Shown: one piece after another, positions 1-64,000 of the stretch
Position numbering within the stretch: the stretch's first letter is position 1
Layout: each line of letters begins with the position of its first letter
Notes under the pieces: model-generated
Database searches by the model: none
Told to the model about the DNA's origin: nothing
Seen by the model: the letters and a program-made list of their open reading frames with translations, nothing else
Position numbers and translations under genes: made by a program
DNA from: a virus
Taxonomy: Duplodnaviria > Caudoviricetes
Strand: one strand, 5' to 3'
Length of the DNA: 64,000 nt
IMG/VR virus record: IMGVR_UViG_3300029288_000063
Coordinates: 96,001-160,000 of that record

Positions 1-318
1 GACGAGCTGAAGGAAATCTTTGACAAGCAGTTGTCGAAATCTGTGGCGGAGTTGTCTCGCGCCCGGATGCCTGCGAAGCTGGAAATCAAGAAGATTCTGG
101 ATGAAACTCAGAAGCTTTGTGATGGTGGGAAGTTCAAGGAGGCTATTGCCAAGTCGAACGAGGTGGACGAGCACGTATTCAACCTTTTGAAGTCTTGGGA
201 CTCTCGCAAGAAGGTTTATGCCGACCGCATCAAGATGTTCTATGGGCTGGACAATGCACGCCGCAAGCGCCCGGACACGTTCAACTCTGTTCTTTTGGAA
301 ATCATGACCGGAAAGTGA
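1..318 (+). CDS. hypothetical protein, 5'-truncated by window
   Basis: Frame open from base 1 to TGA 318. Confidence 0.7.
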   Translation, partial: DELKEIFDKQLSKSVAELSRARMPAKLEIKKILDETQKLCDGGKFKEAIAKSNEVDEHVFNLLKSWDSRKKVYADRIKMFYGLDNARRKRPDTFNSVLLEIMTGK

Positions 319-331
319 TCGGGGGTGTCTG

Positions 332-1345
332 ATGCGTCGTTGCACGTCTGACCATTGTCTTGTTGCCGCAGCCCGGAAGTCCAGACTTGTTGGTTTGGAC
401 TTGCCGGTTGCCGGTATTCTGCACAGCCCGTCTAGGGATTGGAATGCCATCTCGAAACGCGGCAGCATACGGGTTGCGTCGGATAGGCGTGCGTTGGATG
501 TTGACTGGAAGAAGTTCAACGTCAACGACTTTCTATTCTCGCACTGTACTATTGTGACGAGTGTGAAGACGGCGGATAACGGATTTTGGATTGAGCCGCC
601 CTGTGAAGAGCTTGTGAATGCGAACGGGAACGCATGGACGACTCCGGTTTTGCTTGCGACTTTCAAGTCGTTTGGGAACGCGGAGAATTACTATGAACAC
701 GTTCAGGTTCCCGAGCTTTCCAAGGGGAAGATTTTGGATGCCGTATTGCGCCCAGTGACCTATGTTGGGCAGACTGGTTTGAAGGCGGATGTTCTGTATT
801 GTGACATCCTCGTGGCGACCAGCCGCACGCATGGGGAGTTGGTTGATAGGATTGAGCACGGCGAGCTGACGACCATGTCGATGGGTTGCTTGGCGCATGT
901 CGTTCAATGCTCGAAGTGCGGCAAAGAAATCAAGGACGATGATGCCAACTGCGAACACCTTGACAACGAGTTGATGCAGGAGTTTGTTGACAAAAACGGC
1001 GTCCGTCGCATTGTTTCCGAGCTGTGTGGTCGGTCGTTTAAGAGGAATGGAGAGTGGGTTGGCGACCCGGAATCGCTTGAGTTCATTGAAGCGTCGTGGG
1101 TTGAAAAGCCTGCTTTCAAGGGTGCGGTTCTCAACCACATGATTAGCGAGGTTGATGCCGAAAAGCACGCGTCCATCCTGTCGTTGCCCTCCCGCAAATT
1201 GGCTGCTTTGTTTGATGACCTTCCGCACATTCGCGTTGCGGATGCGGAGGGGATGTTGGTGTTGCGTGTTGCCCGTGAGGAGTTGTTGCGGCGTCGTGAA
1301 GAACATTTGATTTCTCGTGTAGCGCGTTCCATTTGGTGCGCGTAG
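332..1345 (+). CDS. putative prohead (maturation) protease
   Basis: Upstream of scaffold/MCP; YYEH, SMGC..CSxCG..CxH and FIEASWVxxPAF motifs typical of large-phage prohead proteases. Confidence 0.65.
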   Translation: MRRCTSDHCLVAAARKSRLVGLDLPVAGILHSPSRDWNAISKRGSIRVASDRRALDVDWKKFNVNDFLFSHCTIVTSVKTADNGFWIEPPCEELVNANGNAWTTPVLLATFKSFGNAENYYEHVQVPELSKGKILDAVLRPVTYVGQTGLKADVLYCDILVATSRTHGELVDRIEHGELTTMSMGCLAHVVQCSKCGKEIKDDDANCEHLDNELMQEFVDKNGVRRIVSELCGRSFKRNGEWVGDPESLEFIEASWVEKPAFKGAVLNHMISEVDAEKHASILSLPSRKLAALFDDLPHIRVADAEGMLVLRVAREELLRRREEHLISRVARSIWCA

Positions 1346-1390
1346 GAAATGGCGTATCGGCTGATAGATGTGTTGAGAAGGAGGAGTGCG

Positions 1391-1987
1391 ATGAGTAAGG
1401 CTCGTGAAGCCCTGTTGTTTCAGATTGATGAGATGGAAGCGCGTCTGGCTAGTGAATCAGACGAAGCGATTTCGCAGTGGGCTGATGAAATCGTTGAAGA
1501 AGAAGCGCAGGTGATTGAGGAAAGCACCGGTATTCCCGTTGAGGATGAGGCGGATTTCTCCGACCAGAACACCAAGATGTCCTCTGTTGCCGAATCGTTG
1601 GTTGCGATGGCTCAAGCTCTGATGGGTGAAGAATCCGAAGGAGACAAGCAGGTTGACCAGCAGTACGAAGAAGAGGTTAAGGAAGAGGATAAGGCTATTG
1701 GTGCATCTATGGAAAACCGTGTCGCATCCTCGCTCGTTCGTCTCGCCTCGATGTTGATGGCTGAAGATGACGAAGAGACCACGGAAGAGGAAGACAAGGA
1801 AGAAACCACGGCCAAGAAGGGTGCAGACAAGAAGGATCTGCCGCCGGAGTTCCTCGAAAACATCAAGAAGAAGGAAGATGACGCCAAAGCGAAGAAAGGT
1901 GCCGTTGCCGCTCGCAAGGCTGAAATCGAGAAGTTGGAAAAGGTGATTGCTTTTGCCAAGAAGAAGCTTTCGTCGATGCGTGGGTAG
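1391..1987 (+). CDS. acidic head scaffold/internal protein
   Basis: AGGAGG RBS before ATG 1391; Glu-rich; head module position. Confidence 0.55.
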   Translation: MSKAREALLFQIDEMEARLASESDEAISQWADEIVEEEAQVIEESTGIPVEDEADFSDQNTKMSSVAESLVAMAQALMGEESEGDKQVDQQYEEEVKEEDKAIGASMENRVASSLVRLASMLMAEDDEETTEEEDKEETTAKKGADKKDLPPEFLENIKKKEDDAKAKKGAVAARKAEIEKLEKVIAFAKKKLSSMRG

Positions 1988-2078
1988 CCTATCTCGTCCG
2001 AATGGGTTTTTAATATTTTTTTTATAGTTTCACAAGTGTTGAGACTATTGTTCGAAAAAAGTTTAGAGGAGATAGAAA

Positions 2079-2636
2079 ATGTCCCAGAAGAAAATTGGCA
2101 GGGAAGCAATTCTTGCTGAAATTGGCCGCCTCGAAGGGATGTTGAGCCTGCGTGGTGCCGAGCGGAAGTCGTCGGAAGACCTCGTTGAAGAGGTTGACCT
2201 GAATACCGACATGGGTGAGGGTGCCAAGGAAGCAGCGAGCCGTTGCGGCGACTTTGATGACATTGTTCCCCTCGATGTCGATTCCGACGAGGGGTTGTTG
2301 GAAGATGTTCTTGATGATGTCGACTTCGAAGGTGGTGCGGATGTTTTGGATGCCTGTGGTACTGTGGCGTCTGAGATGGAACCCGGCATCGAAGACGAAA
2401 TCACTCAAGACAGTTTCGACGAAGTTGAGGAAGAGCTTGGTGCGGATGATATTGCGACTGAAGACACCACGAAGGATGTTGTGGCGTCGGAATATGTCGG
2501 ACGTTTGTCCGAGGCGTCGAGTCGTCTTGACCGTGTTGCTTCCTATTTGGAAAAGAATGGTCAGGTAAAGTTGGCCTTCCGCATTGACCGTTTGGCGGAT
2601 GCCTTGGATGCGGAGAGGTCACGGCTGTCAAAATAA
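2079..2636 (+). CDS. acidic head-associated protein
   Basis: GAGGAG RBS; D/E-rich; head module. Confidence 0.5.
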   Translation: MSQKKIGREAILAEIGRLEGMLSLRGAERKSSEDLVEEVDLNTDMGEGAKEAASRCGDFDDIVPLDVDSDEGLLEDVLDDVDFEGGADVLDACGTVASEMEPGIEDEITQDSFDEVEEELGADDIATEDTTKDVVASEYVGRLSEASSRLDRVASYLEKNGQVKLAFRIDRLADALDAERSRLSK

Positions 2637-2676
2637 TGACGGGCTTTGACTACTTTTTGAGAAAGAAAAAGGAGAC

Positions 2677-3822
2677 ATGAAGATGGAAAAGCGTGTACGT
2701 CTTACAGCCCGTCGTCGCAGTGCCTCGGATGACATTCCGTATCCGGGAACGGTGAATCAGGAAGACCGCAAGTTTGTTGAACGTGACAAGTATGACACGT
2801 TCGAACAGACCATCAACCATGAGCTGCCGGATATGCGCACTGAGTGGCGCAACGATGCTCGTGACGAAATCGGTTTCCCGATTGCCGAAGACCATACCGA
2901 AATCACGGGTACGAAGGATGGGGGTATGACCGTCGCCAGCGTGCGTCAAGCTGCCAGCAAGGCTGTCAAGCTCTCTATGTTGCTGTTGGGCAACAAGGTC
3001 CCGGAGAAAATGATTGAGGGGCAGGCGAAGGATTTCATGCTTCTCGGTTCTGCCGGTCTTGACCGTGCCCTTTCCCGCTTCGCCAAGACCGAGACTTTGT
3101 ATGCTCGCAAGGCGGAAGATGAGGAGGAAGACGAGGAAGAGACTGTCGAAGCTAAGAAGAGTGCTGACGAAGCTCCTGCCGAGGAAAAGAAGGAAGAAAC
3201 CACAGCCAAGAAGTCTGCCGACGAAACGCCTGCCGAGGAGAAGAAGGAAGAAACCACGGCCAAGAAGGGCTCGGACGAGGAAGAGACCACGGCTGAGGAA
3301 GAAGCCCCGAAGGCGAAGAAGGGTGCTGATGAAGCCCCTGCCGCCGAAGAGAAGAAGGAAGAAGCCCCGAAGGCGAAGAAGGGTGCCGACGAGGAAGAGA
3401 CCAAGGCTGATGACGAAGCTCCTGCCGAGGAAACCAAGGCGAAGAAGGGTGCCGAGGAAGACGAGGAAGAGACTGTCGAAGCCAAGAAGGGTGCTGATGA
3501 GGAAGACGACGAGTCCAAGGTTGCCGAGTTGGATATCGAACTTTCTGCCGCAGAAGAGGAAGACACAGAGGAAGATGAGAAATCTGCATCTATTCTGTCC
3601 TCTCTCTATGAAGAGGTGAAGAAGCAGGAAGCTGCTCGTCGCGGTAAGACCTCTGAAGATGATACCGAAGAAGAGGTTGTTGAATCCAAGAAGAGTGCTT
3701 CTGTAAAAGCCCGTGGTGCCCAGAAGCTTGGTGGTCAGCCGCGTATCGCCAGCGACATGTCTGTGAAGGACATCTCTGAGATTTGGGGAGATGTTCCGGA
3801 TGTCAGTGGCGTGTTTAACTGA
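2677..3822 (+). CDS. capsid scaffolding-like protein with AKK(G/S)ADE repeats
   Basis: Low-complexity E/K/A repeats; just upstream of decoration and MCP genes. Confidence 0.6.
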   Translation: MKMEKRVRLTARRRSASDDIPYPGTVNQEDRKFVERDKYDTFEQTINHELPDMRTEWRNDARDEIGFPIAEDHTEITGTKDGGMTVASVRQAASKAVKLSMLLLGNKVPEKMIEGQAKDFMLLGSAGLDRALSRFAKTETLYARKAEDEEEDEEETVEAKKSADEAPAEEKKEETTAKKSADETPAEEKKEETTAKKGSDEEETTAEEEAPKAKKGADEAPAAEEKKEEAPKAKKGADEEETKADDEAPAEETKAKKGAEEDEEETVEAKKGADEEDDESKVAELDIELSAAEEEDTEEDEKSASILSSLYEEVKKQEAARRGKTSEDDTEEEVVESKKSASVKARGAQKLGGQPRIASDMSVKDISEIWGDVPDVSGVFN

Positions 3823-3912
3823 GGCTAACCCGGTGTGTGCCGGATTGGTTTGAAAAGCGGATGGGTTCACGGGTTGTGACCCTTTGTCGAAAACAGGATA
3901 GGAGGTTGTACG

Positions 3913-4419
3913 ATGAGTTTGACGATTTTGATTCGTGGACACCTCTCGTCGATTCCGAGTCTCGCCGATGTCTGCTTCACGCAGGACAATTATGGCGATG
4001 GCACGAACACGACGATGAGTGTGAACACCCCGCGTGGCGTGCTGGGTGGTTCTGTGGCGGCTGTGGCGGCTGCTCCGGATGGCGGTGACTATATTACCGT
4101 TCCGGGCACCCGTGCCTTGACTCCCCTTGGTCTTTTCGTGAATGACGCTGCGGGCGCAGCTTTTGAGAACGCCCCTGCTGTCGCGAGCGGCAAGGTCACG
4201 GTGATGAAGGCTATGGCGTCGGTTGAGGTCGATGTGTTTGAGACACAGACTCGCGCTGACCACGGCGTTGCACTGGTCTATGCGGTTGGTCAGAAGTTGT
4301 ATGCCTCGGATGCTGGTCTGTTGACCAACGAGGCGTCCACCGATGGGACCGTGATTGGTGTCGTCACAAAGATTCCGACGACTGCCAGCCCGACCCTCGG
4401 TTTGGACATGCGTATTTAG
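3913..4419 (+). CDS. head decoration/cement protein
   Basis: 168 aa, G/A/V/T-rich, immediately before MCP; GGAGG RBS. Confidence 0.6.
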   Translation: MSLTILIRGHLSSIPSLADVCFTQDNYGDGTNTTMSVNTPRGVLGGSVAAVAAAPDGGDYITVPGTRALTPLGLFVNDAAGAAFENAPAVASGKVTVMKAMASVEVDVFETQTRADHGVALVYAVGQKLYASDAGLLTNEASTDGTVIGVVTKIPTTASPTLGLDMRI

Positions 4420-4500
4420 TAGTTGAAAATTGGAAACGACCCTGCCCGTATGTGGCGGGCAGGGTTAAAGTTGAAGGTGCCGTGAGAGGAGGAATTTCAA

Positions 4501-5361
4501 ATGGCTGTTGATAACCAGACCAAGAATGAAATCATCAGCGCTTTTATCAAGACGTCCGCCGGTCGGTCGCGTCTTGCCGCGTCGATGATTCAGCCTCTCA
4601 GAAAGCGCCGGGACTACGCTTCCGTGGGACGCCGTGCGTTCTTCGTGGAACAGCTTCCGGATGGTGCTCTCCCCATTTACGACAAGGACCCGAACGTTAC
4701 GGCCTATGTCGTTGGTGAGGAAGGCGAGAACATCGTGGCTGTCGCGAAGCCGAAGAGGGTGTTGTTTCCTCTCTTCGAAGTCGCATCGAACCCGGAAATT
4801 CAGCTCACTGAAATCAAGGCTCGTCGCTTTGATTTGATTGAGCGTAGCGTGGACCTCGCGAAGTCTGAGATTCAGGCTGAGGAAGACCGCAAGGTGTTTG
4901 CGGTTATGGATGCGTTGGCCGCTGACCCGACCAACCCGAACCCGGACATCCCGGTCACGACGAACCTGACGGCGAACGCTCTTGCTGACGCCTTCGCGAA
5001 CGTCGAGCGTTCGGACATGCGTGTTGCAAATGTGTTCTTGAATGCCAAGGACTACGCGGACCTGCGTAAGTGGGACCGTGATACCCTCGACATCGAGACT
5101 CAGGCCAAGTTGTTGAAGACCGGTCTGATGGCAACCCTCTGGGGTGCGAAGCTCATCACAAGCCGTATCGTTCCGGAAGGAACTGTTTACGTTTGTGGCG
5201 AACCAGAGTTCTTCGGACGTATCCCCGTCCGCACCGAGTTGACTGTCCTATCCGCCGACGACCCGAAGAACCGCCTGATTGGTTTCAGCATCTTCGAGAA
5301 CATTGGTATCGGGGCGTACAACCCGTATGCGCTCCAGCGCCTCCTGATCTCCCGCGCCTAA
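4501..5361 (+). CDS. major capsid protein (HK97 fold)
   Basis: Strong RBS, biased codons, followed by terminator; TGLMATLWGAKLITSRIVPEG C-terminal pattern of HK97-fold capsids. Confidence 0.8.
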   Translation: MAVDNQTKNEIISAFIKTSAGRSRLAASMIQPLRKRRDYASVGRRAFFVEQLPDGALPIYDKDPNVTAYVVGEEGENIVAVAKPKRVLFPLFEVASNPEIQLTEIKARRFDLIERSVDLAKSEIQAEEDRKVFAVMDALAADPTNPNPDIPVTTNLTANALADAFANVERSDMRVANVFLNAKDYADLRKWDRDTLDIETQAKLLKTGLMATLWGAKLITSRIVPEGTVYVCGEPEFFGRIPVRTELTVLSADDPKNRLIGFSIFENIGIGAYNPYALQRLLISRA

Positions 5362-5398
5362 TCGCGCCTGAGTGAAGGTGGTGTAGGTCTCATCCGCT

Positions 5399-5434
5399 GC
5401 CGCCCCCAGTCTACGTGACTGGGGGCGGTTTTTT
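5399..5434 (+). terminator. intrinsic terminator after MCP
   Basis: GCCGCCCCCAGTC/GACTGGGGGCGGT stem then T-tract. Confidence 0.85.
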
Positions 5435-5523
5435 GGATTTATTCCCATTTTTACACTCGTTTTTCTTTGGTGTTATCCCCGTTGTTTGTATAATGTGTTG
5501 GTTCTTTCTGAGGAGAAAAAACA

Positions 5524-7512
5524 ATGGGGACGCAAACGCACAAGAATCATGGGTTGAATAAAGATATGGTGGAGCAGTTATATCTTCGAGACGGGTTGAG
5601 TGATTCGGAGATTGGTTCGAGGTTTGGGTTGACTGGTGAGGGTGTTGCGTACTTCAGAAGAAAGTACGGCATCAAAACGATTTCTCAGTCTGATAGGATA
5701 TCTATCAGGGCAAGAAAGATCGGACTGATGGAGCTTTCTGTGGTTTCTGATGATGAGTTGATTCGGTTATATGATAAGCATGGGATGGTTACTCTTGGGA
5801 GGATGTTTGGGTGCAGCAAAATTCCAATCCGAGAAAAACTGCGCCGTCTAGGGGTTTGCATAAAAACGAAGCAAGATAGGACGGTAAGCGGGCATCCGGA
5901 CAGCCTGTCCCTGATGCAGCAGGAGGTGTTGATTGGGTCGCTGCTTGGAGATGGATGCCTCGTTGTGAACAACCTCGGGGATGCTGCCCATTTCCAAGAG
6001 ATGCATTCGGCAGCTCAGAGGCGATATCTGGAGTGGAAGCACGATGTGTTCATGCCTTTCTCCAAAAGGATTCACAAAGAGGATAAGGTGTTGGACGATG
6101 GGAGGGAATCGAAGGGTTTTGGTTTTAAGACATGTGTTCATCCGTTGTTTGTTCGGTTCTATGATATGTTTTATGGGGGAGCCAAAAAGCATCTTCCAGA
6201 TGGCTTGATGAGGAATATCTCGCCACTGAGTTTAGCGGTCTGGTATATGGACGATGGCTGTCTTTCTGATCAAAATAAGGACGGAGTATTCACGATAGCC
6301 TCTGGGTTTTGTAAAGAATCTGTTGAGGTTATTGCTGATTCGCTTAATGATCGGTTTCAGTTTGATATTGAAGTTCGCGAAGTAGATAGTGTGTCTGTTC
6401 TTGTTTTTCATAACAAGCAGAAATTCTTCGATGTTATTGGTAGGCACATTGTTCCGTCGATGGCATATAAGGTTCCTTTGAGTTTGAGGTTTTCCATGCC
6501 TCATATTCGGAATCCGAAGTTGTATGGGTTGCCAAACAAACTTTCTCCTGCGGAGGTTGCGAATCCATCTGAAGGACTGTTGGATGATCTTGTTGAGTTT
6601 TGGCAGGTTGCAGGGTTTCCTTTTCCAAGCGTTCCGAAGAAAGACAAGAGGTTGAGCGAGATAGAAGCGGTCAGAAATTCCAAGATAGAGCTTTCAGAAG
6701 TAGTTGGGTCTGGATTCTCTTCTGGCTGTGGGTTGTGTCTGTCGTTCTTCGAGAATGTTTGGTCGGTGAAACGGCATGGGCAAAAAAGCCCAGAGGATGT
6801 GTTTTACGATAAGGCTCTCTTGAGGCATGCTATCCGTGACTGCTTGAAGCATCGTGGTGGGTGTCGGGAGTCGGAATTGCGTTCTGAGCTTCGAACGTTT
6901 GGAGGGGTCCAAACGTTTCGTCCGGTTGTCGCAAGGGCAATTTATGATCGCTATTGCCCGGTTGGCGGGCGAGTTCTTGATCCCTGTTCTGGTTGGGGAG
7001 GGCGATTGCTTGGGTTCTATGCGTCCGTTGTGTCGGAGTATATCGGGGTTGATGCGAATCCAGATACCGTGAAGGGGCTGAAACATATGCGGTGTTTGTT
7101 GGGTCGGGATGTTGCGGGTAAGTCTGTTGATATTAAATATGCCGCTTTTGAGGACTTGAAACTTGATGGATCATTTGATGTCGTCTTTACGTCGCCTCCG
7201 TATTTCTGTAAAGAGTTGTACGGGGACGATGAGTTTCAGAGTTATGTCCGGTATGGCAAATACAACGATTGGCGGGATGGATTTTTGAAGCCTCTTGTTG
7301 AGAAGTCCGTTTCCGTTTTGAAGCGTGGAGGTTTTTTGATACTCAATGTTGCGGATGTTCGGGTTGGTGGTGATGTTTTCCCACTTGTCGAAGACACACG
7401 CTCGCTGATGAAGTCTGTTATAGGGCTGTTTGCGGAACACAACATGGAGTTTCTGAGTCCATATGGCGGGAAGACAAGGTTTGAACCAATTCTCGTTGGT
7501 CGGAAGGATTGA
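5524..7512 (+). CDS. HTH + LAGLIDADG endonuclease + DNA amino-methyltransferase fusion
   Basis: LIGSLLGDG and LAVWYMDDG motifs; C-terminal VLDPCSGWGG (motif I) and TSPPY (motif IV). Confidence 0.8.
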   Translation: MGTQTHKNHGLNKDMVEQLYLRDGLSDSEIGSRFGLTGEGVAYFRRKYGIKTISQSDRISIRARKIGLMELSVVSDDELIRLYDKHGMVTLGRMFGCSKIPIREKLRRLGVCIKTKQDRTVSGHPDSLSLMQQEVLIGSLLGDGCLVVNNLGDAAHFQEMHSAAQRRYLEWKHDVFMPFSKRIHKEDKVLDDGRESKGFGFKTCVHPLFVRFYDMFYGGAKKHLPDGLMRNISPLSLAVWYMDDGCLSDQNKDGVFTIASGFCKESVEVIADSLNDRFQFDIEVREVDSVSVLVFHNKQKFFDVIGRHIVPSMAYKVPLSLRFSMPHIRNPKLYGLPNKLSPAEVANPSEGLLDDLVEFWQVAGFPFPSVPKKDKRLSEIEAVRNSKIELSEVVGSGFSSGCGLCLSFFENVWSVKRHGQKSPEDVFYDKALLRHAIRDCLKHRGGCRESELRSELRTFGGVQTFRPVVARAIYDRYCPVGGRVLDPCSGWGGRLLGFYASVVSEYIGVDANPDTVKGLKHMRCLLGRDVAGKSVDIKYAAFEDLKLDGSFDVVFTSPPYFCKELYGDDEFQSYVRYGKYNDWRDGFLKPLVEKSVSVLKRGGFLILNVADVRVGGDVFPLVEDTRSLMKSVIGLFAEHNMEFLSPYGGKTRFEPILVGRKD

Positions 7513-7562
7513 GGAACACATGTTATACTTATTTTATATATTGATGAGTGTAGGAGGATATT

Positions 7563-8018
7563 ATGCCTGATTCGTTTCGCAAAGAAGTTGATGTAGCGTA
7601 TCGTCGTGTTCATGGTTTCGAGAGAGAAGACATGATGGCTCAACGTATTGCGTCTGAGTTGGTTCGTGTTGCCCGTGATGTGTCGGCTGTTCCTGCAACA
7701 GATATTCTTGTGACGAAAAACGCCCTTGTTGGGCGTTCGGAGCGTGTTGTTGCGGCTGTCAATCGCGAGAGTGTTTTGTTCAATCTCTCTATGCGGATGA
7801 ATCAAGTGTATAGTCGGAAAAACATGATGTTGATTACCTTTAGTCCTCGTTGGAAAGAGGATAAATTTATCAACAAGGAAGGACAGAGTTCTGAGGTTCC
7901 GGTGTCGGCAGTGTATCGTCGTTTTGTTGAGAAGGCGATATTGTCGAGCTTTGGAGACGATGTTCTTGTTCAGTGGAAAGATGATATTTGTTGGATTAAG
8001 GTTTCGTTTGAGGATTGA
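7563..8018 (+). CDS. hypothetical, putative internal virion protein
   Basis: RBS; IASELVRVAR motif. Confidence 0.55.
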   Translation: MPDSFRKEVDVAYRRVHGFEREDMMAQRIASELVRVARDVSAVPATDILVTKNALVGRSERVVAAVNRESVLFNLSMRMNQVYSRKNMMLITFSPRWKEDKFINKEGQSSEVPVSAVYRRFVEKAILSSFGDDVLVQWKDDICWIKVSFED

Positions 8019-8037
8019 TGTTTTCTAGGGGTCTATC

Positions 8038-8691
8038 ATGGTTGACAATAATGTTGCTTTCGAGTTGATTCGTTTGGCAAAGACGCTTGTCGGTTTAGAT
8101 GTTGATGTGTATAAGAAGAAGGCTTTTATTATTGCTGACCAAATGTCTAAAAAGTCTAAAGTTATTCGTGTCAAGTCTGAGGTTGAGTTGAAGTCTGGTA
8201 AGGTAGTAATAGTGTTCAAAGCCAGCCTTATATTAAAAGACATATATATAAACACTGACGAAGGTAGTGGTTTGATTTTTACCATGTCTCGCGAATATAT
8301 GGAAGATTTAAGGAATTTGGTAAAAATTCACATCGGTTTGTTTGATGTTGATTTCTCGTCCGGTTCTGTTATGAGTTATGGTCGTTTGGCTCGGGTAGTT
8401 GTTCCTGTTGAGCGTTCCGTTGATAAGGTTCAGTATTTTAAACTATTTGATGATGGTGTTTTGTCAAGTAAGATTGAAAGTGTTTTAACACCTCCCAGTA
8501 GCTTACCAGTTGATTGGGATTTTGTTTTGATTCAATATTCAGATGGTTCTATGGCTTCTGGGCGTTCTTTTTCTAATGGTTGGCGTATGAATAATGAAAA
8601 CAACCTCAACCTGAAGTTTGTTGGTGAGAGTAAAAAGTTTTCATATGATGCTCGTCCTTTTAGCAAGTTCAAAAAACTTTTAACCAAGTGA
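8038..8691 (+). CDS. hypothetical, putative internal virion protein
   Basis: VAFELIRLAK N-terminal motif. Confidence 0.55.
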   Translation: MVDNNVAFELIRLAKTLVGLDVDVYKKKAFIIADQMSKKSKVIRVKSEVELKSGKVVIVFKASLILKDIYINTDEGSGLIFTMSREYMEDLRNLVKIHIGLFDVDFSSGSVMSYGRLARVVVPVERSVDKVQYFKLFDDGVLSSKIESVLTPPSSLPVDWDFVLIQYSDGSMASGRSFSNGWRMNNENNLNLKFVGESKKFSYDARPFSKFKKLLTK

Positions 8692-8735
8692 TGTGTTTTG
8701 TCTGGTTGTTCTTGTTTAATTTCAAAAGGAGAAAG

Positions 8736-8984
8736 ATGATGGATAGGCAGGTTGTGGCGGCAAAGCTTGTTCGTATGGCGAAGGTTCTGATGTCCGAAGA
8801 GAAACTCGAAACAACGAATAACCCGGAACTCAACACGGCCGTGAATGCGCTCGTGAAGGCGACCGGTGGTGACCTTGGTCAGATTCTTCAGGCTGTGTTC
8901 ATGGTGTTGCGTAAGACCGGCAATGCGTCGGCTGTGACGAAAATCAAGCCGTTGTTTCAGCAGGCGTTGAACAAGGTCGAGTAG
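8736..8984 (+). CDS. hypothetical, putative internal virion protein
   Basis: AAGGAG RBS; VAAKLVRMAK motif. Confidence 0.55.
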   Translation: MMDRQVVAAKLVRMAKVLMSEEKLETTNNPELNTAVNALVKATGGDLGQILQAVFMVLRKTGNASAVTKIKPLFQQALNKVE

Positions 8985-8988
8985 TCCT

Positions 8989-9780
8989 ATGAATGTGTCT
9001 GTTGAACTTGTTCGTGTCGCCCGGTTGTTGTGTGGCGAAAAGACTGTTGAGGTTGATGGTGGGAAAGATGTCCGCCATCAACTTCAGTCTATTCAGCGTG
9101 CCGGTGATGTTGCGACGTTTATGTACCAGAAGAAGGACGGAACGTCGCGCAAGGTCCACGTTAAACCGACGTCTGTATTTGGCGATAAGTTCAAAGCTGT
9201 TGACCTTGATGCGGCGGGTGCAGAGAAGTTGTTTTTGATGAGCGGCGTGCAGCCGTTGGCGTCGAGTCATGCACCGGCGGTTCCGGTTGTTCATGAGCCG
9301 AAGAAGTTCAAGTTTCAAGACAAGGTGCTTATGGACAATGATATTTCCCGGTCATTGCATGGACTGGTAAAAAAGGGCGGCGCGTGGGCGTCCGAGCGGC
9401 AGCGGGATTTCATTCTCGGGAAGATTGCTCGGGATGGTGATTCTGCAAGAAGGTTGTTGCCGCGAGGTGTGTTTGGTTTGATAGGGAGAGGTGGAGTTTT
9501 GAGCGGTTGGGAGTCGACAGGTGATGGGTTTTCGAGCTGCTGGTTGTTCCGGGTTGACGATGTTGGTGTTGTTGACAAGATTTTAATTTGGCAAAAAACA
9601 ACCCCGATGGACCGTGAGCAAGCGGCGTATGAGCAGGCGATGGAAGACCTGTATGATGATATGGGTGGTCGTCCGGACCGCTATATGGTTGAAGAGCTTA
9701 AGTCGCATTATTCCCAACATGCGCGGAGTTGGTCGGGTCAACAAAAAGGTGGTACGAAAGTAAAATGGAGTCGTATGTGA
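8989..9780 (+). CDS. hypothetical, putative internal virion protein
   Basis: VSVELVRVAR N-terminal motif. Confidence 0.55.
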   Translation: MNVSVELVRVARLLCGEKTVEVDGGKDVRHQLQSIQRAGDVATFMYQKKDGTSRKVHVKPTSVFGDKFKAVDLDAAGAEKLFLMSGVQPLASSHAPAVPVVHEPKKFKFQDKVLMDNDISRSLHGLVKKGGAWASERQRDFILGKIARDGDSARRLLPRGVFGLIGRGGVLSGWESTGDGFSSCWLFRVDDVGVVDKILIWQKTTPMDREQAAYEQAMEDLYDDMGGRPDRYMVEELKSHYSQHARSWSGQQKGGTKVKWSRM

Positions 9781-9782
9781 TT

Positions 9783-9827
9783 TTTTTTCCAGATTTTTGT
9801 TGCACCCTCGATGCTTGGTTGTATAAT
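9783..9827 (+). promoter_or_regulatory. sigma70-like promoter heading tRNA block 1
   Basis: TTGCAC-16-TATAAT; first 21 nt identical to 27692-27712. Confidence 0.7.
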
Positions 9828-9877
9828 CTGTTTGAAATCGCCCATTGTGAGGGCGAACTTGTAGTGGAGAAAACAAA

Positions 9878-10006
9878 GTGCTTACTTTCCTGACCACCAC
9901 ATCATCGAACGGATTCTCGATGTCCCTCAACTGCGGTAATAAGCGCAGTCAGAGGCAAGGGCATATTACGTGCAAAATGCCCGGTGGTGGAAAGACGGAG
10001 ACCTGA
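9878..10006 (+). CDS. attenuator leader peptide 1 (42 aa)
   Basis: GGAG RBS, GTG start; 3' end pairs with the terminator 5' arm; codons match block-1 tRNAs. Confidence 0.75.
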   Translation: MLTFLTTTSSNGFSMSLNCGNKRSQRQGHITCKMPGGGKTET

Positions 10007-10073
10007 CGTAGTAGAGGGTTCTCATAAATGTCTTCCCGCCGCCGGAGCTTAAAAGTTCCGGCGGTTTTGTTTT
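9981..10073 (+). promoter_or_regulatory. antiterminator/terminator pair of attenuator 1
   Basis: 9981-9997 pairs with 10029-10045 (16/17 incl. GU); alternative terminator 10039-10048/10055-10064 plus T-tract. Confidence 0.75.
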
Positions 10074-10084
10074 GGGGGTGTGTC

Positions 10085-10264
10085 ATGCGGGAGTATGTTT
10101 TCACTGTTCGGGTTCGCCTTGAGGCGTTTGATGATGTAGAGGTTCGTCAACGTCTTGAAGAAGTTCGTAAGGCGGCATCCGGCGAAGTGGTAGAGGGAAT
10201 GAGTAGCGAGGTGTCCTTGCAAGAGGTTTTCAAAAACAAGGCTCCGAGGAAGTTGGTTCTTTAG
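10085..10264 (+). CDS. small hypothetical protein
   Basis: GGGGG RBS-like, 59 aa. Confidence 0.5.
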   Translation: MREYVFTVRVRLEAFDDVEVRQRLEEVRKAASGEVVEGMSSEVSLQEVFKNKAPRKLVL

Positions 10265-10350
10265 TCGCGGTGAGGTTTGGTTCGGGTGGTTGCGGTCCGC
10301 GCAGCGATAACCGTCCGAAAGAAAACTATACGGGCAAAGTTCCCGTGGAT

Positions 10351-10362
10351 GGTCTTTGACAA
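10351..10362 (+). promoter_or_regulatory. boxA antitermination site
   Basis: GGTCTTTGACAA, rrn boxA-like; repeated at 27959. Confidence 0.65.
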
Positions 10363-10396
10363 TCGAAGGAAAGTAGTGTACGCCGAAAAAAGCCCC

Positions 10397-10442
10397 CACG
10401 GGAAGGGGGCGTGATTGGCTATTCCCCCTTCCCGTGTTTTTT
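10397..10442 (+). terminator. terminator-like hairpin before first tRNA
   Basis: 13-bp perfect stem plus T-tract. Confidence 0.65.
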
Positions 10443-10454
10443 CTGTTTTGAACT

Positions 10455-10529
10455 GGGCCGGTAGCACAGTGGTAGTGCAGCGGATTCTTAATCCGAAGGT
10501 CGAGGGTTCAAATCCCTCCCAGCCCACCA
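10455..10529 (+). tRNA. tRNA-Lys(CTT)
   Basis: Cloverleaf, CCA. Confidence 0.92.
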
Positions 10530-10532
10530 AAC

Positions 10533-10608
10533 GGACGCGTAGCTCAGTAGGCAGAGCATCTGCCTTTTAAGCAGGTGGTCGTGGGTTCGATTCCCGCCGC
10601 GTCTACCA
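10533..10608 (+). tRNA. tRNA-Lys(TTT)
   Basis: Cloverleaf, CCA. Confidence 0.92.
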
Positions 10609-10611
10609 AAT

Positions 10612-10688
10612 GGGTATGTAGCTCAATTGCGTTGAGCATCCGGTTCTTACCCGGAAGGTTGGAGGTTCGAGTCCTCTCACACCTACCA
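10612..10688 (+). tRNA. tRNA-Lys(CTT), atypical D-loop
   Basis: Cloverleaf, loop TT-CTT-AC, CCA. Confidence 0.8.
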
Positions 10689-10689
10689 T

Positions 10690-10763
10690 TGGCGAGTCAT
10701 ATAATGGTATTATGCGCGGTTGTTACCCGCGTCATGGGGGTTCGACACCCTCCTCGCCAGCCA
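10690..10763 (+). tRNA. tRNA-Asn(GTT), divergent
   Basis: Cloverleaf, loop TT-GTT-AC, CCA. Confidence 0.8.
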
Positions 10764-10777
10764 TTTTTTTGACGCAT

Positions 10778-10854
10778 CCGGTGGTAGCTCAGTTGGTAGA
10801 GCATCTCTCTGATAAGGAGAAGGTTCGAAGGTTCAAGTCCTTCTCACCGGACCA
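10778..10854 (+). tRNA. tRNA-Ile(GAT)
   Basis: Cloverleaf, CCA. Confidence 0.9.
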
Positions 10855-10857
10855 AAT

Positions 10858-10933
10858 GTGCCCGTAGCACAACGGATAAGTGTATAAGGCTACGAACCTT
10901 AAGATGGGGGTTCAATTCCCTCCGGGCATACCA
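10858..10933 (+). tRNA. tRNA-Arg(ACG)
   Basis: Cloverleaf, CCA. Confidence 0.9.
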
Positions 10934-10985
10934 TTTTGAAAATCAAAGTCGCGAGACTTGTATAATAGTAACGATGGGTTTTTAT

Positions 10986-11094
10986 CAGCACGCTTCAGAC
11001 ATGGGTTACTTCTTTTCTCATACAAAAGACCTGACGGTTCGACTCCGTCGTTGGGTGGCCCCGGTAACGTCGCCTGTGTCGCTTTTTGGTGCTG
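10986..11094 (+). ncRNA. YrlA-like Y RNA, copy 1
   Basis: CACGCTTCAG..GGGTTACTTC..T-arm..TTTTGGTG frame. Confidence 0.65.
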
Positions 11095-11106
11095 GTTTTT
11101 CGGTTT

Positions 11107-11247
11107 GCGTCACACTTCAGGATGGACATACTTCTGACGCTTAATAGCCGGCTGCGGGTTCGATTCCCGTCGGTCAACTTCGGTTGGCTGTTGCTCATGG
11201 TTGAGCCGTTTGTTCGGTTGAGCCGTTCGTTCGACTTTTGGTGACGC
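11107..11247 (+). ncRNA. YrlA-like Y RNA, copy 2
   Basis: Same frame; T-arm precedes capped acceptor and D-like arm. Confidence 0.65.
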
Positions 11248-11258
11248 TTTTGTATTGC

Positions 11259-11332
11259 GACGGAGGAGTTGGGTTCGAGTCCCGACCGGAAGCCCATACG
11301 GGATTCCGTGGCGTAACAGGCAGCGTGCCGTC
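11259..11332 (+). ncRNA. permuted tRNA-like module without the long closing stem
   Basis: GACGG/CCGTC closing; T-arm, loop-capped acceptor, D-arm order. Confidence 0.55.
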
Positions 11333-11344
11333 ATCTTGTTTTTT

Positions 11345-11506
11345 TCCACACGCTTCAGCGATGGGTTACTTCCATGCTAAGGACGAGGTCGCAGGTTCGA
11401 ATCCTGCTCCCCCAACCCTTGCCCCTGTGATTCTGCGGGGGTATGGGCTGGGGGATGGCTCAGCGGTAGAGCGCGTAAACTAGCCTGTTGCGACTTTTGG
11501 TGTGGA
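11345..11506 (+). ncRNA. YrlA-like Y RNA, copy 3
   Basis: tRNA 3' half, hairpin, then tRNA 5' half inside the conserved stem. Confidence 0.75.
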
Positions 11507-11508
11507 TT

Positions 11509-11697
11509 TTATATTCTGTAGGCGATGTGGTGTCCGAGGCGTCGGAAGTATGATGCCATGCCGCAGACCGACTTTCTTGTGTCGAGGTCGAAGATTTCGG
11601 CGAGGAGGTCGAGGCTTTCGTTTGGAAACCATTCTGCGAAGATGGCGATTTCGTTTTGGTTCCATGTTGCGTGTTTGGTGCGTATTGCTGTTGCCAT
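11509..11697 (-). CDS. small putative DNA-binding protein
   Basis: AAGGAG RBS on minus strand; W-x-x-x-E helical pattern. Confidence 0.5.
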   Translation of the reverse strand: MATAIRTKHATWNQNEIAIFAEWFPNESLDLLAEIFDLDTRKSVCGMASYFRRLGHHIAYRI

Positions 11698-11775
11698 GAT
11701 ATTCTCCTTGAAAGGTGTGAGTTTCAGTATTTTATCCTACCATGTGTGTTTTGTAAAATATCTTGCTAAAATAAT

Positions 11776-11990
11776 GCCTCGGTGGCCTAACGGATAAGAC
11801 ACGACCCTCATGTCCTCGTAGCACAACGGATAGTGCATGCGGCTCCGAACCGCAAAATCCATGTTCGATTCATGGCGAGGATACCATTTTGTGGTATGGT
11901 TTCACGGTAAAGGAGTTCTCGTGAGAAGTCGTCCGTCTAGTGCAACTGCTGTAGGTCGTCATGTAGGTTCGATTTCTATCCGGGGTCCCA
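11776..11990 (+). pseudogene. tRNA-Arg split at the anticodon (halves 11776-11809 and 11952-11990)
   Basis: Halves complement in acceptor and anticodon stems. Confidence 0.7.
11812..11886 (+). tRNA. tRNA-Arg(CCG), nested in the split tRNA
   Basis: Cloverleaf, CCA. Confidence 0.88.
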
Positions 11991-12029
11991 AAAAAAGATT
12001 CGAAGAAGGTTCCAGTTTTTTCAAATATC

Positions 12030-12570
12030 CTCGATAGTGTGGTGTAGAATAGAACGAAAGGATTTTGACAAGCTACTGCGGTGTAAGTGCCGCCTCGGGT
12101 TGTGAAAAGGTCGGTCCAATCAACCGACCCAAGCGAACGGTTCGAGTCCGTCCAAGTTGGCAAGTAAAGTCGGCTGATTACCGAAAACACTTGTCGGGTT
12201 GGGTTCCCTCGGGTGAGGGCGAAATCGCCAAACCGACTGTTTTGTTCTTTGAAAACCACCGACAATTCGCCTAATGGGTTACGTCATCGGTGCCACCATC
12301 ACTGATGTACGTGTAAAACGCATAAGGCATCCCTAGTGAGTTGTCAACCGAGTCTTGTATGGTCGGCCGTTATATGGGATAGGTGGGTTTCATCGTTGTC
12401 GGTATACGATGAATTTAAGATTGGTGCCTCGTGGGATGTACGTTTGGCGCAAAATCGGGGTCTGCGGTTCGAGTCCGCAGTCGAAGAACCCGGAAACGGG
12501 AAAGGAATACCCCGGTGGGTGTAGCGGAGACAAATAGCCGGTAGCCAGCGTGGCGAACAAGCATCCCGTT
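12030..12570 (+). ncRNA. unassigned structured RNA region
   Basis: No credible ORF; many stems and T-loop-like GGTTCGAGTCC motifs. Confidence 0.4.
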
Positions 12571-12581
12571 TTGAAGTTTTT

Positions 12582-12647
12582 TTCGCACGCTTCTGTTGTG
12601 GGTTACTTCCTTTTGACGAAAATACCCATAACAACTTTTGGTGCGAA
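12582..12647 (+). ncRNA. minimal Y-RNA-like stem, copy 4
   Basis: Conserved frame without tRNA module. Confidence 0.55.
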
Positions 12648-12857
12648 TGTTCTTTGAAAACCACCGATGCACGGAAATAGCGTGTAGGAGCGACTCGGTC
12701 GACCCCCGTCGATTATGTTGCTTTGCCCCCAGTACCCCAAGTTACATGCTGAGCTGTGCGTCAACCGTGTCCTTGGTGTTGCGTCCCGCCCTTCGTGACG
12801 CCAAATGATAGGTGGGGTTCCTCGGTGGTCGGTGTGCCGGGGAGTTTTTTTTGAGTT

Positions 12858-13065
12858 CTTTGAAATCTGCTCTTGGACTGTAGTAGGAAGAACCAGCGAC
12901 ATCAATGAGAGGTCAATGCCGAACATGTCGTGGTGTAATGTAGCATAGCCACCATTGGGTGGAAGGTTCTTGTCGAGTCTTGACGAACAACGGCTTCCGA
13001 AAACACAGGGACATATCGCGGTCGCATGCAACCGTTGATGTGCTTGCCAAGGGTAGATTTCAGGG
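12858..13065 (+). ncRNA. rod-shaped ncRNA (6S-like candidate)
   Basis: 16-bp terminal stem, internal bubbles, inner stems. Confidence 0.4.
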
Positions 13066-13071
13066 AATTTT

Positions 13072-13136
13072 ATTCGCACTCTTCAGTGACGGGATACTTC
13101 TCATACAAGCGACCTGTTGCGATTCTTGGTGCGAAT
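13072..13136 (+). ncRNA. minimal Y-RNA-like stem, copy 5
   Basis: Conserved frame without tRNA module. Confidence 0.55.
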
Positions 13137-13186
13137 TTTGATTTCCCACGCTGACGGGTTGGCGTCCAGTGGGGTTTTGCAAACAT

Positions 13187-13263
13187 ACGCCCGTAGCTCA
13201 GTTGGATAGAGCGTCGGTTTCCTAAACCGAAGGGCAGCAGTTCAAATCTGCTCGGGTGTACCA
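13187..13263 (+). tRNA. tRNA-Arg(CCT)
   Basis: Cloverleaf, CCA. Confidence 0.9.
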
Positions 13264-13272
13264 AAATTTAAT

Positions 13273-13298
13273 GCGCCAGTAGCTCAGTGGTAGAGCAC
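13273..13298 (+). pseudogene. tRNA 5'-half remnant
   Basis: Acceptor strand plus D-arm only. Confidence 0.5.
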
Positions 13299-13326
13299 AA
13301 TAGAGGCGCTGTTTGGCTTAATAAAA

Positions 13327-13401
13327 GCGGGCATAGCCTAGTGGTCAGGCACCACCTTGCCAAGGTGGGTCACGCCGGTTCGACTCCGGTTGCCCGCTCC
13401 A
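13327..13401 (+). tRNA. tRNA-Gly(GCC)
   Basis: Cloverleaf, CCA. Confidence 0.9.
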
Positions 13402-13423
13402 ATATTGAAGTTTTTTGAAGCAT

Positions 13424-13497
13424 GGTGCATGAACCCAAATGGCGCGGGAACTGGCTGTGAACCAGTTGTTAGCGGGTTCGAATCCCGTCTTGCACCC
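13424..13497 (+). tRNA. tRNA-His(GTG)
   Basis: G-1, GTG anticodon; CCA not contiguous. Confidence 0.8.
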
Positions 13498-13620
13498 GGT
13501 CGACAAGGAGAAGCCTCCACGTGGCTCGGCTGGTAATCACCTAACGGTGAGCCAATGTCTCCTGATTTATTATGCCGGTTATACAATCGAGGAAAGGTTG
13601 TGACGTATTGCACCCCAAAT

Positions 13621-13696
13621 TCCCCTCTAGCTCAATCGGTAGAGCGTCTGGCTGTTAACCAGTAGGTTGCAGGTTCGAGTCCTGCGGGGGGAGCCA
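13621..13696 (+). tRNA. tRNA-Asn(GTT)
   Basis: Cloverleaf, CCA. Confidence 0.92.
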
Positions 13697-13699
13697 AAT

Positions 13700-13791
13700 G
13701 GAACGGTGGCAGAGAGGCTTATTGCACCGGTTTGCTAAATCGGAGGGCATCGTAAGGTGTCCCGTGGGTTCGAATCCCACCCGTTCCTCCA
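13700..13791 (+). tRNA. tRNA-Ser(GCT)
   Basis: Long variable arm, CCA. Confidence 0.9.
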
Positions 13792-13923
13792 TTCGATTCG
13801 GTGTATAATGAGTTGTCAGTCTCATGGAAACAAAAGACTCCAAGATAGTCTGTGATGCCGGGAGGAGTGCTTGGAGATGACAAAAACAAAGAAGCGAAAG
13901 TATGAAAGTTACCTTGAGTTTTT

Positions 13924-14013
13924 GGAGGGTTGGTCGAGTCTGGTTTATGGCACTGGTTTTGAAAACCAGAGACGTGAAAGCGTCCGGGGGTTCGAATCCC
14001 TCACCCTCCGCCA
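13924..14013 (+). tRNA. tRNA-Ser(TGA)
   Basis: Long variable arm, CCA. Confidence 0.9.
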
Positions 14014-14034
14014 AGTTTAAGGGGTTCTCAAACC

Positions 14035-14346
14035 ATGAGTGATAAAAAAGACCTTGGTGTTTTCGAAGACGGAGAGTTGGTTCCGATTCAGCCTGTTTGT
14101 AGTGGGCTGACAAGGTGTTGTCGGTGCAATGTGGAGTTGACGCCCGAGAACAATTCTGGTTGGGAGGTTTTTGTTTCGCCAACAAGAACAGCACCAGTTT
14201 GTAAAGAGTGCAATGTTGAGAGATGTAGCGTGTGCGGTGCCCCGATGACAAAAGAAAACTGGGGTGCCTTCTTGAAGGTCTCCGACGATACTCTTATGAT
14301 GTTTTGCAAGGGTTGCTACGAGGTTGAAAAAAGATTTAAGGGGTGA
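14035..14346 (+). CDS. Cys-rich hypothetical protein with internal duplication
   Basis: Two CxxC...T(P/K)EN..CxxC units. Confidence 0.55.
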   Translation: MSDKKDLGVFEDGELVPIQPVCSGLTRCCRCNVELTPENNSGWEVFVSPTRTAPVCKECNVERCSVCGAPMTKENWGAFLKVSDDTLMMFCKGCYEVEKRFKG

Positions 14347-14433
14347 CCGTTGTTTTGGGGTTCGTTGTAACACCTCTCACAAAAAAAAAGAATCAAACCC
14401 CACTTTTAGGAGAACCAATGAGCGTAAATTGAA

Positions 14434-14509
14434 GGACCTATAGCTCAGTGGTCAGAGCGGGCGGCTCATAACCGTCTGGTCGAAGGTTCAATCCCTTCTG
14501 GGTCCACCA
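14434..14509 (+). tRNA. tRNA(CAT), Ile2-like
   Basis: Cloverleaf; body resembles lysidine tRNA-Ile2. Confidence 0.8.
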
Positions 14510-14529
14510 ATAATCAGAGAGGGTTTTTC

Positions 14530-14853
14530 GTGTGGTGGCATTATGCGTTGTGGGTTCCGACTGTCGTTGTGTATTACGTTGGCTATTCGTGGCTGAGTAA
14601 GCAAAACAACGATATAGGCGGCAAGTGGTTCTGGTTCATGTTCGCCTATGGCGCGGCTTGCCCGCTTTGGCTGATTGTTTCCCGCATATCGAAAAATCTT
14701 TTATTTGATGGCGTCTTATATGACAACCTGATGTTTTTGACGTATGTCGGGGCGATGATATTTCTCGGGGCGCATGCGAGGATGACCGCGCACCAGTGGG
14801 TTGGACTTGGGTTAGTGGTGTTGGGTTCGGTCTTGCTTCGCTGGGAATTGTGA
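14530..14853 (+). CDS. small multi-pass membrane protein (SMR/DMT-like)
   Basis: About 4 TM segments, 107 aa. Confidence 0.5.
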   Translation: MWWHYALWVPTVVVYYVGYSWLSKQNNDIGGKWFWFMFAYGAACPLWLIVSRISKNLLFDGVLYDNLMFLTYVGAMIFLGAHARMTAHQWVGLGLVVLGSVLLRWEL

Positions 14854-14858
14854 AATCT

Positions 14859-14946
14859 GGAGACGTGTGATAATGGTATTCAGCCTGCCTCGAAAGCAGG
14901 TGCTCCAGCAATGGAGTTGGGGGTTCGAGTCCCTCCGTCTCCGCCA
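14859..14946 (+). tRNA. tRNA-Ser(CGA)
   Basis: Long variable arm, CCA. Confidence 0.88.
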
Positions 14947-14953
14947 AACACAA

Positions 14954-15042
14954 GGAGAGGTTGCCTAATTGGTAAGGCACCGCATTGGAAGTGCGGCGTG
15001 GTGATGAGTCATGTGCAGGTTCGAACCCTGTCCTCTCCGCCA
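14954..15042 (+). tRNA. tRNA-Ser(GGA)
   Basis: Long variable arm, CCA. Confidence 0.88.
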
Positions 15043-15202
15043 AATTTATAATCGCCTATGGTCGGGCGTTGGGGGTGCCATTAGAAACGCCAGCATATGG
15101 CTGTGCAAGCGTTTCTGACGGTGTCTCGGTTTGACAGTACCAAGCAGCCTCCCAGTGGCGTCAGACGGGCACGGTGCGAATCGTGGCGAATGCTTGGGAC
15201 CT

Positions 15203-15277
15203 GCCGACAAAGCATAGATGGCGATGCACCGGTTTCGTAAACCGGAGAGGTGGGTTCAAGTCCCTCTGTCGGCTCCA
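15203..15277 (+). tRNA. tRNA-Thr(CGT)
   Basis: Cloverleaf, CCA. Confidence 0.85.
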
Positions 15278-15329
15278 TATTTATGTAATAGTTGTTGTTG
15301 TATAGAGGTGGTTTTCAACGGTGAAAAAT

Positions 15330-15404
15330 GCCTCCGTAGCACAGCGGATAGTGCACCGGATTTCTAATCCGGCTACAGGGGTTCGATTCCCTTCGGGGGT
15401 GCCA
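15330..15404 (+). tRNA. tRNA-Arg(TCT)
   Basis: Cloverleaf, CCA. Confidence 0.9.
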
Positions 15405-15492
15405 AAAATGATTGATGCAACTTTGCGTCATTGGTTCTGTTCCTCCTTCATGTGCGCGGGCGGTGAGCGCCCGCCTTTGGAGGAGGCATACC

Positions 15493-15804
15493 ATGCAAGA
15501 GAAGGTGAAAGAAAAAAGTCGTCGTAGGCGGAATGATGTTGCTCGGATGAAAGAGCGTGCGCGTCGTGTTGTTTGTGGGAACGAACCGGCTCGTGGGTTT
15601 GTAATGTATAACCTCGATGGTTCGTTGGTTTCCCGCGAGGAGTGGGTTGAGGATTGTGCCGTTCGTTGCGCGAATAATATGGCAAAATGTTCGTGTGCAA
15701 TGTGTGGAAATCCTCGCCATCGGAAGTATAGTAAAGGGTCGGAACGTTTAACCATGCAGGAACGGCGACAACTACAAGACGGGGACTTATACGAGGAAGA
15801 ATGA
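15493..15804 (+). CDS. basic hypothetical protein (CSCxxCGNPR)
   Basis: GGAGG RBS; Zn-like motif. Confidence 0.6.
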   Translation: MQEKVKEKSRRRRNDVARMKERARRVVCGNEPARGFVMYNLDGSLVSREEWVEDCAVRCANNMAKCSCAMCGNPRHRKYSKGSERLTMQERRQLQDGDLYEEE

Positions 15805-16025
15805 TGTCTACCGAAAAGAAAGATCGTCACGCCCCGCCGCCATTAGGGTTGATTGCGTTGGTCGTGTTGGTGCCGATTGTAATTCTTATCGGAATTGCAG
15901 GGTTTGTCGGGTGGCTGTCTGTCCGTCTTGGTTTTGTGGAATGGTATCTTGGTCCGGTTGTCGGTATCGCTGTGGATGCCATTCTGTTGGGGATTCTTTG
16001 GTTGATGAAAAAGATGCGGGCGTAG
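15801..16025 (+). CDS. small 2-TM membrane protein
   Basis: Hydrophobic; coupled to previous gene. Confidence 0.5.
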   Translation: MMSTEKKDRHAPPPLGLIALVVLVPIVILIGIAGFVGWLSVRLGFVEWYLGPVVGIAVDAILLGILWLMKKMRA

Positions 16026-16089
16026 CTCAATGGCAGAGTGCCAGCTTCCCAAGCTGGTTATGAGGGTTCGATTCCCTTCGCCTGCTCCA
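16016..16089 (+). tRNA. tRNA-Gly(CCC)
   Basis: Cloverleaf, CCA. Confidence 0.92.
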
Positions 16090-16373
16090 AATTTGGCGGG
16101 GGGCGTATTATGGATTCGATTCAAGCCGCTATTTCACGTTTGTTTGTTTTGGTAGAAAAAGCAGAATCCAACCAAGAAGACATTTCGGTAAGCCGATATG
16201 TATGTCGGTTGTGCGGTGAAAGTCGACAGTCACTTTGCGAGTGTATAGATCACATTGTTGGTCTGCATTCTGAAAGGCTGAATGAGGTTCGCAACGCTGT
16301 AGATGTGATATGTAAGCGGGTGTAGCTCAATGGTAGAGCGCCAGCCGTATTAGAAAGGATTTGGGATAGATTA

Positions 16374-16447
16374 GCGCCTATGGTGTAGTGGCCGCATCTT
16401 TGCCTTCCAAGCAAAGGGTCCGTGTTCAAATCACGGTAGGCGCTCCA
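16374..16447 (+). tRNA. tRNA-Gly(TCC), nested
   Basis: Cloverleaf, CCA. Confidence 0.88.
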
Positions 16448-16522
16448 AACCAATAAATTCTTTATATTCGACCCGCTGTTTTGGAACCCGTAATTGGGTT
16501 CCAAAACAGGAGGGGGGTCGAC

Positions 16523-17185
16523 ATGAAGAGTGATGAACGACAAGAGGCAAGAAAACTCAGGGGACAGGGATTATCTGTCAAAGAAATAACAAGGAGAGTC
16601 GGAGTCGCAAAGTCGTCAGTGAGTCGCTGGGTCAGAGACATCGAGCTTACTGACGAACAAAAAATGAACCTCCGACCATGCACAGTTGCTTTTGGAATCA
16701 ATCGATTAAGGTATTTTTCTGAACTTCGGGACTCATACAGAGAAGTAGGGAGAGACCAAGCCAAGAAAAACAACCTTTTGCATGCAATGGGGTGCATGCT
16801 CTACTGGGCAGAAGGATGGCACACAAACAATCGGAACTGTATGAAGTTTTCAAACTCAAGTGTTCCGATGATGAAATTGTTTCTGAAGTTCCTGCGGAAT
16901 GAGATGTCTGTAAAAGATAATGATGTCATCATCAAGATACATTGTTATACAGACAAAAGGAGCGCAAGCGACATTGAATCGCACTGGCTTAACGAACTCG
17001 GTCTTCCGCAAAACTGTTTGAGGAAAACGGTGGCAGACAAAAGGCCGGGGTGTACGCAGAACAAACGCAACAACATTCTGGAATGGGGAACATGCCATCT
17101 GATTATACATGACGTGAGAGTCGTTCAAGGCATCTACGGCGCAATCGAGGAGTATGGGAAATTCAGGAATGGTGCATGGGATTGA
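16523..17185 (+). CDS. HTH + LAGLIDADG-like putative homing endonuclease
   Basis: N-terminal HTH; GCMLYWAEG..FSNS motif; A-rich relative to flanks. Confidence 0.6.
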   Translation: MKSDERQEARKLRGQGLSVKEITRRVGVAKSSVSRWVRDIELTDEQKMNLRPCTVAFGINRLRYFSELRDSYREVGRDQAKKNNLLHAMGCMLYWAEGWHTNNRNCMKFSNSSVPMMKLFLKFLRNEMSVKDNDVIIKIHCYTDKRSASDIESHWLNELGLPQNCLRKTVADKRPGCTQNKRNNILEWGTCHLIIHDVRVVQGIYGAIEEYGKFRNGAWD

Positions 17186-17247
17186 GCCAAGCTGGTTATG
17201 AGGGTTCGATTCCCTTCACCCGCTCCAAATTTGGAAGGTGGTGAGAC

Positions 17248-17475
17248 GTGGACAGGGAACACTTAAAATCTTTGATCGAATCACTGAAATCCATCAACCT
17301 CGACGAGTTTGACAGTATATCTGACGATGAGCTTCAAAAGAGGCTTGATAAGGCTCGTGCGTGTAATCCGGAAGGAATGGTGGCGTACGAGAAAATGTTG
17401 AGCGAAATTGACATTGATGAACTCGGACAGGACATCGGTTGTGAGTTGAGGGACGACGTGACAGATATGGTTTGA
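17248..17475 (+). CDS. small acidic hypothetical protein
   Basis: RBS-like GGTGG, GTG start. Confidence 0.45.
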   Translation: MDREHLKSLIESLKSINLDEFDSISDDELQKRLDKARACNPEGMVAYEKMLSEIDIDELGQDIGCELRDDVTDMV

Positions 17476-17708
17476 GTTTTTTTGGGGAAAGTGAGGGGGC
17501 AACAAGTGTCGGCACAGGAAGGTGTTTGTTGTGTTGTGGCGTTTCCGCATTCCGCAGAGTGTAAGGGTTGTGGGAAGTCGTTCAAAAAGAGAAGTCGTTT
17601 TCATCTTTATTGCAACAGATGTAATAAAAAGGTTTCACGAACGCCTCGGTTTGGATGTGGGACGTTTACAAGACGCCATTCTTGTCCTGATGAAGAAATT
17701 AAATAAAC

Positions 17709-17895
17709 GGCGGCAGAGCCTCGGTGGTCGGGGGACGGTGTGAAAAGAAGTCCAATATGGGAAATACAAAAAGAAAGTCTTGAAGAGATTATCTCTTTGT
17801 CGGCTTCCGTGTCAGAGGTTTTGCGGCGATTGGGGATGAAAACAACGTGCGGTGGAACATATCGAACGCTGATGCGAAGGATAAAAGAAGAAATA
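17709..17895 (+). pseudogene. tRNA-Cys 5' half plus truncated HNH-family N-terminus
   Basis: 17740-17895 peptide resembles the N-terminus of HNH 30061. Confidence 0.55.
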
Positions 17896-17896
17896 A

Positions 17897-17972
17897 GGCG
17901 AGCGAACCCATGCGGCATGGGGACGGACTGCAAACCCGTTAAACTCTGGTTCGACTCCAGCGCTCGCTTCCA
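17897..17972 (+). tRNA. tRNA-Cys(GCA)
   Basis: Cloverleaf, U73, CCA. Confidence 0.8.
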
Positions 17973-17985
17973 TAAAGGGACGGTA

Positions 17986-18531
17986 ATGTACCCTGAGCAT
18001 CTTTTACCAGTCTTGAAGGCGATGTTGGTCGAGTTGAATTCGACTCGGCTTGAGGTTTTGCTTGTACCTGCGGAAGACCAAAGGCATTGTGGTCATAAAG
18101 TGCGTGTGGTAGAATCGAACAACCCGTGGTGGTATCGGGAAATTTGTTCCCGGTATCCGTCGCGGTCAAAGTCGCATAGTCGTTGTCCGTGGAAGCACAC
18201 AAGGGTGAAAAGGCGAAGGATTTTGGAAGCCCTTGAAAAAATGTCTGCCGATATTTGCTCGAAAAGTTCCTTTGTGGACGATATCCTTGAGGTGGCGGAA
18301 GAAGAGTTGTGCCGATGGGAAGAGGAACGCATAGAGTGGGAGGAACGGTCTACACACTACACCGTGGCGCAATTGGTGGCGCACGACGCTCTGAACGTCG
18401 GGGTTGAAGGTTCGAGTCCTTCCGGTGTAACCATTACCCCGTCGTCTAACGGTAGGACACAAGACTTTGACTCTTGTAACGATGGTTCGAATCCATCCGG
18501 GGTAACCAAATTTGAAGGAGTTCCGTGGTGA
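17986..18531 (+). CDS. hypothetical protein; tail runs through two tRNA-Gln genes
   Basis: AAGGGA RBS, ATG 17986. Confidence 0.45.
   Translation: MYPEHLLPVLKAMLVELNSTRLEVLLVPAEDQRHCGHKVRVVESNNPWWYREICSRYPSRSKSHSRCPWKHTRVKRRRILEALEKMSADICSKSSFVDDILEVAEEELCRWEEERIEWEERSTHYTVAQLVAHDALNVGVEGSSPSGVTITPSSNGRTQDFDSCNDGSNPSGVTKFEGVPW
18358..18433 (+). tRNA. tRNA-Gln(CTG)
   Basis: Cloverleaf, CCA. Confidence 0.88.
18435..18508 (+). tRNA. tRNA-Gln(TTG)
   Basis: Cloverleaf, CCA. Confidence 0.9.
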
Positions 18532-18830
18532 AGATGTATATTCTGATAAAAAATGACTTGGCTGTTGGTCATTCGGTGTTGGCTGCCGCGCACGCTTCGT
18601 TGGCGTGCTATCTGAAGTTCCAGAACGACGAAAGAATGCGCCAGTGGGTGTCAGGCGTGTTTTACAAGGTTGTCTGTGTGGTGTCGCCTGAAGAGTTTGA
18701 GAGGGCGAAGGAGGTCGAGGACAATGTCGTCATGACGGAGTCGTCCCTTGGTGGTGCGGAAGTTGCTGTTGCGTTTTGTCCGAGAGAAGAATGGCCGAAG
18801 ATGTTCAGGTTTCTTCGGCTTTTGAAATAG
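18525..18830 (+). CDS. peptidyl-tRNA hydrolase, Pth2-like
   Basis: KMYILIKNDL..AAHAS..W..KVVC pattern. Confidence 0.7.
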   Translation: MVKMYILIKNDLAVGHSVLAAAHASLACYLKFQNDERMRQWVSGVFYKVVCVVSPEEFERAKEVEDNVVMTESSLGGAEVAVAFCPREEWPKMFRFLRLLK

Positions 18831-18833
18831 AAT

Positions 18834-18910
18834 GGTGGTATAGCTTAGTTGGCCGAAAGCACCGGCTTCATAAGCCGGTATCGGTGGTTCGAATCCACCT
18901 ACCACTACCA
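18834..18910 (+). tRNA. tRNA-Met(CAT), elongator-like
   Basis: Cloverleaf, CCA. Confidence 0.88.
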
Positions 18911-18916
18911 TAATTT

Positions 18917-19008
18917 TGCGGGGGAGTGAAACGGATTTCCCGAAAGGGAATAATCATTCAAGCCCCATAAGCTTGAGATAGTGGGTTCGACTCCCATCCC
19001 CGCGTCCA
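18917..19008 (+). tRNA. atypical tRNA(CAT) with hairpin inserted in the D-loop
   Basis: TTCCC-GAAA-GGGAA in D-loop; C33; CCA. Confidence 0.65.
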
Positions 19009-19029
19009 AATTGCAACGGAGGTTGTATA

Positions 19030-19266
19030 ATGGGTCATATGACGAAGGCGTCTGATTGTATTTGTTGCGTTTGTCATAAGGAAAAGGCTGTTGCCTTTTG
19101 GCCTATGGTTGATATCGACATTCCTGCCCATCCGTATTGTAAGAAGTGTTTGGATGAGGCACAGTTGAAGGTGATGATTCAGTTGGCAGAAACGGACTTT
19201 TATGGGTTGCCGAAGAAAACAAATTCACCGAAGAAGGCGAAAGCAAAGAAAAAGCGAGGTGGTTGA
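19030..19266 (+). CDS. small Zn-finger-like protein
   Basis: GGAGG RBS; CxxC..CxxC. Confidence 0.55.
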   Translation: MGHMTKASDCICCVCHKEKAVAFWPMVDIDIPAHPYCKKCLDEAQLKVMIQLAETDFYGLPKKTNSPKKAKAKKKRGG

Positions 19267-19359
19267 TGAAGTGGCTATTTAATATTGTTTTCCCGTTTGG
19301 GATTCCGTATTGATATCGCCAGCATAGCTCAATTGGTAGAGCACCTGCTTTGTTGTAAC

Positions 19360-19433
19360 GCTGGCATAGTTCAATGATAGAATAGTTGTCTTGTAAGCAT
19401 CAGACGATGGTTTGATTCCATCTGCCAGCTCCA
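19360..19433 (+). tRNA. tRNA-Thr(TGT), nested, divergent
   Basis: Cloverleaf with TTT T-loop and one anticodon-stem mismatch; CCA. Confidence 0.7.
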
Positions 19434-19506
19434 ACAAACAGAAACGCAGACCAAGTGACCAATTCTTTTATGGTCTCCATTCGAATAGCGTAGTCGGCTA
19501 TTTTGG

Positions 19507-20199
19507 ATGGAGGACAAGAGAATGTTCAAGTGCGAAAAGTGTGGTAAGGAGTTTGACAACGAGAGGTCGTTTAGTGGGCACAAAGGTGCCTGCGGGAAGA
19601 AAAAAGAGTGTCCTGTTTGTTGTCGGATGATAAGTGTTTCGAATTTTATTGCGCATGTGAAGTCGCATGAAAACGACAAGGCTTGTCCAGCGTGTGGTGG
19701 GGTGGTTCATGGTCGTGGACGCTTTTGCTCGAAAAGTTGTGCTGCCTCGGTGAACAATGTTGGTGTTGTTCGCAATGGGGTAAAAAAGAAAGACGCGTTT
19801 TGTTTAACGTGTGGAAAGATTTTGGTTCGACGTCAGGTTAAATATTGTTCAAATCATTGCCAACAAGAAAAGAAATATAGAGAATACATAGGTCGGTGGT
19901 TGATTGGAAAAGAAACAGGCAACATGGATGGTTGTATGAATATATCAAATTATGTTCGACGTTGGCTATACGAAACGAGGGGGAAAAGGTGTGAGGGGTG
20001 CGGGTGGGCGAGAAAACATTCGATGGACGGTTCGATTCCGATTCAAGTCGAGCACATTGATGGTAATGCTCAAAACACGACACCTGAAAACTTGAGGATA
20101 TTGTGTCCGAGTTGCCATAGTTTAACGTTGACCTTTGGAAACAGAAACAAGGGAAAGGGTCGATCAAAGAGGCGATCAAAGAGGTGTTCAAAAGAGTAA
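19507..20199 (+). CDS. Zn-finger HNH homing endonuclease
   Basis: Multiple CxxC; EHIDGN..N..NLRILCPSCH. Confidence 0.85.
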   Translation: MEDKRMFKCEKCGKEFDNERSFSGHKGACGKKKECPVCCRMISVSNFIAHVKSHENDKACPACGGVVHGRGRFCSKSCAASVNNVGVVRNGVKKKDAFCLTCGKILVRRQVKYCSNHCQQEKKYREYIGRWLIGKETGNMDGCMNISNYVRRWLYETRGKRCEGCGWARKHSMDGSIPIQVEHIDGNAQNTTPENLRILCPSCHSLTLTFGNRNKGKGRSKRRSKRCSKE

Positions 20200-20309
20200 G
20201 CAGGCGGTTGGGGGTTCGAGTCCCTCTGCTGGCTCCATAAAGAAGCTACTTTCCTTCATGAAAACGCCGATATGGCTCAGGAGGTACTCTACCTACTTGG
20301 ACAACAAAT

Positions 20310-20383
20310 GCTGGCATAGTTCAGTGGTAAAACAGATTCTTGGTAAGAATCAGACGAGGGTTCGATTCCCCCTGCCAGCTCCA
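20310..20383 (+). tRNA. tRNA-Thr(GGT)
   Basis: Cloverleaf, CCA; same lineage as nested Thr(TGT). Confidence 0.85.
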
Positions 20384-20517
20384 AATTGGACTGTTATGAA
20401 AAGATTGCATCATGACCCGGAAAACGGTATAAGTAAAAGGCAGTCGTTGTATGCCAAGAAGACCAGAGCTTGGCTCAGGGGTGTGATGTGTGTTTTGAAA
20501 AAAAAAGGAGAAAATGA

Positions 20518-21021
20518 ATGAGGGTTATTGACGCTCCCGAGTCGTTGTCAGATTTACCGCGCCCGGCAGTGTTCTTGGCGGGCGGGATTACCGGGTGTCC
20601 GGATTGGCAAAATAAGGTTATCGCAGGTCTGTCGGACCTTGACTTTGGGTGTGTCCTGAACCCGCGTCGGGCGAATTTTCCGATTCACGACCCCAATGCG
20701 GCGCGGGAACAAATCACTTGGGAGTTCAACGCCTTGCATAAGGCTGATTTGTTCTCGATGTGGTTTTGCAACACGGAGTCAGACCTACCGATTTGTTTTT
20801 ACGAGTTGGGTCGGTATGTCGCGATTCGGCAGGTAAACGTGCAGCTTGACCGTGTTCTTATTGGTGTTGAGACGGGGTTTAAGCGGTCACAGGATGTGTA
20901 TATTCAAATGGAATTGGTAAACAAGGGAATTTCGGACAACATTTTCTCATCGTTGGACGATTATATAGTGGCGCTTCGTGAGTTGGTGTTGAACTTTGTC
21001 TCGAACACAGTGTTCGAGTAA
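20518..21021 (+). CDS. nucleoside 2-deoxyribosyltransferase-like protein
   Basis: VFLAGGI..DWQ..NPRR..QITWE..YELG. Confidence 0.7.
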   Translation: MRVIDAPESLSDLPRPAVFLAGGITGCPDWQNKVIAGLSDLDFGCVLNPRRANFPIHDPNAAREQITWEFNALHKADLFSMWFCNTESDLPICFYELGRYVAIRQVNVQLDRVLIGVETGFKRSQDVYIQMELVNKGISDNIFSSLDDYIVALRELVLNFVSNTVFE

Positions 21022-21110
21022 ACTGGAGGGTTCTACCATGTTTAGCCTTTTGTGTTCGGAAGTCTTGGTGTTTCGGTGTTGAACTAAAACCAGAGAAAGG
21101 AGGATAACCG

Positions 21111-21620
21111 ATGAAGGTATTGCTTTTGAACCATTCGGAAGAAATTTTGGACGTGATCTCGTGGCAGCGTGCGGTGACGTTGTTGTTTTCGGGAAAGGCC
21201 CGGAAGCCGCATGGCTATGATGATGAGTACGAAATCAAGACCGTGTCCGGTGTTTTCCGGCTTCCGTCGGCTATTGTCCTCGTCTCGTATGTTCGGATTC
21301 CGTACAAGAAGGCGGCAGTCAACAAGGAAAACGTGTTGAAGCGTGACAAGTTCACCTGTCAATACTGTGGTAAGCATTTGACGATGTCATCCGGCACAAT
21401 CGACCACGTTCACCCGACATCTCGTGGCGGGCGGCATGAGTGGAAGAACGTTGTTGCTGCGTGCGCAAAGTGCAACAATAAGAAGGCGAATCAGCGTCCG
21501 GAAGAAGCCGGGATGGTTTTGTTGTCTCATCCGTCCGTGCCGACCCGCAACCTGATTGTTTTGACGGGTATAAATCCCCATACTCTTGGGACGTGGACGA
21601 GGTGGGTTGACCTTGGTTAA
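21111..21620 (+). CDS. HNH endonuclease (McrA-like)
   Basis: RD..CQYCG..TIDHVHP.SRGG..W.NVV.AC..CN..K. Confidence 0.9.
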   Translation: MKVLLLNHSEEILDVISWQRAVTLLFSGKARKPHGYDDEYEIKTVSGVFRLPSAIVLVSYVRIPYKKAAVNKENVLKRDKFTCQYCGKHLTMSSGTIDHVHPTSRGGRHEWKNVVAACAKCNNKKANQRPEEAGMVLLSHPSVPTRNLIVLTGINPHTLGTWTRWVDLG

Positions 21621-22037
21621 CGTGTGTGTGGTTTCGTAGATCAATAACACCCGTCGTGCCGTGTGGCGACGGGTGTTGTTTTAGGAGCCATCATGATTTT
21701 TTCGTCTCCAATAACCTGTCCACCCGAAACGACTGGTTCGGTTTCATACACTGTTTATTCTGGAGGGACAACATCGACGACCGAAACGACGTTTGTGGCG
21801 AGCAGTGATTGTTCGTGTTCGGCGGGTTGTTCGCGTTGTGCGGATTCGCATGAATATGTTCTGACTGTCTTAATGCCAGTTGAGGGTTATGAGGTTCCAG
21901 TCTTACCGAAAACAAAACACGATTCGTATAAAGGTCATCGTGCGGGGCATCCACGTAAAGTGCGGTCGTGGAACAAGATACACAAGCCATTCGGTGGTTA
22001 TGGATTCTTCCGTGGTTAAATGCGAAGAATCCATCTC

Positions 22038-22111
22038 GGGGCGTGCGTCCCGGTTGACCGGATGGGTCTTATAAACTCGTTGGCAGGGTTCAACTCCTTG
22101 ACGCCCTACCA
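22038..22111 (+). tRNA. tRNA-Ile(TAT), atypical
   Basis: CT-TAT-AA loop, T-arm, CCA; odd D-arm. Confidence 0.65.
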
Positions 22112-22118
22112 AAAAAAC

Positions 22119-22140
22119 AGGCGGATAACCTCCGCCTTTT
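22119..22140 (+). terminator. terminator ending tRNA block 1
   Basis: AGGCGGA/TCCGCCT plus T-tract. Confidence 0.7.
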
Positions 22141-22187
22141 ATTTTTTGAATTACTGACTCTCTGTAGAAACGTAATGGAGAGATCAG

Positions 22188-22649
22188 ATGACCATACAGG
22201 AAATCGGTGGTATATTTGGTATTTTGTCGATGGTTTTCAGTCTAGGTATTTGGCTTTTCAAACGAGGAGCCGATGTGGGTGCGTTTTCGGCTCGCTTCGG
22301 TCAGTTTGCGGAATCGTTGAACTCCTTGAGGCGGCGTCAAGATTCAGCGGAAAAAAGCATTAAACTGTTAGTGGAGGATAGCGTTGATGGTGGTGTTAAT
22401 TGGTCGGTTAAAAAGCTGAAAGAAGATGTCCGTGGTATAATTGAAGATAGTAGAAATATTTCTGACTCGGCAAAACAATCCGAAGTGTTGGCAAGGGAAG
22501 CCTTGGAGCAGATTAAAAAGTTAGACGAAGAGAATGACAAGGAACACGGTAAGAATCAAGCACAGATTATTTTGCTTGCAAAGCAGATTCGTGCAATCAT
22601 TGAACACCTTAATGAGAATGTGCGGAATCAGAAAACAAAACCACAGTAA
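22188..22649 (+). CDS. N-terminal TM plus coiled-coil protein (holin-like?)
   Basis: One TM then coiled coil. Confidence 0.45.
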   Translation: MTIQEIGGIFGILSMVFSLGIWLFKRGADVGAFSARFGQFAESLNSLRRRQDSAEKSIKLLVEDSVDGGVNWSVKKLKEDVRGIIEDSRNISDSAKQSEVLAREALEQIKKLDEENDKEHGKNQAQIILLAKQIRAIIEHLNENVRNQKTKPQ

Positions 22650-22711
22650 AAAGTCGTTCCGGAACTATATAGTGTAATTGATTGGTGTTTTTTTGTATTT
22701 TTATAAGGGGT

Positions 22712-23236
22712 ATGAGAATGAAAACGTTTTCTGTATTTCTTGTCGTTGTGTTGTGCTCTGGGTGTGAATTTTCGACCTCTGGGTCATCCTCTGTGTTGCC
22801 TGTAAGTATGAATGTTCAACGTGCGGTGTTGCATTCCGGTGGTCAGGTTGCCACATCTGCCCTTTTAGACAGTTCGTCTATAGACAAGGTTGACCAGCGT
22901 ATTGCAGACACGAAGGTTATTGTCAATGAGATTCGGCAACTCCTTGATACAGGTAAGTTTGGGGCAATGACTTTGGTTGAGCTTCAGTCTGGATTGAACA
23001 AGATTGTTCCGGCTGAATATTCCATTTACTCATCTCAGATTGTATCGGCTGTGTCTGCGTTCGTAACTGTTCCTACCGATAAGCTTGGTGAAAACAACAT
23101 TCTTCGTATTAAGGAAGTTTTGGACGGCATCGAACTTCGCTGCGAACGCTACGACAAGACTGCCCGTCTGAGCGACCGCAGTCTGTCTGCTCCTGCGAAG
23201 ACTCCGAAGAGTGCTGTTCGCATTGTTGTTCAGTGA
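22712..23236 (+). CDS. lipoprotein
   Basis: Signal peptide with LCSGC lipobox. Confidence 0.6.
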   Translation: MRMKTFSVFLVVVLCSGCEFSTSGSSSVLPVSMNVQRAVLHSGGQVATSALLDSSSIDKVDQRIADTKVIVNEIRQLLDTGKFGAMTLVELQSGLNKIVPAEYSIYSSQIVSAVSAFVTVPTDKLGENNILRIKEVLDGIELRCERYDKTARLSDRSLSAPAKTPKSAVRIVVQ

Positions 23237-23251
23237 TTCCGCGAGGAAAAT

Positions 23252-23473
23252 ATGATTGACAACCACACTGTTGGTTCTGTGAAACGCATTTCGCCGGTGT
23301 TGAATAGGAATGCTATTGTAAAGAGTGGTGGAGTCCTCCAACAGTCGGAGGAGGTTGGTTATGTTGTAAGGGAGAAAATCGGCGTTGGAGTATATAACCC
23401 ATCCGCGTTAAATCTGTTCTTAAAAAAAGAGTCTGAAGGGGCGTTGCCTGTTTATGATGAAGACCCGAATTGA
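23252..23473 (+). CDS. mini-protein made of two MCP-like segments
   Basis: GAGG RBS; local similarity to 4501-5361. Confidence 0.6.
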   Translation: MIDNHTVGSVKRISPVLNRNAIVKSGGVLQQSEEVGYVVREKIGVGVYNPSALNLFLKKESEGALPVYDEDPN

Positions 23474-25641
23474 AATTCTGTTATGAACTTGATATAGGAA
23501 AGCTGAATATGATCAGGAGAGTTCTTTTTTCGATAGTAGTGGTTGCTGCTATTTGCACTGTTGTTTTAGTGACGATATCAATGACTGTCGTCAAAAATGG
23601 ATTCTCTTCTGTAGATGAGGATCGGGTGATTGAATCCTCACACCTTGTTCGTTCTATCGTTCAAAGAGAATTGCTCGGTTTGGCCAGCACTGTTGGGGAT
23701 TGGTCACGGTGGGATGATGCTTGGGAGTATGTTAATCAAGACGGCAAAGATAGGTCTTTTGTCGAACAAAATATTGATCTCGCTTCACTATTACAGTTGC
23801 GCGTGTTTTATGTCATGTTTCTTGGACGGGATGGACATCCTATTTCCGAATTTGTTGTTCGTGACGGGGACATCTATGAGGTTCCGAATTCCGAGCTGTC
23901 CTTGGCGTCTATAGATGGTTTTCAATCGGCATCTGAACGGTGCATGCGCGGCGAGGTTGTGCAGGGTTTGTCTTGGATAGGAGACAAGATGTCCTTGGTG
24001 GCAATGTCGTCTATCTCTAAGTCGGACGGTTCGTGTGTCGGAAACGGTATGTTGGTTTTCTGTCGTGATGCGTCCGGTATGGTTTCGGAAATTAACAAGA
24101 CGTTTGAGTCGTTTTCGATATCCGGTGATTGTTCAAGCGAGATAATGAACGACCTCGTTATCAATACCTCCGATTCGAGCGTGTCTGGGACTTTTCTTGT
24201 TCCCAGTGTTGAGGGAGGGAAAAACTATCTCGCAAGCCTATCTGTTCCGAGCTTTTCCGAGTTGCAGGGCAACCGCATTATCCTTGTTTTCGTTTTTGCG
24301 AGTATAGGGTTTGTTTTCGTTGTTTCGATTGCGCTGTGGAAGGTTGTTGATAGGATGGTATTATCGAGGCTTTCTGTCACAATGTCCGCTGTCAAAGAGA
24401 TTGGTCGTTCTGCCGATGTGACAAAGAAGCTGCCCGGTGGTGAATGTTCTGATGAGTTTGGCGTTTTCATTCACAACTTGAACGATATGCTTGAATCTAT
24501 TCGCGTGTCAGAAGAAAAGACAAAAGAATCAGAAAATGCTTTAAAACGTTCTGAGCGAGTAACACTTCTTGGCAAATTCGCGGAGGGTATTGCGCACGAC
24601 CTGAATAACCTTTTGGCAATTATTAAGGGCTATGCGGACTCGTTGAAGTTTGCCGGTTCACTTTCTGAATCTCTCGTGCTGTGTGACAACATAAGTTCCA
24701 CAGTCGGAGAATGTACGGCTTTGATTGGTAAGATTTTGTCGTTTTCGAGGCGTGGTAATATCAACTTTGTGCCGGTTGATCTGCACCCATTGTTGGGTGA
24801 TATATGTTCGATGTTTCATTACGCCATAGAGAAAAAGAGTGTATGTTTTGAATCGGTTATGGGGGCGGAGAACAGTGTGGTTCATGGGAACAAGTCTGAA
24901 ATTCAAAATGCCATATTGAGTCTGTTGGTTAATGCCCGAGAGGCTGTTTCTGATAATGGTCATATCTTTATCAAATCAAGAAACGTTATCGACCCTGACG
25001 GTTTGTCTTCTGGTGAATATGTGGAGGTGGAGGTGAGTGATGACGGTGTTGGAATTCCTCCGTCGATTATGAAAAATCTTTTTGTTCCATTTCAAACAAC
25101 AAAGGAATATGGAAAGGGTCTTGGACTTTCTTTTGTTCATGGGACGGCGGAAAGACACAAAGGAAGGGTAAGTGTTTCCAGTATTCCCGGTAAAACATCT
25201 GTGCTGCTCTTGATTCCGTGCTCTGAAAAAAAGGCTAGTGTTCCGGAGAAAAACAGCGTTATGAGACATAAGACTCCGTGTGTTGTGCATGTCGAAGATG
25301 AGGCGGCCATTCGTGAAATCGTTAAGTTGCAGCTTGAGGATGATGGGTTTTGTGTGAAATCTTTTGCGCATGGTGATGGTGCGATTAGTTATGTTCGTGA
25401 ACACAAGCAAGATGTTGACTTTGCGATTCTCGACTTCGCGGTTCCTCCTGTGGATGGTGTTTACATCTTTCATGAGATGAGAAAGATTATACCAACTCTT
25501 CCAGTTGCGTTTATGACTGGTTTTTGTGACGCTAGGGCTGAAGACTTGCGTGCCGAGGGGGCGGTCGGTGTTTTCGAGAAACCAATCAATTTCAAGTCAG
25601 TTCTTAGTCTTCTGAACGATATACTTGGAAAGCGTGGGTAG
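23470..25641 (+). CDS. hybrid sensor histidine kinase (CHASE4-HAMP-HisKA-HATPase-REC)
   Basis: DWSRWDD, AHDLNN, N/G1/F/G2 boxes, receiver EDE..D..KP. Confidence 0.9.
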   Translation: MKFCYELDIGKLNMIRRVLFSIVVVAAICTVVLVTISMTVVKNGFSSVDEDRVIESSHLVRSIVQRELLGLASTVGDWSRWDDAWEYVNQDGKDRSFVEQNIDLASLLQLRVFYVMFLGRDGHPISEFVVRDGDIYEVPNSELSLASIDGFQSASERCMRGEVVQGLSWIGDKMSLVAMSSISKSDGSCVGNGMLVFCRDASGMVSEINKTFESFSISGDCSSEIMNDLVINTSDSSVSGTFLVPSVEGGKNYLASLSVPSFSELQGNRIILVFVFASIGFVFVVSIALWKVVDRMVLSRLSVTMSAVKEIGRSADVTKKLPGGECSDEFGVFIHNLNDMLESIRVSEEKTKESENALKRSERVTLLGKFAEGIAHDLNNLLAIIKGYADSLKFAGSLSESLVLCDNISSTVGECTALIGKILSFSRRGNINFVPVDLHPLLGDICSMFHYAIEKKSVCFESVMGAENSVVHGNKSEIQNAILSLLVNAREAVSDNGHIFIKSRNVIDPDGLSSGEYVEVEVSDDGVGIPPSIMKNLFVPFQTTKEYGKGLGLSFVHGTAERHKGRVSVSSIPGKTSVLLLIPCSEKKASVPEKNSVMRHKTPCVVHVEDEAAIREIVKLQLEDDGFCVKSFAHGDGAISYVREHKQDVDFAILDFAVPPVDGVYIFHEMRKIIPTLPVAFMTGFCDARAEDLRAEGAVGVFEKPINFKSVLSLLNDILGKRG

Positions 25642-25706
25642 CTCAATGGCAGAGCGAGGGCTTCTAAAGCCCTGCGTTATGGGTTCGAGTCCCATCCTAC
25701 GCACCA
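25632..25706 (+). tRNA. amber suppressor tRNA (CTA)
   Basis: Canonical cloverleaf, loop TT-CTA-AA, CCA. Confidence 0.88.
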
Positions 25707-25714
25707 CAAATAGT

Positions 25715-25747
25715 GACGGGGTCGGAAATTCCGACCCCGTTTGGTTT
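25715..25747 (+). terminator. intrinsic terminator
   Basis: GACGGGGTCGGA/TCCGACCCCGT stem. Confidence 0.7.
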
Positions 25748-25835
25748 GATATATTTTTTTTATACCGTGCGTACAGTGTGAAGTTGTTTTTTTTGAGATG
25801 GTTGGTTTCAAAAGACCAGAGTAGGAGGATTTGAC

Positions 25836-26060
25836 ATGGCATATCGCACGTTGGATGGAGCTGGACGTGACCGTGCCGAGGCCGTTCTTGAGGAAACCAC
25901 CTTCAAGGGTGGTATTCCGGTTCGTGCGGACGGAGCTGTCCGTGTGATCAGGAAGTATGGCCACGGTGTTGTTCGCACCTCGGGTGCAACGTCCCTGAGT
26001 GGCGCAAACGCTGGTGTTGTTCGCAACTACAATGACAACGGAAAGAACTTCGGGAACTAG
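25836..26060 (+). CDS. small hypothetical protein
   Basis: AGGAGG RBS; followed by terminator. Confidence 0.6.
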   Translation: MAYRTLDGAGRDRAEAVLEETTFKGGIPVRADGAVRVIRKYGHGVVRTSGATSLSGANAGVVRNYNDNGKNFGN

Positions 26061-26185
26061 GTTTTCCGTTTTCCGCCGCCGCGCCTGCAATTGGCACCCC
26101 CGTCTTTGGCGGGGGTGTTTTTATTTTTTTCTTATTGCAATACCTTTTCGCGTGTGTATAGTATTCGCAAATGGAGGATTTGACC

Positions 26186-26512
26186 ATGTTGTAGGTGTCG
26201 CCGAAAAACTTCGTTCTTGTTTGTTCTGACCTACCCCTTGCACATCAGATTGTTCAGGCTGCCCATGCGGCGTATGAAGCCGGAACCACATCCAATATAA
26301 AATCGCCTACCCAACAACGCCTTGTCCTGTGCACTGTCGCGGATGAGGCGTGTCTTTTTTTCGCCTGTGAAAAACTCGAACGGGCGGGAATCAATTTCGT
26401 TTTATTTCGTGAGCCAGACATGGGGAACCGTGCAACGGCTTTGTGTACCGAGGCGCTTAATGACAAGCGTGGTCGGGTGCTGTCGTCGTTTCGTTTGTGG
26501 AAGGAGGGATGA
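26186..26512 (+). CDS. Pth2/PTRHD1-like peptidyl-tRNA hydrolase with in-frame TAG at codon 3
   Basis: GGAGG-8nt-ATG TTG TAG GTG; QAAHAA..LVLC..FREPDM..TALCTE. Confidence 0.65.
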
Positions 26513-26781
26513 ATATGCGCCGGGTCAAGAATCCGTATGGAGACCGTCGCGCTCCTGATGGTGATTTTGCCCACGGGTGGAGGTGGGTGAGAAAAGGCGG
26601 AAGGGTTAAGGTTGCCGGTCTGTGGTATACCGCCCCAAAGCTGGGTGAGATTGTTGGTGAGTACGTCAAAGTCTCCATGAATGACTACTGGCGTTCTGAG
26701 GTGATTATTGAGCGTGGTGCGATTGGTTGTGTTGGTTTTTTCTGCTATGCGAAGCCGGAGAGCGAACATGACGACGAATGA
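26509..26781 (+). CDS. hypothetical protein
   Basis: AAGGAGG RBS; ATGA overlap. Confidence 0.55.
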   Translation: MNMRRVKNPYGDRRAPDGDFAHGWRWVRKGGRVKVAGLWYTAPKLGEIVGEYVKVSMNDYWRSEVIIERGAIGCVGFFCYAKPESEHDDE

Positions 26782-27118
26782 GCTTATTGATGCGTTGCGG
26801 TCAGCCGACCAGTCAGGCAAGTTGCAGGTGGTTGTTGGTAATGTGCCGATATATACTGTTGACCGGCTTCCTGCGTATTATGACGGGCGGATGCAAGAGC
26901 TGATTCAAGACCACAGTCGTGACCCGTATTACAACATCGTTGGTTTTCGGGTGAAGAGAAGTGGTCAGAAAATCAACTTGTGCACGATAGATTTTGAGAC
27001 GGTACTCTGGGACAACCCGGACGCCGAGGTTGACCTGTCAGACCTGTCCGAAAGGGAACGGTTTGAATGGGAGGCGCGGGTTGCCGAGGTGATTGTTCAA
27101 GCGAAATCTGAGTCCTGA
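26768..27118 (+). CDS. hypothetical protein
   Basis: GGAG RBS. Confidence 0.55.
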   Translation: MTTNELIDALRSADQSGKLQVVVGNVPIYTVDRLPAYYDGRMQELIQDHSRDPYYNIVGFRVKRSGQKINLCTIDFETVLWDNPDAEVDLSDLSERERFEWEARVAEVIVQAKSES

Positions 27119-27231
27119 TTGTGTGAAAGGAGAAAGCCATGAAGTAGCTGTGTCCCGCGAAGCCTCCGTAATAGGTGTTTGTGTTCTGGTGCTTTTCTGT
27201 GAAACTACAAACCCTATTTTGGAGAAAAATC

Positions 27232-27558
27232 ATGAGCGCAATTGAGAATGTGGTGACTTTTGAAGAACTTCAACGTTCGAAGTGGTTGGAAAAGCGTGCT
27301 GAGTTTCGGGAGTTGATTAAGAGTCTGGCGGCAGAGCAGTCGGCTGAAAAGAAGCTGTTGCGTATGCCGCATGGGTCGATTCCCGAGCAGGAGTATCCGG
27401 CCTATGGTGGCGGGAAGATGACCCTGAAAGGGACTGCCCGCGCCTCGCGTCTGATGTATTCCTGTTGGAGTCGTGCTAGGTCGATTAGCGGATTGCTGGT
27501 TGATTATAAGAAGTTCCTTGGCAAGCCGTATGACATGCACGAAAGCAAAAAGAAGTGA
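27232..27558 (+). CDS. hypothetical protein
   Basis: GGAG RBS; terminator 27565-27598. Confidence 0.55.
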   Translation: MSAIENVVTFEELQRSKWLEKRAEFRELIKSLAAEQSAEKKLLRMPHGSIPEQEYPAYGGGKMTLKGTARASRLMYSCWSRARSISGLLVDYKKFLGKPYDMHESKKK

Positions 27559-27691
27559 TTCGCCATGTACCCGCCCGTGAAAAGGCGGGTACATTTTTAT
27601 TATTGGCTTGTTGTTGGAAGAGAATGTCTCTTGGTGCACTTTGTTCGTTGGGAATAAATGCTGTTGTGATGTTTTCGAAAAAATATATTGA

Positions 27692-27736
27692 TTTTTTCCA
27701 GATTTTTGTTGCGCCTACGATGTTTGAATGTATAGT
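27692..27736 (+). promoter_or_regulatory. sigma70-like promoter heading tRNA block 2
   Basis: TTGCGC-16-TATAGT; 21-nt identity with 9783. Confidence 0.7.
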
Positions 27737-27773
27737 GGGTCATGTGTGGTAAATTACTTTTATGGAGTCTGTC

Positions 27774-27863
27774 ATGAATAAGTTTGCATTGCTTCCAGTC
27801 CTGCCGGTGTTTGATGCGGCGGCCTATGAATGGCTGACGGCGGGTAGGGAGCTTTGCGGATAA
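27774..27863 (+). CDS. attenuator leader peptide 2 (29 aa)
   Basis: GGAG RBS; codons match block-2 tRNAs. Confidence 0.8.
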   Translation: MNKFALLPVLPVFDAAAYEWLTAGRELCG

Positions 27864-27929
27864 AACAGATTTCAACAAATCCGTAAAACACCTGACCCCG
27901 CCGAGAAGTTCCGGCGGGTTTTTTGTTTT
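27838..27929 (+). promoter_or_regulatory. antiterminator/terminator pair of attenuator 2
   Basis: 27838-27861 pairs with 27879-27903; terminator 27897-27903/27912-27918 plus T-tract. Confidence 0.75.
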
Positions 27930-27958
27930 GCGGTGATGCGGGCATAGTTCCTGCAAGT

Positions 27959-27970
27959 GGTCTTTGACAA
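27959..27970 (+). promoter_or_regulatory. boxA antitermination site
   Basis: GGTCTTTGACAA. Confidence 0.65.
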
Positions 27971-27996
27971 TCGAGTGGCCAAGAAAAGAATTATCC

Positions 27997-28081
27997 GGTG
28001 TGGGTGGCGCTTCGGAAGCGCGGCGGGCTGTAAACTCGTTCCCTTATGGGCAAAGAGGTTCGACTCCTCTCCACACCACCA
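27997..28081 (+). tRNA. tRNA-Tyr(GTA)
   Basis: Long variable arm, CCA. Confidence 0.82.
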
Positions 28082-28084
28082 AAT

Positions 28085-28160
<76 letters not shown>

Positions 28161-28190
28161 AATTCAATCCGGGCGTGTGCCCGGTGGAAT

Positions 28191-28267
28191 AGGCGTTTAG
28201 CTCAGGAGGCTAGAGCGTGTGCGTCACAAGCACGAGGTCGCTGGTTCGAATCCAGCATCGCCTACCA
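28191..28267 (+). tRNA. tRNA-Val(CAC)
   Basis: Cloverleaf, CCA. Confidence 0.88.
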
Positions 28268-28278
28268 TAGTTTTTTTT

Positions 28279-28433
28279 GCAGCACTCTTCAGTATGGAGT
28301 TACTTCCTTTCAAACCGAAAATGTGGGTTCGATTCCCACACCTGATGCCGCAACACACGACGGTTCGCCGTCCAGTCGGGTTCGTCTAATGGTAGGACTC
28401 GGGCGCAAGTCTCCATGCGTTCTTTGGTGCTGT
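28279..28433 (+). ncRNA. YrlA-like Y RNA, copy 6
   Basis: Conserved frame plus permuted T/D arms. Confidence 0.7.
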
Positions 28434-28441
28434 TTTTTCAT

Positions 28442-28516
28442 GTCCCGCTCGTCTAGCGGCTAGGACGACAGCTTTTCAAGCTGTAAACCGGAGTTCGATT
28501 CTCCGGCGGGATGCCA
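28442..28516 (+). tRNA. tRNA-Glu(TTC)
   Basis: Cloverleaf, CCA. Confidence 0.9.
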
Positions 28517-28523
28517 AATTCAT

Positions 28524-28610
28524 GCGGGTATGCTGGAATGGCAGACAGGTTGCGTTGAGAGCGCAATGGACGAATTGTCCGTGAGGGTTCAAGTCCCTCT
28601 ATCCGCACCA
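28524..28610 (+). tRNA. tRNA-Leu(GAG)
   Basis: Long variable arm, CCA. Confidence 0.9.
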
Positions 28611-28615
28611 AATTT

Positions 28616-28814
28616 ACCAGTCGTCTGAGGAAGCTCGGGACTGCACCGCGAAAACGGAGGAGGATTGTATAATCTGATTGGACTCCGGAGGCAGCAACCC
28701 CAAATAGGCCCGGAGCGGGAGCGCGGCGTGTTGAAGGGCGGGTTGGGGGCTTAGACCAATGCACGGTTGAAAAACAGAATCCCGGCTACGTAGAACTGTG
28801 CGCGGTCGACTGGT
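28616..28814 (+). ncRNA. rnpB: miniature circularly permuted RNase P RNA (catalytic domain)
   Basis: CR-I GAGGAAGCTCGGGA and CR-V ACAGAATCCCGGCTA form P4; P2, P3, P5, P6, P7, P15 and P16 can be assigned. Confidence 0.8.
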
Positions 28815-28820
28815 TATTAT

Positions 28821-28897
28821 GTCTCGGTAGGCGAATGGTTGAAGCCGTCACCCCTTCAAGGTGAAAATTACGGGTTCGAATCCCGTCCGAGATACCA
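28821..28897 (+). tRNA. tRNA-Glu(TTC), divergent (C33)
   Basis: Cloverleaf, CCA. Confidence 0.8.
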
Positions 28898-28985
28898 CAA
28901 GAAAAGGGAAAGCCCCCCTATGGGAACCATGAAGGCCAAATGGGTTCTCGCAGGCTTGACAACCGGAGAGTACGGTGCCAATGAT

Positions 28986-29061
28986 GTCCCGCTCGTCTAG
29001 TGGTCTAGGATGGCAGATTCTCAGTCTGCGGACAGGGGTTCGAATCCCCTGCGGGATACCA
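28986..29061 (+). tRNA. tRNA-Glu(CTC)
   Basis: Cloverleaf, CCA. Confidence 0.9.
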
Positions 29062-29125
29062 AGATTTCCCTTCGGGTTGACTGGAGGTTGTTCGTACCGC
29101 TGTCGAGGTATGGCGGCGGTAGTTT

Positions 29126-29201
29126 GGAAGGTTAGCCTACGTGGTCACGGCGTCTGCCTGAAGAGCAGAAGAAGTCGGTTCGATTCCGACACCTTCCACC
29201 A
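29126..29201 (+). tRNA. tRNA-Phe(GAA), divergent
   Basis: Cloverleaf, CCA. Confidence 0.82.
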
Positions 29202-29204
29202 TAA

Positions 29205-29290
29205 GCGGGTGTGCTGAAATGGCATACAGGTCGCGCTCAGAACGCGATGCCCGTAAGGGCGTGTGGGTTCGACTCCCTCCATCCGCACCA
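29205..29290 (+). tRNA. tRNA-Leu(CAG)
   Basis: Long variable arm, CCA. Confidence 0.9.
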
Positions 29291-29298
29291 AAAACAAT

Positions 29299-29387
29299 GC
29301 GAGTGTGCTGGAACTGGCATACAGGTCTGTCTCAAAAGCAGATGGGTGAAAAATCCCGTGTGGGTTCGACTCCCACCGCTCGCACCA
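29299..29387 (+). tRNA. tRNA-Leu(CAA)
   Basis: Long variable arm, CCA. Confidence 0.9.
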
Positions 29388-29395
29388 AATATATG

Positions 29396-29544
29396 ATGAC
29401 GCGCTTCGGTAGGGAGATACTTCCATAAGGCTGGTGTCCCTCGGGACGTGTGGGTTCGAGTCCCACAGACTTAACGAAAGTTGGGCGATGGCGAAATGGC
29501 AGACGCACCGGAAAAAAGAAACTCCTTGCGACTTTTGGCGTCAT
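29396..29544 (+). ncRNA. YrlA-like Y RNA, copy 7 (Leu-type module)
   Basis: Conserved frame; variable arm, T-arm and Leu-like D-arm. Confidence 0.7.
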
Positions 29545-29555
29545 TTTTGAATTTT

Positions 29556-29718
29556 CGGCACGCTTCAGTGATGGGTTACTTCTCACCCAATGAGAGAGGT
29601 CGTAGGGTTCGAATCCCTACCCGCCCGGCCATGAAGGCTTTCGATGAGAGCCTTCATACTTCGGGCGGTAGCTCAGTGGTAGAGCGCTACAACTAGCCTG
29701 TTGCGACTTTTGGTGCCG
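29556..29718 (+). ncRNA. YrlA-like Y RNA, copy 8
   Basis: Frame nearly identical to copy 3. Confidence 0.75.
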
Positions 29719-29735
29719 TTTGTTGCGTTTTATGT

Positions 29736-29810
29736 AGTCTCGTCGTTCAAAGGCTAGGATTCGGGATTGTCTATCCTGAGATGCGGGTTCGAGTCCCGTC
29801 GAGACTGCCA
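29736..29810 (+). tRNA. tRNA-Asp(GTC), divergent
   Basis: Loop TT-GTC-TA, CCA. Confidence 0.8.
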
Positions 29811-29813
29811 AAT

Positions 29814-29890
29814 GGACACGTAGCTCAGTTGGTTAGAGCGCTGCCCTGTCACGGCAGAGGTCACCGGTTCGAGTCCGGTCGTGTCCGCCA
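29814..29890 (+). tRNA. tRNA-Asp(GTC)
   Basis: Cloverleaf, CCA. Confidence 0.92.
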
Positions 29891-29898
29891 AAATTTAC

Positions 29899-29974
29899 TG
29901 TGTGGTAGCTCAGTTGGTAGAGCACGGCCCTGAAAAGGCCGGTGTCACCGGTTCGACCCCGGTTCCCACAACCA
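29899..29974 (+). tRNA. tRNA-Phe(GAA)
   Basis: Cloverleaf, CCA. Confidence 0.88.
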
Positions 29975-30060
29975 AATATAGGCGTATAGCTCAATTGGTA
30001 GAGCACCGGTTCCAAAAACCTTCGGTTTGATAAATAATTTTATAATCTCGTGTCTGTTGA

Positions 30061-30600
30061 ATGGAGACAGACATGAGGAAGACAAAGTGGACAGATGAAG
30101 AATTGTCGTTGTATGTTGCCGAGTCGTTTGGTTTTTCTGACCTTTTGAGAAAGTTAAAACTTTCAGTATCTAGTGGAAATTACAAGACAATAAGAAGACG
30201 TATAGAAAGTCTTTGTTTGGATACTAGGCATTGGACTGGAAAGTCTCAATGTGGAGATCGAAACCCAAGTTTTCGTCACAGAATTCCGCTTGAACAGATT
30301 TTGGTAGAGAATGGGTTTTATAGGAATCTGCCAAGATTGAAACAGAGGTTGATTAAAGAGGGTTTGTTAGAAAACAAGTGTGCTATTTGCGGACTTAGTT
30401 CTGTGTGGAATAATAAGAAAATTGTTATGATTTTGGATCATGTAAATGGTGAATCATTTGATCATAGATTTGAAAATTTGAGACTTGTTTGTCCGAATTG
30501 TAATAGTCAGATTGATACTTTTGCTGGAAGAAACAAGAAGAAAAAACGAACGGATGCAGCAAGTGGGTGTTGCGGTCAGACTCCAAATCTGACGTCTTAG
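30061..30600 (+). CDS. HNH homing endonuclease
   Basis: CAICG..LDHVNG..DHRFENLRLVCPNCNSQ; AT-rich. Confidence 0.88.
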   Translation: METDMRKTKWTDEELSLYVAESFGFSDLLRKLKLSVSSGNYKTIRRRIESLCLDTRHWTGKSQCGDRNPSFRHRIPLEQILVENGFYRNLPRLKQRLIKEGLLENKCAICGLSSVWNNKKIVMILDHVNGESFDHRFENLRLVCPNCNSQIDTFAGRNKKKKRTDAASGCCGQTPNLTS

Positions 30601-30627
30601 CGGGTTCGATTCCTGTCATCCGTGCCA
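30550..30627 (+). tRNA. tRNA-Trp(CCA), nested, divergent
   Basis: ACGGATG/CATCCGT acceptor, CT-CCA-AA loop, GCCA. Confidence 0.8.
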
Positions 30628-30685
30628 ATCTTGTAATCCGTTCAAAACCGGCGGTTGGGGGTTCGAGTCCCTCTGCGCCTGCCAT

Positions 30686-30759
30686 AGTCGTGTCGCTTAA
30701 TGGTAAAGCGTCTCCTTGACGTGGAGAAGCTGAAGGTTCGATTCCTTCCATGACTACCA
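30686..30759 (+). tRNA. tRNA-Val(GAC)
   Basis: Cloverleaf, CCA. Confidence 0.85.
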
Positions 30760-30767
30760 TATTCAAA

Positions 30768-30846
30768 CGGGGCGTAGCTCAGCTTGGTTGAGAGCGCGTG
30801 TTTCGGGTACACGAGGTCGCAAGTTCAAATCTTGTCGCCCCGACCA
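30768..30846 (+). tRNA. tRNA-Pro(CGG), variant
   Basis: Cloverleaf, CCA. Confidence 0.85.
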
Positions 30847-30964
30847 AATTATGAACCCTATGCACATGACCGGACACTTGTGTGTAGGAGCAACGACGCC
30901 CATTATGGAGAGCGGTGGGTGTAGCCGAAAGGCAGTGCGGTAAAACGCCGAAGCTCCTGTGAAT

Positions 30965-31041
30965 CGGGGTGTGGCTCAGCTTGGTAGAGCGCCGCGTTCG
31001 GGACGCGGAGGTCGGAGGTTCAAATCCTCTCACCCCGACCA
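30965..31041 (+). tRNA. tRNA-Pro(CGG)
   Basis: Cloverleaf, CCA. Confidence 0.92.
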
Positions 31042-31102
31042 ATTTCAATGTATATCGGGTTTCCGGTATACTGTGGTATACATGGGTAGAAACGACTATA
31101 AT

Positions 31103-31179
31103 CGGACTGTGGCTCAGTTTGGTAGAGCGCGTGACTGGGGGTCACGAGGCCGCAGGTTCAAATCCTGTCAGTCCGACCA
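31103..31179 (+). tRNA. tRNA-Pro(GGG)
   Basis: Cloverleaf, CCA. Confidence 0.92.
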
Positions 31180-31248
31180 AAATTATTTCTTCGTTGAGCT
31201 TTTTCATGTCGCCGCGATAGGTTTGTAAGGTATTATATTGTAGGTGTT

Positions 31249-31956
31249 TTGAAAAGGACGAAGATTATGCCGCCTCCTGTTGTGAAATGTTGCATCTGTG
31301 GTGAAGAGGTTCTCAAGGCTCAAACCTATGCTATTGCAGGCGGTCGTGCCTGCAAGAAGCATGAAGGCGTTGTTGAGCAATCGCAGCAGATTCAACAGAA
31401 AGCAATCGACGATAAGTCGAGGCAGCGTGCCGCAGAAGACGAGCGTGAACGTCGGCGTGAAGAGCGAATGAACATGCCGCATGCTTCAATGGAAGCAAAC
31501 CTGTCGTTTGCGAGGGATAACTGTTGGTGCTGTGGTCGTGTTGGATTGGAACACAGCATGTTTATGCAGCTCCAGTTGGCTGCGATGGAAAAGGCTCAGA
31601 ATGAGAATATCAATGTGTTTGGTGAGCTTGTTGGAGACCACGCTTTCAAAAACATGTTGCTTGCCGTGTTAAAGCGGCTTGGTGCTGAGTGTGTTTTCAA
31701 AAGGTTTGACCTGAACGATGAGATGTTTGAGCGGTACGTTCAGTGGGAAGCGCGGATAGACCATCGAGTGCGGGATATTGTTCGCTTTGGTCGTGTAATT
31801 CAGCTTTGTGGTGATTGTCAAAACGGCACAGGTATCAAGTTTGACTTCGAATCCATCATTCCGAAGGTGCCGCTGCAAACGCTCTTATTGGTTGGTTCTG
31901 CTTATGAGAACAGTGACTTCCATAAGCATGTTCAAGAGATTGCGAAAAATATATAA
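31249..31956 (+). CDS. hypothetical Zn-binding protein
   Basis: 235-aa ORF with CxxC motifs. Confidence 0.6.
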   Translation: MKRTKIMPPPVVKCCICGEEVLKAQTYAIAGGRACKKHEGVVEQSQQIQQKAIDDKSRQRAAEDERERRREERMNMPHASMEANLSFARDNCWCCGRVGLEHSMFMQLQLAAMEKAQNENINVFGELVGDHAFKNMLLAVLKRLGAECVFKRFDLNDEMFERYVQWEARIDHRVRDIVRFGRVIQLCGDCQNGTGIKFDFESIIPKVPLQTLLLVGSAYENSDFHKHVQEIAKNI

Positions 31957-31957
31957 C

Positions 31958-32035
31958 GGGCGCGTAGCATAGCTGGTCGAATGCGCTTGCTTTACAAGCA
32001 AGAGACCGAAGGTTCAAATCCTTCCGTGCCTACCA
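31958..32035 (+). tRNA. tRNA-Val(TAC)
   Basis: Cloverleaf, CCA. Confidence 0.88.
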
Positions 32036-32038
32036 AAT

Positions 32039-32114
32039 GGGGTCGTAGCTCAACTGGGAGAGCGTCTGCATGGCATGCAGAAGGTAGAGGGTTCGAATCC
32101 CTCCGGCTCCACCA
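32039..32114 (+). tRNA. tRNA-Ala(GGC)
   Basis: G3-U70, CCA. Confidence 0.92.
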
Positions 32115-32716
32115 AATTCAAGGTGGTTGGGTTGGCATAGATTACCCTGCCACAAGAGTTTTCCTCTGAGGAACACGTTTCTTATGAGTGATATTGATTA
32201 TCTTCGTCATACTTTGTCTGGTCGAAACATGGTAACGAGGAATCCCGACCTATGCGTGTGCGCTTTTGCGTGTGCGTGTGTGTATCGGGATGGTTCGCGG
32301 TTTCGGTGCCGTATAATAGACGAGGTAAACAAGGAAATTCAAAGTAGGATTGACGACTACAATCAGGCGGTTGAGCGGTGTCGCAGGGAAAAGCAGATTA
32401 CCGGGAAAGAGTGGGGTGCTTGAGAGTTTTATGAGAAATGCCCACAACATCTATTATTCCGAGGACGACTTGTTCCCTGAACATCGTGTTCCGCCGTCCT
32501 GTCCGTATCTTACCGAGTTTGTGATTCTCAGCAACCCCGAGGTAAACGATTTGCTTGTGTCGGGGGTTTTGTTGTGAGATATTTTGAGCACGCCAAGGTG
32601 AATTTGGTTGTCGCTTTCAAGGCCGCCCTGTTGTGTGTGTTTCATGTCGCACATGCCTTTGTCCCGTGTCGGTGGACCGAGCATGATTGGTGGGGGTTGA
32701 ACCTTACAAAAGATTC

Positions 32717-32793
32717 CGGAGAGTAGTTCAGCTTGGTAGAACGCCTGCTTTGGGAGCAGGAGGCCGCAGGTTCGAATCCTGTCTCTCCGACCA
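32717..32793 (+). tRNA. tRNA-Pro(TGG)
   Basis: Cloverleaf, CCA. Confidence 0.92.
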
Positions 32794-32820
32794 AATTCAA
32801 ACACCCTCAAGGAGTTGGCG

Positions 32821-33087
32821 ATGTATGATGAGGAAATAAACAAAATGGTGGAAGAATTGTTTGACGCTTCCACAATGGAAGGGTCGGAGACAGGCGAGAC
32901 GTGGAGTGCGCTTGCGCAGTTTGCGAATGCCCTACATTCGGATTTCGTCTCAGAGGAGTTTGTTGAAGCCCTCAAGAAAGAGATTCGTCGGCAGCATGAT
33001 GACTTGAAGGCTAATTTCCGGATTGTCGAAGAAGAACGTCGCGAAGAGGTTGTCAGGAAGTCCAGAACGCTGGAATGTATCGCGTAG
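32821..33087 (+). CDS. hypothetical protein
   Basis: AAGGAG RBS. Confidence 0.55.
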   Translation: MYDEEINKMVEELFDASTMEGSETGETWSALAQFANALHSDFVSEEFVEALKKEIRRQHDDLKANFRIVEEERREEVVRKSRTLECIA

Positions 33088-33142
33088 CGGCGAGTGGCGG
33101 AATAGGAAGATGTAAGGGACTTAAAATCCTATCTCTCCGCCA
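33087..33142 (+). pseudogene. tRNA-Leu(TAA) remnant
   Basis: D-arm and anticodon present, T-arm deleted. Confidence 0.55.
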
Positions 33143-33237
33143 AATTATAATCCTGTGGAGAAACTATGTCTGTTTTTGATAGGTCACCGGATTGGTTGAA
33201 AAAACTCATCGGTTGGATTTGTGGTCCGTAGGGGTTC

Positions 33238-34080
33238 GTGATGTCCGTGCGCTGGTTGCTTGAAAAAGACGTGTTTTCTGAAGACTTGGAGCCGCTGAAA
33301 CAAGAGATTGTTCGTCAGGGGCACTCGTTCACAGAGATGGGGTACATCCCGTTTGGTGGCGGCGAATATGAGGACATTGTAGGCAAAGATTGTACCCTGT
33401 TTTATGGGTCGTTGAATCTCGCGTTGACTCTGTCGCGGCTGCCGTGCCCGCCGGTTATCTTTTGTGACCGGCCGAACTACGAATGCACGAAGTATTACGC
33501 CTATTTTGGCGAGTACCTGTTGAATCAGAAATATGTCATGCTGCCATTCTCCGAGTTGCGTCGTCGAAAGGATTGGTTGTTCGACAAGATTGGTGAGAAT
33601 GGGAGTATGTTTGTTCGCCCGAGTTCAGGGGCGAAAATCTTTACCGGCATGGTGATTCAAAACGACTCTTTTGAGCACGACTACAAGTTGCTTGGATTCT
33701 ATGATGTCGCGCCGCACGCTATGGTCGTTGTTGGTCAGCCTCATAATATCGTTCGTGAGTGGCGTTTGGTTATCGCGGATGACGAGGTTGTTGCCGGAAG
33801 CAAGTATCACGATGGAACCCTGAGCTTGATGTATGAGGGGTTTCCTGAGTCTGTTGGAGAGTTGGCGAATCGTATCTTGTCCGAAACGTCGTATCGTCCT
33901 GACCCCGTGTGGACTATGGATTTTTGCGAAACGAAAGATGGCAGGGTTCATCTCTTAGAAATCGGCGGGTTTAGCTGTGCCGGTTTGTACTTATGCGAGA
34001 TGGCTCCTATTGTCTCAAACGTCTCACGAATCGCAGAAAGCGTGTTTAACGGTGAATATGATGGGCGCGTGGCGGAATAG
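33238..34080 (+). CDS. ATP-grasp domain protein (DUF4343/R2K-like)
   Basis: FVRP..K.FTG, EWR, MD..LLEIG..S.AGLY. Confidence 0.75.
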   Translation: MMSVRWLLEKDVFSEDLEPLKQEIVRQGHSFTEMGYIPFGGGEYEDIVGKDCTLFYGSLNLALTLSRLPCPPVIFCDRPNYECTKYYAYFGEYLLNQKYVMLPFSELRRRKDWLFDKIGENGSMFVRPSSGAKIFTGMVIQNDSFEHDYKLLGFYDVAPHAMVVVGQPHNIVREWRLVIADDEVVAGSKYHDGTLSLMYEGFPESVGELANRILSETSYRPDPVWTMDFCETKDGRVHLLEIGGFSCAGLYLCEMAPIVSNVSRIAESVFNGEYDGRVAE

Positions 34081-34149
34081 GCAGACGTAAGGGACTTAAA
34101 ATCACTTATCCATAGTGTCGTGTGGGTTCGAGTCCCACCGCGCCTAACA
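34063..34149 (+). tRNA. tRNA-Leu(TAA), possibly degenerate
   Basis: Anticodon-stem mismatch; ends ACA. Confidence 0.6.
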
Positions 34150-34164
34150 ACTAGGAGTGTGTTT

Positions 34165-34509
34165 ATGTCTGTTGACGGATGTTCGTGTGGTGGCGAGTGC
34201 GGGTGCAAGGGGGAAGAAAATATCCGTCGTGCCAAGCCCGGTGAGCTTGTGCGTTGTCGGTGGTGCGAAGAACTGCCGTTGATTATTTGGGATAAGGATT
34301 ACAACAATCTGAAGATTTGTTGTGATGGCGGCAACGGTGCAAAAGAGTGTTCGGCGTATCCGTCCACATCAAATGGAGGGTTTGGGCCGTCAACGGGACA
34401 TATTGTCAGTAGGCAATGGTCTGTCCTCAATTCGGAGTTGTCGCCACAAGACGCAAGGGATAGTGAAAAGCTCCACGAAGAGGTAAGTAGGAAACTTGAA
34501 GAAAAATAG
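34165..34509 (+). CDS. Cys-rich hypothetical protein
   Basis: AGGAG RBS. Confidence 0.5.
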   Translation: MSVDGCSCGGECGCKGEENIRRAKPGELVRCRWCEELPLIIWDKDYNNLKICCDGGNGAKECSAYPSTSNGGFGPSTGHIVSRQWSVLNSELSPQDARDSEKLHEEVSRKLEEK

Positions 34510-34556
34510 CCATTTTTTCTTCTGTAAACGATGTCGGTTCAAAGGAGAAAAACAAA

Positions 34557-34880
34557 ATGGCTCATAAGTTATTCACAAACGAAGTTAGAACCCGCGTGGG
34601 CAATTCAAAAAACTGGCGTCTTGCTTGTGAGTTGCGGTTTGAGGGTTCTGGTTCGTGGTGTTTTGATTGCCGTGAGTCTGGTTTCGAGATTGATGTTGCG
34701 TTCTGTGATGATGGTAATGTGTCGGCGTCCGTGTTTGCGCTTGGTGATGACGAGCAGGAGCCGATTTCATGTGTCGAACGGAAGGTATGTACAGAGGCGC
34801 AGCTTGGCACCGTGATTTCTGAAGCCGTGAAAAACGCGGTTAAGAGTCCGATGCTGAAGCATCGTCTCCTTGAGGTTTGA
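34557..34880 (+). CDS. hypothetical protein
   Basis: AAGGAG RBS. Confidence 0.55.
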   Translation: MAHKLFTNEVRTRVGNSKNWRLACELRFEGSGSWCFDCRESGFEIDVAFCDDGNVSASVFALGDDEQEPISCVERKVCTEAQLGTVISEAVKNAVKSPMLKHRLLEV

Positions 34881-35006
34881 GGTTAGTAACCGAGTACGAT
34901 TAGCCGTCCGAAAGGTGAAGTTCCCTCGGCGAAATTGAGTGAAACAGGTTCGGGTGGCACCCGTTCAATGTCGCGATAAAGTAGCCGAAAACCATTTTTG
35001 ACATAT

Positions 35007-35081
35007 TGCGGGGTGGAGCAGTGGCAGCTCGTCAGCCTCATAAGCTGAAGGTCGAGGGTTCGAATCCCTCCTCCGCTACCA
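35007..35081 (+). tRNA. initiator-like tRNA-fMet(CAT)
   Basis: Unpaired 1-72, A11-U24, CCA. Confidence 0.85.
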
Positions 35082-35257
35082 ATTTTTCTCGTGCGTCGGC
35101 ACAGTGGACCCCACAAAGCAGTTCCCTGTGTCTAGTGTATGGTTGCATGTGGGTGTAGCCAAGATGGGTCACAGTCCCGTCGGCACGAGAGTTTTTTTCT
35201 ATGAGTGTGGTATGACCTTTTTTTGATTTGTGCCATAGGAAGAGGAGGTATCTTCCT

Positions 35258-36283
35258 ATGGTGCAAAAGGTTGTATGTCGTATTGAAGATTTGTCTGAGA
35301 AGGTCGGTTGGTATATTAGCCGTCCTGTTTTGGATTTTGAAACTTCAAGGTTGTTAATTGCCGTCAACAAGCAAGTTACGCTTGATATGGCGGAGGCTCT
35401 TGCACGACGTGGTGTTGATGTTGTTCAGGTGACTCCAGAGCCGATAGATGTTGAAAACATCGAGCCGGGAAAAGATGGCTCGATGATGGCGAAAAAGTCC
35501 AAAAAGAAGTTGATGGATTCTTTGGCTGAAATAACGATGTCTGTTCGTGGTAGACGGAAGACGGTAAACATGAAGAAATCGTTGTCGAACTTTGTTCTTG
35601 GCAACGTAGAACGAGCAATCATAGGTGTAATAGAGTCAATAAGTAACAATCCAACGTCGTGTGTGTATTTGAGTATGATTGAGGATGAAGATCCGTATTT
35701 GATTCATCATGGTGCAAACACAACGTATCTTGCGTTGTGCCTGATAAACAAGTCGCCTTATGTGAGGATGTTATTTCGAGACCCGGAAAAGGGTTTGCCA
35801 AAATTCAATGCGCCGGGTATGTCGTGTGACTATTCGGATTACGTTCCGCTTGGTATGGCGGCGATGCTGCATGACATTGGCAAAGTTTTCATGCTGGGTA
35901 CGGTGAAGGAAAACAAGAGGTTGACGGATGCAGACCAAGAGTCTTGGGAAACAATCCGTAAACACCCGAAGCTTGGCCACGATGTTTTGTTTGGGAAAAA
36001 GATAGACTCTCATGGGTTGTTGGGTATAAAATATCACCATGAGAACTTTGATGGGTCTGGTTATCCCTTTGGGATAAAGGGGTATAAGATTCATCTATAT
36101 GCGCGGATTTTGCGGGTCGTGGATAGTTTCGACGCGGCGACCTCAAAGCGTCCGGGCAGGGAACAGAAGTCTCCGGAAGAGGTGTGCGTCGAGATGTTGA
36201 AATTAGCGCGGACGCATTATGACCCGGAGATTTGTGCGCACTTTGTCGCGATGATTTTAGGTAAGGAAATTCCGGGGTCGTAG
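35258..36283 (+). CDS. HD-GYP domain phosphodiesterase
   Basis: LHDIGK..HP..G..HHENFDGSGYP..VVDSFDA. Confidence 0.88.
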   Translation: MVQKVVCRIEDLSEKVGWYISRPVLDFETSRLLIAVNKQVTLDMAEALARRGVDVVQVTPEPIDVENIEPGKDGSMMAKKSKKKLMDSLAEITMSVRGRRKTVNMKKSLSNFVLGNVERAIIGVIESISNNPTSCVYLSMIEDEDPYLIHHGANTTYLALCLINKSPYVRMLFRDPEKGLPKFNAPGMSCDYSDYVPLGMAAMLHDIGKVFMLGTVKENKRLTDADQESWETIRKHPKLGHDVLFGKKIDSHGLLGIKYHHENFDGSGYPFGIKGYKIHLYARILRVVDSFDAATSKRPGREQKSPEEVCVEMLKLARTHYDPEICAHFVAMILGKEIPGS

Positions 36284-36349
36284 CTCAACTGGAAGAGCGT
36301 CTGCTTTGCAAGCAGAAGGTCAGGGGTTCGAATCCCCTCGGCTCCACCA
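36274..36349 (+). tRNA. tRNA-Ala(TGC)
   Basis: G3-U70, CCA. Confidence 0.92.
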
Positions 36350-36395
36350 AATTCAAAGTTGTTTGGTTTGTTCTTTCGGTTATTTTTTGTGATAT

Positions 36396-36481
36396 GGGTA
36401 AATGGCGAAATGGCAGACGCGCAAGGTTTAGGACCTTGTAGTCGAAAGACTGTGAGGGTTCAAGTCCCTCTTTGCCCACCA
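36396..36481 (+). tRNA. tRNA-Leu(TAG)
   Basis: Long variable arm, CCA. Confidence 0.9.
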
Positions 36482-36696
36482 CAACAAAGGATACACATAT
36501 GAACGTTTTCTGTAATGAATGTAAGTATTTGACAGATGATCTTCGTTGTGATTCGCCGTGCAACCTCCAAATAAAACTTTTTGGATTGGTTCTTTATGGA
36601 GGAGTTAAACCGTCGGTGCAAAATATGTATAATGACTGTGTGTTGTTTGAACGTGGAAAGGTTCCCCAAAAGGAATCTCGTTAAAATCTTCGAATA

Positions 36697-36782
36697 GGTC
36701 AAGTGGCGGAACGGCATACGCGGCAGACTCAAAATCTGCTGGTCGCAAGATCGTGAGGGTTCAAGTCCCTCCTTGACCACCA
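36697..36782 (+). tRNA. tRNA-Leu(CAA), second copy
   Basis: Long variable arm, CCA. Confidence 0.9.
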
Positions 36783-36793
36783 TTTTTCATCTT

Positions 36794-36878
36794 GGGCGAG
36801 TGGCGGAATCGGCAGACGCACGGGATTTAAAATCCCGTATCTTAAGATGTGCGGGTTCAAGTCCCGCCTCGCCCACCA
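36794..36878 (+). tRNA. tRNA-Leu(TAA)
   Basis: Long variable arm, CCA. Confidence 0.9.
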
Positions 36879-36934
36879 ATAAGATATGCTTTTTTTATAT
36901 CCCTCCTAAATGTGTCGTGTGGAGGGGAAATGCC

Positions 36935-37396
36935 ATGTGTAGGTGTAATAGGTTAAAAGATATAATAAATGCTGAGAAAAGTGTTATTTTGCATCACATA
37001 GATAGACATAAATGGTTTAACAGTATTGTCGATCAGAATATCGCCATTGCAGATTTTGCATCAAAGTATGCGTGGCTTATGCGAGAAGTTTTTTGTGGGA
37101 TGATATGTGCTGAACATGAATCATGCGAGGCTGCGAAAAACATTCGTGTTTGTTTTTCCGAAGAAATCTGTCGTGAAGATTTGGAAAGTTTTGTTAAACG
37201 TTATTGCGCGAAAGAATCACTTGATGTCGCTGAAATATGCTTCCGTTTAGTAAGGCGTCACATAAATATTCACAAATGGATTCATGGAATATCTTGTTAT
37301 GATGAGGCTGTTTTTGATTTTATAGGAAGATTTGGGTGGCTGGTTTCTGATTTGTTGTGTTTGTCCAAAACTGCTTGTGATAGGTGTATTGATTGA
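36935..37396 (+). CDS. hypothetical protein with duplicated HIxxHKW motif
   Basis: HHIDRHKW..DF..YAW and RHINIHKW..DF..FGW. Confidence 0.55.
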   Translation: MCRCNRLKDIINAEKSVILHHIDRHKWFNSIVDQNIAIADFASKYAWLMREVFCGMICAEHESCEAAKNIRVCFSEEICREDLESFVKRYCAKESLDVAEICFRLVRRHINIHKWIHGISCYDEAVFDFIGRFGWLVSDLLCLSKTACDRCID

Positions 37397-38001
37397 ACAA
37401 GTTTTGTTTTTTCATTTTGTCATTTTTCATGCTTGTTTCGGGTTGTTCCTCTATTGGGACAACTGCCGTCAAATATTCTGTTGAAGGTCTTGGTTATATT
37501 TCCGCTGACAGGTATAAGCGGTCGGATGACGTTGTGTTAGTTAAGGGTTTTCCGGGGAAACCGAACAGGTTGTATGTTCGACGCGGGATGAATCCATTAT
37601 GGGGTCCGTCTGAACTTTTAGGCGATTCCGGGATAGGGTGGTGGGATTATGTTGAGAAAAATCGTCGCGTGCAGATTTACAGCAGCGTATCGGTTGCTAT
37701 GTTTGGAAAATATGAGTTCCTTTTGTCGCCTGATGCGTACAAGTGTTGGGTTAAAGAACGAGAACACATGAATGCAAAGTACGCATCCGAGGTTGACCTT
37801 GGTATGTATCAGCACCTTTTGCAAACTCAGGCTCAATTTGAAGAGTCGACATCGGAATTAAAGCAAGAAAAGAGAATGTTTAAAATACGTCAAAAACCTT
37901 ATATAGAGGCGGATATCAAAAAAGGGTCTCATGACGAGTTGTCTTTTGGTGAGTTAGTTGGTATTGGTTTTATTCATAAAAAGGAGATTGGGGGCGAATA
38001 G
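37393..38001 (+). CDS. lipoprotein
   Basis: LVSGC lipobox. Confidence 0.6.
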   Translation: MNKFCFFILSFFMLVSGCSSIGTTAVKYSVEGLGYISADRYKRSDDVVLVKGFPGKPNRLYVRRGMNPLWGPSELLGDSGIGWWDYVEKNRRVQIYSSVSVAMFGKYEFLLSPDAYKCWVKEREHMNAKYASEVDLGMYQHLLQTQAQFEESTSELKQEKRMFKIRQKPYIEADIKKGSHDELSFGELVGIGFIHKKEIGGE

Positions 38002-38334
38002 GTATCGACTGAATAAGGACGTTATAGATTGCACGCCGTGGTTGGTCGGTTGGCCACGAAAAAAGCCGACTAAAGCAATAACTGCGAACGACAACGTTCG
38101 TCTCGCTGCTTAGGCGCAGCGACCGTCTGCCGGTGAGGACGCCTTAGTAACCGGACAGAAGGCCGATACGGAGGCTGACGGCGTCAAAGAACGCTGACGT
38201 TGCCCAAAGGGCAGTGACTTGGGGGAAAGTCTCCAGAAGCCCTGCTGGCGGGGCTATAAGCTGTCAGACAAGCGTGTAGACGTTTATAACTGAAATATTA
38301 CAGGACGCGGGTTCGATTCCCGCCGCCTCCACCA
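37990..38334 (+). ncRNA. ssrA: tmRNA, tag (A)ANDNVRLAA
   Basis: GGGGGCG..TCGAC 5' end, G3-U acceptor, T-arm, CCA; tag ORF after ATAACT. Confidence 0.93.
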
Positions 38335-38349
38335 AGTAAGGGGTATTGT

Positions 38350-38574
38350 ATGGCGGATTACCATAAGTTCATTCGTAACGCCTTGGCTGCTTATGCGGAT
38401 GCCAAAGGATTTGAGTTGTCGGATAAAGCGGACAAGGTGATTGACCTTGTTGTGTTGAAGGATGGGTTCTGTCCGTGTCGTGCTGTTCCCGTTCCGTGTC
38501 CGTGTCCGTTTCACGAGGAAGAGATAGCTACAGACGGTCAGTGCCACTGTAACTTGTTTCGGAAAAAGCCATGA
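38350..38574 (+). CDS. ferredoxin-thioredoxin reductase catalytic-subunit-like protein
   Basis: CPC..CPC..CHC motifs. Confidence 0.8.
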   Translation: MADYHKFIRNALAAYADAKGFELSDKADKVIDLVVLKDGFCPCRAVPVPCPCPFHEEEIATDGQCHCNLFRKKP

Positions 38575-38676
38575 AATTGTTTTTCAACTCTGTGTCTGTA
38601 AATGTGGTCGCTCGGTAATCTGACTCTATCACGTGGTAGCCGGGTTTAACACTGGCTACGCTACTTGGGGTGTTCT

Positions 38677-39147
38677 ATGGAACTTTCAAAGATGCTTCAG
38701 GAGTTTAGGGAGCAGGACTATTGCGACTATGAGAACGAGCCTCTTCTGACGCACGATGAGGACTTGTGGGGTCGTTTGACGCAGTATGCCCACCTTAACC
38801 CCGAGAAGATTTTTGCGATGGCGGAGTCGGAAGAATTTTTGAATGACCCGTCTATAGATAGAGAAGCTCTCAATGTTATGGTGAGGTACTGGTTGAAAAA
38901 TCGGTATCGTGGCGGTGGCGGTGAGATTGGGGAACCAATTCGCGGAGAGCAGTTGCCTTTCCGGCAAATCCGTTCGTTATCGGAGGCAGTCGGACAGTAT
39001 AGGTGCGAGCACGTTATGGCACAGCCTGTTCACAATGGCGGCGATAGCGGCGGTAGTGGTATTGATGAAACCGGTTTGTTCGACTTTGATATGCTGTCCG
39101 GAGACCCTGATGATGCGGATAAAGGGACAATCGAGGGATGCACGTGA
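38677..39147 (+). CDS. hypothetical protein
   Basis: ORF with coding-like composition. Confidence 0.5.
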   Translation: MELSKMLQEFREQDYCDYENEPLLTHDEDLWGRLTQYAHLNPEKIFAMAESEEFLNDPSIDREALNVMVRYWLKNRYRGGGGEIGEPIRGEQLPFRQIRSLSEAVGQYRCEHVMAQPVHNGGDSGGSGIDETGLFDFDMLSGDPDDADKGTIEGCT

Positions 39148-39419
39148 GTTGAGATTGATTTTTGGACGATGTCCGATTCACGGTATCCTGATGAAGACAA
39201 TAGATTGGTCACCCGGTGCTGGCGGTCAAAAGGACAGGATTATTGTCGAGTGCCCGCGCTGTCACCTTCGTGGTGACGCACTTTATGCTGATGGTCCGGT
39301 TGTGTTGTTTAGCAATCACCAGAGCGTTTTGGAAGAGTCTGCCAAAAAATCAAAAACAAAAAAGCGGTGATGGTTTGTATAGTTGTCCGACGGGTTTTTC
39401 GTCGAAAGGATGATGAGTT

Positions 39420-40586
39420 ATGGCTTCGAGTATTGTTGTGCCTATTGTGCGGATTGAAAAAGTCCGTTCCCACCCAAACGCTGACAAGTTGGAATTGTGC
39501 AATGTTCTTGGGTTTCAAATGTGTATTCCCAAGGGCAAACACAAGTCTGGCGACATCTGTGTGTATGTTCCTGCCGATTCTTTGGTTCCGAACGATTGGG
39601 CTGAAAAGTGGGGAGTCCTCCCTTATTTGAAAGGTCAGGAAAAGAACCGTGTCGGAAGAGTCCGGCTACGTGGTGAGCCGTCGTTTGGATTGATTGTTGA
39701 TATGTCGTGGCTGCCGGGAAGCGATAAGCCATACAACGTTGGGGACAATGTTGCAGACTGCTTCGGCATAAAGAAATACGAGCATCCGGTAAAGGCCGTT
39801 TCGTCGGATGCCGCAGCGTATGACTCTGACATTGACCCGTATGTCTCTCGTTATACCGACATTGAGAATGGACGTGTTTTCACCGAGGTATTCCGCGAAG
39901 GCGAAGAGGTTGTCGCCACAGAAAAGATTCACGGGACGAACTGTAAGGTTGGGTTCGTTCGTGTTGGCGATGAGTGGATTCCTGTTGCGGGTTCTATGGG
40001 TGTCCGGCGTAAGCGTCCTATGAGGCCGACATGGACTCCACAGTCATGGCTTGAGAGACTCTACGTGCGGCTTTTTGGCATGAAATACGTCGAGGCTGAC
40101 TTTGACGACCGCGAAATTCGTGGGAGCACATATTGGTCGCCATTTGCGCTTCCGTCTGTGCGCGTCCTGTTGATGCGTTTGTGTGATTGTGCCGAAAGGT
40201 CTGTTTTGCTGTATGGTGAGGTGTTTGGCCCGTGTGTTCAAAACCTCCATTATGGTGTCACGGCAGTTGAAGGTTTTCGCTTTCGTGCGTTTGATATTTG
40301 TATAGACGGGAAATTCCTCAACTGGGTCGAGTTCTCCGACTTGTGTGGGGAGGTTGGAGTTCCTGTTGTGCCTGTGGTCTATCGTGGCGCGTTTAGTTTT
40401 GAAGACATAAAGAAGGCTGCCGATGGACGTTCGACCTTGCCGGGGGCAGACAACATTCGAGAGGGAGTTGTCGTGAAGCCGGTCGTTGAAAGGGTCGACT
40501 CGAAGGTTGGTCGTGCGGTGTTGAAGTTTATCGGGACGGAATATGAGTTGTCCAAAAAGGACGAAGATGACTGTAAGGACGTTTGA
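39420..40586 (+). CDS. ATP-dependent RNA ligase (DRB0094 family)
   Basis: N-terminal HPNADKLE tRNA-binding-like domain; TEKIHGTN, YGE, AFD, REGVVVK. Confidence 0.88.
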   Translation: MASSIVVPIVRIEKVRSHPNADKLELCNVLGFQMCIPKGKHKSGDICVYVPADSLVPNDWAEKWGVLPYLKGQEKNRVGRVRLRGEPSFGLIVDMSWLPGSDKPYNVGDNVADCFGIKKYEHPVKAVSSDAAAYDSDIDPYVSRYTDIENGRVFTEVFREGEEVVATEKIHGTNCKVGFVRVGDEWIPVAGSMGVRRKRPMRPTWTPQSWLERLYVRLFGMKYVEADFDDREIRGSTYWSPFALPSVRVLLMRLCDCAERSVLLYGEVFGPCVQNLHYGVTAVEGFRFRAFDICIDGKFLNWVEFSDLCGEVGVPVVPVVYRGAFSFEDIKKAADGRSTLPGADNIREGVVVKPVVERVDSKVGRAVLKFIGTEYELSKKDEDDCKDV

Positions 40587-40669
40587 TGTGGAAGAAGCGT
40601 CTGAAGATGGATTATCGTTCTCGTTAGGGTTATGTGACCAATGAAGTGTTTGAGTCCGGATTTGTGGTT

Positions 40670-40705
40670 AAAATATAACTGCCTTTATGGCAGTTATATT
40701 TTTTT
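40670..40705. terminator. bidirectional terminator
   Basis: AAAATATAACTGCC/GGCAGTTATATTTT. Confidence 0.65.
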
Positions 40706-40784
40706 ATACATCACCGTTATGTGAGTATTTTGTCCAACGTCGTTTGCGTTGTGACCCCGGAAGTAAGATTGGGAAACACTGCGG

Positions 40785-41387
40785 ATGGTCCGCCGGTTTT
40801 TTGTCCTTGAAGAAGGCGCGAAAGAGAGGTATGTAGTGCAATTAGTACCGTTGTCGGCGAGTGATATTAGATTGGCGCTTGGCCGGGCGCAGAGGATGAG
40901 TTCGTTTCAGTGTGGCAGGACGTTTCGTGATGGGTTCAAACCAGAAATCGGAATATCTGCCGTTGGTTTCGAGAAGATGTTTCCAAGCTTGAAGCAGCCG
41001 AACGAAAAGAAGCATGTTTGGGTGGATGGTAAGGGTCGTAAGATTAAGCTGTGCACCAAACGTCGTGCGATTGAAACTGGCACGGAGTATTTGCACGATG
41101 CGTCGGCCACGACGAAGGATTGTGCAAGTGATGTCGACCTGTTCGTGTTTGCCTCCGTGGAGATGCCGAGGTGTTGGCGTGACTCGTTCCCGTCCCAGTC
41201 GGAGCTGGAAAGTCCTGAAAATTACCGATTGTGGTTGTGTGGCTGGATGGGGCGTGAAGAGTTCAACCTGAAAGCGCGTTCGGTTGACCGTGGGAAGTCT
41301 GAAAGCCCGACTTGGAGTGCGTCGGCAGACTGTAAGTCCATCAAGCACCACGAACTGCATCCCCTGTTTAACAAGGGAGGCAAATAA
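40785..41387 (+). CDS. hypothetical (restriction-endonuclease-like fold possible)
   Basis: D.FVFASV..LWLCGW pattern; paralog-like to next gene. Confidence 0.45.
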   Translation: MVRRFFVLEEGAKERYVVQLVPLSASDIRLALGRAQRMSSFQCGRTFRDGFKPEIGISAVGFEKMFPSLKQPNEKKHVWVDGKGRKIKLCTKRRAIETGTEYLHDASATTKDCASDVDLFVFASVEMPRCWRDSFPSQSELESPENYRLWLCGWMGREEFNLKARSVDRGKSESPTWSASADCKSIKHHELHPLFNKGGK

Positions 41388-41968
41388 TGTCTGTTTCGTT
41401 GAGTCAATTGGTTTATGTCCCGCTGACAAAGAAAGAACTTGAGCTTGCAAGGAAGTATGGTGAGGAAATTCGGATTCAAACAGCAAACGAAAAGACAATT
41501 CGTGTTGGAAACAAATACTGTTGCGGCATCATGATTGTTGCTGTCCTGAAAATGTTTCCGACGTGGAGTATTCACAATCTCGCTCAGATGGAACTGATTA
41601 CGCCTGAGAAGGAAATCATCAGGCTTTGCTCCAAGCAGCGTTTTTCTGCAACTCGTGTTGAGTTTGAGGCGTCCGTTACTGCGGGCAACCTCAAGTCTTG
41701 CAATGGAAAGACTTTGATGTTTGGGTCGATTGAGTTCAACGACGATTGGAAGGTGAACGGATTTCCTGTTCATGATGATGCGGAGTATACCAATCAGGAC
41801 AACGTTCGGGCAATAGTTTGCGGGGAGATGTCTGGCGCGGATTACGATAATTTGAACAGTCCGCTTGAGGTTGGTGATGTTTCAGGGAGCAATAGTCACG
41901 TTTGCTCTGGTGCGTGTGGAAATCTGAAGTACGCTGACCTGAATCCGCTACGTAGTCGTGCTGTATGA
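41387..41968 (+). CDS. hypothetical, paralog-like to previous gene
   Basis: Shared V(P)L..A start, I(K/R)LC(T/S)K, and C-terminal L.PL. Confidence 0.45.
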   Translation: MSVSLSQLVYVPLTKKELELARKYGEEIRIQTANEKTIRVGNKYCCGIMIVAVLKMFPTWSIHNLAQMELITPEKEIIRLCSKQRFSATRVEFEASVTAGNLKSCNGKTLMFGSIEFNDDWKVNGFPVHDDAEYTNQDNVRAIVCGEMSGADYDNLNSPLEVGDVSGSNSHVCSGACGNLKYADLNPLRSRAV

Positions 41969-42014
41969 TTTTTTTATAGCTATCCTCTATTGAGGTGATT
42001 GATAGGGGATAGCT

Positions 42015-42266
42015 ATGCTTCAGGCGATTTTGACTGTTGTCATAAATGTTGTATTTAGTGGTTTGTTCGGTTGGTTGTCGAACAAACAAAACGAACAATT
42101 GCAGGATCAGGTCGACGCCCTGCAAGGTGCCCTGAACACTGTTGAGTCATCACACCAACAGGAACAGGTTGCGGAGGATGCTGCCCATGAAGCTTCAAGC
42201 AATGCACCGTCCATTATTGGCTCTGACGGTGGTCTTGACTTCTCTGGTTTTAATAACCGCACTTAG
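42015..42266 (+). CDS. i-spanin (Rz-like)
   Basis: N-terminal TM plus coiled coil; overlapped by lipoprotein gene. Confidence 0.6.
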   Translation: MLQAILTVVINVVFSGLFGWLSNKQNEQLQDQVDALQGALNTVESSHQQEQVAEDAAHEASSNAPSIIGSDGGLDFSGFNNRT

Positions 42267-42573
42267 CGGCTGTGTAGTTTATACAGGGTCGTCACAAGCT
42301 CCGTCGTCTATTTTTGTCTATGCGCGGCAGCCTGTTTATGAGATGCCGGAAAATGTTGTGCTTTCGAATGTTCCCAGCTCTGAGATGATGAAGTTGTCGC
42401 CAGAGTACCGTGCGGTAATTGAAAAGAACTTTCAGGTTTTGACGACACGGGTTGTGGAGTTGGAAGCAATCATCAAGACCCATAACGAGTATGCGAAGCG
42501 CATGAACGAGACCTCTGGAATATACAAGAGTGCTCTTGGTGATGTGGGAAGCACGTCATCCGAGGTTAAATAG
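42187..42573 (+). CDS. o-spanin (Rz1-like lipoprotein)
   Basis: ALSGC lipobox, +1 overlap. Confidence 0.6.
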   Translation: MKLQAMHRPLLALTVVLTSLVLITALSGCVVYTGSSQAPSSIFVYARQPVYEMPENVVLSNVPSSEMMKLSPEYRAVIEKNFQVLTTRVVELEAIIKTHNEYAKRMNETSGIYKSALGDVGSTSSEVK

Positions 42574-42585
42574 CGGGGGTTTCCT

Positions 42586-43050
42586 GTGCCTAACTTCGAG
42601 TGGATAAGTCCAGAAGACAGAAATGCTGAGGAGTTAATTGGCGAGCTGCAATACAAAGAATGCTTTGTGGGGCAGACCGACAGTTATCCGGGGAGAAGCA
42701 GGGTGCTGTTTCAAAACCTAACGTTATATGCCGGTGACAACAAGACCTATGTGGTCTATGTGAAAGACCGTGATGGAAATCCTGTTTTGGTTTCCGGCGC
42801 GGTTGCGGTGTTGACGTGGCGTCGTGCCAAGGGCGAGGCGTTGGTTTTTCAGAAGAGTACGGCTGTTGCCGGTGAAGGCGAAATTGGTGCGGCGAACAAA
42901 GGCGAGGTGTTTTTCTATTTGGTTTCTGCGGACACATCCGCAATCGAAAAAGATAGGCAGTATGTTTGGGATATTGCCGTGACGCTTTCCTCCGGCAAAC
43001 GGTATACTGTTCTTGAAGGTGTAACAACCCTGCGTAGCACTGTAGCCTGA
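42586..43050 (+). CDS. BppU-N-like Ig-fold virion protein
   Basis: YAGD..KDRDG..G.V.F.L..DT..YVWD..VLEG pattern. Confidence 0.55.
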   Translation: MPNFEWISPEDRNAEELIGELQYKECFVGQTDSYPGRSRVLFQNLTLYAGDNKTYVVYVKDRDGNPVLVSGAVAVLTWRRAKGEALVFQKSTAVAGEGEIGAANKGEVFFYLVSADTSAIEKDRQYVWDIAVTLSSGKRYTVLEGVTTLRSTVA

Positions 43051-43112
43051 ACCCCGTAAGGCGTAGTTTCGTTTCGATTCGATGAGTGTCGTGTGTCTGG
43101 AGAGGAGAGGAC

Positions 43113-44867
43113 ATGAACGAGAATTTTTTGGATATGGGCCGTGATGGCTCGTTGGTTATCCGTTGTAGGTTTGAAGAAAAAGACGTTGCCAAGGCTATCG
43201 GTGCGAGGTGGGACAAGCCAACGAAGACTTGGATTGCGGCATTTACCGTTCAGAACGTCAAGTTTTTGGTCGAAAACCTTGAAGACGTCTTTATTGCCGC
43301 ATCGGTAGAAGAGAGGCTTGGTAAAGATTCCGAGATTGACACGAAGTTGAACCAGTTGAGGGCGTTGTCAAAGAAAGATTCGCCGGTTCAATTGAGGGTG
43401 CCGGGGGTAAATGTTGCCCTCTACAACTATCAGAAGCTTGGTGTGTTGTATTCGACTGCCGGTATGCCCGGAGTATTGTTGGGTGACGAGATGGGCTTGG
43501 GTAAGTCGATTCAAGCCATTGCGACAGCCTGTTGGAAGCGTGCCAATGGGTTGGCACAAAACTGTCTGGTTATCACCCCGGCAAGTCTGAAATGGAACTG
43601 GCCGCTGGAGGTTGAGAAGTTCACAAATGCGAACTATGTGGTAATTGATGGGACACCTGAAGAACGCATACGTCAGTGGTTGAGGAAGGATGTGTTTTTC
43701 TATATCGTCAACTTTGAGATGATTTTGGAAGACCTATTTGGTGGCAAAGAAATCTCGTTTGACGAATTCGATTCGGCGGCAACGATTGTTCGCAAGGAAA
43801 AGCAGTTGGCGTCCGCTAAACACCGCATGGCAACCCTCGCACCCGTGAGGGACCGCCTGTGGGACATGATTGTTATCGACGAGGCGCATTCTATCAAGAA
43901 CCATTCGTCGAAGCGGACGAAGAACGTAAAGAAACTCAAGGGGAAGTTCCGGATGGCGTTATCCGGAACCCCGATGGATGGCAAGCTCGAAGACCTGCAC
44001 AGTATTATGGATTGGGTTGCGCCGGGTCTTTTTGAGTCCCGTACAAGGTTTCTGCAAAAACATGCAGAGTTTGACTTTTGGGGGCGCGTGGTTCGTTATC
44101 GTGAAATTGACGAGGTTCGGAAACGTATTGAACCGTTCTTTCTAAGGCGTCTGAAGAAGGATGTTTTGAAGGATTTGCCGGACAAGGTATACAACGACCG
44201 TTATGTCATGTTGCCGTCCAAGGAGATGAAGATTTATCGCAGTTTGGCGGAACGTGGTCACGAGGCGACTATGGATGCGCAGGCGATGACTGCGATTATT
44301 CGGTGCAAGCAGTTCTGCGATTATCCGGGTTTGTTGAAGGAAAACTTTGAAGGCGCGAAGATGGAGATGTTCCGCGAGGTGTTGCAGGAGGTTGTTATCG
44401 ACAACGGGCACAAGGCGTTGATTTTCAGCCAGTATTCCTCGATGTGCGAGGTTTTGTGTCGCGTGGCTGAGGATATGGGGCTGCGGTATCTCTACATTTG
44501 GGGTGATACGCCGAAGAAGGAACGTGCCGCGATGCAGGCAAAGTTCAATGGTGACCCCGAGCTGAACCTCATGATTGGGACGGAGGCAATGTCGACGGGT
44601 TTGAATTTTACGTCTGCCGATTACGTCATCAATTATGATGACGCGTGGAGTCCCGCAATCATGAAGCAGCGGGAAGACCGTGCCCACCGCATCGGTCAGA
44701 AAAGTGTTGTGACGGTGGTAAACTTCATTTGTCGAGACACAATTGAAGAGCGGATTCGTAGCGTTCTCGATGTTAAGGGTGCCGTTTCGTCCAAGGCGTT
44801 GGGCGACGAGACGGACGAACAGATTGTTGCACGCCTTAGCGTACAAGATATCGCCAAGATGCTATAA
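43113..44867 (+). CDS. SNF2-family helicase
   Basis: GDEMGLGKS, DEAH, SGTP, QREDRAHRIGQ. Confidence 0.93.
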   Translation: MNENFLDMGRDGSLVIRCRFEEKDVAKAIGARWDKPTKTWIAAFTVQNVKFLVENLEDVFIAASVEERLGKDSEIDTKLNQLRALSKKDSPVQLRVPGVNVALYNYQKLGVLYSTAGMPGVLLGDEMGLGKSIQAIATACWKRANGLAQNCLVITPASLKWNWPLEVEKFTNANYVVIDGTPEERIRQWLRKDVFFYIVNFEMILEDLFGGKEISFDEFDSAATIVRKEKQLASAKHRMATLAPVRDRLWDMIVIDEAHSIKNHSSKRTKNVKKLKGKFRMALSGTPMDGKLEDLHSIMDWVAPGLFESRTRFLQKHAEFDFWGRVVRYREIDEVRKRIEPFFLRRLKKDVLKDLPDKVYNDRYVMLPSKEMKIYRSLAERGHEATMDAQAMTAIIRCKQFCDYPGLLKENFEGAKMEMFREVLQEVVIDNGHKALIFSQYSSMCEVLCRVAEDMGLRYLYIWGDTPKKERAAMQAKFNGDPELNLMIGTEAMSTGLNFTSADYVINYDDAWSPAIMKQREDRAHRIGQKSVVTVVNFICRDTIEERIRSVLDVKGAVSSKALGDETDEQIVARLSVQDIAKML

Positions 44868-44876
44868 GGAGGATTT

Positions 44877-46475
44877 ATGGCCAACGTTTTTGACACAAGG
44901 CAACTTGAGCAGTCTTTGTTGCACCTGCTTGTATCCGAGAAAATGGTTGCCCGCGTTTACATGAATCGTGCGCACGAGGAGATGTTTGTAACGGCACCGA
45001 GGAGGTTCATATACAATCGTGCCAAGCGCCTGTTTGCCGAAACGAATGGGTTGCTGACTGATGCGTTGTTCGAGTTTGAGTTGAAGCAGAGTATTCCAGA
45101 AAACGAACAGTCGTCGTATACGGCCGAGTGGATGGTTGTTGCCGGAATGTCTGTTGATGAGTCGCCGGATTCACTTATGGACGCGTTGGAGCGTGCGTTG
45201 TTGGCCCAGCGTGTTTCTGAGATTTGCAAGGAGGCTGCCGGGCTATTGCAGGATGGCAGTGTTGAGGAAGCCGTCAGTTTGGTGAAGTCGGAATCGGTGT
45301 CGTTGGGGATGAAGAGTGCCGACATTCCGCACGTTGAAGTTGTTGAATATCTGCACCGGAAAAAACTGATTGAGGAAAAACAGGCCAACCCGAAAAAGTT
45401 CCTTGGAGTAAAGACTGGGCTTCCGTCGTTTGATTTTCACACCGGAGGTCTGTTTCCGGCAGAGGTGACGTTGGTGTCTGCCGTGACGGGCGTTGGTAAG
45501 TCGACGCTGATGAAAGCCATTGCCGCGAACGTCATCACGCTGGAGGGGAAAAACGTTCTGCATATCACCAACGAAGAGTCGCGGTTGCAGGTTGAAATGA
45601 AATATGACGCGTTGATTTCTGACATTGCGTACAGTTCGTTTAAGAAGGCTGAGATTACGCCGTCCGAGATTCAAACGTGGGAAGACTCTCTGACCGAGTT
45701 GAAAAAGCAGAGCATGTATGGTCGGTTGTTCATCAAGGAAATTCCGCAGTTTGACAACTGTTTGGCGATTACGCGGACATACTATGAGCTGCAACAGTTG
45801 GGCGTTCCGATTCACCTGTTGGTCATTGACTATATGGACCACCTTCTGCCCATCGAAAAGAGTTGGAGTGAAAACGACGAACAAGGCAAGGTTGCGGCGG
45901 ATGTTAAGGGTTTGGCTGTCTCGTTGAATATCCCTGTTTTGATTGCAACACAGGCAGCGACGAGTGCGGAGGCCAAACAGGAGAAGGGTCGTTCGTTCGG
46001 GAAGTTGGACGTGTATGGTTCGAAGCGCAAGGTTCACTCCTGCAACACCTTGATTTTTGTCATTCAAGATTCCCGCGACACAAGTCAGCTCAAGCCTGCC
46101 TTGGGTGGAACGGGTGTTCTTGAGTCGGAGTACGATTGTGACTGGTTGTGGTCGCTGGAAGCCGCAAAGAATCGTGATGGTGCGCCGTTTTTCCTCAAGG
46201 CGCGTCAACACGTTAAGACCGGCAGGGTCACTCAGATTGGTGGAAGTGGTGCCGGTGCCCCTCCGCGCCCCGGTGCGGGCGGGAAGTTGTCGTCGCCTGT
46301 TCGTGGTGCGGAAGAGACGGCGGCAGCTGCGGCGGAGTTTGATGCGATGGTTGGAAAGTCCACCGACAAGGCTGAGACGACGCCTGATGGCGCTTCGAAG
46401 CCTGAGAGTATCCCCGAGCCGCCAGAGCAACAAAAAACAGCGTCAAATCCGCCAAAGATGGCTAGGAAAAAATAA
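44877..46475 (+). CDS. dnaB: DnaB-like replicative helicase
   Basis: TGL..D, AVTGVGKS, IDY, ATQ, AKNRDG. Confidence 0.85.
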   Translation: MANVFDTRQLEQSLLHLLVSEKMVARVYMNRAHEEMFVTAPRRFIYNRAKRLFAETNGLLTDALFEFELKQSIPENEQSSYTAEWMVVAGMSVDESPDSLMDALERALLAQRVSEICKEAAGLLQDGSVEEAVSLVKSESVSLGMKSADIPHVEVVEYLHRKKLIEEKQANPKKFLGVKTGLPSFDFHTGGLFPAEVTLVSAVTGVGKSTLMKAIAANVITLEGKNVLHITNEESRLQVEMKYDALISDIAYSSFKKAEITPSEIQTWEDSLTELKKQSMYGRLFIKEIPQFDNCLAITRTYYELQQLGVPIHLLVIDYMDHLLPIEKSWSENDEQGKVAADVKGLAVSLNIPVLIATQAATSAEAKQEKGRSFGKLDVYGSKRKVHSCNTLIFVIQDSRDTSQLKPALGGTGVLESEYDCDWLWSLEAAKNRDGAPFFLKARQHVKTGRVTQIGGSGAGAPPRPGAGGKLSSPVRGAEETAAAAAEFDAMVGKSTDKAETTPDGASKPESIPEPPEQQKTASNPPKMARKK

Positions 46476-46570
46476 TTTGGTTTTTCCTAAAAAAGTCTCG
46501 TGTCGTTCGTATAATGATTGGTATGGCTAGGCCGATTGTGGCTATTTTCGTAACGTAAGGAGAAGAAGGC

Positions 46571-47614
46571 ATGACAGCGTCAGGTGTGAGGAAGAGGAAG
46601 GTTGCAACAGGCGAGGCAGAAAGCGTTGGTGCGTCGGTGGCGGCGGAACATGTGTTCCTTCGAAATGTCGCCGTCGGGGAGTCTTTTTCGGGTGTGTATT
46701 TTCTCGAAAAAGTTTTTTCCAAGGTTGCGCGGAATGGGAACAAATACAGCGACCTCACTCTTCGCGACAAGTCGGGGAGCATTTTCGCCCGCTATTGGGG
46801 TGAGGTGACGAGTTCGTCAGGCGGTGACTGGGTGAACATTTCCGCGACCGTTGAAGAGTATCAGGGAAACAAGCAAATCGTTGTCCAGAATATTGCCGAG
46901 TGTGAGGCACCAGCAGACCTTTCCAATCACGCCCCTACGTCTGACACCATCGTGACGGATGGAGAGTCGTTTCGTGGGTTGATGGAGTTGGTAAAGTCGT
47001 ATGACGAGGAAGCCAAGTGTGATACCTGTTCTGCGATTCTGGAGGACCTTTTCAAGGGTGTGTTCCTCTCGAAGTTTGAGCAAGCCCCGGCGTCCGCGTT
47101 TCCGTGTTATGGTCGTGTCGGTGGGCTGTTGGCGTATACAGTGCGCGTTGCTGAAATGGTAAACGACACGTCGAATCGTTTTCAGCTTTCCGCTCAGGAA
47201 AAGTCGATTGCCCTTGCGGCGGCGATTCTGCATCGTATCGGTGCGGCGTATGCCTTTGAGATTTCCGGCTGTGTTCCGCAGGAAACCAAGAAGGGGGCCT
47301 TGGTTGGCGCGATGCACATTGGTTTTTCGAAAGTTGTCAACGCTGTGAATCGTCTGACCCATAGTCGCAAGGAAGCCGAAGGCGACAAGGTTGTTGATGA
47401 CGATGTTGTGTCGCGTCTGATGCACGCAATTGTTGCGTCTGAAAATGAAGGTATCATGCCGATGACGCGTGAGGCGATTGTTCTGCATGGGGTTGTTGGT
47501 ACTATCCGTGAGTTGTCTGATGCGTCCGACTTCATTTCGAACGACGTGAATTCACATGAGATGTTTACGTCGTATGACCCGATTACCAAGCGGCGGTTCT
47601 TCAAAGGCGAATAG
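46571..47614 (+). CDS. YhaM-like OB-fold plus degenerate HD protein
   Basis: L.L.DKSG.I..RYW OB fold; APAS..GGLL, ILHRIG. Confidence 0.7.
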   Translation: MTASGVRKRKVATGEAESVGASVAAEHVFLRNVAVGESFSGVYFLEKVFSKVARNGNKYSDLTLRDKSGSIFARYWGEVTSSSGGDWVNISATVEEYQGNKQIVVQNIAECEAPADLSNHAPTSDTIVTDGESFRGLMELVKSYDEEAKCDTCSAILEDLFKGVFLSKFEQAPASAFPCYGRVGGLLAYTVRVAEMVNDTSNRFQLSAQEKSIALAAAILHRIGAAYAFEISGCVPQETKKGALVGAMHIGFSKVVNAVNRLTHSRKEAEGDKVVDDDVVSRLMHAIVASENEGIMPMTREAIVLHGVVGTIRELSDASDFISNDVNSHEMFTSYDPITKRRFFKGE

Positions 47615-47635
47615 TGCCGTTTATCGGGAGAATTC

Positions 47636-48748
47636 GTGAACATCAAGGAGCGGTTTCAATTCCGTGATATCAGCCTTTTGATGCAAAAGGTCGACGCTCG
47701 GCAGGTTCTTATCCGGCTGGGCGTCGACCCGTCATCTATAAAGGTGTACGGGAACGAATTGACGACGTTTTGTCCTGACCATCATCTGTTTGTTGGTCGA
47801 AAGTCGTCCGACCCGAATTGGGGTTTGAACCTGAAGTCCGGCAAATGCAAGTGCCTGACGGAGCCGCGTGGGTCGAACCTTGTATTCACTGTTGCCCGTG
47901 TGCGCGGGTGTTCGCCGCGAGAGGCTGTGTCGTGGATGCTTGGCAAAGAGGATGCCGAGCTTGACCTAAACATGATGAATCTTCAGTGCTTGGCGTCGTT
48001 GCCGGACGATATGCGTGCGGTGAATAACGACGATGAAGAAGAGCCTGTTTTGGAGGGATTGCAGAGCGTTGAAGAGGAGTCGTCGAAGGGGTATTTGTCG
48101 GATTCGGCTGTAAAGTTTTTTCTTTGCCCGCCGGAAAAAAAACCAACCAACATCAAGCTGCCCACGTTGCGTCATTACAAGGTGTTTGAGCGGACGTGGG
48201 GATATTATCACGGTCGAGTTGTTATTCCTTTTTATTTTAGGCAGCAAATTCAGGGTTTTTCGGCGATAGACAAATACGGCGTCAAGGAATGGTTGCGCCG
48301 CAATCCGTTAAAGGAAAAACAAGATTATAAGAAGGTTCTTTTCCCTCGTGGCATGTTCACGTCGAAAATTTTGTTTGGATTTGACGATGTAGAGCCGGGC
48401 TGTCCATTTTTAATTGTTACGGAGGGTCCACGAGAGGTTATGAAGCTGTGGCAAGAAGGTTACAAGAATTCTGTGGCGCTCTGTGGAACGAATCTTTCCG
48501 GTGAGCATATAAAACTGATTGCTGAGTTGCGTCCACAGTCTGTGGTTGTTATGTTGGATGGTGACAAAGCCGGTCGAAGAGCCGGGATAAAGATAGGCAA
48601 GAAACTCAAGGATACTTTTAGCGTATTTTTTGCAAATGTACCTGATGGTTTCGATCCCAAGGTGTTGCACAGAAAAGACTTCAAATCTATTATAAGAAAT
48701 GCGGACAAAATTGATAATTGCTTGTGTTTTGATGTTGAAGTAATATAA
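47636..48748 (+). CDS. dnaG: DNA primase (Zn finger + TOPRIM)
   Basis: CPDH..C; TEGP; LDGDKAG. Confidence 0.85.
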   Translation: MNIKERFQFRDISLLMQKVDARQVLIRLGVDPSSIKVYGNELTTFCPDHHLFVGRKSSDPNWGLNLKSGKCKCLTEPRGSNLVFTVARVRGCSPREAVSWMLGKEDAELDLNMMNLQCLASLPDDMRAVNNDDEEEPVLEGLQSVEEESSKGYLSDSAVKFFLCPPEKKPTNIKLPTLRHYKVFERTWGYYHGRVVIPFYFRQQIQGFSAIDKYGVKEWLRRNPLKEKQDYKKVLFPRGMFTSKILFGFDDVEPGCPFLIVTEGPREVMKLWQEGYKNSVALCGTNLSGEHIKLIAELRPQSVVVMLDGDKAGRRAGIKIGKKLKDTFSVFFANVPDGFDPKVLHRKDFKSIIRNADKIDNCLCFDVEVI

Positions 48749-48823
48749 TATATCAAATTTATTGCCGGTTGTCGGTGCATTTCTTGGCATGCCAATATTG
48801 GCTATTTCAAGCGAAGGGGTCAC

Positions 48824-49540
48824 ATGAAACGTGTTCCTGTGTTGTGTCGTGTTCCTATTACCAACGAGAGCCTGATGATGAGCGCTTGTAAGGGTTCTGA
48901 TGGTTGTTTGCTTGAGAAGTACCCCTTTCTGATGGATTTGTTGCTTGAGCGGATTTTGGGAATTGTCAGGAGTTTGTCGTTTAAGTATGTTGTCAATTCC
49001 TCGCAAGAGTTTGAGGATTTAGTGCAGGACTGCTTGGTGCGGATTTGGTCAAGCAGGAAGACTTTTGACCCTAAGAAGGGTCGTTTGTCCACTTGGGTTT
49101 GGCGCGTGTGTTGTTCTGTCTTGAATTCTGACTTCGGCAAGTCCAAGAGGTATAAAGACAAATTTCGTTTCTGGAGCCAAACATCTTCGCAGGATTCTGG
49201 TGACCCTCTAGATTCCAGTGAGATATTCTGTTCGAACAACGCCGATGTTCAGGACATTGTTGCTTTTCGGTGTGCTGTTTCCGATTTGTACGTTCGTCAT
49301 GGTGCCAATTCGTCCCGTAAGGAAATGCTGGATGCCATCTTCTGCGTAGAGGAAGACGGCTTGTTTGTCGCGTCTATTGATCGTGCGGCCTTCCGCTTGG
49401 TGTTTCCGGGTGTGCTGTTTACCGACAAACTGCCTCAAGACCAGAAGTTGTTGTTTAAGAAAAAGCATGGAGAACTTATGCGTTTTGTTCGCACTTTCGT
49501 TCGTCCCGTATTCCTCAAACATATCAAGGAGGGGATTTAA
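48824..49540 (+). CDS. sigma70/ECF-like sigma factor
   Basis: EDLVQD..W..FDPKKG.LSTW region 2. Confidence 0.75.
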   Translation: MKRVPVLCRVPITNESLMMSACKGSDGCLLEKYPFLMDLLLERILGIVRSLSFKYVVNSSQEFEDLVQDCLVRIWSSRKTFDPKKGRLSTWVWRVCCSVLNSDFGKSKRYKDKFRFWSQTSSQDSGDPLDSSEIFCSNNADVQDIVAFRCAVSDLYVRHGANSSRKEMLDAIFCVEEDGLFVASIDRAAFRLVFPGVLFTDKLPQDQKLLFKKKHGELMRFVRTFVRPVFLKHIKEGI

Positions 49541-49992
49541 TGTCGGAAGATGTTATGCTTGCCGGGAGATGTTACGGGCTTTTTGACAAATCCGATGCGG
49601 CGTGTTCTATCTGTCTTGTTAGAAAAAAATGTATTACGATGACGATGTCTGGTGTTGATGAGAACTTTGTTGGCAATATTCGTCGAGAAAACAAGGAAGA
49701 GCCAATTTCGACAGACCCGGTTGACTCCGTTCCTGTGGATGTCATGCTTTGCAAGATTTCCGAGTCTATTGGTACGCCGTCCATCGAAAGGGTTTCTGTT
49801 TCTGGTGGTGATATGGTGTTGTATCGGTTCTACAATGATGACGAGAACGAGGTCGTGCGCGTTGGTGTTGGTGTCGAGGGGAACGTGTTTGTCATGGTTG
49901 CCGGGATGGAAATGGAAGAATTCTCAAAAGATGCATCGTGCGATGATTTTTTGATCAAGGCGGAACTTGTCCTCAAAAATTTGATCGTCTAA
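49540..49992 (+). CDS. hypothetical protein with N-terminal Cys4 motif
   Basis: GGAGG RBS; CYG..CSIC..C. Confidence 0.55.
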   Translation: MSEDVMLAGRCYGLFDKSDAACSICLVRKKCITMTMSGVDENFVGNIRRENKEEPISTDPVDSVPVDVMLCKISESIGTPSIERVSVSGGDMVLYRFYNDDENEVVRVGVGVEGNVFVMVAGMEMEEFSKDASCDDFLIKAELVLKNLIV

Positions 49993-49994
49993 AC

Positions 49995-50930
49995 ATGAAG
50001 ACAATCGACTATCCGTATTTTCAGTGCCGTTTTGTGGAATTCAATTCGGCGCAAGCTCAGGTCATGCCCTTTTTCGACCAAGATGTAAATCTTGTCGTGT
50101 CGTTCCCTACGTCTACAGGGAAAACCACAATTGCAGAATGTGTTTTTGGATATCACCTTACGGCAGATTCCTGTTGTAAGGTTGTGTACGTTTCCCCGTT
50201 CAAGGGGATAACGTCGGAGAGGCAAAGAGACTGGATGGCTGACTCTCAGTTTTCCAGTCGCGGAATTGTCGTTTGTACGGGGGATAATCACCCGAAAGAT
50301 AAGGAGTACGAAGATGCCAGAATCGTACTGATGACTTCTGAGGCGTTTGACAACAGAACACGTTGTGCCGGGAAGAAGTCGTGGTTGTCGTCCGTTGCCT
50401 GTATTGTGTATGACGAAGCCCACATGATTGGCAAGATGGGTCGTGGCGCGGCTGTTGAGTCCTCGATGATGAGGATTGCGAGAATATCGCCACGTTGCCG
50501 ATTTGTTCTTTTGTCTGCCACTATGTCGAATTCTATGGATTTAGCCAAGTGGGTTAAGTCTTTGAATGGTAAAATCACGAAGAACATCAGGAGTACGTGG
50601 CGTCCCGTTCGTTTGAAGCACCGCCTGCACACGTATTATTCGCGTGGTGGGTGGAATGAAACTAATGCGTCAAGGTTGTCGAAGGCTGCGGATGTTGTAG
50701 GTCGCCCGATGGCCGGTCAAAAGGTTCTCGTGTTTGTCCAGTCCAAAAAGTTTGGACGGGAACTGGTTAAAGAGTTGCGTCGGCGCGGTGTTCGGTGTGG
50801 GTTTCACAACGCATCGGTGTCGCCCGAGAATCGTGGTTGTTTGGAAAAGATTTTTGATGACCCGTATTCTGGTGTTGATGTGTTGGTAAGTACCAGCACG
50901 TTGTCGGCGGGTGTGAATCTCGGGGGGTGA
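49995..50930 (+). CDS. Ski2/Hel308-like helicase, N-terminal part (motifs Q-V)
   Basis: PTSTGKT, DEAH, LSAT, STSTLSAGVNL. Confidence 0.85.
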   Translation: MKTIDYPYFQCRFVEFNSAQAQVMPFFDQDVNLVVSFPTSTGKTTIAECVFGYHLTADSCCKVVYVSPFKGITSERQRDWMADSQFSSRGIVVCTGDNHPKDKEYEDARIVLMTSEAFDNRTRCAGKKSWLSSVACIVYDEAHMIGKMGRGAAVESSMMRIARISPRCRFVLLSATMSNSMDLAKWVKSLNGKITKNIRSTWRPVRLKHRLHTYYSRGGWNETNASRLSKAADVVGRPMAGQKVLVFVQSKKFGRELVKELRRRGVRCGFHNASVSPENRGCLEKIFDDPYSGVDVLVSTSTLSAGVNLGG

Positions 50931-50933
50931 TTT

Positions 50934-51179
50934 GTGGCGTATACAATTGAAGACATGTCGATTGAACTGTCCAAACTCGGTTATCCTGCGAATGCAAAAA
51001 AGGCGGCAATAGAGGTGACAAGTCGTCTTATGTTGAATTTGAGAGAGGACGAACGAGGTATAGTGTTTTGGCAGTTGGTTCATCGGTTCGCCCTGATGTT
51101 GTCGCCTTGGTGGCGGGAGTTTTTCAGGTCGGACGTTTGCTTCGGCACCATTGTGGGGGCTTGGAATGAAAAAGTCTGA
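50934..51179 (+). CDS. small hypothetical protein
   Basis: Coupled ORF. Confidence 0.45.
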   Translation: MAYTIEDMSIELSKLGYPANAKKAAIEVTSRLMLNLREDERGIVFWQLVHRFALMLSPWWREFFRSDVCFGTIVGAWNEKV

Positions 51180-52806
51180 TGTCGCTGGTAGTAAGGGAAA
51201 GACGCTTACGTCTTTGCGCTCGAAATGTTTGGGATGCCTGAAGTGTTCAATTGGTGGCTGCGATATTGGTGGTCACATTTCTAATGTTTTTTCGAACATG
51301 AACATGAAGGCGGGAGTGATGGTTATTGGGCAAAATCCCGGCCATGTTGAGGTCGAACGCGGTTTGCCGTTTGTTGGTCCGTCTGGTGAGTTTTTTGACC
51401 GTGCGATATCGGAAGTTCTCGGTGTTGGTCGTGATGCGTTTTACATCACCAATGTCGTTAAATGTCTCCGCTACAACACCCGAGTATTGCTTGGTGATGG
51501 TTCAACAAAGACTATCGCTCAGCTTGTTCGTGAAAAGTATGACGGGACTGTTGTGTCTGTTGGAAAGAACGGCAATCTGGAACAGAAGAAAGTAATTGGG
51601 TGGTATAAAACTCCAATTGCTGGTCGTAGGATGTTCAAGTTGTCTTACTCTAACGCCAAGGGTAATCCTTGTGGAAGCGTTGGACCAACTTTGACAGAAG
51701 ACCACCCGGTCAAGACGAGGTTTGGGTATAAGGATGTCTGTGAACTTAAAGAGGACGACGAGATTGCTATCGGAGAGGTGGCACCAAATTCATACTTGAA
51801 GGAGTTTTTGTGCGGAACATTGTTGGGGGACGGATGTGTTGTAAAGAATCACTTGGAGATTACGCACTCCAAAAAGGATTCAGGCTATATTGATATGAAA
51901 AAGCGTTGTTTGTCTGGCTTTGGTGTTGTTTCCGAGGATATTGAGATTGATTTGAACGGCAAGAAGCATTTCGCTACAAGGTTGAGGAGTCATGCTTCGC
52001 GTTATTTTTGTGAAGAGCGGTCTGTTTGGTATCAGAACGGCAAGAAAAGTGTCATGCATTTGGCGGGACTTTCCGACCTTGCTTTGGCTATTTGGTATCA
52101 AGACGATGGAAGCGTTGCGTCGCACAGGAAAAACTCACGGGTTGATTTGGCAACGAATGGGTTTTCTTCTGCCGATGTCGACCATTTGTGCTCGCTGCTT
52201 TGTGGTCGCGGTATTCCTGCAAAGAGAATTTATAGTGCTGGGTGGAGGGTGTCTATCGGTGTTGAAGGTGCCGATGCTTTTTATCGTGCTATCGCAAGGT
52301 ATGTTCACCCATCAATGAGAAGGAAGTTGCCCGAGAAGTATTGTTCTGTGAATTTTGTCGATGTTTCGCGCCGTTGTGGAGTTGAGTTGTATTGGGCTAA
52401 AAACCCAATTATCAAAGAGGTTCAGGTGCCAGAAAAGAGTGTTTATTGCCTTGATGTTGAAGGTAATCACAATTTTGTCGTGAATGGTGGTGTTGTGGTG
52501 CATAACTGCTTTACGAATCAAAACCGTTCGCCACACGACAATGAGATTCAAAACTGTCGCGAGCTTTTGGATGAGGAAATTCGTGTTGTAAATCCGTCCT
52601 TGATTGTCACGCTTGGCGGTCCGTCACTCAAGGCTGTTGCCGGGGTGAGTGGTATTACGAAGTATCGTGGTTCTTTTATCACGTCGTTGCGTTATGCTGT
52701 GAAGGTTTTGCCGTTATGGCACCCGTCACCGTTGAACATGAACAGCTCAGAAAAGCGGGAGCAGTTTTTTCAAGACCTACTTCTTGTGAAGCCTTTTTTG
52801 GAATAA
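51166..52806 (+). CDS. family-4 uracil-DNA glycosylase with intein
   Basis: CxxC, GQNPG..E..G.PFVG, TNVVK|C, HPSP. Confidence 0.88.
   Translation: MKKSDVAGSKGKTLTSLRSKCLGCLKCSIGGCDIGGHISNVFSNMNMKAGVMVIGQNPGHVEVERGLPFVGPSGEFFDRAISEVLGVGRDAFYITNVVKCLRYNTRVLLGDGSTKTIAQLVREKYDGTVVSVGKNGNLEQKKVIGWYKTPIAGRRMFKLSYSNAKGNPCGSVGPTLTEDHPVKTRFGYKDVCELKEDDEIAIGEVAPNSYLKEFLCGTLLGDGCVVKNHLEITHSKKDSGYIDMKKRCLSGFGVVSEDIEIDLNGKKHFATRLRSHASRYFCEERSVWYQNGKKSVMHLAGLSDLALAIWYQDDGSVASHRKNSRVDLATNGFSSADVDHLCSLLCGRGIPAKRIYSAGWRVSIGVEGADAFYRAIARYVHPSMRRKLPEKYCSVNFVDVSRRCGVELYWAKNPIIKEVQVPEKSVYCLDVEGNHNFVVNGGVVVHNCFTNQNRSPHDNEIQNCRELLDEEIRVVNPSLIVTLGGPSLKAVAGVSGITKYRGSFITSLRYAVKVLPLWHPSPLNMNSSEKREQFFQDLLLVKPFLE
51463..52506 (+). 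mobile_element. intein with LAGLIDADG endonuclease in UDG
   Basis: CL..T, TEDH, LLGDG/YQDDG, VYCL.V..HNF..HN|C. Confidence 0.9.
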
Positions 52807-52809
52807 GCG

Positions 52810-53829
52810 ATGTCTGACCGGGTCGTTATTGTTGATATCCGACGCGGTCCCAATTTTGTTGACAGGGTAGACCTCTCGCAGATGGGGGGACGTGCCGGGC
52901 GTTCGCATAACGGGACAATGCGTGAGGCTTTTGTTGATGTTGTTGTATCAGAGGAAGACTCTTCACTCGCCTCTGATATGTTGTCGTCGCTGGACAACCA
53001 CCCGGTGGATTCCGTTCTGGACTCTGCCGAAAGTATAGCGTTCCATATTCTTCCGGACATCTATAACGGGGTCATTCAAAACATGGATGACGCCCGTGAC
53101 TGGATGTCGAAAACATTCTTCTGTTTCATGGGTGGTGACCCGGACATCGTGGAAGACGCGGTGGAACTTCTCGTTGAAGATGAAGCCCTGAAGATTGGTC
53201 GGGATAAACAATTTTTTGTTACTTTGCAGGGAAGTATATCGGCGACTTTATACTTCGCCGCTTCGGACGTTATGGCGTGGCGGATGAATTTCGAGGAGAT
53301 TTTTGACCGTGGAGTAGAGGACACCGACGTTGGTGTCGCGTGGGCGCTTTCCTCTGTTCCCGGACAAATACGCCACATCGGTTCGTCTGACTCAAAGTTT
53401 GCCGTGGAGGAGTTTAGAGACCAAGCGTCGGCATATGGTTTGAAGGTTATGGACGGGACTGCTGGTGTTGGCGCGTGCTGGTGGTGGTTGATGGGCGGGC
53501 CGAGCGTAAAGGGAATGAAGGCAGAGGCGTATTCGCTTCGCAAGGATTTTGGTCGTATCAAGCTGGCTTTGGACGGCATTGACAAGGCGTGCGGTTGGGA
53601 GCAAAAAGATTTTTTGCGTTGTTTGGATGTTCGTATAATGAGGCGTGTTCCGGCGGAAATAGCCCCGTTGTTTCAGGTTGAAGGTATTAGCAAAGAAGTT
53701 GCCTTTGAGTTGTATAATATCGGGATTGGTAGCCTTGAAGAATTGAACGAGAAAAAGTTTTTAGTTGAAGCAAGTGACAATGAAAGGTTAATCCGTGCCG
53801 TTAATAGATTTTTCGGGTCGGTTTCCTAA
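52810..53829 (+). CDS. Ski2/Hel308-like helicase, C-terminal part
   Basis: RVVIVD..QMGGRAGR motif VI; C-terminal HhH-like segment. Confidence 0.8.
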   Translation: MSDRVVIVDIRRGPNFVDRVDLSQMGGRAGRSHNGTMREAFVDVVVSEEDSSLASDMLSSLDNHPVDSVLDSAESIAFHILPDIYNGVIQNMDDARDWMSKTFFCFMGGDPDIVEDAVELLVEDEALKIGRDKQFFVTLQGSISATLYFAASDVMAWRMNFEEIFDRGVEDTDVGVAWALSSVPGQIRHIGSSDSKFAVEEFRDQASAYGLKVMDGTAGVGACWWWLMGGPSVKGMKAEAYSLRKDFGRIKLALDGIDKACGWEQKDFLRCLDVRIMRRVPAEIAPLFQVEGISKEVAFELYNIGIGSLEELNEKKFLVEASDNERLIRAVNRFFGSVS

Positions 53830-54295
53830 GCGTGCTGTTCGTGCCTGTGTAGAGGCTATGTCTGATGGACGGTTAAGGTCGTCGCTTGTCAATGACGTTC
53901 TTAAGTATAGCAATGTCGATGTTACACCGATAGAACAATTTCTTTCATCTCGTGACGAAATAATCCGCCTGAACGCCGTTAGGATTATTGGGCAGAGAGG
54001 TGATGTTTCGAAGTTGGTCGATATGGCTCTGGTAGAACAGAATGTTACTGTTGTCTCGGAGATTCTGAGGTACGTTTCGAGGTCTCCAGAAAAAGTGGAT
54101 CGGCTTGTTGAGTTGTTAGTGGCGCAGGATTCTGTTGTGCGGGAACAGGCGATTCAGATGTTTCGTCGTGCCGGTCGTTCCGACTGTATGCTGCCACTGT
54201 TGTTTGATGGTGATGATTCATTGGTGTCCCGTGTGAAAAGGTACATGGAAGAGACAAATCATGACGACGACAGTTCGAGTACCAATAGAGCCTGA
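53795..54295 (+). CDS. HEAT-repeat protein
   Basis: Repeated L..D..VR..A units. Confidence 0.6.
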   Translation: MPLIDFSGRFPKRAVRACVEAMSDGRLRSSLVNDVLKYSNVDVTPIEQFLSSRDEIIRLNAVRIIGQRGDVSKLVDMALVEQNVTVVSEILRYVSRSPEKVDRLVELLVAQDSVVREQAIQMFRRAGRSDCMLPLLFDGDDSLVSRVKRYMEETNHDDDSSSTNRA

Positions 54296-54926
54296 TAATT
54301 TCAAGCGGTTCAGAATGTGGTTGATTGAGATGGAAGATGTTTATGGGGTCGGGAAGGTGAAGGATATTCACCACCACGTTTCCCTGCTGATTGAGTCGTT
54401 GGATAGGCACATATTTGAGTCGTCGACGCCGAAGAAGTCGTCACAAATGAATGGTATACGTACTTTTATTGCGATTTTTAGTAGTCGTTACAGAATCATG
54501 ACGGACTACGACTACAATCGAAAAGTTTCGAGTGTTGATGTAAAAACGATTGAAACGCTGATTAAGGAGCTGGAAAAGGTTGGATGCAACTCCGAGGACT
54601 ATCTTCGCTGGTTCTTCGAGGAGTTTCTTCCGGAAAACGAAAAGTTGTGTCCGCCGACCATCGGTTTGGCTTGCAGCAAGTTTTCGCTTTCCAAGTTCCT
54701 GTATACCAATCGTGGTGAAATCAAAAAGCGCGAGGAGAAGGCGTTGTTGTTTGCCGCAGAGAAAGACCTTTTCAATCGTTCGAAGGTTCTGTTTGAGAAG
54801 ACGGAAGACTCGAAGATTCGTATTTGGTCGGAGCAGTATCGGTCCGGCAGTATAACCCTTGAGGAGTGGCGGAAAAATATTATCGAGTCCGAGGATGCCT
54901 GTTCTTGTGGAGAAGAAAATGGATAG
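54261..54926 (+). CDS. hypothetical protein
   Basis: 221-aa ORF in operon. Confidence 0.55.
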   Translation: MTTTVRVPIEPDNFKRFRMWLIEMEDVYGVGKVKDIHHHVSLLIESLDRHIFESSTPKKSSQMNGIRTFIAIFSSRYRIMTDYDYNRKVSSVDVKTIETLIKELEKVGCNSEDYLRWFFEEFLPENEKLCPPTIGLACSKFSLSKFLYTNRGEIKKREEKALLFAAEKDLFNRSKVLFEKTEDSKIRIWSEQYRSGSITLEEWRKNIIESEDACSCGEENG

Positions 54927-55485
54927 GGAAAAAGTTGCAGATGCTATTTCGAATGCCTGTGAGGCGTGTGGCGGGATGTCGCTTCTTGATTCAAAGCTTG
55001 AGGATTGCAACCCGACTGTTTTGGATGTCCGTATCGGTTCGTTGGATGACCACGTTTCCATGCAACCGGCAGCTATTGCGTATTTCGGTTCCCTGTTGAA
55101 AGACGCGGAGCGCAAACTGGTCAACCTGAAGCATGGGTATGACCGGTGGCAGAAGAAAAAGTATGCAGACGCCAAGTCGGCGTTGTCGGCGTCCGGTGCG
55201 AAGTCGACGGTTGGTGATATCGAGGCGAAGGTTGTGGCGGACAATGAGGCGGATATCGTCAAATGGGAAAGCGACCTTGAGGAAGCCCAGCGTGTCAATG
55301 ACGAGCTGGAGGTTTGGTATGAGGCGTGGCGTCAGAAGTCGTACTCAATGAGCCAACACGCCAATTTGGTTGGTGCCGAATTTGGCTCGAATTCGAGCTT
55401 GGGACAGGGTGGTGAAAGTTCTGAAACAAAAGAAGATTTTCAATCACGGAAAGACCGCGTCAGAGCTATAATGGGGAAGAAATAG
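54919..55485 (+). CDS. UvsY-like recombination mediator (coiled coil)
   Basis: Helical; upstream of SSB-like and RecA genes. Confidence 0.45.
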   Translation: MDREKVADAISNACEACGGMSLLDSKLEDCNPTVLDVRIGSLDDHVSMQPAAIAYFGSLLKDAERKLVNLKHGYDRWQKKKYADAKSALSASGAKSTVGDIEAKVVADNEADIVKWESDLEEAQRVNDELEVWYEAWRQKSYSMSQHANLVGAEFGSNSSLGQGGESSETKEDFQSRKDRVRAIMGKK

Positions 55486-55611
55486 TTCTGAGGTGTTTTT
55501 TGAAGGCTTGTAAGAAAGGAGGCGAACCAGCAAAAGGCATATAAAGGCGTTCTATTGGGGCCTAAAAGGCCAAGGTCGAGGCATTGTTTTTTTTTGAGGA
55601 GAAGAAAAGTA

Positions 55612-56820
55612 ATGGGTACGTATGATAAGGTCAAGAAGTTTTCGGCGTCGCGCCCGCGTTATGGTTCTAACAGCAGTACTCGTGGTATTTTCCACACCTT
55701 CAATACGGGTGACAACATCATCCGTTTGGTGGGTGAGTTCATCGAAGTGAAGACCCACTTTATCGCCCCGGTGAAGTCGCGTGGCGAGAAGGGGTTGTGT
55801 ATGCAGGATGCCTTTGAGGGCGAAGACAAGCTCCCGCAGGTCGTCAATTGTCCCGACTGGGATATTGAGAATGAGAAGCCGCGTGCGACGAAGCAGTGCC
55901 CGATTTGTGCCCTGCAACGTGCGTACAGGGAAGCATCAAAGAAGCCCGGCATTGCCCCCGAGGAAAAGGCGCGTTTCGAAGAAATGGCTGGCAAGTGTGC
56001 TGCCCGCACCGCGCTGAAGTGGAACATCATCGACCGTGAAGACCCGTATATCGTCGAATCCACGGACAAGGGTGACCGCAAGGTGCTTGGTTTCAAAATC
56101 GCCACCATCGGGATGGAAGCGTGGAATGACATCGAGGGTATCTTCACGCAGTGTGGGTTTGACATTTCCGACGCCGAACAGGGCATCGACATCAATGTGT
56201 GCCGGACGGAGGCGAAGAAGACCTCGTATTCCGCTCGTGCCGTTCTTGAGGGGTTGTCCGTCAAGAAGTCTCCGCTGACCGCCGAAGAGCTTGAATTGCA
56301 GCAGCATGACCTTCGTCGCCTGTGTGGCAAGCAGACTGACCCGCTGGCAATTCGCGATGCCCTGCACAGCGAACTGATGGAAGACCTCCGTCAGTTGGGC
56401 GGGTTGGACGACAGCGAAGGTGATGCCGGGGACGAGGAAGGCGAGGTTGAAGAGCTTCCGCGCAAGCGTCCGGAATCAACGAAGTCTGCTCCTGCGACCC
56501 CTGCTTCGAAGACTGCTTCGTTTGCGTCGAAGAAGTCGGCTGCCGCCGCCCCCACAACCAAGGAGGAATCTGCGGAAGACGAAGAACTTCCGTGGGACAA
56601 GGAAGACGAACAGGCGGACGAGGAAGGTGTTGATGAAAACACCCCCACGGAAGACGCTGATGAAGATGACAAGCCTGTTGCGGAACCCGAGGAGTCGGAA
56701 TGGCAGTGCTTTGGCACAATCGACCCCGAGCACCCAGAATGCAAGTCGTGTGAATCCCGTGTCGCCTGTGCGGAAAAGAAGGGCGTTGCCCTTCCGCCCG
56801 AGAAGAAGGTCCGGAAGTAA
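55612..56820 (+). CDS. gp32-like ssDNA-binding protein
   Basis: G.N.IRL, H, CPIC, NIIDR, G.D; acidic tail. Confidence 0.6.
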   Translation: MGTYDKVKKFSASRPRYGSNSSTRGIFHTFNTGDNIIRLVGEFIEVKTHFIAPVKSRGEKGLCMQDAFEGEDKLPQVVNCPDWDIENEKPRATKQCPICALQRAYREASKKPGIAPEEKARFEEMAGKCAARTALKWNIIDREDPYIVESTDKGDRKVLGFKIATIGMEAWNDIEGIFTQCGFDISDAEQGIDINVCRTEAKKTSYSARAVLEGLSVKKSPLTAEELELQQHDLRRLCGKQTDPLAIRDALHSELMEDLRQLGGLDDSEGDAGDEEGEVEELPRKRPESTKSAPATPASKTASFASKKSAAAAPTTKEESAEDEELPWDKEDEQADEEGVDENTPTEDADEDDKPVAEPEESEWQCFGTIDPEHPECKSCESRVACAEKKGVALPPEKKVRK

Positions 56821-56905
56821 TTTTCTATGGGGTGGGAGGTAACGCCTCCCACCCTGTGGTTCCGTCTTTTTCTTTGGTTGTCACATTTTGCTCAGGAGGG
56901 ATTGC

Positions 56906-59074
56906 ATGGCGATGGACAAGAAACGCGAAGACCGTATTCGCAAGATTTGCGAAGGCGTTCAAAAAGCGTTTGGTGGTGGTAACACTACCGATGGGAAGAT
57001 TATCACCTATTTGGGTGATGAGGAGCGTGAACCGCTGGAGCGGTTTTCGTCTGGGTGTTTCGAGCTTGATGAGGCGTTGGGTGGTGGTTGGCCGCGTGGT
57101 CGTATGATTGAGATTTACGGACCAGAATCTGGCGGAAAATGTCACGCCAAAGGAACCAAGATTTTGATGTTCGACGGATACCTCAAGAACGTAGAAGACA
57201 TCGAGGTTGGTGACTGGGTGATGGGACCGGATTCTACGCCTCGTCAGGTGCAAGCGTTGGCGCGTGGTTCTGAAATGATGTATCGCGTGACGCCACGTAA
57301 GGGACTGGACAACAGTTTTGTTGTAAACGAAAACCACGTTTTGTGCCTGAAGAACACCGAGATTGGTTCGAAGTTTGGTGAGATTGTCGACATTTCCTTG
57401 AAGGACTACATGGGGAAAAGTGACAACTTCCGTTACTACAACAAGCTGTTTCAGGTTCCGGTCGAATGGTCAGAGAAAGAGTTACCTGTAGACCCTTATT
57501 TCTTGGGTCTGTGGCTTGGTGATGGTAGTTCTGACTGTGTTCGTGTTTATACACAAGATGAGGAAGTTGTGTCGGCTCTGGAAGAGTACGGCGAAAGGAT
57601 TGGACACTCTCTTTCTGTGGTTGATGACGAGTCCGGAAGGTGTCCGGGTTACTCTCTTGTTGTTGGCAAAGGGAAGTACCAATCCGAGTTTTGCTTACAG
57701 GGTGCCTTGCGTTCTTTGGGTGTTTTGAACAACAAACACATCCCTCATATCTTCAAAACAGGAAGCCGCACACAGCGTTTGGAATTGTTGGCGGGGTTGC
57801 TGGATTCTGACGGGTATAAGGGTGCGTCAAAGTTGGTGTTTTGCAACACCAATAAAGTCCTTGCTGAAGATGTTCTATTTGTTGCTCGTTCGCTTGGTTT
57901 CTTCTGTAACCTCAAAGAGTACACGGCAAGGCTTGGCGAGTTTTCGTGTCCGGCTTACAAGGTTTACATTAACGGTGATTGTTCGGTTGTCCCGTTGCGT
58001 GTTTCCCGTAAACGTCCGTCGGAACGCGAGTCGAATAGGGACCCGTTGGTGTCGTCGTTTGAAGTTGAGTCGGTTGGTGTTGGAGAGTTTTTTGGTTTTA
58101 TTCTGGATGGTGACCATCGGTATCTGATGGGGAATTTTATCGTCCAGCACAACACCACCCTGTGTTATCATGCGGTTGCAGAGTTCCAGAAGAAATATCC
58201 GGACGAGGATATCGCGTGGGTGGATTCGGAATACGCGTTGGACCCTGAATATGCCGAGAAGATTGGCGTAGACATTTCGACGATTATCCACCACGAACCC
58301 ACAGACGGCAATCAGGCGTTTGAGGTAATTCGGCACCTGATCAAGAGCGGGGTCAAGCTGATTATTGTTGACTCTGTTGCCGCACTGTCGCCGAAAGAAG
58401 AAATTGAGGCGTCGATGGAAGACACTCAGCGTCTTGGTTCGGCAGCACGCATGATGTCGCAAGCGTTGCGTGTCTTGGTTGGCGAGGTTGGTCGTGCAGG
58501 TGTAACGATTCTCTTTACCAACCAAGTCCGTGATAAGCCGGGAGTGATGTGGGGAGAGAAAACCACTACCCCCGGTGGTCGTGCGTTGCGGTTCTACGCT
58601 TCGATTCGTGTGGATATTCGCGGCATTGGTCAGGAGAAGGATGGTGAGTTGGTCACATCCATGCACACGAAGGCGTTGTGCAAGAAGAACAAGACCGCGC
58701 CCCCACTCCGTGTTGCCAATTTCATCATTTCGTTTGGCGTTGGCGTTGACCGGATTGCCGGTATCTTCGACAAGTCTGTTGAGCGGAAGGTGATTGAAAA
58801 GGCCGGGGCTTGGTTCTCGTTTGACGGGAACCGTCTTGGTCAGGGTCGTTCCGCGTCCCTTACGCAGTTGCGTGAGAACGAGGAGCTGTTGGCTGAGGTG
58901 GAAAAGAAGCTTCTTGCCGCCCCGGCTGTTGTTGTCGAGAAGAAGTCGTCGATGAAGAAAGCCCGTGGGAAGAAGTCCTCTACGGAAGATGAGGACACAG
59001 AGCCGTCACCGGAACCCGATTTGGAAGTTGGTGGGGATGGTGCGGCGGAAGGAACCTCTGTCGATGACGCATGA
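56906..59074 (+). CDS. recA: RecA recombinase with intein
   Basis: LGGGWPRGR.IEIYGPESGGK|TT, VDSVAAL, NQVR, GGRALRFYAS. Confidence 0.95.
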   Translation: MAMDKKREDRIRKICEGVQKAFGGGNTTDGKIITYLGDEEREPLERFSSGCFELDEALGGGWPRGRMIEIYGPESGGKCHAKGTKILMFDGYLKNVEDIEVGDWVMGPDSTPRQVQALARGSEMMYRVTPRKGLDNSFVVNENHVLCLKNTEIGSKFGEIVDISLKDYMGKSDNFRYYNKLFQVPVEWSEKELPVDPYFLGLWLGDGSSDCVRVYTQDEEVVSALEEYGERIGHSLSVVDDESGRCPGYSLVVGKGKYQSEFCLQGALRSLGVLNNKHIPHIFKTGSRTQRLELLAGLLDSDGYKGASKLVFCNTNKVLAEDVLFVARSLGFFCNLKEYTARLGEFSCPAYKVYINGDCSVVPLRVSRKRPSERESNRDPLVSSFEVESVGVGEFFGFILDGDHRYLMGNFIVQHNTTLCYHAVAEFQKKYPDEDIAWVDSEYALDPEYAEKIGVDISTIIHHEPTDGNQAFEVIRHLIKSGVKLIIVDSVAALSPKEEIEASMEDTQRLGSAARMMSQALRVLVGEVGRAGVTILFTNQVRDKPGVMWGEKTTTPGGRALRFYASIRVDIRGIGQEKDGELVTSMHTKALCKKNKTAPPLRVANFIISFGVGVDRIAGIFDKSVERKVIEKAGAWFSFDGNRLGQGRSASLTQLRENEELLAEVEKKLLAAPAVVVEKKSSMKKARGKKSSTEDEDTEPSPEPDLEVGGDGAAEGTSVDDA
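57140..58153 (+). mobile_element. intein with LAGLIDADG endonuclease in the RecA P-loop
   Basis: CHAKGT..NENH..LGLWLGDG..LAGLLDSDG..QHN|T. Confidence 0.92.
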
Positions 59075-59972
59075 AAGGGCTGAAAAACTGTTGCTGATTG
59101 ACGGCAACAATCTCGCCTTTCGTGTTGCGTGGTCGCACCGCGACTTGTCGTATCAAGGTACGCCTGTCGCGGTGCTTTTTGGCTTCTTCAAAAGCCTGAT
59201 TCGCTTCAAGCGTGACTTTCAAGACTACTTCACCATTGTTGTCTGGGATGCCGGGCATGACCGACGCGACCAAGAATCGTTGCGCGGCGTGCAGGAAGGC
59301 ATTATTGATTCGGCGTATAAGGCGAATCGTCACAAGGAAGAAGAGCTGCCGCCAGAGGTGCAGAGCGTTTTAGACCAGATTTCGCAGCTTCGAGAAGAGG
59401 CGTTGCCGTTGGTGAAAGTATTGCAGGCTGAGGTTGCGGGTTGTGAAGCCGACGATGTGATTTACACCTATGCGATGAATAATATCGCCGCCGGTGGACA
59501 GACTACCATTGTGACGTCTGACAAGGACTACTACCAGTTGCTTGGTAAGGGTGTTTCCCTTTATGACGCCATGAAGGACGAAATTTGGAACCGGAAAAAG
59601 TTCGTAGAGGAGTTCGGTTTTGAACCCGAGTTGTGGGTCGACGCAGGTGCCCTGATGGGTGATAAGGGTGACAACATTCACGGGGTTCCCGGTGTTGGTC
59701 AAGTGAACGCCTGTAAGTTGATTCGTGAGTTCGGCACCTATGAAAAGGTGTTGGAGGGTCTGAAGGGGAGAACGAAGCGTGGTAAACGTGAGGAAGACAT
59801 CCTCAAGCATGAAGCCCGTGTTCGGCTGGCGTATTCCCTTAAAAAAATGGACTTGGTTCCGTTTATCCCGCGCCTGAGGTATCATGGGGTGTATGATGAG
59901 GAAAAGGTGTCCGAGCTGTTTTTGCGGTTTCGGTTTGTCAGTTTGATGAAAGACATCAAGTATTTGATTTAG
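59064..59972 (+). CDS. 5'-3' exonuclease/flap endonuclease
   Basis: IDGNN, YKANR, EADD, SDKD, GDKGDNI.GVPGVG. Confidence 0.92.
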   Translation: MTHERAEKLLLIDGNNLAFRVAWSHRDLSYQGTPVAVLFGFFKSLIRFKRDFQDYFTIVVWDAGHDRRDQESLRGVQEGIIDSAYKANRHKEEELPPEVQSVLDQISQLREEALPLVKVLQAEVAGCEADDVIYTYAMNNIAAGGQTTIVTSDKDYYQLLGKGVSLYDAMKDEIWNRKKFVEEFGFEPELWVDAGALMGDKGDNIHGVPGVGQVNACKLIREFGTYEKVLEGLKGRTKRGKREEDILKHEARVRLAYSLKKMDLVPFIPRLRYHGVYDEEKVSELFLRFRFVSLMKDIKYLI

Positions 59973-59981
59973 GGGAACAGG

Positions 59982-60539
59982 ATGAAGTTGAGGATTGGAA
60001 TTGTTGGGAGTGCCGGGACTGGGAAGTCGTCGTTAGGGATGATGCTGGCGAAAGAATTGGGTATTCCCTTTTTGCCGTCAAAGTCGATTACGACTGATAT
60101 TCTGAATCGGGATGGGTATGACCATAGTTGTGGCATTCAGGTTGAGAAGTTCCTTGCCCAAGAGGGCAGGCAGGATTCTATCCTTAAGCGTACCGTTGCT
60201 GATCAGAAGTCGTCAGATTCGTTTGTCACAGATAGGACGGTTGTGGATTTGGCGGCGTATGCGATTGCCGAGCTTCATTCCTCGGATACCAAGAAAGTCA
60301 ACTCGATAGTCGAGAATTGCAGGGCAAATATCGGACTCTATTCCCATATTGTTGTTTGCCCGTGGGGGAAAGTCCCGCTCAAAGCGAATGCTCGTCGGAC
60401 GCTCAACCCGTGGTATCAGTTCATCATTCATGGCTTGGATTTGGCTCTGATGAACATGTGGGGTGTGCAGTTTTATATCTTGTCGTCTGATTCGGAAAAA
60501 GAACGTGTTGCAGAGGTTGTGAAGTTTTTGGGGAAATAA
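59982..60539 (+). CDS. P-loop NTPase/nucleotide kinase (AAA_28-like)
   Basis: GSAGTGKS, DRT..D. Confidence 0.75.
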   Translation: MKLRIGIVGSAGTGKSSLGMMLAKELGIPFLPSKSITTDILNRDGYDHSCGIQVEKFLAQEGRQDSILKRTVADQKSSDSFVTDRTVVDLAAYAIAELHSSDTKKVNSIVENCRANIGLYSHIVVCPWGKVPLKANARRTLNPWYQFIIHGLDLALMNMWGVQFYILSSDSEKERVAEVVKFLGK

Positions 60540-60570
60540 TTCCTGTTTTTTTTATAATGGCAAACATGTA

Positions 60571-60744
60571 ATGGTTGCCGAGGATTTCATGATGTCTGCA
60601 CAGCCTTTAAGAATGCGCCGGGATTACGGCGAAGTTGAACCAAAGAAGACTTTGTGTGAAGACCAGTATTGTAAACGAATAAATCGACATGCGGTTGTTC
60701 GTGAGTTGGTTGCTGTTGCGAGGTTTTTAAGTTCTGCGAAATAA
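60571..60744 (+). CDS. 57-aa protein with VVRELVAVARFL motif
   Basis: Translated by hand; followed by hairpin. Confidence 0.4.
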   Translation: MVAEDFMMSAQPLRMRRDYGEVEPKKTLCEDQYCKRINRHAVVRELVAVARFLSSAK

Positions 60745-60836
60745 ACGAGTTATTGAAAACACACTCCCAGATAAATCTGGGAGTATGTTTTTTTTTATAG
60801 TTGTTGTTTTGTAGGTTGCTGCTTTGGAGGATAAAG

Positions 60837-61169
60837 ATGGCGAACGAATTGATAACTTGGCGTCACCAGCCACAAGACCGGCGTCCGGAGACATATCCGG
60901 GTCGTACGGATGTTCCGTCTGTTCAGTTGAACGACCACAAGACCTTTCGGGTGTATGTTGGTGTTCCCGCTGTTGATGCGAATGAGGAAATCACACGCTA
61001 CCCGCGCACCGCGAAGTTGGGACGCCTGACGGTGAACGACCAAGTCCAACCAGAACCGATTCTTGGTGATACCGTTGAAATTGATGGAAATCAGCCAGAG
61101 CTGCCCGGCGCGAAGTACGAAATTACAGAAACAACCCTTCGCCCAGATTGGCCAAGTTTGGAAAAATAA
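60837..61169 (+). CDS. hypothetical protein
   Basis: GGAGG RBS. Confidence 0.6.
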   Translation: MANELITWRHQPQDRRPETYPGRTDVPSVQLNDHKTFRVYVGVPAVDANEEITRYPRTAKLGRLTVNDQVQPEPILGDTVEIDGNQPELPGAKYEITETTLRPDWPSLEK

Positions 61170-61241
61170 TTTTTTTCTTAGAATCAGAGTTTCCAAATTC
61201 GACCTTGTGTGTATATTAAGGTCATATTTGGAGACCAAACG

Positions 61242-62162
61242 ATGTCGAAATTTTTGTTTTATACCGATTTGCATCTGTCGAATATTCCTCCCCGTCATCG
61301 TAAAGACGATTTCGGTCGCACAATCCTATCGAAGCTCGCCGAGGTTTATGACATCGGCAAACGCAACAATGTTGATTTCGCTGTGTTTGGTGGCGACTTC
61401 TTCGATGTGCATCGCATTTACAGCTACGAGTTGATTTCTGAAGCCGTGAACATCATTTCTGATTCCGGCTTTGAAACGTATGCTATTATTGGTCAACATG
61501 ACCTCAAGGGTTACAATTTGGGGACGTATTCAACGTCTGTGTTGGCGTTCCTTGAGAATCATTGTAAAAACTGGCACACAATGTACGATGAGACGGAGGT
61601 TGGTGATGTCGTCCTGTGTCCGTGCCATGCGAATGGTGATATAAACGAAGCGATGTCGAGAAAGATTGCTTCCTCAAAAGTTCCTGTTTTGGTTGCCCAT
61701 CTGCTTCTCCACGACACGAAAGCAATGTTTGATGTAATTCCCACAAGTTCAGTGGCTCATGGCCCGTATGTATTGGTATTGTCGGGCGACCTGCATTGTG
61801 GGTTCGAAGCCCACATGCACGAAGGAACTGTGTTCTGCAATCCGGGTTCTATGGCGCGGCGCACGGTTGCCGATAATCGTCCGGTTCAATGTTTGGTTGT
61901 TGATGTGACACCGCAGCGTGATGTTTCCGTGGAGACCATCGAGGTGTCGTGTGTAAAGCCTTTTGCGGACGTGTTTGATGAGTCATTTGTTGCAACTGTA
62001 AAATCTACAGCCTCGATGGATGCGTCGAGGTTTGTTGATGGTATTTTGGAAATTGAAATGGAATCAGTCGATGTCTTTGAGTTGGTGGAAAAAATAGGAC
62101 GACAAAAAGGAGTGAGGCGTGAAGTATTAGAGTTCATAAGTTCAAAACGTTGTGATACTTAA
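61242..62162 (+). CDS. Mre11/SbcD-like metallophosphoesterase
   Basis: DLH, GDFFD, GQHD, GDLH, NPGS. Confidence 0.85.
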   Translation: MSKFLFYTDLHLSNIPPRHRKDDFGRTILSKLAEVYDIGKRNNVDFAVFGGDFFDVHRIYSYELISEAVNIISDSGFETYAIIGQHDLKGYNLGTYSTSVLAFLENHCKNWHTMYDETEVGDVVLCPCHANGDINEAMSRKIASSKVPVLVAHLLLHDTKAMFDVIPTSSVAHGPYVLVLSGDLHCGFEAHMHEGTVFCNPGSMARRTVADNRPVQCLVVDVTPQRDVSVETIEVSCVKPFADVFDESFVATVKSTASMDASRFVDGILEIEMESVDVFELVEKIGRQKGVRREVLEFISSKRCDT

Positions 62163-62202
62163 ATTCCATCTGGTTGTACGTTTATGTACGGAGGACAATG
62201 CG

Positions 62203-63408
62203 ATGAGTAAGGAAGAACGTGAGTTGATGGGTTCGTTTGGTGAAATGCCCGCGTTGAAGAAGGCGCGTAAGATTGAAGGTGCGACGGCTGTTTCCGAGCC
62301 GCAGAAGAAAGCTCGCGTGGCAAAGGAAGAAGTTCCGACGCCGAAGGATGCCCCGAAGGAGGCGGCACCGAAGAAGGATGTTCCCACCCTCAAGAAGCTT
62401 GCGAAGAAGCCGTTGACTGAGCGTGAGCGGTTCGTGCGTTTGCTCTTGAAGCGTGCAGGTCTGTCCGAGCTGCCGAAGCTTGAGTCGATGTTCGACAAGG
62501 ACGCCGGAAACGCGACGAAGAAGGTGAAGGACATTGCCATCTTCATCCAGAAGGGTGAAGGTATGTTGGAGGATGTTTCCAAGGAATGCCCGCACAAGAA
62601 CGTCGTCAACCTCAGTTCGGAGGTTTTGTTTCGTCAGGTGAAGTCTGTGGCGATGGATGTTTTCCACTCCAAGCGTTTCTATCACGTTATTGAGGTTTCA
62701 AACGTTACGGATGCGCCTGAGGGCGTTCACCCCCTGCAATGTGTGAGCGGTCGTCACCGTCTTGCGTTGATTGCGCTTCTTTGGGGTTCGGACGCTGAGG
62801 TTCCAGTTCGCCTGACATCTCGCTCCATGTGTGAGTGTCGCGATTCGGTTGTGTTCGCGAACAAGTCGCGTGCGACGTCGTCTGTCGAAAAGGCGGACCT
62901 TGTCATGGTTCAGGCCGTGAATGGCGATACTGCTGCGAAGCCTGATGAGGTTTACGAGAAGGTTGTTCGCACCAAGACATCGGCAGTTGATTTTGCGTTC
63001 CACCGCGCAATCCACAACCACATCTATGGCTTCAAGTTCGAGTTTGATGTGTCGATGCGGTCGACCATTGATGATTGTATGACGATGGCGAATTCGATTA
63101 AGGGCTTCCTGAAGTCCGTTGTGACTTGGGAGCCTTCGATGACTCGCATCCAGCTCGATACCGCCGTCAAGGACGCCTTGAAGTGGCTGAACGCTCTGGC
63201 GAAGGAGTTTAACCAGACTAAGGGTTTCGTCAAGGAGCAGCAGATGGCGCAGCATCCTCTGATTGCGTATGGTGATATCTATCGTTCCAATCTGGTTGCC
63301 GGGAAAGACCCGATGGAAATTATCCCGGCGCTCGTCAAGAAGGCTGTATCGCTTGGCGACATCGGTCGCGAGAAGACGGTCAAACTGGTCAACATGCTGA
63401 CCCGCTGA
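62203..63408 (+). CDS. ParB/Srx-like domain protein
   Basis: VSGRHRL motif. Confidence 0.55.
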   Translation: MSKEERELMGSFGEMPALKKARKIEGATAVSEPQKKARVAKEEVPTPKDAPKEAAPKKDVPTLKKLAKKPLTERERFVRLLLKRAGLSELPKLESMFDKDAGNATKKVKDIAIFIQKGEGMLEDVSKECPHKNVVNLSSEVLFRQVKSVAMDVFHSKRFYHVIEVSNVTDAPEGVHPLQCVSGRHRLALIALLWGSDAEVPVRLTSRSMCECRDSVVFANKSRATSSVEKADLVMVQAVNGDTAAKPDEVYEKVVRTKTSAVDFAFHRAIHNHIYGFKFEFDVSMRSTIDDCMTMANSIKGFLKSVVTWEPSMTRIQLDTAVKDALKWLNALAKEFNQTKGFVKEQQMAQHPLIAYGDIYRSNLVAGKDPMEIIPALVKKAVSLGDIGREKTVKLVNMLTR

Positions 63409-63530
63409 TTGCGCTTGTGTTCTTCATTCTTCGTATGGGCGGCTCCTGTGTGGGGTCGCCCATATTTTGTTTCCTGATGATTGTGTTGGGGTGTGTATAA
63501 TCATTCAAACATATTTTGGAGGTTGTGGAT

Positions 63531-64000
63531 ATGAGTTTGGATGAACTTTATAAGTCGGAAAAGATTCCGTCTGAACACAAGCTGAAAATCGTAAAAAATG
63601 TTGTCCTTGTTACTCCCTCGAAAGACTTTGATGTGTCGCCCCTGTTGCCTGTTCTTGGTTTGGATAGGCGAGAGGTCTGTGTGACATATGTCGGAAAAAC
63701 AGAAGACCCGGCGTTCCTTTTCCGTGAGCTGCAAGCGATTGATGCCAAACTTGTTATAAGTGTTGGAGAGTCCGGCTCGCGCCGGTATCCTGCATTCATA
63801 TCGGAAGATGGTACGTCTATGTCGCCCGGCTTGTTGGCGTCTGTGCGTGATGCCGTTAGTGCGGATTGGTTTGTCAACCTGCACCACCACGACGAGTTCT
63901 CAGTACGTGACGGTTTGGGGACGGTTTACGGTCTTATGAAGTTGCTGAAAGCGCGTGGGAGCAATTTCTGTGTCGTGACGAACCACGGACACCTTGGTGG
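63531..64000 (+). CDS. dnaE: DNA polymerase III alpha, 3'-truncated by window
   Basis: FVNLHHHDEFSVRDG..TNHG PHP-domain start. Confidence 0.8.
   Translation, partial: MSLDELYKSEKIPSEHKLKIVKNVVLVTPSKDFDVSPLLPVLGLDRREVCVTYVGKTEDPAFLFRELQAIDAKLVISVGESGSRRYPAFISEDGTSMSPGLLASVRDAVSADWFVNLHHHDEFSVRDGLGTVYGLMKLLKARGSNFCVVTNHGHLG

Follow-up and report, generated by a model that had tools for sequence, protein, structure and literature searches.

A gene of 73 codons in a huge phage, which we call the mini-gene, encodes two pieces of the phage's own capsid protein (MCP) in swapped order: a C-terminal piece comes first and an N-proximal piece abuts it. On sequence comparison, this mini-gene is descended from MCP sequence. 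The reading we prefer, to which we give an even chance of being right, is that it is a real, lineage-specific small gene derived from the phage's own MCP, held under constraint and kept as a mimic of the P domain of that protein. Capsid proteins, more conserved than any other proteins of phages, are known to be targeted by bacterial immune sensors. An accessory factor made of a rearranged excerpt of the capsid edge domain would be of a kind new to phages, be it a mimic, a decoy or an assembly brake, and would provide a clean natural example of circular permutation extracting a discontinuous domain from a protein. The swapped design recurs in the cultured phage Tunturi_5, which makes the role of the mini-protein experimentally testable and more interesting.

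The window, that is, the whole stretch of 64,000 nucleotides that we analysed, corresponds to bases 96001-160000 of a 253,102-bp IMG/VR virus record with a completeness of about 75% (CheckV). All genes of this phage lie on one strand; its tRNA genes number 55, one of them an amber suppressor, and a tmRNA is also present. Along the window, the head module, with a protease at 332-1345, candidate scaffold genes at 2677-4419 and the MCP gene, is followed by a LAGLIDADG-methyltransferase gene, a 30-kb tRNA island with accessory genes and a replication module. The MCP gene (4501..5361, plus strand), source of both mini-gene segments, encodes a 286-aa protein with an HK97 fold of the phage-G type, as identified by profile matches (phrog_2522, E 3.7e-53; NF042927, E 1e-45; PDB 6wkk, phage G gp27, E 1.8e-77). 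Many metagenomic relatives have an MCP with 87-94% amino-acid identity to this one, and the remaining genome is far more diverged than the MCP, other proteins being 40-60% identical to those of the closest relative (hereafter G006). The nearest named phages are the uncultured LR745208.1 (70%), Tunturiibacter phage Tunturi_5 (48%) and Bacillus phage G (36.5%). Directly 3' of the MCP gene, a LAGLIDADG endonuclease is fused to a DNA methyltransferase-like domain (5524-7512, plus strand); this gene is not a recent invader, since it occupies the same place in G006 (49% amino-acid identity). Further along, a UvsX-like recombinase gene (56888-59074, plus strand) aligns with its family in three pieces arranged around a large insert, which has terminase-like or intein-like matches and probably represents an intein inside the gene.

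The mini-gene (23252..23473, plus strand) is located in a hypervariable tRNA island with many homing endonucleases. An earlier, sequence-only reading of this locus had placed it 18 kb from the MCP gene, and we measured 17.9 kb, the MCP gene lying upstream. The same reading had given it its own ribosome-binding site, and this site, the coordinates and the TGA stop were all confirmed in the sequence: the open reading frame starts with ATG behind a Shine-Dalgarno GAGGA (23243..23247, plus strand), which is read from the sequence 4 nt 5' of the ATG and 7 nt past the upstream stop. The ATG follows the upstream stop by 15 nt, and 35 nt separate the end of the mini-gene from the next start. Its codon usage scores 0.364 bits per codon in frame, versus -1.03 and -1.15 out of frame, which places it at the 43rd percentile among genuine coding pieces (average 0.39 +/- 0.19) and exceeds the scores of 99.5% of minus-strand ORFs of 60-95 aa. 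The protein has no match in Pfam, PHROG, NCBIfam or PADLOC and, as far as its sequence tells, neither a signal peptide nor a membrane segment.

The mini-gene belongs to a four-gene cassette (22188..25641, plus strand) encoding, in order, a 153-aa membrane/coiled-coil protein, a 184-aa lipoprotein-like protein, the mini-protein and a CHASE4 hybrid histidine kinase-receiver. Terminator-like hairpins at 22119-22137 and 26093-26119 bracket the cassette, in which GC3 is uniformly low (0.42-0.45, with 0.45 for the mini-gene) relative to the genome mean of 0.54 and to 0.70 in the MCP gene. The larger 21-27 kb cassette, comprising an HNH endonuclease, the membrane protein, the lipoprotein-like protein, the mini-protein and the CHASE4 hybrid kinase, has no counterpart in G006, where the interval between the MCP and RNA ligase genes is similar in length to that of the window. 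The two genes preceding the mini-gene lie within 22188-23236 (plus strand). The 153-aa protein combines an N-terminal membrane segment with a coiled coil and shows weak Rz-like spanin and phrog_1009 matches, and the 184-aa protein has, by eye, a lipoprotein-like signal; from these features, they may form a spanin-like pair or an envelope module that cooperates with the kinase. The phage-encoded kinase (23509-25641, plus strand) unites a CHASE4 sensor histidine kinase and a receiver domain in one protein, and its stop codon sits within the amber-suppressor tRNA gene (25632-25706). Close relatives of the 184-aa protein and of the kinase are absent from IMG/VR and GTDB genomes, so these neighbours provide neither a host clue nor a syntenic comparator. 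We also considered a frameshift fusion of the mini-gene to the kinase and rejected it, the kinase frame being open just 10 nt before the mini-gene stop and a slippery site being absent.

Two segments of the mini-protein match the MCP. Segment 1 (aa 31-57; 23342..23422, plus strand) corresponds to MCP 254-282 (5260..5346, plus strand), the last P-domain strand, and includes a GxGxYNPxAL block. Segment 2 (aa 55-73; 23414..23470, plus strand) forms the C-terminal tail of the mini-protein and corresponds to MCP 46-65 (4636..4695, plus strand), which leads into the E-loop; it includes GALPxYDxDPN. With BLASTP, residues 55-73 align to MCP 47-65 with 10/19 identities (E 2e-6) and residues 35-57 to MCP 260-282 with 11/23 identities (E 6e-6). 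A hidden Markov model (HMM) built from 62 MCPs of the family gives the mini-protein 20.3 bits over two domains, the first aligning residues 31-54 to profile positions 254-277; taken singly, the domains are weak (11.5 and 8.4 bits). When this model was run over the 253-kb genome, represented by its 5,653 stop-to-stop ORFs (25 aa or more), its sole hits were the MCP and the mini-protein (E 6.8e-5); among 175,243 ORFs that had been shuffled or reversed, the highest score was 10.5 bits. The presence of two capsid segments in reversed order had been proposed previously, and it stands: the identities quoted at the time (10/19 and 9/12) are exact, and BLASTP and the HMM agree.

Similarity to the MCP is not significant over residues 1-30 (shuffle P 0.59), and the mini-protein has no full-length match above the family threshold in the HK97-fold MCP family (NF042927 / phrog_2522 / PF05065). 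Among 182 family MCPs, its best match is the phage's own MCP, tied with one other (21/42 identities). A foreign donor was rejected, as neither any family MCP nor the MCPs of Tunturi_5 or phage G match the mini-protein better than the own MCP does, and no closer donor MCP turned up when 1.84 billion representatives were searched exhaustively. A general scatter of structural-gene fragments was also discarded: when all small ORFs were compared with all large ones by BLASTP, no other small ORF hit one large protein twice.

In the HK97 fold, the P domain consists of an N-proximal part and a C-terminal part with the A domain between them in sequence, and in assembled capsomers the E-loop of the neighbouring subunit rests on the P domain. 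The HK97 gp5-length profile TIGR01554 aligns its positions 146-380 with MCP 55-278. Based on this alignment and on general knowledge of the fold, MCP 46-65 would be the stretch running from the N-arm into the first E-loop strand, and MCP 254-282 would comprise the last P-domain strand and the start of the C-terminal A-domain strand. Between the two segments, the MCP contains the E-loop, the spine helix and the complete axial (A) domain; the mini-protein has no counterpart of MCP 66-253, so that E-loop hairpin, spine helix and A domain are all missing. Lacking these elements, with 73 aa instead of 286 and with scores below the family thresholds, it cannot form capsomers or build a shell. The two pieces had previously been pictured as capsid 'epitopes'. 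This is probably wrong, because both are structural P-domain elements in the TIGR01554 alignment and their order fits a circular permutation that drops the A domain.

An AF2 model of the MCP proved unusable for mapping the segments: its mean pLDDT is 59, and values fall below 50 over residues 46-102 and 259-271, where both segments sit. Single-sequence AF2 modelling of the mini-protein suggests a long hairpin at residues 10-41, with only one of five models reaching a pLDDT of 68 and low confidence in segment 2. Complex prediction with the MCP alignment and the mini-protein gave a score of 0.00, which, being obtained without controls, speaks neither for nor against binding.

How old is the mini-gene, and has it been constrained? 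Over 39 aligned codons, mini-gene and MCP gene differ at 16 first, 6 second and 29 third positions, and only 7 of the 21 identical residues share the same third base (counted by hand on the codon alignment). DNA similarity is undetectable and synonymous sites are saturated, so the mini-gene is not a recent copy. Second positions are much better conserved than first positions (Fisher P 0.02), and the replacements are conservative: 30 of the 39 positions score positive, for a BLOSUM62 sum of 124. In simulations placing the same number of position-1 and position-2 changes at random, this sum was 76.7 +/- 11.1 and none of about 8,000 stop-free runs reached 124, while only 40% of the simulated, equally diverged copies were stop-free over the 39 codons. 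The conservative signal is inflated to some extent, as the alignment was chosen for its high score, and part of it may have been inherited from an unsampled divergent MCP donor. Seven residues that are invariant in the MCP family (V49, E50, P53, K62, R258, S263 and F265) are changed in the mini-protein, which indicates that it evolved under rules unlike those of a working MCP. Judging from these substitution patterns, the mini-gene looks like an old, constrained gene, neither a fresh copy nor junk.

We found no orthologue or strain variant of the mini-protein among 5.8 billion proteins of near and longer lengths or among 1.84 billion representatives, nor any orthologue in IMG/VR contigs, JGI metagenome contigs or GenBank phages, in each of which it is a singleton. 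Selection on the mini-gene is therefore not directly measurable. Three repeat proteins retrieved from the 1.84 billion representatives (a tail-fibre-like GIG..NP..AL repeat, a helical repeat and a tandem-repeat ORF) were rejected as homologues because their scores were summed over 4-8 repeats. When the mini-protein was used as query on the records of nine relatives, it matched their MCP genes only. Analogous genes, which were found with the MCP family profile and not with the mini-protein as query, exist in Tunturi_5 and in another relative (hereafter G005).

Tunturi_5 is a cultured jumbo phage that grows on Tunturiibacter psychrotolerans (PMC11924767). Its gp172 (XOB77615.1; PP885688.1 122430-122723; L128:1931-2224, minus strand in L128) is a 97-aa protein annotated as hypothetical, whose gene is located among replication genes, far from the head genes. 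Residues 34-61 match positions 267-294 of the Tunturi_5 MCP (E 7.6e-7) and are directly followed by residues 62-92, which match positions 90-120 (E 6.6e-12). Overall, 37 of 59 residues are identical (63%), the same codon is used in only 20 of these 37, and the BLOSUM sum is 180 versus 101 +/- 13 at random. The first piece ends where that of the mini-protein does, just after NPxAxQ and before the final A-domain strand of the MCP. Both genes are thus small ORFs outside the head module in which a C-terminal P-domain strand of the own MCP directly precedes an N-proximal P-domain element, with conservative substitutions. However, the second piece of gp172 covers the post-E-loop strand and the start of the spine helix, not the pre-E-loop stretch found in the mini-protein; gp172 is much less diverged from its own MCP; and its N-terminus carries, by eye, a twin-arginine-like export signal. 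BLASTP gives no alignment between the two proteins at E < 0.05, with no likeness beyond the MCP-derived blocks, and each is closest to the MCP of its own phage. From these comparisons, parallel invention may be as likely as common descent.

The genome of G005 (IMGVR_UViG_3300028840_006907) is complete, with 469.6 kb and direct terminal repeats, and also holds free-standing MCP parts as accessory genes, within the same group of phages. One of them (L119:1174-1923, plus strand), lying between methyltransferase- and glycosyltransferase-like genes, encodes a 249-aa paralogue in which an extra N-terminal domain precedes MCP 27-122 (pre-E-loop stretch, E-loop and post-E-loop strand), and a linker connects the latter to MCP 241-275, the C-terminal hairpin of the P domain. 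This protein contains both regions present in the mini-protein and likewise has no spine helix or A domain, but it is larger and keeps the native order, a similar A-domain-free result having been reached by internal deletion. The other (L118:1345-1842, minus strand) encodes a 165-aa paralogue of the A domain only (MCP 155-237, E 2e-22). Like the mini-protein, gp172 and the 249-aa paralogue stand as singletons in IMG/VR and among GenBank phages, and no extra MCP fragments were found in phage G or LR745208.1 at E <= 1.

Duplication followed by truncation is the classic route to circular permutation, and fragments of oligomerising proteins are the classic competitive binders among dominant-negative microProteins. 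The mini-protein, a fragment of an oligomerising protein, would fit both models, although no tandem intermediate is preserved. The MCP gene would have been duplicated in tandem and then truncated at both ends, giving a circular permutation from which the A domain was lost; a C-terminal part placed before an N-proximal one is the product expected of these events. As the A domain splits the parts of the P domain in sequence, joining the C-terminal to the N-proximal part is the shortest way to bring elements of the P domain together without the A domain. The copy is old; it lies in an accessory cassette of distinct composition and, to judge from its substitution patterns, has diverged under constraint on the protein.

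We infer that the product acts as a mimic of the P-domain surface, binding a normal contact of that part of the MCP. Candidate partners would be the E-loop of the neighbouring subunit, a factor involved in head assembly, or a factor, from the host or a rival, able to recognise free MCP. The decoy and assembly-modulator roles suggested in the sequence-only reading may be special cases of such mimicry. Because gp172 has an apparent export signal and the mini-gene has membrane and sensor-kinase neighbours, the role may lie elsewhere than in cytoplasmic capsid assembly. More speculatively, and against our own expectation, huge phages with phage-G-type capsids could repeatedly evolve free-standing, sometimes permuted, P-domain excerpts that mimic unassembled MCP, the mini-protein and gp172 being two members of an undescribed class of microproteins. 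Such excerpts might cap E-loops, and so act on the timing or place of assembly of a very large shell, or occupy host or rival-phage factors that recognise this surface.

The literature we searched describes no permuted or excerpted MCP mini-gene. This is the new element here; MCP-derived accessory proteins with full folds and MCP peptides sensed by defences are known. Compared with the phage-G-type MCP (NF042927 capsid_Caudo_2, phrog_2522; phage G gp27, PDB 6WKK), the mini-protein keeps the P-domain motif blocks in its two segments but differs by its size, its swapped segment order and its missing elements. The vertex protein gp24 of T4 and Ccm, a capsid-size-redirecting MCP homologue of cos-type phage satellites, are, like the mini-protein, MCP descendants, and their roles on or in capsids differ from that of the main shell protein; however, they have a complete HK97 fold and are incorporated in shells, while the mini-protein is a two-strand excerpt. 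In defence, the Gol region of T4 gp23 is sensed by Lit with EF-Tu, and CapRel SJ46 senses the MCP. There, a short part of the MCP is the recognised element, but it lies within the MCP itself and triggers defence, whereas the mini-protein is encoded by a separate gene. We know of no separate phage gene encoding a Gol-like MCP fragment.

Could the resemblance or the gene itself be of no consequence? That two short motifs look alike by chance is very improbable. Each segment is weak alone, and the GxGxxNPSAL-like block resembles a common tail-fibre repeat, the source of the spurious repeat-protein matches mentioned above; but both matches fall on one protein, their joint score and genome-wide E-value stand far from the null distribution, in which no sequence exceeded 10.5 bits, and gp172 displays the same architecture with much stronger scores. 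Chance is close to refuted by this null distribution. A non-functional relic deserves more consideration, and we regard it as possible, if well short of an even prospect: the mini-gene would be what rearrangement left of an old MCP duplicate, or of the MCP of a co-infecting relative, and would by chance still be open behind a fortuitous ribosome site. Its status as a singleton in every database and relative searched fits such a scrap, as do the changed family-invariant residues, the 30 N-terminal residues that match nothing and a locus in a hypervariable tRNA island rich in homing endonucleases. However, decay would account neither for second positions being far better kept than first ones nor for replacements much more conservative than random, and codon usage is gene-like and neighbour-matched despite saturated synonymous sites. 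Both segments also share one frame behind a Shine-Dalgarno sequence, fewer than half of the simulated, equally diverged copies stayed free of stops, and intact analogous genes occur in two relatives.

Two further explanations accept a real gene with another function. The MCP strands may serve just as a small beta structure, exapted as a scaffold for a function of the cassette, for example modulation of the kinase or of the membrane/lipoprotein pair, with no link to the capsid. We consider this unlikely. Small proteins that tune sensor kinases, such as MgrB and SafA, are well known, and the mini-gene is co-oriented, tightly spaced and similar in composition to the membrane, lipoprotein-like and sensor kinase genes; yet its best-conserved residues are the MCP motif blocks, no kinase accompanies the analogues in Tunturi_5 and G005, whose neighbourhoods are quite different, and the mini-protein has no signal peptide or membrane segment with which to reach a periplasmic CHASE4 domain. 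Alternatively, it could be an immune decoy, occupying a host sensor of unassembled MCP, in the logic of CapRel or Lit, without triggering it. Capsid-triggered defences do exist, with CapRel SJ46 and the Lit/Gol system, and the mini-protein copies surface elements of the MCP from within an accessory island. This nevertheless appears quite unlikely: there is no PADLOC-related match, the literature searched holds no phage decoy of this kind, and a fragment bearing the recognised element could trigger a sensor as easily as block it. Besides, the analogue gp172 is apparently exported, and its twin-arginine-like signal, as seen by eye, is a poor fit to a purely cytoplasmic decoy in Tunturi_5.

A second small ORF in the window (60571..60744, plus strand), followed by a terminator-like hairpin and a T-run, combines an MCP N-arm motif with a C-terminal helix tag shared with other proteins of the phage. 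Within its 57 aa, residues 11-22 match MCP 31-42, an invariant N-arm block, at 9/12 positions (BLASTP E 2e-4 in a single comparison). With the MCP HMM it scores 9.2 bits; across 31 shuffled genome-equivalents, two ORFs reach this value, or about 0.06 per genome by chance. Its MCP match, taken alone, is borderline, and the ORF may be a further mini-gene made from an MCP fragment; its helix tag is found by the tag HMM with an E-value of 1.6e-7.

This tag, an amphipathic helix of roughly V-A-basic-E-L-L-x-V-A-basic-x-L (VA+ELLxVA+xL-like), occurs at the N- or C-termini of about 25 plus-strand ORFs. A simple pattern for it has 15 occurrences in the genome, versus 0.1 expected from shuffles. It was sought on the mini-protein and rejected there, the tag HMM giving no hit even at E 10. 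In the window, the tagged ORFs are located at 7563-8018, 8038-8691, 8989-9780 and 60571-60744 (all plus strand); in genome coordinates, tagged plus-strand ORFs are found at 59.6-67.2 kb, 84.8, 92.7, 95.5, 188.6-191.1 and 210.4-213.1 kb. Many of these genes cluster next to the head genes. In its A-x-E core the tag resembles signals for the prohead protease or for capsid targeting that T4-like and giant phages use and, by this analogy, the tagged proteins may be sent into the phage head.

Follow-up and report, generated by a model that had tools for sequence, protein, structure and literature searches.

The window analyzed here, a stretch of 64,000 nucleotides, comprises bases 96001–160000 of a 253-kb IMG/VR virus record from an uncultured phage. 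The record was judged 75% complete, and the G+C content of the window is 49%. Comparison with GenBank phages returned matches at the tRNA genes only and no close relative among them. ARAGORN identified 55 tRNA genes and one tmRNA in the window, every one on the + strand and confirmed by Rfam, and just two further tRNA-like genes were detected in the rest of the record. A scan of positions 9000–39000 at Rfam gathering scores found nothing beyond these tRNAs and the tmRNA. The tRNA genes are arranged as follows:

10455 to 22111, + strand: tRNA block 1, with only Lys, Asn, Ile, Arg, Gly, His, Ser, Met, Thr, Cys, and Gln tRNAs
25632, + strand: lone amber-suppressor-type tRNA, grouped with block 1
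27997–36878, + strand: tRNA block 2, 27 genes for Tyr, Ala, Val, Glu, Leu, Phe, Asp, Trp, and Pro tRNAs plus one Met tRNA (ARAGORN, Rfam)

A few protein genes are interspersed among the tRNA genes of block 2. When codons were assigned to anticodons by standard wobble rules, the block-1 set (24 distinct anticodons) was found to read 34 codons and the block-2 set (20 distinct anticodons) 27, which sum to all 61 sense codons.

Several other features of the neighborhood were recorded. A 723-amino-acid hybrid histidine kinase with CHASE4 sensor, HisKA, HATPase, and receiver domains is encoded between the tRNA blocks (23470–25706), and the 3′ end of its gene is overlapped by the lone tRNA, whose CTA anticodon would read the amber stop. 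The tmRNA lies just past block 2 at 37990–38334 and specifies the tag peptide ANDNVRLAA; another phage considered below, G001, likewise has a tmRNA, sited between its two tRNA blocks. The array and the DNA just past it (33238–40586) also encode an ATP-grasp (R2K) protein, an HD-domain protein, and an RNA ligase, in what looks like a tRNA repair or maintenance neighborhood. LAGLIDADG homing-endonuclease domains occur at 5524–7512, 51151–52806, and 56888–59074, where inteins split a uracil-DNA glycosylase-family protein and a RecA homolog. No RNase P family match was obtained at 28616–28814 at the Rfam gathering score, a model that a permuted RNA could escape.

Leader cassettes ahead of the two tRNA blocks

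The region immediately upstream of block 2 contains a short open reading frame (ORF) flanked by transcription and translation signals:

27699–27736, + strand: predicted cassette promoter, made up of a shared upstream element, a −35-like hexamer at 27709–27714, and a −10-like hexamer at 27731–27736 (16-nt spacer)
27764–27767, + strand: Shine–Dalgarno sequence GGAG, six bases 5′ of the ATG, read from the sequence
27774–27863, + strand: leader ORF (leader 2) of 29 codons plus TAA, with the ATG at 27774 and the TAA at 27861–27863
27783–27836, + strand: core of the leader, codons 4–21, delimited by anticodon comparison with block 2
27897–27929, + strand: intrinsic terminator of seven G–C pairs (27897–27903 with 27912–27918), an 8-nt loop, and a T-run at 27919–27929
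27937–27955, + strand: boxB-like hairpin from the hairpin scan, directly 5′ of boxA
27959–27974, + strand: boxA of the rRNA-operon type, the 16-mer GGTCTTTGACAATCGA, located by exact-match scans

The end of the leader ORF is separated by 134 nt from the first of the downstream genes that it is proposed to regulate, a tRNA-Tyr gene starting at 27997, after the hairpin and boxA. No protein gene follows the terminator. Within block 2, the terminator scan of the + strand found only weaker terminator-like hairpins of at most four G–C pairs.

The match between the codons of leader 2 and the tRNAs of block 2 is far beyond chance. A first-pass annotation, prepared from the sequence alone, had claimed that codons 4–21 are all read by block-2 tRNAs. 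These codons are exactly as it listed them, and 18 of 18 are decoded by tRNAs of the 27997–36878 array. The spread that it described was also confirmed, with three Ala, three Leu, two Pro, and two Val isoacceptors represented along with Phe, Asp, Tyr, Glu, and Trp. Over the entire ORF, 21 of 29 codons are decoded by block-2 tRNAs and 16 of the 20 block-2 anticodons are touched.

The 18-codon run is the longest among 2,958 ORFs of 20–70 codons in the six frames of the 253-kb genome, where the runner-up has 14. Random draws from phage codon usage gave a run of at least 18 with P = 1e-5, and at least 16 distinct block-2 anticodons are reached with P = 4.5e-5 to 7e-5 under the codon-usage null. 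Among 13,802 windows of 28 codons taken within long ORFs, none contained such a run and one had such anticodon coverage. The remaining five frames over the same bases match block 2 at only 4–8 of 17–18 codons, indicating that base composition is not the cause of the match. Preference for U-ending wobble codons in the leader is the same as in the genome, and no Rfam match to the leader was found at E ≤ 10 in positions 27600–28000.

A second cassette precedes block 1:

9790–10073, + strand: paralogous cassette 1, with the same promoter, a 42-codon leader, and a terminator
9878–10006, + strand: leader 1, 42 codons, unrelated in sequence to leader 2 and written in block-1 codons

The first 14 bases of the promoter are identical in both cassettes, as are the terminator 3′ arm and T-run. 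The 28-nt promoter core is present in two copies in the window (9800 and 27709), which are also the only two in the 253-kb genome, and the set of promoter core, terminator arm, and boxA occurs exactly twice in 253 kb, heading each tRNA block. Cassette 1 has the layout of cassette 2, with a hairpin of like loop at 10329–10345 located 5′ of a boxA at 10351–10366, and block 1 begins at 10455.

Leader 1 has 34 of its 42 codons in block 1 and covers 21 of 24 block-1 anticodons (P 6e-5 to 7e-5). Neither leader matches the opposite block: leader 1 reaches only 5 of the 20 block-2 anticodons (P > 0.98), and leader 2 only 7 of the 24 in block 1 (P > 0.98). With the peptide sequence held fixed, synonymous codon choice extends the isoacceptor spread above expectation in leader 1 (P = 0.011) and reaches more isoacceptors than expected in leader 2 (P = 0.074). 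A 59-codon ORF (10086–10265) lies between the cassette-1 terminator and the first block-1 tRNA. A second strong terminator-like hairpin with a T-run is found at ~10392–10450, just 5′ of tRNA-Lys, and might pass only polymerase that has been modified at boxA.

The boxA 16-mer resembles the E. coli boxA of rRNA operons. There are exactly two copies of it in the 253-kb genome, one heading each tRNA block. Bacterial genomes were scanned for the exact 16-mer, and it was found in the 16S–23S spacer, 110–150 nt before the 23S rRNA, in 8 of 8 rRNA-bearing loci examined. These loci belong to Acidobacteriota (including Pyrinomonadaceae) and Myxococcota (L044, L046, L047, L086, L088, L092, L099, and L112), and their boxA copies are likewise preceded by hairpins. 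Because the 16-mer sits in the 16S–23S spacers of rRNA-bearing loci, its sequence identifies it as a true rRNA-operon boxA to which Nus factors are predicted to bind, and this identity hints at Acidobacteriota or Myxococcota as the host phylum. The 16-mer also occurs beside the tRNA arrays of other phages. It is not always linked to a leader, as at two loci (L013 and L015) it directly follows a protein gene. Many exact copies were also seen in Brevundimonas genomes, where an rRNA gene was present at 0 of 5 loci checked. Genome position 67722, 28,278 bases before the window start, has a boxA-like 16-mer (three mismatches) that lies ~500 nt upstream of an isolated tRNA-Met at genome position 68230.

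Alternative folds of the leader transcript

Folding of the leader transcript delimits three segments upstream of and into the terminator:

27782–27806, + strand: region 1 (anti-antiterminator), codons 4–11, which pairs with region 2 in the untranslated leader in minimum-energy folds
27838–27861, + strand: region 2, of which 27838–27844 is complementary to the terminator 5′ arm and 27853–27861 is the 5′ arm of an inner hairpin
27879–27903, + strand: region 3, of which 27879–27887 is the 3′ arm of the inner hairpin and 27897–27903 is the terminator 5′ arm

Region 2 overlaps leader codons 22–29 and the stop codon. Its heptamer at 27838–27844 (codons 22–24) repeats the terminator 3′ arm and can therefore pair with the terminator 5′ arm. 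The first-pass annotation had named two pairings as the antiterminator and described them as competing with the terminator. Both exist, the heptamer helix (27838–27844 with 27897–27903) and the inner hairpin (27853–27861 with 27879–27887, including one G–U pair). However, the inner hairpin is not itself a competitor of the terminator but stacks inside the antiterminator. Folding yields the classical topology of trp-type attenuators, with three competing pairings (1:2, 2:3, and 3:4); when 2:3 forms, neither 1:2 nor 3:4 can.

The effect of a translating ribosome was simulated by masking a 28-nt footprint, moving it codon by codon, and then folding to equilibrium. The whole untranslated leader folds with region 1 paired to region 2 and with the terminator formed (P(terminator) = 0.95). 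When the A site is at codons 3–6 or 11–12, the antiterminator wins in the masked folds (P(antiterminator) 0.5–0.9), and it also wins, within the same probability range, at codons 13–18 if RNA behind the ribosome is barred from pairing across it. From codon 19 to the stop (19–30), the terminator is restored. Equilibrium folding is ambiguous at codons 7–10, where a second copy of the G/C-rich motif at 27820–27825 competes and the terminator may stay formed. In this model, the antiterminator arm would be hidden by a ribosome halted at codons 19–21 (Glu, Trp, Leu), and so not all 18 core codons need signal.

Shuffle tests give a measure of how unusual these folds are. When the 61 nt before the terminator were dinucleotide-shuffled, 3.3% of the shuffles suppressed the terminator equally well, and 2% of shuffled 5′ parts kept the terminator equally well in the corresponding test of the anti-antiterminator. 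The values for cassette 1 are <0.001 for the antiterminator and 0.04 for the anti-antiterminator. Its equilibrium profile is less clean than that of cassette 2 because its terminator is very stable.

Relatives that could reveal covariation in the helices were sought, and none was found. No IMG/VR relatives were obtained for either flanking ORF, the ORF 5′ of the leader matched only itself among 5.8 billion proteins, and the cassette promoter pattern returned no IMG/VR matches. Five metagenome matches to the terminator-arm pattern were taken as chance, none being accompanied by tRNAs or boxA. As no relative conserves the block-2 cassette, the helices are put forward on the folding and shuffle results, without covariation support.

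Leaders ahead of tRNA blocks in other phages

Searches with boxA and the RNA ligase, in which the leaders were not used as queries, led to three other IMG/VR phages (G001, G003, and G006) with seven further leaders ahead of their tRNA blocks. G001 is a complete genome of 210 kb whose RNA ligase is 52% identical to that of our phage. Directly 5′ of its 12-tRNA block is a 28-codon ORF with a terminator, and this ORF covers 11 of the 12 anticodons of its own block (P = 0.0009) and 5 of 15 in the other block. G003 (96 kb) and G006 (133 kb) are related to one another and have three cassettes each, at loci that include L036/L037 in G003 and L279/L280 in G006. Each cassette consists of a sigma-70-like promoter, a short ORF, and a terminator, with boxA after some of them.

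Own-block coverage is 5/6, 12/12, and 9/11 in G003 and 8/8, 10/12, and 8/8 in G006. Across the seven leaders, P ranges from <1e-5 to 0.014 for the leader’s own block, and all values for other blocks of the same phage exceed 0.4. Leader and array also vary together. In G003, the block that includes an Arg(acg) tRNA follows a leader with three CGC codons, and its G006 counterpart is without either the tRNA or the codons; a Cys tRNA and a Cys codon occur together in G006 only. A run in one G006 leader consists solely of Leu, Ser, Cys, and Tyr codons, and the block that follows is one of Leu, Cys, Ser, and Tyr tRNAs. Among the comparative arguments for selection on the codon match, this co-variation of leader and array, seen in leaders of unrelated sequence, is the strongest.

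Like ours, the cassettes of these phages combine a promoter and a terminator with a short ORF whose codons cover the anticodons of the block behind it, and boxA is often present as well. They differ in their unrelated leader sequences and in the partition of tRNAs between blocks. In G001, G003, and G006, strong terminators persist in the minimum-energy folds and no clear antiterminator was found, so that support for the hairpin switch comes from the two cassettes of our phage only. Cultured relatives of the G003 cassette were sought and none was found. The best-scoring small ORF for block A of G001 was rejected as chance because it lies inside a longer gene in another frame. G002, a relative reached through its RNA ligase, was also set aside; other genes lie scattered among its tRNAs, and a cassette was not seen at the contig end. 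In G004, a leader with all 20 amino acids precedes an array of 31 anticodons, a marginal match (P = 0.045).

A probable attenuator of tRNA genes and its alternatives

We consider it likely that the block-2 cassette is a ribosome-mediated, leader-peptide transcription attenuator gating the second tRNA operon, with negative feedback on tRNA supply. The attenuator reading of the first-pass annotation is supported by the codon match in the one frame led by a Shine–Dalgarno sequence, the complementarity to the terminator arm, region 1, the tRNA genes downstream, and the twin cassette. In the mechanism that we infer from these parts and from the modeled folds, transcription from the cassette promoter would begin near 27740, and the GGAG–ATG would be bound by a ribosome. 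If charged block-2 tRNAs are plentiful, the ribosome should reach the last codons or the stop and cover region 2, the terminator at 27897–27929 would form, and the transcript would end 5′ of the tRNA genes. If any of the sampled tRNAs is scarce, the ribosome would be halted before the last third of the leader, masking region 1 and freeing region 2 to pair with the terminator 5′ arm. With the terminator blocked, polymerase would transcribe the hairpin and boxA and then the whole array. A leader left untranslated would fold region 1 onto region 2, again favoring termination.

Polymerase that has passed boxA is probably made resistant to termination by host Nus factors. Placement of boxA 3′ of the terminator makes sense in such a scheme because polymerase would acquire this resistance only after the attenuation decision. 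The predicted net effect is that block 2 is made when its codons are decoded slowly, and the twin cassette would do the same for block 1. Its purpose may be to match tRNA supply to demand or to replace host tRNAs lost in infection. Because most of the tRNA species have just one codon in the leader, stalling should be weaker than in classical leaders, where the codons are in tandem.

The same parts could instead report amino-acid supply or general translation capacity, not the amount of phage tRNA, and serve as a starvation or timing gate for the array. A stalled ribosome is blind to the difference between a missing and an uncharged tRNA, and the sensor cannot tell lack of tRNA from lack of amino acid because host tRNAs read the same codons. 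The phage tRNA set reads all 61 sense codons, so the host pool matters too, and the folding results are compatible with either signal. However, extra tRNA does not relieve amino-acid starvation, and the strict own-block matching of nine leaders together with the excess isoacceptor spread argues that tRNA species are what is sampled. We regard this different signal as unlikely. A leader without any regulatory role, a chance ORF beside an ordinary terminator, might be expected somewhere in a genome with 2,958 small ORFs and with 30 terminator-like sites in 19 kb against 20.5 expected. Yet the joint improbability of the codon run, its frame specificity, the reciprocal twin cassette, and the recurrence in other phages makes this extremely improbable.

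The ORF might also encode a functional small hydrophobic peptide, its codon match being a by-product of peptide chemistry. The core is indeed rich in Leu, Ala, Val, Pro, and Phe, the amino acids of block 2 are mostly hydrophobic or acidic, and in other systems some leader peptides are known to act in their own right once liberated (PMC7968998). Against such a by-product, none of the 13,802 windows from long phage ORFs attains a comparable run, the last codons are constrained by RNA pairing, and leader 1, despite being polar and basic, is just as good a match to block 1. The peptides encoded by the leaders of G001, G003, and G006 differ widely in chemistry, and every one of these leaders matches its own block; we judge the peptide explanation very improbable. 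Transcription of the array from its own promoter overlapping boxA would leave the cassette as a separate short unit, producing a small RNA or peptide and ending at an ordinary terminator. This proposal draws on a 10-of-12 consensus match at 27964–27991 (−35-like motif at 27964, −10-like motif at 27986), in which the −35-like TTGACA lies inside boxA. But cassette 1 does not conserve the −10 part, tRNAs start only 12–15 nt past the motif in G003, G006, and L015, which is too close, and the same 16-mer is found inside bacterial rRNA spacers, where it is transcribed. Such a promoter would also leave the codon match unexplained, and it seems rather improbable.

The attenuator that we favor has clear counterparts among enterobacterial systems. 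As in thr (Thr, Ile), ilvGMEDA (Ile, Leu, Val), trpL, hisL, pheL, and leuL, a Shine–Dalgarno-led short ORF with regulatory codons is followed by an intrinsic terminator. The antiterminator shares the terminator 5′ arm, an upstream segment blocks the antiterminator if the leader is untranslated, and the position of the ribosome would decide between them. In contrast, the enterobacterial attenuators control biosynthetic enzymes, whereas the phage cassette would control tRNA genes. Their leaders have tandem codons for 1–3 amino acids, whereas the phage leader samples ~16 isoacceptors for nine amino acids, mostly once. The phage cassette also has boxA after its terminator and shows neither sequence similarity to these attenuators nor a match to an Rfam leader family. 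Classical attenuators precede amino-acid biosynthesis or synthetase genes, and what lies downstream here is a hairpin, boxA, and 27 tRNA genes. The tRNA-gene target, the sampling of many isoacceptors once each, and the coupling to boxA thus differ from the thr and ilv attenuators and are new relative to them.

Other terminator/antiterminator switches that tune the translation apparatus by tRNA charging are pheST, with its pheM leader, and the T-box riboswitches. The former encodes a synthetase and senses one amino acid, whereas the phage product would be the sensed molecule itself. T-boxes bind uncharged tRNA directly, without a ribosome, unlike the phage leader. The phage leader is not a T-box riboswitch, no T-box match having been obtained from Rfam at the gathering score in 9000–39000 or at E ≤ 10 in 27600–28000. 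The arrangement of a hairpin followed by boxA is shared with the boxB–boxA of rRNA operons (NusB/NusE, NusA, NusG, SuhB) and with lambda nut sites. Unlike in rRNA operons, the phage boxA heads a tRNA array just past a putatively regulated terminator, so that, judging from the order of elements, the decision would precede modification of polymerase. Searches of full-text literature, in a collection with few subscription journals, turned up no description of tRNA genes or phage tRNA arrays being controlled by leader-peptide attenuation.

Proposals for why phages carry tRNA genes and how they use them include compensation for codon usage and replacement of host tRNAs that are degraded or cleaved during infection. 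If the attenuator reading is correct, phages would gauge the supply of tRNAs and adjust it separately for each block. Attenuation would then extend from the amino-acid operons of textbooks to stable-RNA genes, and the order of parts would appear designed, with the attenuator deciding first and boxA then making the decision irreversible. The cassettes could also serve as compact sensors for single tRNA species. More generally, large phages may possess a closed-loop tRNA homeostat, a widespread class in which each array is gated by a codon-panel leader that polls its own charged species and a host rRNA antitermination signal is placed just behind the gate; on this broader proposal our judgment is evenly divided. 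We hypothesize that such a homeostat would switch on a tRNA set when infection, a codon-usage mismatch, or a host tRNA-cleaving defense depletes those species. If so, it would represent a widespread and so far undescribed regulation of stable-RNA genes by translation.

Follow-up and report, generated by a model that had tools for sequence, protein, structure and literature searches.

RNase P RNA, which trims the 5′ leaders of precursor tRNAs, is one of the two universal ribozymes. The bacterial type A form (rnpB, E. coli M1 RNA; Rfam RF00010) is usually about 350–400 nt long, with its 5′ and 3′ ends paired in P1 and its elements in the order P1-P2-P3-CR-I. The catalytic core contains P4, formed by CR-I and CR-V and carrying a bulged uridine, together with CR-IV, J5/15, J15/16, a P6 pseudoknot and an L15 GGU that binds the 3′-CCA of the substrate, while a separate specificity domain (P7–P14, CR-II/III) reads the tRNA T-loop. 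The E. coli C-domain alone cleaves pre-tRNA, though less efficiently (PMC5839562). A natural form of about 200 nt that has lost most of the specificity domain, type T, is found in Pyrobaculum and other Thermoproteaceae (PMC3579882; PMC13462272); it is archaeal, works with archaeal proteins, and has the standard 5′-to-3′ order with P1 at the ends. Circularly permuted RNase P RNAs have been engineered (Harris et al. 1994, EMBO J 13:3953, listed in the references of PMC3579882), with new termini placed inside a peripheral helix and the native ends joined, P1 being closed by a loop. Such laboratory constructs reportedly retain activity. Natural permuted genes, in which the order is rotated and a normally internal loop carries the ends, are represented in other RNA families by two-piece tmRNA (RF01851, RF04321) and permuted tRNA genes (PMC3978253). 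Literature searches found no description of a natural RNase P RNA with permuted order, nor of a phage-encoded RNase P RNA.

An RNase P RNA core within a phage tRNA array

The sequence analysed here (the window) is a stretch of 64,000 nt, bases 96001–160000 of a 253-kb IMG/VR virus record (IMGVR_UViG_3300029288_000063; Duplodnaviria, Caudoviricetes) estimated to be 75% complete. It carries 55 tRNA genes and a tmRNA, all on the + strand. Between tRNA-Leu(GAG) (28524–28610), which has an encoded CCA, and tRNA-Glu(UUC) (28821–28897), both identified by ARAGORN and Rfam, lies a 210-nt gap (28611–28820, +). A preliminary description of this site, made from the sequence alone, proposed that 28616–28814 specifies a circularly permuted, catalytic-domain-only RNase P RNA. 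The observation was confirmed, as every helix it listed is present and pairs at the positions it gave.

P4 is formed by 28632–28640 and 28780–28787, with one bulged U at 28635 (the ninth base of GAGGAAGCU), the same register as the bulged U of E. coli M1 RNA. Its 5′ strand is preceded by GAGGAA (CR-I/J3-4; 28627–28640 together). P5 (CTGC, 28641–44, with GCAG, 28691–94) encloses the P6 5′ strand and a P7-like stub (CGGAG, 28655–59, with CTCCG, 28683–87) that bears a hairpin (28663–66 with 28671–74). This 43-nt stub with its hairpin (28655–87) is all that lies between the two P5 strands in place of the specificity domain. P6 pairs CCGCG (28646–50) with CGCGG (28722–26). The segment 28695–28749 contains J5/15 (CAA), P15 (CCCC, 28698–701, with GGGG, 28745–48), J15/16 (AAAUAG), P16 (GCCC, 28708–11, with GGGC, 28736–39) and L15 (GGGUU, 28740–44), which carries the GGU. 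CR-IV (CTTAGACCAATG, 28750–61) follows P15 directly, so that P18 is absent, and aligns to the consensus GCuuAGucGAAUGC of RF00373. The universal order of CR-IV (AGNNNAAU), P2 3′ strand and CR-V (ACAGAA..GGCUA) is retained, with the P2 strand TGCACGGTT at 28760–68 and CR-V (ACAGAATCCCGGCTA) at 28774–28788.

No Rfam family reaches its gathering score in this gap. When matches were ranked by E-value, RNaseP_arch (RF00373) aligned to 28609–28798 at 31.7 bits (E 1.2e-7; gathering score 84), including GAGGAA, AGCAAccCCAAAUAG, GGU, GCUUAGaCcAAUGC and AACAGAA..GGCUA. RF00010 gave 26.1 bits (E 2.3e-7; gathering score 100), and this was the only RNase P-like hit in the 253-kb record. The scores are therefore far below threshold. 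As only the best model of the clan is reported by cmscan, no score was shown for type T (RF02357); the context is a phage with bacterial-type tmRNA and tRNAs, and the RNA is regarded as of bacterial type.

A family of miniature RNase P RNAs in large phages

A blastn search of GenBank phages with the RNA found no match, and a first pattern scan of viral sequences returned only three chance coding matches. Further pattern scans of IMG/VR for the conserved motifs returned first 42 and then 100 stretches. After removal of duplicates and two chance matches, about 87 distinct miniature RNase P RNAs remained (individual loci are numbered L001 onwards), mostly on contigs of 50–490 kb; L164, L098, L128 and L001–L003 were chance or coding matches. 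A further dozen or so sit on MAG contigs, and some on metagenome contigs. Near-identical miniature RNase P RNAs of standard order were seen on contigs binned as DPANN archaea (Aenigmarchaeota, 'uncultured archaeon') and Saccharibacteria (L167, L173, L174, L183 and L190, e.g., L190:3459–3613), which could belong to phages binned into MAGs, or could be the cells' own reduced RNase P RNA.

A covariance model built from the present sequence alone found 84 relatives at 24–77 bits, the best being L137, L067 and L144. Conversely, an HMM built from 75 standard relatives scored this RNA at 78.6 bits (E 4e-26). In an alignment of 85 sequences (72 distinct rows), the core helices pair in 94.9% of cells, with a covariation score of 0.594 against at most 0.067 when partners were slid by 1–3 columns, and none of 500 shuffles reached the observed value. 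Pairing was 98.9% for P4 (five of eight pairs changed on both sides), 100% for P5, 96.5% for P7, 92.8% for its hairpin, 93.8% for P15, 91.3% for P16 and 84.3% for P6, all pairs of P15, P16 and P6 (five in P6) covarying. P4 and P6 are pseudoknots that were not in the model, so their support does not come from model fitting. Every core helix is thus supported as first drawn.

Of 85 members, 56 have a tRNA within 1.5 kb, 33 have a same-strand tRNA ending within 150 nt upstream, and 35 have one starting within 100 nt downstream. The minimal form, which the preliminary description treated as unique, is in fact shared by a large phage family for which no published description was found; only the wiring is unique, among about 100 relatives.

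Rotated order of the P2 and P3 strands

In all RNase P RNAs, the strand between CR-IV and CR-V is the 3′ strand of P2. In 83 of 87 relatives its partner (6–10 bp, anchored on the U of AAUG by a U·G pair) lies upstream of GAGGAA, in a fixed pattern: P1 5′ strand, (C)GA, P2 strand ending in CG, then a P3 hairpin that begins with C and closes on the first G of GAGGAA. One member, L077 (10956–11159, –), has a core close to that of L050, but its 5′ module is replaced by a 62-nt AT-rich segment between a weak 6-bp P2 strand and GAGGAA, which may be an expanded P3 or an insertion.

In the present RNA only 16 nt separate the CCA of tRNA-Leu from GAGGAA, and no anchored partner of 7 bp or more lies nearer than 1.6 kb upstream, and the idea that the missing P2 strand lies upstream of the flanking tRNAs was rejected on this ground. 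Instead, a 9-bp partner (AACTGTGCG, 28794–802), anchored on the U of AAUG, is found 5 nt after CR-V. By duplex energy (–12.6 kcal/mol downstream against –7.9 upstream) this is the only clear downstream case among 90 sequences. The strand ends in CG and is followed at once by CGGTCGACTGGT (28803–14), which begins with C, as in nearly all of 83 relatives, and pairs at 11 of 12 positions with the leader ACCAGTCGTCTG (28616–27). The closing C-G pair uses the first G of GAGGAA, exactly as in relatives such as L144 and L067. This extends to 12 positions the terminal stem recognised initially (ACCAGTCG, 28616–23, with CGACTGGT, 28807–14). The 5′ and 3′ overhangs beyond it, up to the flanking tRNAs, are 5 and 6 nt.

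A short linker (ACGTAG, 28788–28793) occupies the place where relatives have both strands of P1. Relatives read GGNTA-(CG/TG)-P1 3′ strand, and P1 5′ strand-(C)GA-P2. Here, GGCTA is followed by CG, the commonest dinucleotide at this position in the family (26 of 83), and then by TAGAA, resembling the (C)GA/GGA/GAA that precedes P2 in relatives. The lengths are also consistent: P2 (9 bp) and P3 (11–12 bp) lie within the family ranges of 6–10 and 3–22 bp, while the leader is 16 nt, against at least 25 nt in any relative next to a tRNA, and the trailer is 32 nt, against a typical 13–20 nt.

When the 33-nt trailer was shuffled with its composition preserved, a P2 partner of at least 9 bp arose in 1.2% of trials and an 11-of-12 P3 strand in 0.5%, but the two together, adjacent and in the right order, in only 4 of 200,000. 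The MFE fold recovers the terminal stem and P2, although its energy is no better than that of shuffled sequences (z –0.78). Bases 28803–07 could instead pair with GACC of CR-IV, and such a pairing (28804–07) appears in the MFE fold, but the family pattern favours the P3 extension. A sequence-only HMM cannot see the difference in order, scoring the re-permuted sequence at 79.6 bits and the native one at 78.6.

The arrangement is not an assembly artefact, as Logan contigs from two other studies, from a near-identical phage and without informative variants, cover 28512–28698 (four differences) and 28702–28851 (no differences). Both unusual junctions therefore exist outside the source assembly, though at a depth of only about 2.

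No second permuted copy was found in the IMG/VR, JGI metagenome contig and species genome scans, which may not have included records near the window's own, the metagenome and species-genome scans yielding only standard-order copies. The permuted P2 and P3 pairings therefore rest on one sequence plus family comparison, and have no covariation of their own.

Genomic context and related phages

Of 53 phage tRNAs, 49 encode CCA, which fits recognition through the L15 GGU. A strong terminator-like hairpin (27897–918; seven G-C pairs followed by a T run) is followed by a promoter-like site (TTGACA-16-AAGAAT, 27964–91) just before tRNA-Tyr (27997), and no terminator-like site on the + strand lies between 27997 and 28897. 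This weakly suggests one transcript covering tRNA-Tyr through tRNA-Glu, and may mark the start of a sub-operon that contains the RNase P RNA. No RnpA gene was found in the (75% complete) record. Two other ORF-free spacers between tRNAs, 28268–28441 and 28898–28985, have no Rfam hit. The first was initially described as Y-RNA-like, while the possibility that the second is a remnant of a tandem RNase P copy was rejected, as its alignment score was no better than for shuffles (377 of 500 reach it).

Relatives of the phage found through its DnaB-like helicase (L047–L049) gave no covariance model hit in their records. A search with the neighbouring 235-aa ORF identified two contigs, of 344 kb and 50 kb, with a syntenic tRNA array lacking the RNA, the former examined over 29 kb of its tRNA region and the latter over a 12-kb locus (L063). 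In the 344-kb contig, the nearest available relative, the neighbouring ORF is 47% identical, the same histidine-kinase gene is present, and tRNA-Leu(GAG) is followed directly by another tRNA. There is no sign of long-term retention of the RNA. The tRNA array of this relative (L062) contains sub-threshold HDV-like ribozyme matches (8366–8449 and 6569–6641; RF00094 at 32 bits, RF02682 at 30 and 27 bits) that resemble the published theta ribozymes (PMC10879173). A suppressor-type tRNA with anticodon CUA (25632–25706 of the window; called tRNA-Pyl by ARAGORN) starts inside the last codons of a CHASE4 histidine kinase/response-regulator ORF (23470–25641), and the same pairing is kept in the relative (L062:1075–3204 and 3208–3281). 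Elsewhere in the window (51151–52806, 56888–59074 and 5524–7512), inteins or homing endonucleases interrupt core genes: the uracil-DNA glycosylase-like gene carries an intein with a LAGLIDADG domain, RecA carries a Hint/LAGLIDADG intein, and there is also a 662-aa LAGLIDADG protein.

Interpretation

The best explanation, held with moderate confidence, is a phage-encoded RNase P RNA of about half the usual size that lacks the specificity domain and whose gene is circularly permuted relative to the other members of its family that were examined. It retains the type A core features listed above, but is without P1, P18 and the specificity domain. In the simplest reading, that of the preliminary description, the P3 loop of a standard gene has been opened, and the 3′ end of P4 joined to the 5′ strand of P2 through a link of about 6 nt in place of P1. 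Whereas the engineered constructs close P1 with a loop, here a natural gene has P1 reduced to a linker; type T RNA has lost most of the same domain but keeps standard order.

What the sequence itself shows is the pairing of the two ends as P3 (a closed hairpin in relatives), the uninterrupted continuation of the 3′ strand of that stem into the P2 strand that pairs between CR-IV and CR-V, and the formation of P4 by CR-I and CR-V, whereas maturation, catalysis and function are inferred. In this view, the RNA would be transcribed with the neighbouring tRNAs and released by ordinary tRNA end-processing, its 5′ end set by 3′ maturation of tRNA-Leu and its 3′ end by RNase P cleavage at tRNA-Glu +1. 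The folded RNA, probably with the host's RnpA protein, would then remove 5′ leaders from the phage's own pre-tRNAs, recognising them through the encoded CCA and the acceptor stem rather than the T-loop. The interpretation first proposed was thus partly supported: the catalytic-domain-only identity is supported by model hits, family membership and core covariation, and the permutation, with ends in P3 and a short link replacing P1, is well supported within this one sequence, though unproven, by comparison with about 87 relatives of standard order, conserved junction sequences and the shuffle test, while the suggested roles in phage tRNA processing or as a decoy for RnpA remain inference.

Among the alternatives, all considered unlikely, the one that survives best is that this is a decaying remnant, a standard gene that lost its 5′ part (P1, P2 and P3 strands) when tRNA-Leu was placed next to it, the complementarity of the trailer being fortuitous and the RNA no longer functional. 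It is a singleton, the nearest relative phage lacks the gene, and chance downstream matches of 8 bp occur in about 5 of 87 relatives. However, all universally conserved core nucleotides are intact, as are the P4 register, P6 and P15/GGU, the contiguous P2 and P3 complementarity is rare in shuffles, and the junction bases follow the family pattern. The trailer is also about 12–19 nt longer than is typical, and the leader at least 9 nt shorter than any in the family, as expected if the strands moved rather than were lost.

Slightly less likely is that the RNA is folded and permuted but acts as a decoy or sponge, titrating host RnpA or binding pre-tRNAs to redirect host RNA processing during infection. 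The absence of an S-domain and of a phage RnpA would fit this, and the elements contacted by RnpA in bacterial holoenzymes (P2/P3, CR-IV/CR-V region) are all present. This reading cannot be excluded, but it does not explain why the catalytic-core nucleotides, the bulged U and the CCA-binding GGU are conserved across about 85 family members embedded among tRNA genes, as a pure protein sponge would not need them. Least likely is that only the gene is permuted, the 5′-phosphate and 3′-OH left by tRNA processing being held together by P3 and sealed across an 11-nt gap by the phage RNA ligase (39420–40586; OB-fold domain, 10.6 kb downstream) to give a circular RNA with a closed P3 loop, since direct evidence is lacking and the ligase is more simply explained as tRNA repair. 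In its favour, the ends lie side by side on the 12-position stem, with 5-nt and 6-nt overhangs that would make an 11-nt loop.

It remains possible, though tentative, that this is the first natural circularly permuted RNase P RNA, an active ribozyme with termini in P3 that does without both P1 and the whole specificity domain, matured entirely by the tRNA-processing machinery it belongs to and possibly sealed into a circle by the phage ligase. Permuted copies escape annotation by covariance models, which assume a fixed order; here, P2 and P1 score as unpaired. RNase P RNA is not known to depart in nature from its 5′-to-3′ order with the ends in P1. A natural copy with rotated order, no P1 and no specificity domain would show that the catalytic core tolerates such rewiring in nature and not only in laboratory constructs, and would define a very small working scaffold of about 200 nt. 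It would also give a second, independent handle on why large phages with many tRNA genes carry their own RNase P RNA.
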